From: Vitrella brassicaformis CCMP3155 | Lineage: Eukaryota > Protista > Chromerida | Length of the DNA stretch: 27,809 nucleotides | Assembly (NCBI GenBank): GCA_001179505.1 | Contig: CDMY01000716.1 | Span: 1-27,809 of the forward strand | Direction: 5' to 3' | Shown: piece after piece, positions 1-27,809 of the stretch | Layout: every line of letters starts with the position of its first letter | Position numbering within the stretch: the first letter of the stretch is position 1 | The notes under the pieces: model-generated | Seen by the model: the letters and a program-made list of their open reading frames with translations, nothing else | Database searches by the model: none | Told to the model about the DNA's origin: nothing | Made by a program: the position numbers and the translations under genes

Positions 1-1732
1 CTGGATTGCGCTCAACAGCTCTTCCTTGCCCACCGCCCCCGAGTGTGTCCGGCGGCTTGCGAAGTAGTCGGCCATCTCGCGTCGTCGCTCGGCCACGGCC
101 GACAGGTGACTTATCAGCGCAGTGGTGACAGACGAACGGGGCGTCAACACTGCAATCATCCCATGCATCGCACAGAGGGCCAGAGAGACGTATCTGTGTT
201 TACGTCGATATATCTGCGCGTCGTGTTACTTACTTGGCGCGACGCCGGCAGTTTGGCACGCCTCGCTGACCGACACCTCGATGAACGCTGCGCACACCGG
301 AGCCATCCATCGGCGTCCGGTCCGTGTCTCTACGGAATGCGATGCGTGTGCGTACCTTTTGGGTTTGTGTGTCCGGCGAGGATGTCGAGCTTGAGTTTGT
401 CTCTCAGCGGGTTGGTCTTGTCCCACAGCAGCTTGAAGAAAGCAACCACTGCCTTGCCTGCAATGCCATGCATGGACACACACACACAGACAGAGATGTG
501 CGGACGAGGAAGGACCAGCCTGGACAAGGAGGACCGGGCAGCTCAGGGTCCTTCTCCAGATGAAACCTGCAGGCACACACGCAGTCTCCCATGGATGGAC
601 TGACTGGTCGATTGTGGCGTGAGGGTGTGCTGTGGTGTGCTGTTTGCCATTTGGGGTGCTGTGTCATAAGCCGAAAGTGGACGTCTCCCATGTTGAGCGG
701 ATCAGCCAACACGCCCTGAACACACACACACACACACACACGACACACAGACAAGAAGAAGACTGTGTCTCCCTCCCTCTGCCCTGCTGTGTGTATCTGT
801 TTACTGTGAGCTCCTCTCGGATGTTGTCTGAGGGCTCTGTGATGTCGACGCTCTCACTGACAAGCACCCGCTTGATATGCTCCACGGCAGCGTCGTCGGT
901 GGAGTGGTAGAAGAGGCGCGTGGGCTCTCGGTCGGCCACGTGGGCGATGTAGTCTCTGAGATACTCATCGACTTCGGCCTGCGAGAGACTCGACTTGTCG
1001 GTCTGCTTCAGCAGATGGTTGTTGGCGGCCAGCACAAACTCCCCCAAGTCGCCTCCTGCCTCATCGATGTGCGCATGCATGGCATCCATGGATGACAGAG
1101 GGTGCGTGAGTGTGTCTGGTGCCTCACTAGGCGTGAAGATGGAAGGTTCGGTAACGCGGTCGTCGAGACTTGAGAAGTGATGCGACTCGACGTGTGTGAA
1201 GGTGGCGTCGAGTGGCTGTCCTGCACTCGTGTGAATGAAGACAGAAAGACATACAAACCACCAAACATGTATGTGCTTCTGTGTCTCGCTGGCTAACCGT
1301 ATTGCTTTGAGACGTCTGCGATGGTGAGTCCTGTCTTGGCAGACCCTGTCCTGTCTTGTCGGAGGTTCACCTTGGATGGATTGCAAGTCGGGGCAAGCTT
1401 CTCGAAGCCGGTCAGCCCATCTCCGCACACACATGACGCCCTGCACACACAATTCATCACACAACAACATGACACACACACCTGTGTCTCTCTCTCGTGC
1501 GTGTGTGTGTCTCTGACCTGTATTTGTGTGAGTTGAGGTCCAACACGCCAGAAATCTCGTTCGTCGTGTTCTGGTGCACCTCCAGCAATGAAGAGAAGCC
1601 TGTCGTGGTTGTCGCGTCAGGCTGCAGGCCGCCGCTCCTCGCCTGTCTGCCGCCAATGAGACGGCTGATTGACGCATCGCACCCGAGCAGCACAGTGAGG
1701 GCACAGCCGAGCAGCCAGACGCTTGGGTGCAT
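1..1732 (-). CDS. Multi-exon hypothetical protein with N-terminal signal peptide (3' end outside the window)
   Basis: Hand-built exons (minus): 1732-1518, 1440-1298, 1220-805, 715-648, 566-535, 457-356, 287-234, 149-<1. The phases give one open frame: MHPSVWLLGCALTVLLGCDASISRL...HKYRASCVCGDGLTGFEK...SKQYGQPLDATF...EELTGVLADPLNMGDVHFRLMTQHPKWFHLEKDPELPGKAVVAFFKLLWDK...AVGKEELLSAIQ. The hydrophobic N-terminus resembles a signal peptide. The junctions at 647 (needs a GC donor) and 534 are the least certain. No family recognised. Confidence 0.75.
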
Positions 1733-1896
1733 TGCTTCTGATCGGTGACTGTGTGTGTGTTTGGTGTCTGTCGGTTGAGTGTCACTCAGTCAATCAGTGG
1801 GTGTAGTGTACGTCATTCGATTCGATGTGATTGCTTTCTTGTTGTGCTTTCTTGTTGTGTACACACACTCGTACGCAAATGCCTTCGTTGTGTCCG

Positions 1897-1996
1897 ACAT
1901 ACACACACACACACACACACACATGCATTCATGCATTGCATTCATCCCATCCGCACAATCGATCATGCAATCAATCAATCAATCGATCAATCAATC
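1897..1996. repeat. Microsatellite cluster (CA)n and (ATCA)n
   Basis: acacacacacacacacacacacacac followed by atcaatcaatcaatcgatcaatcaatc, upstream of the 1732 start codon. Confidence 0.85.
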
Positions 1997-3624
1997 GTGA
2001 GTGATGCGCGGCCTGCCTGTCTCTGATTCACCACATTCATCGATTCACGTTCGCTGCTAAGATCCTGCACTGCCCTCTGTCCCAAGGCGCAACGTGAACG
2101 GGCTTGCTCTGCACCTTGACTTGATGCAAAGCGAGGCCATCCAGACGGCGAAGGCAAACACAGAGAAAAGCATCTTCAGCTCATCCAGTGCCTCAATCAA
2201 TCATTGTTCCACGTGCAATCATTCAATCCCCGGTCCCTCCCCTCACGCAGGCATATGATGCAATCAGGCAGCCACCCGCTCCCCCCCACCCCCCCTGTAA
2301 TCGTGTGTCATAGATCTACGCGACTGCACACAAAGCGCACAGAGCATTAATAGGTAGTTGGTAGGAGTCTCGAGGTAGGCAACGAGGAAGGTAGCCAGGT
2401 ATGTATTGCCTGCTCGCTGGCTCGAGCAAGGCATGTGAATATGGATAGAGGTATGTCTGTATGGGGGCAGGTAGGGAGGGGGAGGGGGGAGGTGGGGAGG
2501 GAGGGGTACTTGACTCACACACATACACACGCCCCTCATAGTCACACACACATCCACTCAAGCATGCACACACGCATCAGCTGGTCATGCAAAAATCTGT
2601 TGTTGTTCTCACCCACCCGGCCACGCATTCCATGCCGCCCGAGGCCGGCCCGGCCGTCAAAAAGGGAAATATATGGGGCATGTATGTATGTGTGTCGGAG
2701 AAGGGGTACATACAGTACAGAAGCAGAGGCCAAACAGCCGTAGAACCTAGAAGGGCAATGTCTGTCAGCCAGTGAGAGTAGAGAGTGAGAGAAGGAGCAT
2801 GTGCACGAAACAAGGACCAGCCAACTGGCGAAAAAATACAAAAAGAGAGCCGAGCGTATGGAATGGATGGAGGGTGAGCAAGTCCTCGCACATCTGCGAT
2901 CGATTCAGGTCAAGTCGTTTTGATGGACAGATGCATGCACGTATGCGTCAAAATTAGGCCGTCCGTCTGTCCTTCGTGAGCCGACCAGACAGAGAGTGTC
3001 TTTCCTCCCCATCGCCCGCGACTTCGCCCCCTTGTCTGCCCCTCCAGTGTAAAATCCCTCGTTTTCGTATACACACGTATAGAGCGATAACAAAGCGAGG
3101 GCACGGTGTAGAAGCAGAAGAAAGCAGACGGTGGGAGAGATGCAGTCGGCCAGACCGAGTGAGTGAGTGAGTGAGTGAGATGAGAAAGCGTGTATGTGTT
3201 TGTGTGCATCACTATATTTACATACACAGCCGCCCAGCCCAGCCCCAGCCACCCACTCACCCGGAGTTGAGTCAGTAGTCAAGTGGTGAAGTGAAAACCC
3301 TCCCTACATACCCAAACATACCCCGCCAGACCCCACCCCCTCCCCTCATCCTCCCACCATCAACCATTTGAAAACGGCAATCGGCATGTGACATAGCGCA
3401 ATTAATGTGTGTCGCGGTTCCTCGTTTCTTCCTTCCTGATTAGTCTCAATTCGCGAGTGGTGTCTCGCCGTGTGGGGTCGACAGGCAAGTAAGCATTAGG
3501 GTGACTGACTGAGGGCGCAACACGACGACACACATTTATGCACATGTGTACTCAGGTATGTACGCATTCAATGAGGGAAAAAGGCAGAGAAAGTCTCACT
3601 CACTTCGTTCTTCCAGAAATGTAT

Positions 3625-3700
3625 AGGTAGAGAGGTAGGTAGAGAGGTAGGTAGAGAGGTAGGTAGGTAGCTACACGGATGGATGGATGGATGGATGGAT
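3625..3700. repeat. Compound tandem repeat: 12-bp AGGTAGAGAGGT x3, (AGGT)n, then (GGAT)n
   Basis: Read directly: aggtagagaggt aggtagagaggt aggtagagaggt aggtaggtag ... ggatggatggatggatggatggat. Confidence 0.85.
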
Positions 3701-6700
3701 GGAGCGGGCAGGGCAGCACGTCAGCCGGCCGCACATATGGATGGCATGAATGAATGATACAGAGCAACAATATGGACGATATGGACGATACGAGATGAAT
3801 GAATGAGTATATACACACTATGCATACATACGCACACTCACGTACACAGGTAGGTCCATCGAGGACACACACACAGAGTCACACACACGAGGAATCGACA
3901 GGCAGCTCACGAGTAACCCACACACACATGCAGAAGCACCAGTCGCATCGCGGCAGCAGAAGGAGCGGCAGCAGGTTGGTCGTTGTCACGGGTGAATTAC
4001 CACCAGCAGAGAGGACACAAGCAAGTGACAAAGACAGTACGCAGAGCACCACAGTACCAGCAGCTGGTCTCATCTCATCGAGTTGATCAGGTTAGTCAGT
4101 CGGTTAGTTAAAGTCTGTGCATTGCCGCCGCCCCCGTCGCCCCCGCCCGCCCTTTCACACATGAGCGATTCCATTCATTCATATATCCACGTATCCACGG
4201 TCATCAACACACCCCGGGGCGTCCGCCCCCGCCCCTCCCAATCATCCCTTGCACACGCATCGTTCCACCTCTGTCTGCACGAATGGACCGGACCCCTCAC
4301 ACACGAACACAGACACACAACACAGACAACACACGAGAGACACACACACGTGGATCGATCACGGACGCATGGACGCCTCCTCCTGTCCTCTCGGAGAGCT
4401 GTGTATGTGTGTGGGTGCGGGTGTGGGGTCTTGCCTTGCCTTGCTGTTGCATCACTACAAAAAGCATTCGCCGCTCATCAACACTCAATGCCACGACCGA
4501 CATACAATGGGGTACGTACGCATGGTGGGTGGGCCGCACCGCATTCACTCCGAGCGCACACACACAAGGACGCGTATGAAAAGCATCAGCCCGCCCGAGA
4601 ATAAGCGAGCGACGCACGCGTCCATACGTAGATTGACACGTGGATGGATGTGTGTGTATGGGATGGTATGGGATGGGATGGGGAATGGGTGCGACTGACC
4701 GACCGACCGACCAATAATGCAATGATGACCTATCAGGGTACCTACATCTACACGAATGAATGGATCACCCTCCCCCCTCCCTCCCTCCCGCAATTGCTGC
4801 TCGTGTTCCCTCGGCCATTTAAAAGCGGATGGGAAGATGCACACAGCTCACACACCCAGACACACACGCACACACACACGCACACACACAGAGGGAGGCA
4901 CACAGCCAGGCGGGTGGGAATGCAGACGCACTAATGTTGTCAGAGAAACAAATGAGTAGAGTAAGTAAGTAGCTGAGGTAGGAAGTGGCCACACCACCCT
5001 CACATTCACACTCACACGGACGCCGCAGCCCCCCTGCAGCCAATCTCTCGGCAGACAGGCACGCACAGATGGTAGGGTACAAAAATGGCATCAACAATGC
5101 GTGCTAGGAGAGGGGGGAAATTCACATAATCGGTCCATCCGTCCATTCATCAACACATCTCACCATGAGACGGAGAGAAAAAGGGGAGAGAAGCCAGTCG
5201 GTACGGCTCCCACCCCCGTGTGTGCGTGTGTGAGTGTGTGTGGCTCACTGGCGGACGTAGCGTGCTCCGACTGCACAAACACATTCACAAGACAAGACGG
5301 AGCGGGATGGATGCAGTCCCTCGCCCACACACGCACGTCCACCCGTCAATCACGGCCGAGAAAAAGAATCGTCGGTAGCAGCACATCACAGGACAGGACA
5401 GCACCACTGGGCCCAGCAGGCCGGCCGTCACGAGCTGCTGCCGGCCAGGGACCACGGGCACACACAGACATACAGACATACAGACTGGTAGAGATAGGTA
5501 CATGTTATTTGATACGTACGTAATGTAGAATCGGCGGCAAAATTCTCCTCCTTTGGTGTCGGTCGTTAGCTAGTCGGTCTGCTGGCTGAAAGAGAGAGCC
5601 CGGAAGGCAGACACACACAGGTAACACAGACGCATGCACACAAACCAGGTCGCGCAGAAAGAGAAACCACGAAACAACCTTCCGACCTTCGCTCCGCCCC
5701 TCCCCGCACCTCTGTTCCCTCTTCCTACCTGTTTGCCTGGTCGTTTGCTGTGCTTACAAACGACATAAAACGACAAAATGCACCCCCTCACTTTCACACG
5801 CGTACGTACATCATACAGCACGAGCAAGGAATGAAAACAAGGACGAGGAAGGACTGAACCCGCCCATCCCCCGCATCGCTCTCTTCCTCTCCCTCCCCCT
5901 CTCCCTCTGTGTACACACATCACATCACACCACACCACATCGCCCACCCACGCACCAATGCAGGAAAAACTACCCGTCTCCCAGTCTTCCCCCCTTACCC
6001 CTGCCAGCCAACCTGCCAGCCATTTACTGCCATCAAGCACATCTCCACATTCAGCACACATCGATGCACACCCACACAGACAGCACGACACCCACAGACA
6101 AATGTCAGCCAGGAAGGCAGAGAGAGAGACAGCCAGAAAGTCAGTGAGAAAGCCAGCCGGCCAGCATCACACCCACATTGCACGACACAGCAAACCAGCA
6201 ATCAGCAAGCAGGAGACACTGGTTCCTCGGTCATTCGGTCATTCTTTCAGCCAGACAGACAGACAGACAGCCGGCCGCCGTTGAAAACACACCTTTTCAA
6301 CTCCACACGAACCCGCAACTCGACGCCACGCCACTTCTTCTTTCCACAGCCACACAGCCAGCCAGCCCCTGACTACAATACCAGGTACCAGGGGGGAGCA
6401 GCCAGATATGGCAGACAGGCAGGGATGGGGGAGAGAGAGGGGGAGAGAGGGAGAGAGAGGGAGAGGGCCGAACGAACCAACGAACGATCCAGATGGGCAG
6501 CATGAATGAGCACGTAGACAGGTAGACAGGTGGACTGAGAAATGGCCATGTCAAGTCTGAAGGAAGACTCCCTTGATACATACATACATACATCCAAGCT
6601 CCCTTGTACGTGTGTGTACGCATGTATATATACGTGTGTACGTATCTACGTATGTATGCATGTGTATGTATACTGTGACTTACGTATGTGTGAATGAACG

Positions 6701-8908
6701 AATGAATGAATGATGGCGGCATAGCGTGGTGCGATCAACCGGTGGGCCGACGGACAGACAGACAGACAGACAGGCGACAGAAACCGACACAAGCCACACA
6801 AGCCAAGCAAGACCCCCATTCTCCCCCACCCACCGTCACCATTCACAAAACAAACCCTTTCTCGAGTCTTCGTATGCACCTTGATCTTGTAAGCAGGCAA
6901 CAGCGTGTGTATGTGTGTGTGTATGCAGCACAGCACAGCACAGCACAGCACTCGAGCAATCCATTCGGATCGTTCGTTCATTCATTCGTCCATTTCTCCC
7001 CGCCGGATGAACGCAGGCGGGAGGGAGGGAGGCAGGGAGAGAGCACCAAACGCAGACCAGTGCACACCAGACGGAGACGAACACAGACAGACGGAGACAC
7101 ATGACGCCCAGATCACACAGACAGACAGACAGAGGCAGGCAAGCAGGCAGGCAGTGAGGCAAGAAAGTTGCAACTTCACACGCACGCACCACAAGACAGC
7201 CGGCCGTCCAGCGCGTGTTGTCCGTCAGTCATTTTGGTCCCTCATATGAGACCAACCCCATTGGCTCGCTCACTCACTCACTCGCCCGCCCCTTCCATTC
7301 CCTCCTCTCCCCTCTCCCCTCCTAAACTCTTCGCACAACTAGCAGGCCAGGCAGGCAGGCAGGCCAGCCGCGTGCAAGAAGCTCTCCCGCGGCCTCTCTG
7401 TGCATGTCTGTGTGGGTGTGCTGTGTGCTGAAAAAGCAGAGAAAATGCATTGAATGCAATGCATTATTGTCATCACGAAAGATGGGTGGGTTGGTGTGTG
7501 CATGCGATGGATCGATGGAGTGGTTGGTGGGTCCACGAGTGTATGGCTGGCTGGCCGGCCTGGCTGCAGGGCGGGCATTAGTAACACTCCCGGTCTCCCA
7601 CACCCACGACATCCATCCACCGTCTGTGCGTGGGAGAGGTAGGGAGGGAGGGGAGACGGCATGCATGCAAGACGGTGGACGGTCAAAAAGCAGTACACAT
7701 CAAGGAAGAAAGGCGAGAGGAAAACACACCCACGTCGACACCCACATCGACACCCACATCCACACAGACACCACGGACGCATCAGCATGTACGGAGTCAG
7801 GATAGCCAGACGAGAGGGAAGAGAGAGAGAAGAGTGGATGGCTCGGCGCCTCTTGCCTCCATCCATGAGTGTCTCTCGCGTCTCTGTCCATCCCGTCATT
7901 TTCGTCACTACAAGACAGGCAGGGAGGGAGGGATGTTGAGAAGGCAGGAGTAGAAAAAAGGACGATTGATCGACCATTCTGCCCTCCCCCTCCCCGTTGA
8001 CGCATAAATGTACCCACAGCACCACCAGCAGCACATCCCACGAGCAGCAGCAGCACACGCAGGCCCCTCCCTCCCTCCTCTCTGTAACAATAGCATCAAC
8101 ACCAAACGTCAATCCTCAACAAGTCAATTCTGCCTGTACCATTCATCCATCCATTCATCCCTGACAAAAGCCAGCCACTCTTGAGGAGCGAGAACCGAGC
8201 GCATGCGTGTGTGTATATGGGCGGGCGGGCAGGCAGGCAGGCAGACAGCACGAGAGTAGCAGCAACAGCATGAAGGCAAGACCATCCTACGTTTGGTACG
8301 TCTCTGTGTACGTCGGTCAGCCAGCAACCCACCCACCCACACCCACACCCTCCCACAAAGCTGTAAAACATCATCACACCCATCCCCCATCAGCAGACAG
8401 CAGATATGGCCATAGACACATACGGACATTGATCGGACAGGAATACAGGCAATACACATGACACACATGGACCGACAGCAGATAGGAGGGTTGACACGCC
8501 ACGGCAGCCGGTAACGCGTTCGTGTGTGTGCGTGTGTGTGTGTGTGTGTCTCGAGGGGCGTGGATGGCAGCCGGCGAACACACACACATAGGTAGGTAGG
8601 TAGGTAGACAGAAAGCATACGTAGATCACTTCGTGTGGAGTGGTTGCGTTGGAGTTGGCACCTATGGATGTATCACACGCAGTGGACAATCGCCAGCCAG
8701 CCAGCAAGCCAGCCAGCCGGCCGGCCGGCCGCCACATAGCACACACGCCACACACGGATCGACATGAAAAGATGAATGCATGGCAAGATAGCGGGATGGA
8801 TATAGATAGCCAGGCAAAGGGCACACACGTCCATCCAAACAAACATACACACACAGACAACCATTATTAGCCGCAACAGACAGGCAATATCCGTCTGTCT
8901 GTACTCTC

Positions 8909-9208
8909 NNNNNNNNNNNNNNNNNNNNNNNNNNNNNNNNNNNNNNNNNNNNNNNNNNNNNNNNNNNNNNNNNNNNNNNNNNNNNNNNNNNNNNNNNNNN
9001 NNNNNNNNNNNNNNNNNNNNNNNNNNNNNNNNNNNNNNNNNNNNNNNNNNNNNNNNNNNNNNNNNNNNNNNNNNNNNNNNNNNNNNNNNNNNNNNNNNNN
9101 NNNNNNNNNNNNNNNNNNNNNNNNNNNNNNNNNNNNNNNNNNNNNNNNNNNNNNNNNNNNNNNNNNNNNNNNNNNNNNNNNNNNNNNNNNNNNNNNNNNN
9201 NNNNNNNN
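8909..9208. other. Assembly gap (300 N)
   Basis: Run of exactly 300 N. The round number suggests a placeholder or estimated scaffold gap. ORFs crossing it are artefacts. Confidence 0.99.
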
Positions 9209-9575
9209 CCCCCTCACCTCTGTCCAATCCAGTCATCAATCCTTCCTCCCACTGCACACCACAACACAACACACGAATAGTGAGAGAGCGAGAAATCGAA
9301 AAACAGTCGGGGCGACCACCCCACCGCACCCCACCTCACCCCGCCCCCCTCACCTCTCCCCACACCACACACATGACAGCAGTAAGACACACATACATGA
9401 ACTTACGTGTGTGTATCTTCGTATGCAGGCAGGCAAGCAGGCAGCCAGCACAACTCCCCTTTCAAAGCCAGCACACACGCACACACGCGCACACAAGGAC
9501 CGACCTTCATATCCGTCACCCAGCCCACTCTCACTCAGGTCATTCAGTCATTCAGTCAGTGAGTCATTCAGTCAG

Positions 9576-12500
9576 TCAGTCGTGTGTGTGGTGCGTGTGG
9601 TGGTTGTCCTTGAAGGCCTTGTTCATCTGCACCCACAGGCGCCCTTCTGGCGCACATCGGATGCGGCCCGGACACTCATGGCTGCCAACCAACGACACCG
9701 TGGCAACGCCAGAACCACCACACAGCCGACTAAGCGATGAAAACAGCACAGCAGACACAGCCAACGAAGAAGAAGTATCCAGGCGGGCCTTCGTGTAAGG
9801 TGTTTAAATGGGTCTATTGTGTGCACCTGTCGTCGACGATCCATTCGTCCGTTCGCGAGAGGTGGTGTGTGTGGAATGCGTATCGGATGAGTGCGATGAT
9901 CTGCTCAAACCTCAGACGCCCATAGCGATCATCACCCGTCGCGCGACAGTCCTCTATCAACAACCTGAGACACCAAAGGCGCACAAACCATAGGTTCCCA
10001 CACCCCTCTGTATGTGTGTGGTTGGTTCTCCTTACCGCCAGATGATATTCTCGTATGAGCGGTTGTATCCAAATGTGTCGTTTGTCTCGCCCAGACCGAC
10101 GGCAGCACGCAGCGACGCGTCGCTCCCATACACGATGTCACCTGACCAACACACACACACACACACACACATACGAAAGGGTGTCTGTCGATGGCCGTTG
10201 ATGGATGGCTCTTGAACTCACCGGCTAGTTTGGAGGGTGGCAGTGCGGGGTCCTTGTGCGTGTGTGGTATGTGCCGGTAGATGACCTCGTGGACGATCTT
10301 GCCGAACGCATACTGGTCGCACAGGGCGTCGCACGTCCCTGTCGACATGGCCGGGTCCTCCTGCACACACAACACAAACAGAGAGAGAGAGATGAGTGGA
10401 CGATGGAACCGGGGCGCTCGCTGGCTGCTGCATACCCATGCGGGCGTTGATCTGACGGGCGTCATGCTGGTTGTGGGCAGGAGGGGGATCGAATCGGCCA
10501 AACCGAAGTCAACAACCTGAACAATCACGCGCCACACCACACCACACCACAGCACAGCACAGCACACATGACGTATCCACGCACTCCGCATCGTCTGGTG
10601 CCGAGTCGTACCACAGGAGTAGCCGGCTCCTTGGCCCCCTTGCTGCCGAACTGGTGCATGAGCAGCACGTTGCACGACTTGAGGTCCCTGTGCGCGACCC
10701 TCCTGCCGTGCAGGAAGGCGCATGCGTTGGCCACGCCGTGGACGAGCGAGTAGGTGACCGCTGGCGACCGGGGGTGGGCGGCTGCAGGGGAGGCGTCGGG
10801 CACTGGGGCGCGGGGGTTGTGCAGGAAGTCAAACAGACTCCCGCCCTCACACCACTCCAGCACCACTCCTGCACAGCGACACAGCGAATACCCACCGTGT
10901 ATTGTGTTGTGTGCACTCCTTCCTATCTATCTGGCTGGGCTGATTGTGCGTACCGATATATGTGTTGTCCCGTTCGAAGGGCGCGGCGCTCGGAGCCGCC
11001 GTGACGCCCAGCAGCCGGACGACGTTGGCGCACCCCCTGCCCCTCTCGGTGTGTGTGAGGTGGTGCAGGAAGCGCACCTCCCGCCGGAGGGCGGCCAGCA
11101 GGGTGTCTTCCTCCTCCATCATGTGCAGCACGTTGTAGCACTTGACCGCCACACGGCTGCCATGGGGGCTCTGGCCGTGCTGCTCCACGCAGAAGACGAC
11201 GCCCTGCCCGCCCGCCTCCCGCCGGTGGTCCTGCGATATGGGCAGCTCGCTCGCCGGGATGATGGGGATGTGCGGGCCGAACAGACGACGGATGGCCTCG
11301 GAGGGGGACAACTGCATGTCACACACACAGAGGCAGACAGGAGCGTACACACACAGCCCTGCCGGACAGGTGTGTGTGGGGGACACCCGACGAGGCGCAC
11401 CTGGTACTGCCTGAGTCTGTAGAGGATGCCGTAGTCAGCCTCCGATATGCCTCCGGGTTTGCTCATCTGTTTGCGTTCGAACATCTCCTTGACGATGTCG
11501 GCGGGCCGTGGGCGGCAGACGGGCGACTGGCAGCCGTGCACTGAGGGGTTGAGCGCTATCAGGTGGGGAGACGTCGCGTCGGCGTAGGCGGGGTAGAGGT
11601 GCAGGGGGTGACACTTAGAAGACGAAAACACCGGACTCGTCACATCATCCTACACACACACACAAGGATGAAATCAGGACAGCCTAGCCTGCATTTCCGT
11701 CATTGTAGGCCTCGCAGAGAGTTGCGCGTACCTGGTCGTGCATCTCCCTAATGAGCGGCAGCGAGGGCACACTCGCTCCCCTCACGCCGACACCCACTTC
11801 CATGTCGATGCCCGCCATACCCACGCCCATACCCATGCCCATGCCCATGCCCAGCTCCAATCCGCCACCATACAAGCCAGTGTTGTCCATGACGGATGGC
11901 GGCAGGCCGGGCGGCGACATGATCGACACGGACACTGCATCACCACTTGCCGGGTATTGCGAAAAAGACGACGGGAAGGGCTCGCTCGACTCACGCAGGG
12001 GCATGCAGGGCTGGGAGGGGATGGCGGCAGGGGGCGGGCAGGCGAATGGCAGCATGTGGGGTGGGGACGGGTTGGGGGGATACCCGCCGCCGGTCGATGT
12101 CGAGCAGTCCGAATCGGCGCGAGTCGAACGCAACAAATCCCACTCTGATCAACAACAACACACACAACACACGAACCAGGAGATGCAGGATTTGGTTGTG
12201 CTGATGCGTTGCGCACAAGCGTACCTCCACTTGCCCGACTGTCGGCCCTCCTCGGCTGCAACATGCCGCCACATCCCCCTTCACACGCAGGCAAGTAGAC
12301 GCCACCAACACCAGCACCAGCAGTCGCCACACCGCCCTGCTGCAGCTGCTGCCCAGGGTCCCTCACGGCATTGTCCTTCCTCCCTCCTGCGCGTGAGTTG
12401 GTGTAGAGCAGCACAGTAGGCGAGATGGGTGCCACGGGCGAGGGCAGGCAGCCTCCTGAGCCGTTGTGTGCGGCCTTGCGCATGAGGACGGCTGGCGGGG

Positions 12501-12585
12501 TGGCGTCCATGTAGTTGCAGGGGGGAGATGGCGAGGGGGAGCTGACGGCCCGCGACACTCGGCCATCATAGGCTCGGCCATACAT
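9576..12585 (-). CDS. Protein kinase, TKL-like (HRDLKSxN), ~751 aa, long low-complexity N-terminal region
   Basis: Exons (minus): 12585-12225, 12144-11732, 11649-11401, 11311-10954, 10868-10612, 10516-10436, 10360-10222, 10141-10036, 9964-9827, 9729-9576. Total 2256 nt, all GT-AG, phases consistent. Motifs: EAGGQGVV (Gly loop), VAVK, REVRFL (alphaC Glu), VVLEWCEGGSLFDFLH (hinge), HRDLKSCNVLL, VVDFGLA, STPAWEDP, DQYAFG, LIEDC...RLRFEQII. The last exon is less certain, since read-through would stop at TAG 9816-9814. Confidence 0.9.
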
Positions 12586-13426
12586 CCTTCCTTACCGGAC
12601 GGACGGACCGACGGACACACCGACAAACGACAAGACACGCACACACCTGCAGACACGCAAGCAACCCAACCACAGACAGTCAGACACACAGTGAGACACG
12701 CCTGACTCACACCCTCCTCCCCGCTTCAGCCCTCCCGTCCCCCCCCTGCCCGTGTGTGTGCCCTCGGTGTGCGTACCTTTCGTTGTGCCTTGTCAGTCGG
12801 CACACGAAGCTAGGCTAGACAGACAGACACGCTGTCGTGTCTTGAGGAGCGAGGTGCGACACACCCACCCTCTCGGTCGTTGTCGCGCTAGTCACTGTGG
12901 CGAGCGGGTGGGCGGCAGGTAGACACTCCAACCAGACTGGCTAACGCAGGCAGGAGTAGGTGTACGTCAAAGAGGTGAAGCGGAGGCCGGCTTGTCGAGT
13001 TATCAGCACAGGTATTCTGTGAAGCTGGATTCAGGTAGTAGGTGTGGCTGATTTCCCTGCGCGGCTTTCCTGTCCCGAGTGCGAGCTTGGAGTGGATCGC
13101 GAGGCAGCTCGCAGTGCAAAACTTAGCCCTGCGTTTTCCTGTGTTTTGATCCCCCTGTTTCCCTCTCGGTGCTCGTGTTGCGACTGAGAGTTTTCGCTCG
13201 GTTGGAGTGTGGTGCGCTGGGCGCCTGTCTGCGACACAACGTGTGGCCTGGAGACCCCTGCGCCCCAGTGAAGTTCGGCATTTGATTCAAGACAGCACAC
13301 CCGTGTACATAGCGTCACCTCCCCTACCGAAGGGGTGCCCCTTTGCCCCCTTGACCTGCAACTGCAGCCGACAGACCGAACCGGAAGCCACAGCGGTCAA
13401 CCGCACTCGTGTGCGTGACTGGCAGC
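12586..13426. promoter_or_regulatory. Divergent intergenic region (putative bidirectional promoter and 5' UTRs) between the kinase and the multi-AP2 gene
   Basis: The start codons at 12585 (-) and 13427 (+) face away from each other, 841 nt apart. A possible non-coding 5'-UTR exon of the kinase lies at 12809-12777 (minus: CTAG|...AAAG|GTACGC). No promoter element was identified directly. Confidence 0.5.
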
Positions 13427-16400
13427 ATGGACGTGCCCAGTGGCATGCCCGATGAGGACCTCAAGGCCAAGCTCACTCAGGTGACCAATTTGAGCAAGTT
13501 TCGCGCAAGTCGATCCCGTGCGAGCGAGGGCGAAAGTTTGTTCCGTCCTGTGCTTGTCAGTTGGGCATCACTGAGAGGGATTGGATGGACGCCACCCTCG
13601 AGCAGAAGCTGACAACGCTGGATTTGGTGGCGAAATTCAAACAACGTCTGGAGCCACCTGCACCCACCGGTGCCGCTGGTACGGACGTAGCTAGGAAACA
13701 CTGCACACGCGACACGCACACGTGCACCTGGATGTGCGCTCACGCACGAGGGAGGGACGGGGAGTGAGGAATCTGTGAGTTGCGTCGGAGTGCGAGTGCT
13801 TGGCTAGCCTAGCCAGGAGTGTGTGTGTGCCATTGCTGTGTAGCAATGGGGTCGTGGCCAGTGCAGGTGTGCGTGCGGGTGTGAATGCTCTCCCTCTCTG
13901 CTGTGTGTGCCTTGCAGGCCCGTCCGCACCTCCGTTGACTGAGATGGGCGGCATGGCAGGTGAGGCGGACGCCCGAGCACCCACAACCACACACACACAC
14001 ACACACGTGATTGTGCGTGTCTCATGCCCGTGTGTGTGTGCAGGAGACCTGCCTGCGCCAGGGTCGTTGGGGAAGCGTGACGAGGACACTCTGTCGATCC
14101 AGGAGGCCAGCAAGGTGGCCCTCTCACTGCTGGCCAAACTCAAGGACCACATCACTGAGAAGGTACGGCTCCTGCTGGGCGAGTGTGTGATCCGGGGTCA
14201 CTGATGTGTGTGTGTGTTGTGTGCAGGTGCGTCAGGCCAAGCAGGTGGCCGAGGACCCCAGCTCGATACAAGACGTTCCTACACTCGAGGCACTCGGTAG
14301 GCGCAGAAAAGCCATACCACACAGGGAGGATGTGTTGATTGACACGTGTGTGTGTGTGTGTGTGTGCAGGTGTGACGTGGGACCGGTCTGACTGCGCCTT
14401 CAAGGCATCCATGTTCAAAGGACGCAAGAAGGTCAGTCAGTCAGTCCCTCACACACTCACAACTTGCTTATGAGGATGGATCCACATGTGTGGTGGTTGC
14501 AGATTCAGTGTGCAAGCAAGGCGTACCCGCGCTACCTCAACCCCGACTGCATCTTCGCCGCGCTCAAGCTAGCACTCCACATGAAGTGCAACCTCGCCGA
14601 CGAGTAAGCGACCGACCCCACCCCACACTACATCAATGTTGACCTGTGTGTGTGTGTGTGTCATGTGTGGTGTGTCTGTCAGGTTGGGTGTGTGTACGTT
14701 TCTGCACGTCAATGACATCGATGCGATGCTGGAACCCATGACACTCGGCATGACGCAGCAGACGGGAGCCGGTACGCAACACACACACACACACACACGC
14801 TCACACACACACACCTCAATGCCTCCCCTCCTCGTGTGTTTGTGTGTGTGTGTGCTTAGGTGACCTGGTTGGCGACTCGTTCAGCATGGCCAGCAGCCGG
14901 CCGGCCGCGGGCGACAAATCCCCATTGCCGGTAAGGGCTTGAACACCATCGCACCGCAAGGCACCCACCATCCATTCATCTACTGCTTCCACACGTTGTG
15001 TGTTCATCTGTGTCGTGTATCAGAAGTTGGTCATCGAGGATGTGAATCAGGAGTTGACGGGCCAGGACGCCCACCGTGTGGCCCACACACTCCTCACCAT
15101 ACTCAGACGCATCAAGGCCGCACAAGACGCTCTCACACCCACCGTATGCCATACAACACAACACACCTTCCCCCCTCTCCCCCACCACACAAGTGTCCCT
15201 GGCGGCTGTGTGTGTGTGGGCAGGTTGTTGGTGGTGTGGTGGGCAAGAAGTTGGAGCCGGTGGGCATAGCGTGGTACCCGCAGCACCTGGCCTTCGTCCC
15301 GCAGTTCCTCACCGTCCAGCGGGAGATGCACTACAAACACCCCATCAAACCGCACGATCTCAGCGTTGCCGGTAATTGCTCACACACACTCATTCATTCG
15401 CAATGGTGACACATGTGTGTGCGTGTGTGTCTGCGCGTGTGAATTCTGTGTGCAGGTCTGATTGACGCGCTCAGCCGCGCCATCGTCGAGCGCAACATGC
15501 TGGCGGCTGAGCTCAAGGTGAGCCAGGCGCCACTTCACCACACCAACGGCACTACACAAGCCCGTGTGTGACTCCCTCTCTCTCTCTTTTCACCCTCCCA
15601 TCTGTCTGTCTGTGCAGTACGAGAGTCGTGTGAACCCCGAGGCTGCCAAGGCGGTGGAGGCCACCTTCATGCGCATGATGGCTCAGAAGCACGCAGCCGC
15701 ACCCGTGGCCAAGACCACCATCAAAACCACAAAGGTAAGGTACCCACACCCCCCCGCCCGTCTGCCCGCTCGCCACTCGCCACTCGCACTGAGCCATTGA
15801 TGTGTCACGTGTATGTGTAGGAGGAAGAGTTGACTGACGAGGAGTGGCATGGCGACGAAGAGACCGCGGGCCGCAAGCGCCCCAGGCCCAAGCACCTCAG
15901 GGACACCACTGGCAGTGGGGGCCAGGGCGGGTCGCTGGCCGCATCATTGGCCAAGAAAAAGAAGACCAAGGCCATGACGCTCCAGGTCATGACGCAGCAG
16001 CAACGGGATGGCCTCGGTGAGTTGCTGGGGCGGGCAGGGGGGAGGGAGGGGGAACAAGACACACACAACGGGGAGGATAGATGGATATATATGTGTGTGT
16101 GTGTGTGTGTGTGTCAGCTTCAATAGATGAGGGCGACTTGTTGGCGGAGAGTCTGCTCATTCAGCTCAGACGGTGGCTGCGGGCGACAGGGGAGAGCAAA
16201 AAAGGTCGGCCTGACCGCACCCACTAACCACACAGGCAGAGTGTGTCACACTCAGCACCTCATGCCCATGTGTGTGTTCCCTCTCTGCTTGTATGCGTCC
16301 TTCACACGACAGGTCAGTTTGGACTGTATTGGCAGCGAGGCGTCAAGGGCTTCTCCACTGCCTTCCGTATGGGCGACAAGCTGACCACGTCCGACCCCCA

Positions 16401-19400
16401 GTCGCCCCCCGACCTCAGCGAGATCAACATACGGATCGCACTCAAGTCAGTCTCACACAAAATGAGTGGATAACGTGGCGCGTGTGTGACTGATTGGGTG
16501 GCTGTCTGTGTGTCTGTGTGTCTGTGTGTCTGTCTGCAGGAATGCCATCCTCGAGCGCAACATTTTGGCCCAGGGTCTGCCCAACAAGTCGTTCATCCAC
16601 CCGGATTGTGTCGACCAGGTGCGATCCACACACACTCGTGAACACCCTCAACTCACACAGATATCTACTCACGGATGTCACCATGCCATGTGTGTTCTAC
16701 GCCACTGCAGTTGTCGGGTGCGGTGGAGGTGACTCGCGAGCAGTTTCTTCTGCGCGAGATGAATGCCAGCATGGGCATCTCAGACGTGTCCGGCACCAGC
16801 AACCCGCCATCCCCTGCCATGCCAGCACTCATGCAGCCCAGCCAGAAGGCCGCAGCCAAGACGCGCACCAGCTCGCGGATGCCGCGGTCCACCACGCGAC
16901 ATGCCACCGTCATGCTCAACGCCGTCATGGCCCACTACCAGGAGAACTTCCACCCACACGACCCGCTGCGCATCCACTGGGACCCCACCTCACAGGCAAG
17001 GATACATACGTGGGTGTCTGTCAGGGGTCAGACCTGACGTGGTCATTGGTGCTGTATGTATGGTGTTGTCGTGTGTTGTGTTGTGTTGTGTGCAGGGTTA
17101 CCTTGTGGGCCCTGTTGATGATCCTGAGAACGAGGCGTTGCTGTTCACACCCAACGACGACGGAGACAAAAGCAGCCTAGAGGTGCGTTCGTGGGTGGGT
17201 CGGTGGCCTGACCACCCGTCTGACCACCATCAATGTGCTCAAATCACTCTGTGTGTGTGTGTGTGTGTGTTCAGGAGGCTTTGATCGATGCGTTGCGTGC
17301 GGCGGGTGCGCCGGCCGGTCTGCTGGACATCTTCCACAACGGGGTGCTCGACGACCTGCTGGCCGAGCCCGTCGCGGTCAAAGAGGAGGAGGAGGGCGGA
17401 AGGCGCGGCAGAGTCAAAAAGTAACCTTATCCCTCACACACAGACACACAGAGACACACACAGACAGACGGCAGGAGTAAGGAAACCGGTGTGTGTGGTT
17501 GTGTGTTTGGTTGGCATGGCAGGCACACGCCGGCGACAGGCAGCCGTGGCAAGTACGGTGCTGGGACGACCAGCGTGCACGTGCCCGTCATGGCCGGCCG
17601 GGACTACAACAGCCACGCCTCTGCTTCCGCTACTGCTGCTGCCGCCAGTGAGTTGCCTGCATCAAGTAGGGTCAGGGAGGGATGCATTGGTTTGTCGATC
17701 TGTGTGTGTGCAGGTCGTTCGTCCAACGCCCCTGTGCCAGCGCCGTCCCACGACCGGGCGTACTGGAGCCAAGACTACGAACTCACACTCACTGGTACAC
17801 ACAGAGACACTGACAGACAGAGAGAGGGAGGGAGGTGAACGGGATACGCGAGAACAACCTGTCTGTCTGTCTGTCTGCCTGTCTGTCTATGATCAGAGAC
17901 GATTCGTCACGCCAACGTGTTGCTGGACCAGCTGCGTTACACCAACGACATGCCCAAGAAGAGCCTCCCGCAGCGGTCCACCGGGGTGGGCGGCGGGGCC
18001 ATACCCGGACTGGGCATCTACTGGTCCAGGAACGAATCGGCATACAAGGTACACACACACACAGGGAGGCAGGGAGGAATGTGAGTGATGTGGACTGAGT
18101 GCGTGTGCGTGTGGTGTGGTGTCCATTGGTCTGGTGGTTTGCATTGCAGACGGTGTTTTTCCGTAGCGGCAAGCACTACTGGGGCAAGACGCTCTACGTC
18201 CGCCCTCCCTCGCCAAAGGCACTGCTCGAAGCTCTCGAGGTAAGCAGGTGCACATTGCTTTGCCACACGCATCCACATACACGGGCGGTGTGCACACGGA
18301 TTTGTGTGTGTGTGTGGGCTAACTAAGGTCGCTGTTGACTGCCGGAACGAGCTGGCCCGCAACGTCGGCATTGACCACTGCATCTCATTCGAAATCTGCG
18401 AAAAGTACTGACTTACGCCCAACAGAGGCAGCAGCCACAGATGAAGCGGAGGCACATCACGTGTGTTGTGTATGTGTGGGGTGGGTCGTTTCGTTCTTTG
18501 CTCAGGTACGGTGTTCCTCCCGACCCCTTCAAGATGCAGCAGAGGAACCGCATGAGAGCCAAACCCAAAGCCAAAGACAAAGACAAAGACACACCTGGTA
18601 GGGTACCTACCTGCACACAGCATCGCACAGCAGACAATGCACAGCTCAAACAAACGTTAACTGTGCTGTGTGCTGCCTCTGTTTTGTTTCTCTCTCTCTC
18701 TGTCATCAGCGATCATTGTCCCCAGTGCGGCCAAGAAACGCGCCGCTGCCAAGGCAGAGAAGGCAAAGGAGCCCGGTAAAGTAGATAAGAAGATGACTAC
18801 ACAAGACGAGACTATAGACGCCACATCAAACCAAACCACACCGCATACATACACACCGAACGTGTGTTTCTCTCTCTCAGAGGAGGAGGAGTTGAAGGAG
18901 GCCAAGGGTGAGCACACGACGGTGGCCCAGGGCTTCCTCCTGCAGATGCGCATCGCGCTGCGGCTGGAGCGGCCCAACGCACGCTCAAACCTTGGCATCT
19001 TCTGGCGACCCGACGAGGGGTTCGTCACGGCCTTCAAGGTCGACGACAAGGAGGCAGTGGGCAACACCTACCCACCCAAGAAACCCATCACCAGTAGGAG
19101 AACAGAAAGGAAACGGGGGTCTGGCCTGCACGTGTGTGGTTCGTCCAAATGTGTGTGTGGCATGATCTGATTGTGTCAGTTCGTTCGCTGCGCAAGGCTT
19201 TGCGTGAGTCCATCGACGAGCGCAATCGGCTGGCCGAGAGCGTGCAGTCGTCTTCGAGACTCAACCCTGCCGTGGTCGAACAACTCAGCTCTGACACTCA
19301 GGTGCCTACACACAACCACACACACACACACACACAGACGGAGAACAATCTTCTTTCTCTGTGTGTGATGGATGAACATTCATGAATCAGGATTTGGGCA

Positions 19401-20840
19401 AGGGTGCGAGCATCAAGCACATCCCGCTGCTGAAGGTGTGTCTGGACCCCTCCAGTGGCACCAGTGCCGACGGCGAGTCAGCAGACGGATCCACAATGAA
19501 AACTGAAGACGGTACAGACCACACACACACACACCCATACACAGGACTAGAAACACATAGATATCTCTCTGTGTCTTTCTTCGACTCTGAACACAACACA
19601 ACATACGTGCAGATTCGCTGACGTTGTCAGCTTTGCGTTTGCTCGAGGAGGTCCGTGGCGAGTGGAAGCGGCATCTCAAGGCACAGATGGCGCCCACTGC
19701 CGACGCTGCAGCTCTCCCCCCCACTCCACACGTGCCCCTGGGGGTGGACTGGGACGTCAAGGAGCTCTCCTTCGTCGTCGACGGACACCACAAGCCGCAC
19801 AGCGCCGCGGCGCTACTCGGTGCACAGCCAAGCGACCGGCCCACCCACCCTCTCATCAAGCCGCCCACCCTGACCAAGGAGGGCGTCCAGGCGGCCTTGC
19901 GTGAGGCGTTGCGTGCCAAGCATGTGCCCGAGCACATCTTCGAGCGTGCGTTGGAGGCCTACAAGAAGCGGTGGGGCAGCCAGGAGTCACCGAGTGGCGG
20001 CATAGCGGCAGCACCTGCTGGGCCCGCTGCTGGTGCTGGTACTGCCGGAGGGTCGCCGGGGAGCCGACGGGAGGGCAACGGGGCCAGCTCGGATGCTACG
20101 CAGGTACATGTATCTAGCCACGGACAAAGAGGTGTCGGTCGGGGCGCTAGTGCACTGCACGTGTGTGTGTGGTTTGTGTGTGGTCACTTGGTTCAGGTGG
20201 GTGATATGATGGGCGGCATGCATGCCGGCAGCGACACCATCACCGTCAAGCAGGAGATGCCGGACAACGTCCAGCAGGGTAACAAGATGCACACACACCA
20301 CACCAGCCGACACACATCCTATCCACGGCTGCCCTGCTCTGTGCGTGTGTGTGTATGTATGTGTGTGTGTTGGTTCAGACCCCAGTGTGATGCCGATGCC
20401 AGGGCCGGGTCAGCCCCAGCCACCGGCGGTGTTCCACCACCCGCCCCCACCATTCTACCCTCCACACTTCCACAGCGGCGCTCCTCCACCCATGCCATTC
20501 CAGACTCTCTACCAGACCGCTCCACCACCTGGTAGGGTGGGTGACACATTCATCCACTCATACACACACAGAGAGAGAGCTGACGGCGCCGTTTCTCATC
20601 TCTCTTGGCTCTGTATGTGTGTGTATGTTTGCAACAGGCATCCACTCGCCGGCTCATGCGTTTGCGGCAGCAGCAGCTGCAGGGTACGCCCCGGTGCCGG
20701 CCTGGCCGCCGCCCTTCGGTGCTGGCGGTGCGGCCATGGGGTACCCCTCACGGATGCCCCACATGCCGCCCATCAAGATGGAGGGATTCGTCGCACCCGG
20801 CGCGCCCCCCTCCTCGACCACGCAAGGCCAGCAGATGTGA
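13427..20840 (+). CDS. Multi-AP2-like-domain protein (putative ApiAP2-related DNA-binding protein), 34 exons, ~1417 aa, seven helix+AP2-like modules
   Basis: Exons: 13427-13480, 13561-13678, 13918-13959, 14044-14162, 14227-14296, 14370-14431, 14503-14603, 14683-14771, 14860-14930, 15024-15143, 15224-15371, 15456-15517, 15618-15734, 15821-16016, 16118-16204, 16313-16445, 16540-16618, 16711-16995, 17096-17182, 17275-17420, 17523-17647, 17714-17794, 17897-18048, 18150-18239, 18328-18404, 18506-18597, 18710-18775, 18881-19093, 19180-19301, 19391-19511, 19613-20103, 20197-20278, 20379-20531, 20638-20840. Total 4254 nt, open from MDVPSGMPDE to GQQM-stop with every phase consistent. Seven copies of G[VIL]xW-x4/5-[AGS][FY] followed by an AL..A[IVL]..RN-type helix match AP2 spacing. 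Basic NLS-like runs and a Pro-rich C-terminus are present. Gene structure is high confidence; the AP2 assignment is by motif recognition only. Confidence 0.8.
14091..14690 (+). other. AP2-like module 1 of 7
   Basis: Spliced translation LSIQEASKVALSLLAKLKDHI...EAL-GVTWDRSDCAFKASMFKGRKKIQCASKAYPRYLNPDCIFAALKLALHMKCNLADEL. Basic beta region, close to the AP2 pattern GVxWDKxxxxWxA...GK...A..LA. Confidence 0.7.
15054..15517 (+). other. AP2-like module 2 of 7
   Basis: LTGQDAHRVAHTLLTILRRIK...EPV-GIAWYPQHLAFVPQFLTVQREMHYKHPIKPHDLSVAGLIDALSRAIVERNMLAAELK. Confidence 0.7.
16118..16580 (+). other. AP2-like module 3 of 7
   Basis: SIDEGDLLAESLLIQLRRWL...GQF-GLYWQRGVKGFSTAFRMGDKLTTSDPQSPPDLSEINIRIALKNAILERNILAQGL. 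Confidence 0.7.
16898..17304 (+). other. AP2-like module 4 of 7 (degenerate, acidic)
   Basis: RHATVMLNAVMAHY...DPL-RIHWDPTSQ|GYLVGPVDDPENEALLFTPNDDGDKSSLE|EALIDALRAAG. Lacks the first Gly and the terminal RN. Confidence 0.5.
17780..18363 (+). other. AP2-like module 5 of 7
   Basis: LTLTGETIRHANVLLDQLRY...PGL-GIYWSRNESAYKTVFFRSGKHYWGKTLYVRPPSPKALLEALEVAVDCRNELARN. Confidence 0.72.
18890..19230 (+). other. AP2-like module 6 of 7
   Basis: EHTTVAQGFLLQMRIAL...SNL-GIFWRPDEGFVTAFKVDDKEAVGNTYPPKKPITIRSLRKALRESIDERNRLAES. Confidence 0.68.
19615..19923 (+). other. AP2-like module 7 of 7 (degenerate, with insertion)
   Basis: SLTLSALRLLEEVRGEWK...VPL-GVDWDVKELSFVVDGHHKPH(SAAALLGAQPSDRPTH)PLIKPPTLTKEGVQAALREALRAKH. 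Confidence 0.55.
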
Positions 20841-23295
20841 ATCAATCAACGGGGGTTGGGGTGGGTGTGCAGGGGGTGAGGGATGGCTCGTGGGCGTGGC
20901 GTGCTGTATTGCTTCCTGCGGGTGGTGGTGATGTGATGTGAGATACTGCTTTGGGTGGTGGGTGAGGTGCGTCGGGCGAATGGAATGGGTGGCTGAATGG
21001 GATGGGTGGCTAGCATAGATGGATATAGGCGTGGGCTCGGCGCCTCTTTTTTCCTTGTTGTATCCGATAGATCGGTCTGGGCGGTCGGGGTGAGTGGGTT
21101 GGTTGTGTGTCTGTGTGTGTAATGTATATCATGTCATCTCGTGCGTGTGTAAACGTGGCAATTGTGGTCTGTCTGTCGTCGGTCTGGCACCGCACCGTAC
21201 CGTCTGTGTGTCTGTGTGTCTGTCTGTCCACCTCTCGCCTCACTCTCCCGGTGTGTCGGTAGTAGACAGATGCGACAGCATGCATGGCATGGCATGGCGT
21301 GACTGCAAGACAGAAAGAGATACGATACTCATGGACGGACGATTGCCAAATGCAGCGGGGGGGTGGCTTTGTGTTGCTTTGTCTTCTGGGCGGTTAGCAA
21401 ACGAGCGAGAGAGAATTCGGCCGATAGATGAGATGTGGTGGTGCTTGGTGCGTTTTGACCTACCTGGCTGGCCGGGCCTCCAGAGTGGCTGGCCGTCAGA
21501 TTGTGTTCAGCCTGACCGTTGTTTTGTTTTCGCACCAACGCACACCACGTCGATCCACATCCCTCCGTTTGTCTAGTCTCTTCCCTTGGTCTGTCGGCTG
21601 AGCACCTACCTGCCTCTCTGCCTCTCTGCCTGCCTGCCCCTTGCCAGCAATGCAGTAGCGAGATCGGCACAAAACGCGCCTCCAATGCATCCAGAACAGA
21701 GATTCTATCCAGTCCATTGTCCATTCTACCCGTCTCCCCGTCTGCCTTCCTGCCTTGCCTTCCTTGCTGTGGTCCGCCTGTCTGCCTGTCTGTCTACCTG
21801 TCTGTCTGTCTGTGTATCTAAACCATGCCCTTCCGTGTACACAGTGAAGTCCTGGCTCTCTCCTCTGCTTCCTCTCACTGACCTAAGCGGCTGGGTGGCT
21901 GGCCGGGCGAGTGTGGGTAAGGGTGCGAGTGTGAATGCGTGGAGGTGGAGGTGGGTTGGGGGCAAGGCAAGGTACACCAGACACCACACACTCAGACAGG
22001 CAGGCAGACAGGCCGACCGCCCATTGATTGCCCCGTGCATTTGTCGTCTGTTCGTACCACATGTGTGTGAGGGGAGGGAGTGTGGGTGCCTAGCAGACCG
22101 TGTGGGAGACCGAGTGCGTAACCGTACCTGTGTATAAGATTCGTATTTTTGCCTGGCTGGCTGGCTGGCTGGCTCCTGGTTGTCTGTCTTGTCTAGTGTG
22201 TGCATACGACTGCTGACGGACGGTGGCCGGGCTGGGGGCCGGGGGGGAAGGCGTGTGAAGGCGGGTTTTTCGTACCTACCTACCGAGACATACACACACA
22301 CACAGATGCAGTGCAGCAAACACAAGGTGGATTGGAGGACAAGGCACTTTTCAAGGCTGGGGATGGGGTGGCTAATGCGTACACGTAGACAACACAATGA
22401 CTGATCTAATCCATGTAGCCTGTCTGTCTGGGGGAGGGAGGGACAGGTCGATGCTCAGCCTGGCTCCGATTGACACACGTGACGAGCCAAGCTAGCTGTC
22501 GGTCGCCCCCGCCTCTCACCCCTCTCTCTCTCTGTCTCTCACTGCGGGCGGGTCACTCACAGGCAGACACCCACGCACATGAAGCTCGATCTCTCTATCC
22601 CTCTGTCTGGCTAGCACATGGCTCTTTGGTCGTGATGTCTAGGTCTAGGAGAAATACCCACCTCCCTGGCGGAGCGGGCAATAAGTAAGACCATCCATGA
22701 GTGCCTGTCGGCCTGCCTGTATGCCTGCCTGCCTGCCTGCGTGACAAGCTCGCCGAGCCTGGTGTCTGTCTGTCTGGCTACCTCTGTTCCATCCCGTTCA
22801 TCCCATGGGTTTATTCGGCCATCTAATGCGGTGGGTTTCTGACCCATGGAGCGGATCGATCGGTAATGGAACGGAGGGTGGATGGGCACGACCTGCCGGC
22901 CCGGCTTGGCTGGTTGCGTGGGTGGGGGGCTGGCTGATGTGTGCGTGTGTGTGTGTTTGGACTGGCTGCTTGGCTGACTGTGTGGCTGTTTGGATGGCTG
23001 GATGGATGGATGGATGGACACACCACATAGACACACCATGTGCAAAGGACACTCTGATCTAATAAGCTCATTACGGCGGCGGAAAGCGCATTGCCAACAT
23101 CAACGCAGCCGGCTGGCTCACAGTGCGGTATGTGTGACGCCTTCATTTCCATGCCGAAACACGTCAGCCCCCGTCCGTCATTTCTGTACAGCTAGCTGTC
23201 TAGTCATCAACACACGTACACACGCACACACGCACTCACGCACTCACGCAGCTAGCACCCACCACACGAATGGAGTCAGCTGGCAGAGAGAGGGG

Positions 23296-23318
23296 CAGAC
23301 AGACAGACAGACAGACAG

Positions 23319-23348
<30 letters not shown>
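23296..23348. repeat. (CAGA)n followed by a (TG)n microsatellite
   Basis: cagacagacagacagacagacagat gtgtgtgtgtgtgtgtgtgtgtgtgtgtag. One of many such arrays in the window. Confidence 0.85.
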
Positions 23349-23351
<3 letters not shown>

Positions 23352-24424
23352 CCGTGCCTGCGAATGGATTGACGTTCTGCTGCTCCCTGTCCGCCCGCCA
23401 CCGAGCGGCGTCGAGGGACAGACAGACAGACAGACAGATGGAGACCCTTATGTGTAATGTATACAGACCCCGTGTGTGTGCCGCGCTCCGGATGGACGCG
23501 ATCAGCTTAGCTAATGCTATTCACTCATTGCAACAGCCAGGCATTAAGACATACGAACACACACATCCCCCAGCTGATATGCACACCGTCTCTCTCACTC
23601 AGGATCGTCTGTCTGTCTGTCTGTCTGTGTTTGGGCTCGCCGAGCGCCTCGGCAGCTACCGCCCTCACACTTCAATCAGGCCACCGTATGTGTGCCTTGC
23701 CTTGCCTTCTGTCCGCCCATCTCCCTCTGGTACTGTCTGTCCTCTGTCCTCTCTCTCCGACCCACACACATGAGTGGGGCAATGGGAGAGGGGAGGGGCG
23801 GAGTCGACAGACAGACAGACAGACAGACAGACAGGGACGAGCGAGCCAGACAGGCAGACAGACCGGCAGAGAGGTGTAAGGAAACGATTGACAGAGAGGA
23901 GAGGAAGAGGCAGACCATTTATCCAGGCATCCATCTAGCCATCGGGTGGTGTGGGAGAGACCTGGAGAGGGGCACCCAGGTAGTCAGGCGAACAGGTCTC
24001 ACACACCCGCACACACACTCACACACTGCGGCCGAGCCATCACGTCACCCCCAGCAGTGGAGGGCAACACACCAGCCCCACCCCCACAGCCAGGCAGCCA
24101 GCCACCCAGACAGGCGCATATCAACAGAGAGGGAGGGAGAGAGGGAGGGAGGTGCAGAGAGAATGCATGGCACAACGCAGGCAGGTCGCCCACCCAGAGC
24201 CATTGGGTAATGTCAGCAGCTGGTCTCTCTACAGAGTGGGAGGTATACGATCTCTCTCTACCACAGACAGCCATAAGTCGATTCGGGCATACAGCAGCCA
24301 CAGACGGCACTGCAAACACTCTGCCAAGACAAACACACAAACAGGTGACACCCATACAGACAGAAGATTCGAACACACTGTGGTGTGTGGGTACCTGTGT
24401 GGTCCGGTATTTGAGTTGGGTTGA

Positions 24425-26891
24425 TCAGTCGCCATTCTCCTCCTCGGCTTCAGATGCATTGTCACCTGTCATGAAGACACACACCCACACAAACCTGGAT
24501 GTGACGCGGGTCGGTGTGAGTCTATCTGTCGTCCGCTGTGTGTGTCCCTCCCTCGTGTGTACCTCCGCTGTGCTCTCCGTCGCTGTCATCATCCAGATCA
24601 TCCCAGTCACCGCCATGGCCGTCGGAATCTACACCACACACAAAGACAGACAGAGAAGAAATGCCATCCGTCCATCCATCCATCTATCCATGGCCACCAT
24701 GTGTGTGTGTGTCCCTCCCTCCCCTGTCCGCACCGTCATTATCGCCACTGTCATCGTCTACTTGTCCGTCGAAGATGTATGGCGCCACTCGTCCCAGCGC
24801 CACACGGGCCAGCCGAGTGGTCACGGGGAAGCAGTCCTTGAAGGCACCACCACTCATCTCCCTCGACCCCACAGCCCCGGGGACCTTAGACACGGCAGCC
24901 TCGGTCGTCTTGACAAGAACCTCCACTGCAGACAGACAATGACACACAGAAACGACACATGTGGCAGTTTACGATCAGAGCCGCCTGTCTGTCGCCCTGA
25001 CCGGTGCCGTCCTCCAAATCCTCAATCCCAAGCCACGCGACGAAGTCGTGGCTGCTGTCGGTCAGCACCAGGTATCGCACACAACCGTCACTGCTGAATG
25101 TGGTGGTGCAGCCGGCCACTGGTGTGTGGGGCGACTGGGTGAGGAGGGAATCCAGACGGCCGCCACCAACACGCCTGAACCAACCACACCACACACAAAC
25201 ACAATCAAAGACGCACCCCTCTCACCCACTGGTGCCATCGGTGGGTTACCTGTTGAGGTCTATCGATGCGCAATAGGTGCGCCAGTGGTGTTTCCACTCG
25301 AAGTGGTTGAGGACCAAACGCTTGGCCCACGACGACGCCGACGCATCGTCGGTGCGGTTGCCGAACCCCCCACCCCCAAATCCGCCGTCGAATTCGTCCC
25401 AGTAGTTGCGGCTGCGCACTGGTGGGTCATGCTCTAGTCGGTGCTGCTCATACAGGTGGCCGGCAGGGAGGGGCCCGTCATCGAGGTCCTCCTCGTCCTC
25501 GATGACCTCCTCGTCCTCGATGGCCTCGTCCTCGATCACGGGGGCATCTATGAGCAGCCGGTAGTCGGCCTCGTCCTCGATGGCCTTGTCATAGAAGGCC
25601 CGCACCTCATGGCCATGGCGGAACAGCTTCAGCCGGCTGCCTTGCCCTTCGCCGTCCTTGAACCGCACACGGCGGCCCACCACCATCAGCTGCGCCAACA
25701 CACGGGGAAGCGACACATACGCCTGCACACACGACAACACACACACACACACACACACATGGATGAGCGAATAAGGCGATTTCTTCCCCTCCCTCCCGCC
25801 CTGTGAGTCCCACCGTCTTGTCGGCATGTTTGTTGATGTTGGCAGCAGTGACCTTGACAGGCAGCTTGCACCTGCCGCACTGCTCCGCCCACCGCAGCAC
25901 CTCAGCCACCTCGTCCCACGTCTGCTCCTCCACCAGCCACATGGCCGCCAGCACCACACCTGGCTCAGACACGGTCTGGGCGTCGAAGACCAGCACGGTG
26001 TCGAGCCGTGTGCCGTCGGCGAGCAGTTTGTGGTGCAGCGAGTGGGTGAGGCGGGTGCGGAGGGCGGTGAGAGGGTAGTCGACGAGGCTGTGGTGGCGAG
26101 CCGCCATTCTGAGGCTGCCGACGTCCTTGACCTTGAGCAGCCGAACTCGCGAGCCGCCGAAGATGCAGCGGACCGCCTCGTTGTTGATGACGGGCGAGTC
26201 CAGGTCGCTGCTCCTGCTGCTGATCTTGGTGGCACCTCCCTGTTGCTGCTGTGTCGCTGCCGCAGCACCACCCGCACCAACCGAGCCACCTGAAGGCACC
26301 ACACAGCACAGGAGGGTCATGACGATATGCAGTCCACCAACGGCAGCCGATGCTTTGCGTACCTCCACTGTGTCCACCACCAGCAGGGCTGATGTCTACG
26401 CGTCTACTCTTCTTGGCGCCGCCGTCATCAGCAGGCGCCTGACCAGCGACACACATCAATGAGTTTGTCTGTCTGTGTGTCTGTGTGGGTGTAGGCTTGA
26501 GAGCGTACCGCTTCGCTATGCTGTTTGTTGCTGTCGGTCTCCTTCGGTCCCACGGCCGCCTCGCCGTCGACATCCATTCGCTGACATAAACACACATCGA
26601 CACACAGAGGAGTGGACAGACAGACAGACAGACAGACAGGCAGCACAGTGAATGAATGGTCGGTCTAGCGCCTCCCTCCCTCCCTCCCTCCCTCCCTCAC
26701 CGATTGGATCTGATCTATGACATCTCGCAAGCTATCGTCCGACAAGTCGCCCCGCCCACCTGCACCACACACCATCACCACACACACCATCACCACACAC
26801 ACACACACACACACATGACAGCCGTGTGTGTCCATTGTGTGGGTCATCGCCCACCTCTGGAGGGAGCCGGGGCGTCGTGGCTACTGTCCAT
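24425..26891 (-). CDS. Hypothetical protein, 10 exons, ~554 aa, acidic C-terminal tail; probably a member of a lineage-specific expanded family
   Basis: Exons (minus): 26891-26855, 26759-26701, 26580-26509, 26438-26363, 26289-25814, 25722-25250, 25174-25002, 24925-24734, 24628-24563, 24465-24425. Total 1665 nt, all GT-AG, phases consistent: MDSSHDAPAPSRGGRGDLSDDSLRDVIDQIQS...VLAAMWLVEEQTWDEVAEVLRWA...GGGRLDSLLTQSPHTPVAGC...DFVAWLGIEDLEDGTVEVLVKTTE...FKDCFPVTTRLARVALGRVAPYIFDGQV...EEENGD-stop. Family membership is from recollection of Vitrella hypothetical proteins and was not searched. An in-frame extension 5' of 26891 is possible (TACAG acceptor at ~26913). Confidence 0.82.
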
Positions 26892-27404
26892 CTGACGAAC
26901 ACGGTCAACCACCTGTACCAAGGAAGCAGCCACACAGCGAGATGGGATGCAGTCATCAGTGTGCCGCTCTCAGTCTGCCGACTCACTGCTCAGTGTGTGA
27001 GTTTTGGCGTCAGCCATCAAGCAGCCCGACTGATGCCGTCAGTGCTGCCCACCGCACACACACGTCCAGAACCTCTCACTCAGACCGTCACCGTCGGATC
27101 TGACAGCACACACACCGCACGGCCACGCAGGGAGGGAAGGGAATGTGTTGCCTGTCGTTTGTCTGCCTGTCTGCCTGCCTCCCTCAGGTGGTCTCGCTGA
27201 TGGGAAGGCTTAGCGCACCGCACCGGCTCAGTGAGTGAATGGGCCGAGAGCTCGTCTCGTGGTCTCACCGGTGATGGTGATGAGAGGAAGTGTGGAGGCA
27301 CCAACAGACAAGAGCTCCAACGACAAGAGCTCCTGACTGGTCGCCCCTCTCGCGCCCGAGCTGAGCCGCCACCCAGGTTGCTGCTGCGCGGCTGTACACG
27401 TGGC

Positions 27405-27448
27405 GGCGGCTCCTTGCTGATGGATGGATGGATCCTTGCTGATGGATG
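27405..27448. repeat. 22-bp tandem duplication CCTTGCTGATGGATGGATGGAT x2
   Basis: Read directly; coordinates approximate to a few bases. Confidence 0.75.
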
Positions 27449-27635
27449 GATGGATAGCAGCCTGGATGGATCCAATGAGCTAACGGGATTGGTTGGTTAA
27501 GGGTTTGACGAGACACCTGTCCCTAAGCCCGGCGCTACCTTCCGGCGCAACCAGGCATCTTCTCTGTCCACAGCACACACCAAACAGGCAACAGGCACAT
27601 GCAGAATGCATGCACAAGGCCTATCTGCCCTTCCC

Positions 27636-27689
27636 ATGGAGCAGTGGGTGCTAGTCTGACAAGTCAGCGTCAAGCACCCACTGCTCCAT
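27636..27689. repeat. Inverted repeat / hairpin with a perfect 17-bp stem
   Basis: ATGGAGCAGTGGGTGCT (27636-27652) and AGCACCCACTGCTCCAT (27673-27689) are exact reverse complements. The inner CTGAC-AA-GTCAG (27656-27667) adds a further 5-bp stem. Confidence 0.9.
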
Positions 27690-27809
27690 CTCATGCAACT
27701 CATATATGAAGTCATACTCACCATCAAACTGACTGGGTGGGAGAGATGGATTGAGTGCAAGCCAGCGAGCCCGCTCCTTGTGTGCAGCTAGGAGGAAGTC
27801 TGCAACTGC

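What the first reader, a model, noticed from the sequence alone, without database searches (positions are those of the whole stretch)
13427..20840. A 34-exon gene encoding seven tandem, highly divergent AP2-like domains, hidden from the ORF track by its introns
Seen: after splicing, the ~1417-aa protein has seven copies of a G[VIL]xW...[AGS][FY] hairpin (GVTWDRSDCAF, GIAWYPQHLAF, GLYWQRGVKGF, RIHWDPTSQGY, GIYWSRNESAY, GIFWRPDE-GF, GVDWDVKELSF). Each is followed ~25-45 aa later by a helix (AALKLALHMK, DALSRAIVERN, IALKNAILERN, EALIDALRAA, EALEVAVDCRN, KALRESIDERN, AALREALRAK). Known: this spacing matches the AP2 fold (three-stranded sheet plus helix; GVxWDKxxxxW...A...AI..R), and characterised ApiAP2 proteins typically have one to three domains, rarely four. 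Here the second aromatic is F/Y in all seven copies instead of the usual W. Inference: a seven-domain AP2 array, possibly a divergent subfamily below standard HMM thresholds, that could read a long or repetitive DNA element.
Basis: partly seen in the sequence, partly recalled or inferred. Interest (0 to 1): 0.85.

Follow-up and report, generated by a model that had tools for sequence, protein, structure and literature searches.

The report
Seven hidden AP2-like domains, one gene
A real, expressed 34-exon gene, probably from the alga Vitrella (a free-living relative of malaria parasites), encodes a 1417-residue protein with seven very divergent copies of the AP2 DNA-binding fold that standard domain searches miss, more copies than the one to four described in the parasites' AP2 regulators.

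Summary
A transcript scaffold (L001) and RNA contigs from four runs confirm a 34-exon gene. Its CDS runs 13427..20840 and encodes 1417 aa. All seven hairpin and helix strings are present.

Six modules detect each other in leave-one-out HMMs at 16-38 bits, against 9 bits or less for the best of 1000 shuffles. Module 4 is marginal.

No sequence method links the modules to any family. Pfam, PHROGs and PDB profiles gave nothing, and only the protein itself turned up in two very large protein libraries.

Predicted structure does link them to AP2:
- Module 3 folds confidently (pLDDT 88) as three strands plus a helix.
- Its four best matches among 48,161 solved chains are a PfSIP2 AP2 domain and three T. 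gondii mitoribosome chains, Z 5.9-6.7, next 4.3. A paper's chain table labels two of those three as AP2-containing.
- Its best AlphaFold-DB clusters are named AP2/ERF.
- A protein-language-model search returned AP2 as the only recurrent named family for modules 5, 6 and 7.
- The weaker module 5 model does not discriminate.

Each core is preceded by a conserved helix.

Verdict: a divergent, HMM-invisible AP2-fold array. It is probably a nuclear nucleic-acid-binding factor, but binding is untested, and module 4 is acidic and degenerate.

The scan has flagged similar divergent AP2-like arrays on other pieces of this genome.

The parts
13133..20850 (+). Transcribed region seen in one transcript scaffold (5' UTR 13133..13426, 34 exons, start of 3' UTR)
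   Evidence: L001 aligns at 100% identity, except in short overhangs at exon ends, through all exons. RNA contigs appear in four runs.
13427..20840 (+). CDS of 34 exons, 4254 nt, 1417 aa. Exons: 13427-13480, 13561-13678, 13918-13959, 14044-14162, 14227-14296, 14370-14431, 14503-14603, 14683-14771, 14860-14930, 15024-15143, 15224-15371, 15456-15517, 15618-15734, 15821-16016, 16118-16204, 16313-16445, 16540-16618, 16711-16995, 17096-17182, 17275-17420, 17523-17647, 17714-17794, 17897-18048, 18150-18239, 18328-18404, 18506-18597, 18710-18775, 18881-19093, 19180-19301, 19391-19511, 19613-20103, 20197-20278, 20379-20531, 20638-20840
14091..14686 (+). Module 1 (aa 88-190; core aa 132-187 = 14287..14598): upstream helix plus GVTW hairpin plus helix. 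Net charge of core +6.
15051..15514 (+). Module 2 (aa 252-351; core aa 293-349 = 15254..15508). Net charge 0.
16016..16579 (+). Module 3 (aa 457-543; core aa 486-541 = 16204..16573). Net charge +2. This is the module with the confident AP2-like model.
16873..17325 (+). Module 4 (aa 611-697; core aa 640-694 = 16960..17316): degenerate and acidic (net -9), with R in place of the hairpin G. Marginal in leave-one-out tests.
17779..18366 (+). Module 5 (aa 793-891; core aa 834-889 = 18004..18360). Net charge +4. AF2 gives beta3-alpha at pLDDT 65.6.
18895..19244 (+). Module 6 (aa 962-1049; core aa 992-1047 = 18985..19238). Net charge +2.
19502..19941 (+). Module 7 (aa 1106-1218; core aa 1149-1215 = 19732..19932). 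It lies in a single exon and has an insert of about 11 aa between the sheet and the helix. Net charge 0.
15866..15976 (+). Two basic clusters (RKRPRPK at aa 409, KKKKTK at aa 436) that look like a nuclear localisation signal
   Evidence: Read from the sequence. Function is inferred.
19960..20837 (+). C-terminal low-complexity tail, aa 1225-1417, rich in P, A, G, S, Q and M
16996..17095 (+). The only GC-AG intron of the gene
   Evidence: RNA joint in three runs

Best explanation
The region is one expressed gene. Earlier notes of this scan place it in Vitrella brassicaformis; I did not verify the organism. Its 1417-aa product carries seven tandem copies of a repeat unit of about 100 aa. Each unit is an amphipathic helix, a variable linker, and a core of about 56 aa: a three-stranded antiparallel sheet that starts with G-[VIL]-x-W, followed by a helix with an invariant A-L.

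The core is a very divergent member of the AP2/integrase-type DNA-binding fold. It is closest to myzozoan (apicomplexan, chromerid, dinoflagellate) AP2 domains but has drifted below every sequence threshold.

Inferred mechanism: the protein enters the nucleus through two basic clusters between modules 2 and 3. It then contacts nucleic acid through the sheets of the modules that kept a net positive charge and an arginine just after the tryptophan (modules 1, 3, 5 and 6). Modules 2, 7 and especially the acidic module 4 would serve as spacers or protein-contact units. The P/A/G/Q-rich C-terminal tail would act as an effector or interaction region.

Shown: the gene, its splicing, the repeats, the predicted fold and its nearest structural neighbours. 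Inferred: homology to AP2, nuclear location, nucleic-acid binding and any target.
For: - Gene and single transcript.
- Repeat family.
- Fold: AF2 of module 3 with the seven modules as its alignment gives pLDDT 88, pTM 0.72, strands 7-11, 16-23 and 26-29, helix 40-59. AF2 of module 5 gives the same order of elements at pLDDT 65.6.
- Unbiased structural search of 48,161 PDB representatives with the module 3 model: ranks 1-4 are 9hqv_Yn (Z 6.7), 9i05_XH (6.3), 6sy0_A, the PfSIP2 AP2 tandem (6.2), and 9g6k_LG (5.9). The next hit scores 4.3.
- Chains Yn and XH are listed as 'AP2 containing' (AP2IX-6, AP2XII-10) in supplementary file 4 of PMC11742926. Four AP2 proteins in that ribosome are also reported in PMC11652630.
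- Foldseek against PDB puts the same chains and 3igm at ranks 1-6, with probability up to 0.96.
- Foldseek against AlphaFold-DB clusters: ranks 1-4, 6, 7, 11 and 12 are named AP2/ERF or AP2 domain-containing protein, probability 0.99-1.00, TM by query 0.62-0.76, 13-25% identity.
- Language-model features: AP2 (PF00847) is the only named family with more than one hit for modules 5, 6 and 7 searched separately, giving 23, 20 and 24 of the 100 nearest clusters.
- Charge pattern and basic clusters.
- Context: chromerids carry a large AP2 expansion (PMC4501334).
Against: - No sequence method reaches AP2. Pfam gave nothing for any module at E<=10. PDB sequence profiles gave nothing, and PHROGs nothing relevant. 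hhalign against a plant ERF profile gave probability 0.1-0.2%, although that profile also misses the solved apicomplexan AP2 domains.
- All Foldseek E-values are above 0.01, and all Z values are below the 8 that the tool's own note asks for.
- The module 5 model does not single out AP2: PfSIP2 is rank 2 at Z 4.0 in one list and rank 8 at Z 3.6 in the other.
- The confident model rests on a 7-row alignment of internal repeats.
- Atlas scores of 0.76-0.87 are below the tool's 0.9 line.
- The usual second tryptophan is F or Y in all copies.
- Module 4 is acidic, and modules 2 and 7 are neutral.
- AP2 domains in the T. gondii mitoribosome act on RNA or as scaffolds, so the fold alone does not imply DNA binding.
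Confidence: 0.6

Rival explanations
1. The modules do have the AP2 fold, but the protein is not a sequence-specific DNA reader. The domains would act as RNA-binding or protein-scaffolding units, as the four ApiAP2 proteins built into the Toxoplasma mitoribosome do.
For: - Three of the four best structural matches are mitoribosomal chains, two of them confirmed AP2 proteins, and they bind rRNA or act as scaffolds.
- Three of the seven modules have lost net positive charge, and one is strongly acidic.
- The usual second tryptophan is replaced in all copies.
- No AT-hook, ACDC or zinc-finger partner domain was found.
Against: - The N-terminus is acidic and does not look like a mitochondrial presequence (read by eye, no predictor was run).
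- Two classical basic clusters and a P/Q-rich tail fit a nuclear factor.
- Modules 1, 3, 5 and 6 keep basic sheets.
- PfSIP2, a DNA-bound AP2, matches as well as the ribosomal chains do.
Confidence: 0.25
2. The repeats are a lineage-specific small beta3-alpha domain unrelated to AP2. The resemblance would be convergence on a very common small arrangement, with AlphaFold drawn towards a familiar fold.
For: - There is no significant sequence link to any family.
- All Z values are below 8 and Foldseek E-values are 0.017 or higher.
- The module 5 model matches PH, SH2 and Mediator pieces as well as it matches AP2.
Against: - With the confident model, the top four of 48,161 chains are PfSIP2 and three T. 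gondii mitoribosome chains (two confirmed AP2), and they stand 1.6 Z above the rest.
- AlphaFold-DB top clusters are AP2/ERF at probability 1.00 with 17-26% identity.
- A method that uses no structure returns AP2 for three other modules.
- The register of G-V/I-x-W, the aromatic in strand 2 and the helix matches the AP2 layout.
- The host lineage is the one with the largest known AP2 expansion.
Confidence: 0.12
3. The exons belong to several genes, or the model is an artefact of chaining open frames.
For: L001 is a scaffold with a 10-N gap in exon 20, and the gene caller split it into 802-aa and 640-aa products.
Against: - X7 and X8 contigs cross the gap position without a break, and X1 record 2 joins exons 20 to 23.
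- The genome keeps one frame open through all 34 exons.
- Contig coordinates add up exon by exon.
Confidence: 0.01

Closest known systems
ApiAP2 / myzozoan AP2 domains (Pfam PF00847; solved examples PfSIP2 6SY0, PfAP2-EXP 3IGM, T. gondii mitoribosomal AP2IX-6 and AP2XII-10)
   Same: - A domain of about 60 aa with three antiparallel strands and a C-terminal helix.
- A G-V/I-x-W start of strand 1, an aromatic in strand 2 and an alanine-rich helix.
- These are the nearest structural neighbours of the confident model.
- The host lineage has a large AP2 expansion (PMC4501334).
- Several domains occur per protein.
   Different: - No Pfam match for any copy.
- The second conserved tryptophan is F or Y in all seven copies.
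- The loop between strand 3 and the helix is longer.
- Every core is preceded by a conserved amphipathic helix.
- There are seven copies, against one to four in described apicomplexan proteins (PMC6631176).
- No ACDC or AT-hook was detected.
Plant AP2/ERF GCC-box binding domain (AtERF1, 1GCC/2GCC/3GCC)
   Same: The same general fold. 2gcc_A appears at Z 3.9 and WRI1 at Z 3.5.
   Different: Profile-profile comparison with 20 to about 108 plant ERF domains finds nothing. The plant signature YRGVRxRxWGKW and the RAYD-type helix are absent.
Arm-type DNA-binding domains of tyrosine integrases (lambda Int N-terminus, HPI and P4-like integrases)
   Same: The same fold superfamily. Weak matches: 3jtz Z 3.0-3.5, 2wcc 3.7, 1z1b 3.5, and the N-termini of IntE and phiRv2 integrases.
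   Different: Z values are lower than for AP2. There is no integrase catalytic domain, and this is a eukaryotic multi-exon gene.
Other arrays of divergent AP2-like modules flagged by this scan in the same genome (unchecked notes)
   Same: Notes describe genes with about 9 and about 14 divergent AP2-like modules, a KDM4 fusion with 6-8 such domains, and a 'capping helix + divergent AP2-like core' module.
   Different: No sequence look-alike of this protein was found among the notes. Kinship between those arrays and this one was not tested.

Membership tests
AP2 domain (Pfam PF00847) | Significant match to the family HMM | tested here: not met
   hmmscan of P0001, of the N-terminal 694 aa and of each of the seven modules returned no AP2 match even at E<=10. 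Exons 11 and 16 alone also gave none.
AP2 domain (Pfam PF00847) | Domain of about 60 aa with a three-stranded antiparallel sheet packed against one C-terminal helix | tested here: met
   Predicted only. Module 3: pLDDT 88, strands 7-11, 16-23 and 26-29, helix 40-59. Module 5: same order at pLDDT 65.6.
AP2 domain (Pfam PF00847) | Solved or predicted AP2 domains are the nearest structural neighbours, clearly above unrelated folds | tested here: inconclusive
   Met for the module 3 model: the top 4 of 48,161 are PfSIP2 and three T. gondii mitoribosome chains (two confirmed AP2), Z 5.9-6.7 against 4.3 for the next hit, and AlphaFold-DB clusters named AP2/ERF score probability 1.00. Not met for the module 5 model. 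All Z values are below 8 and all E-values are 0.017 or higher.
AP2 domain (Pfam PF00847) | Conserved sequence signature (G-V-x-W/F in strand 1, W-x-A in strand 2, alanine-rich helix) | tested here: inconclusive
   W is invariant, G-[VIL] is present in 6 of 7 copies and A-L in the helix is invariant. The strand 2 aromatic is F or Y, never W. No alignment to ApiAP2 sequences was possible because none could be fetched.
AP2 domain (Pfam PF00847) | Binds double-stranded DNA through the sheet | not testable with these tools
   Only charge could be examined. The cores of modules 1, 5, 3 and 6 are net +6, +4, +2 and +2; modules 2 and 7 are 0; module 4 is -9.
ApiAP2 transcription factors | One to four recognisable AP2 domains, often with ACDC, AT-hook or zinc finger, in a nuclear protein | tested here: not met
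   There are seven sub-threshold domains and no ACDC, AT-hook or zinc-finger match. NLS-like clusters are present, but localisation is untested. The domain-number range comes from PMC6631176.
Integrase arm-type DNA-binding domain | N-terminal small beta3-alpha domain attached to a tyrosine recombinase catalytic domain | tested here: not met
   Structural matches are weak (Z 3.0-3.7). No recombinase domain appears in Pfam scans.

The most novel reading that the evidence does not exclude
The helix-capped, F/Y-type module is a distinct AP2 subfamily that profile searches cannot see. Chromerids would deploy it in long arrays, much as animals deploy poly-zinc-finger proteins, to read long composite DNA elements. 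If so, published AP2 counts for chromerids, and perhaps other myzozoans, are substantial underestimates, and this protein is one of the highest-valency AP2 readers known.
Probability: 0.25. Interest if true: 0.7.

Novelty: new variant of a known kind. Interest (0 to 1): 0.55.

Why it matters
AP2 proteins are the main specific transcription factors of apicomplexan parasites and their algal relatives. Their repertoires have been counted with HMMs (PMC4501334, PMC4117751). This gene shows that a whole protein built from seven AP2-fold units can be invisible to those HMMs.

Three things follow:
- The chromerid AP2 repertoire is probably undercounted.
- The fold tolerates loss of its second hallmark tryptophan and the addition of a capping helix.
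- Arrays far beyond the one to four domains of parasite ApiAP2s exist.

The gene also gives a concrete, expressed test case for two questions: whether multi-AP2 arrays read long DNA elements, and whether some units have become spacers or RNA or protein binders, as in the Toxoplasma mitoribosome.

Tried and rejected
- **Rfam on the whole window:** nothing.
- **Earlier notes by place and by sequence:** blank.
- **Exhaustive HMMER search of 1.84 billion representatives with exon 31 (module 7):** only the protein itself and P0002, a 5171-aa protein with Laminin_G/Ig-like domains. The P0002 hit is a sum of 17 repeats of 0-7 bits each, so I rejected it as chance amplified by repetition.
- **Word-indexed searches:** the module profile and P0001 residues 1-300 found nothing but self. 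The length filter excludes the full-length protein and long relatives.
- **PDB sequence searches with P0001 and with two module profiles:** no AP2.
- **PHROGs:** two single-member hits at E 0.05-0.26, ignored.
- **tblastn against phages:** none.
- **Related loci in JGI metagenomes:** the module alignment was too divergent to make patterns, and the N-terminal 694 aa had no relatives.
- **hhalign against plant ERF domains fetched with the AtERF1 domain as seed:** no match. I treat this as uninformative because that profile also fails to find 3IGM and 6SY0.
- **An alignment that included the upstream-helix exons as fragments (A2):** misaligned them onto the C-terminal helix, so it was dropped.
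- **First splice model:** chose five wrong sites (exons 1/2, 5, 15, 31, 33). These were corrected from RNA evidence.
- **Pfam on large ORFs elsewhere in the window:** said nothing about the neighbours.
- **Intron positions across modules:** most are not shared, so they give no strong evidence on how the array grew.

Full report
**1.

The region is GC-rich (0.55-0.63), and short ORFs are interrupted by introns whose 3' parts are TG/CA-rich.

RNA contigs of four public runs laid on 14150..20149 show 15 splice joints: 14 GT-AG and one GC-AG at 16996..17095. A splice-graph model, corrected at five sites from the contig coordinates, gives 34 exons, a 4254-nt CDS and 1417 aa from ATG 13427 to TGA 20840.

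Two database objects then confirmed the model independently:
- P0001, a 640-aa ORF, equals residues 778-1417.
- Its contig L001, a 4574-nt JGI transcript scaffold, aligns to window 13133..20850 through all 34 exons with exactly these boundaries.

L001 has a 10-N scaffold gap at 17316, which is why the gene caller split it into two products. X7 and X8 contigs cross that point, and X1 record 2 links exons 20-23. The transcript is therefore single.

The 5' UTR of 294 nt has no ATG and has in-frame stops. Median exon length is 109 nt and median intron length is 93 nt.

Earlier notes of this scan name the organism as Vitrella brassicaformis. I did not verify this.

**2. The repeats are real**

The hairpin-to-helix offset is constant at 38-39 aa, or 50 aa in module 7, which carries an insert.

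| Test | Modules 1-3, 5-7 | Module 4 | Best of 1000 shuffles |
|---|---|---|---|
| Leave-one-out HMM, core only | 15.6-30.2 bits | 7.7 bits | 4.8-7.9 bits |
| Leave-one-out HMM, 45 upstream residues included | 19.7-38.4 bits | 4.7 bits | 5.0-9.0 bits |

The higher scores with the upstream residues show that an amphipathic helix (LLxxL type) ahead of each core belongs to the repeat unit. A scan of the whole protein finds exactly seven copies.

The tool alignment of the seven cores has three invariant positions: the tryptophan and A-L in the helix.

Modules 3, 5 and 7 share a phase-1 intron 7-8 residues ahead of the upstream helix. Other intron positions differ. This is only a hint that the duplicated unit began at that helix.

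**3. Sequence methods give no family**

- Pfam finds nothing for any module, for the N-terminal 694 aa or for P0001, even at E<=10.
- PHROGs, PDB sequence profiles, phage tblastn and a JGI metagenome scan are blank.
- The exhaustive search of 1.84 billion representatives with exon 31 found only the protein itself and a spurious repetitive match.
- Word-indexed searches found only self.
- hhalign against plant ERF domains finds nothing. That profile also misses the solved apicomplexan AP2 domains, so this negative says little.

**4. Predicted structure and language-model features point to AP2**

*Models.*
- Module 5 with a fragmentary alignment gave pLDDT 65.6. It shows a helix, a disordered linker, three strands and a helix.
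- Module 3 with the seven complete cores as its alignment gave pLDDT 88 and pTM 0.72, with strands 7-11, 16-23 and 26-29 and helix 40-59.

*Module 3 model against 48,161 PDB representatives, without Foldseek pre-filtering.*

| Rank | Chain | Z | Identity |
|---|---|---|---|
| 1 | 9hqv_Yn | 6.7 | T. gondii mS130 = AP2IX-6 |
| 2 | 9i05_XH | 6.3 | T. gondii mL161 = AP2XII-10 |
| 3 | 6sy0_A | 6.2 | PfSIP2 AP2 tandem |
| 4 | 9g6k_LG | 5.9 | T. gondii mitoribosome chain; identity not confirmed here |
| 5 | (next, unrelated) | 4.3 | |

Supplementary file 4 of PMC11742926 lists chains Yn and XH as AP2-containing. PMC11652630 independently reports four AP2 proteins in that ribosome. AtERF1, WRI1 and the integrase arm domains follow at Z 3.5-3.9.

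*Foldseek.*
- Against PDB, the same T. gondii mitoribosome chains and 3igm fill ranks 1-6.
- Against AlphaFold-DB clusters, ranks 1-4, 6, 7, 11 and 12 are named AP2/ERF or AP2 domain-containing protein, with probability 0.99-1.00 and TM by query 0.62-0.76.

*Language-model features.* A search that uses no structure returned AP2 as the only named family with more than one hit for modules 5, 6 and 7 searched separately. Scores were 0.87, 0.82 and 0.76.

*Limits.*
- All E-values and Z values are modest for so small a domain.
- The module 5 model does not discriminate.
- The good model rests on a 7-row alignment.

**5. What it probably does**

- Cores of modules 1, 5, 3 and 6 are net +6, +4, +2 and +2 and keep an arginine one or two residues after the tryptophan.
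- Modules 2 and 7 are neutral, and module 4 is -9.
- Two basic clusters (RKRPRPK and KKKKTK) lie between modules 2 and 3.
- The last 193 residues are rich in P, A, G, S and Q.
- The N-terminus is acidic.

This is the layout of a nuclear factor with several nucleic-acid-contacting units, some degenerate units and a low-complexity effector tail. Binding, targets and location are all inferred. The mitoribosomal AP2 proteins show that this fold can also serve RNA binding or scaffolding, and that is the main rival.

**6. Comparison and novelty**

Apicomplexan ApiAP2 proteins have one to four AP2 domains of about 60 aa, each with three strands and a helix (PMC6631176; PMC4117751). Chromerids have a large HMM-defined AP2 set: 136 genes, including one Vitrella cluster of 50 (PMC4501334).

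This protein fails the HMM definition but matches the fold. It adds a capping helix, replaces the second tryptophan and has seven copies. I file it as a new variant of a known kind.

The scan has flagged similar divergent AP2-like arrays on other pieces of the same genome. The phenomenon is therefore probably a family trait rather than a single oddity. Those notes are unchecked, and no sequence look-alike was found among them.

Noticed in passing
window 16996..17095: This is the single GC-AG intron among 33. It is supported by RNA joints in three runs.
   Followed up: partly
window 14338-14375, 14643-14675, 14771-14861 and most other introns: The 3' parts of introns carry (TG)n/(CA)n tracts. 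RNA and DNA contigs from elsewhere in the genome share them and produce loose ends at 14205/14223 and 17063/17089.
   Followed up: no
window 17300-17320 (exon 20); L001 2377-2386: Transcript assemblies break at the GC-rich stretch GCGCCGGCCGG. L001 has a 10-N scaffold gap there with a 6-nt overlap, and X1 contigs also end and start there. This made the gene caller split the product into 802-aa and 640-aa pieces.
   Followed up: yes
P0002 (5171 aa, database protein): A giant protein with Laminin_G and Ig-like domains matches the insert of module 7 in 17 weak repeats of 0-7 bits each. These sum to E 5e-14. I judged it chance amplified by repetition.
   Followed up: partly
window 18557 (exon 26): Contigs in three runs carry a loose end (GGGCAAGGCGAAAGCCAAGGGAAAGGCAGC) that joins at the lysine-rich KAKDKDKD stretch. 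It may be an allele, a paralogue or a repeat collapse.
   Followed up: no
window 1..13000 and 21000..27809: Large ORFs on both strands gave no Pfam family. The neighbouring genes remain unidentified, and no further AP2-like hairpin occurs outside the gene.
   Followed up: partly
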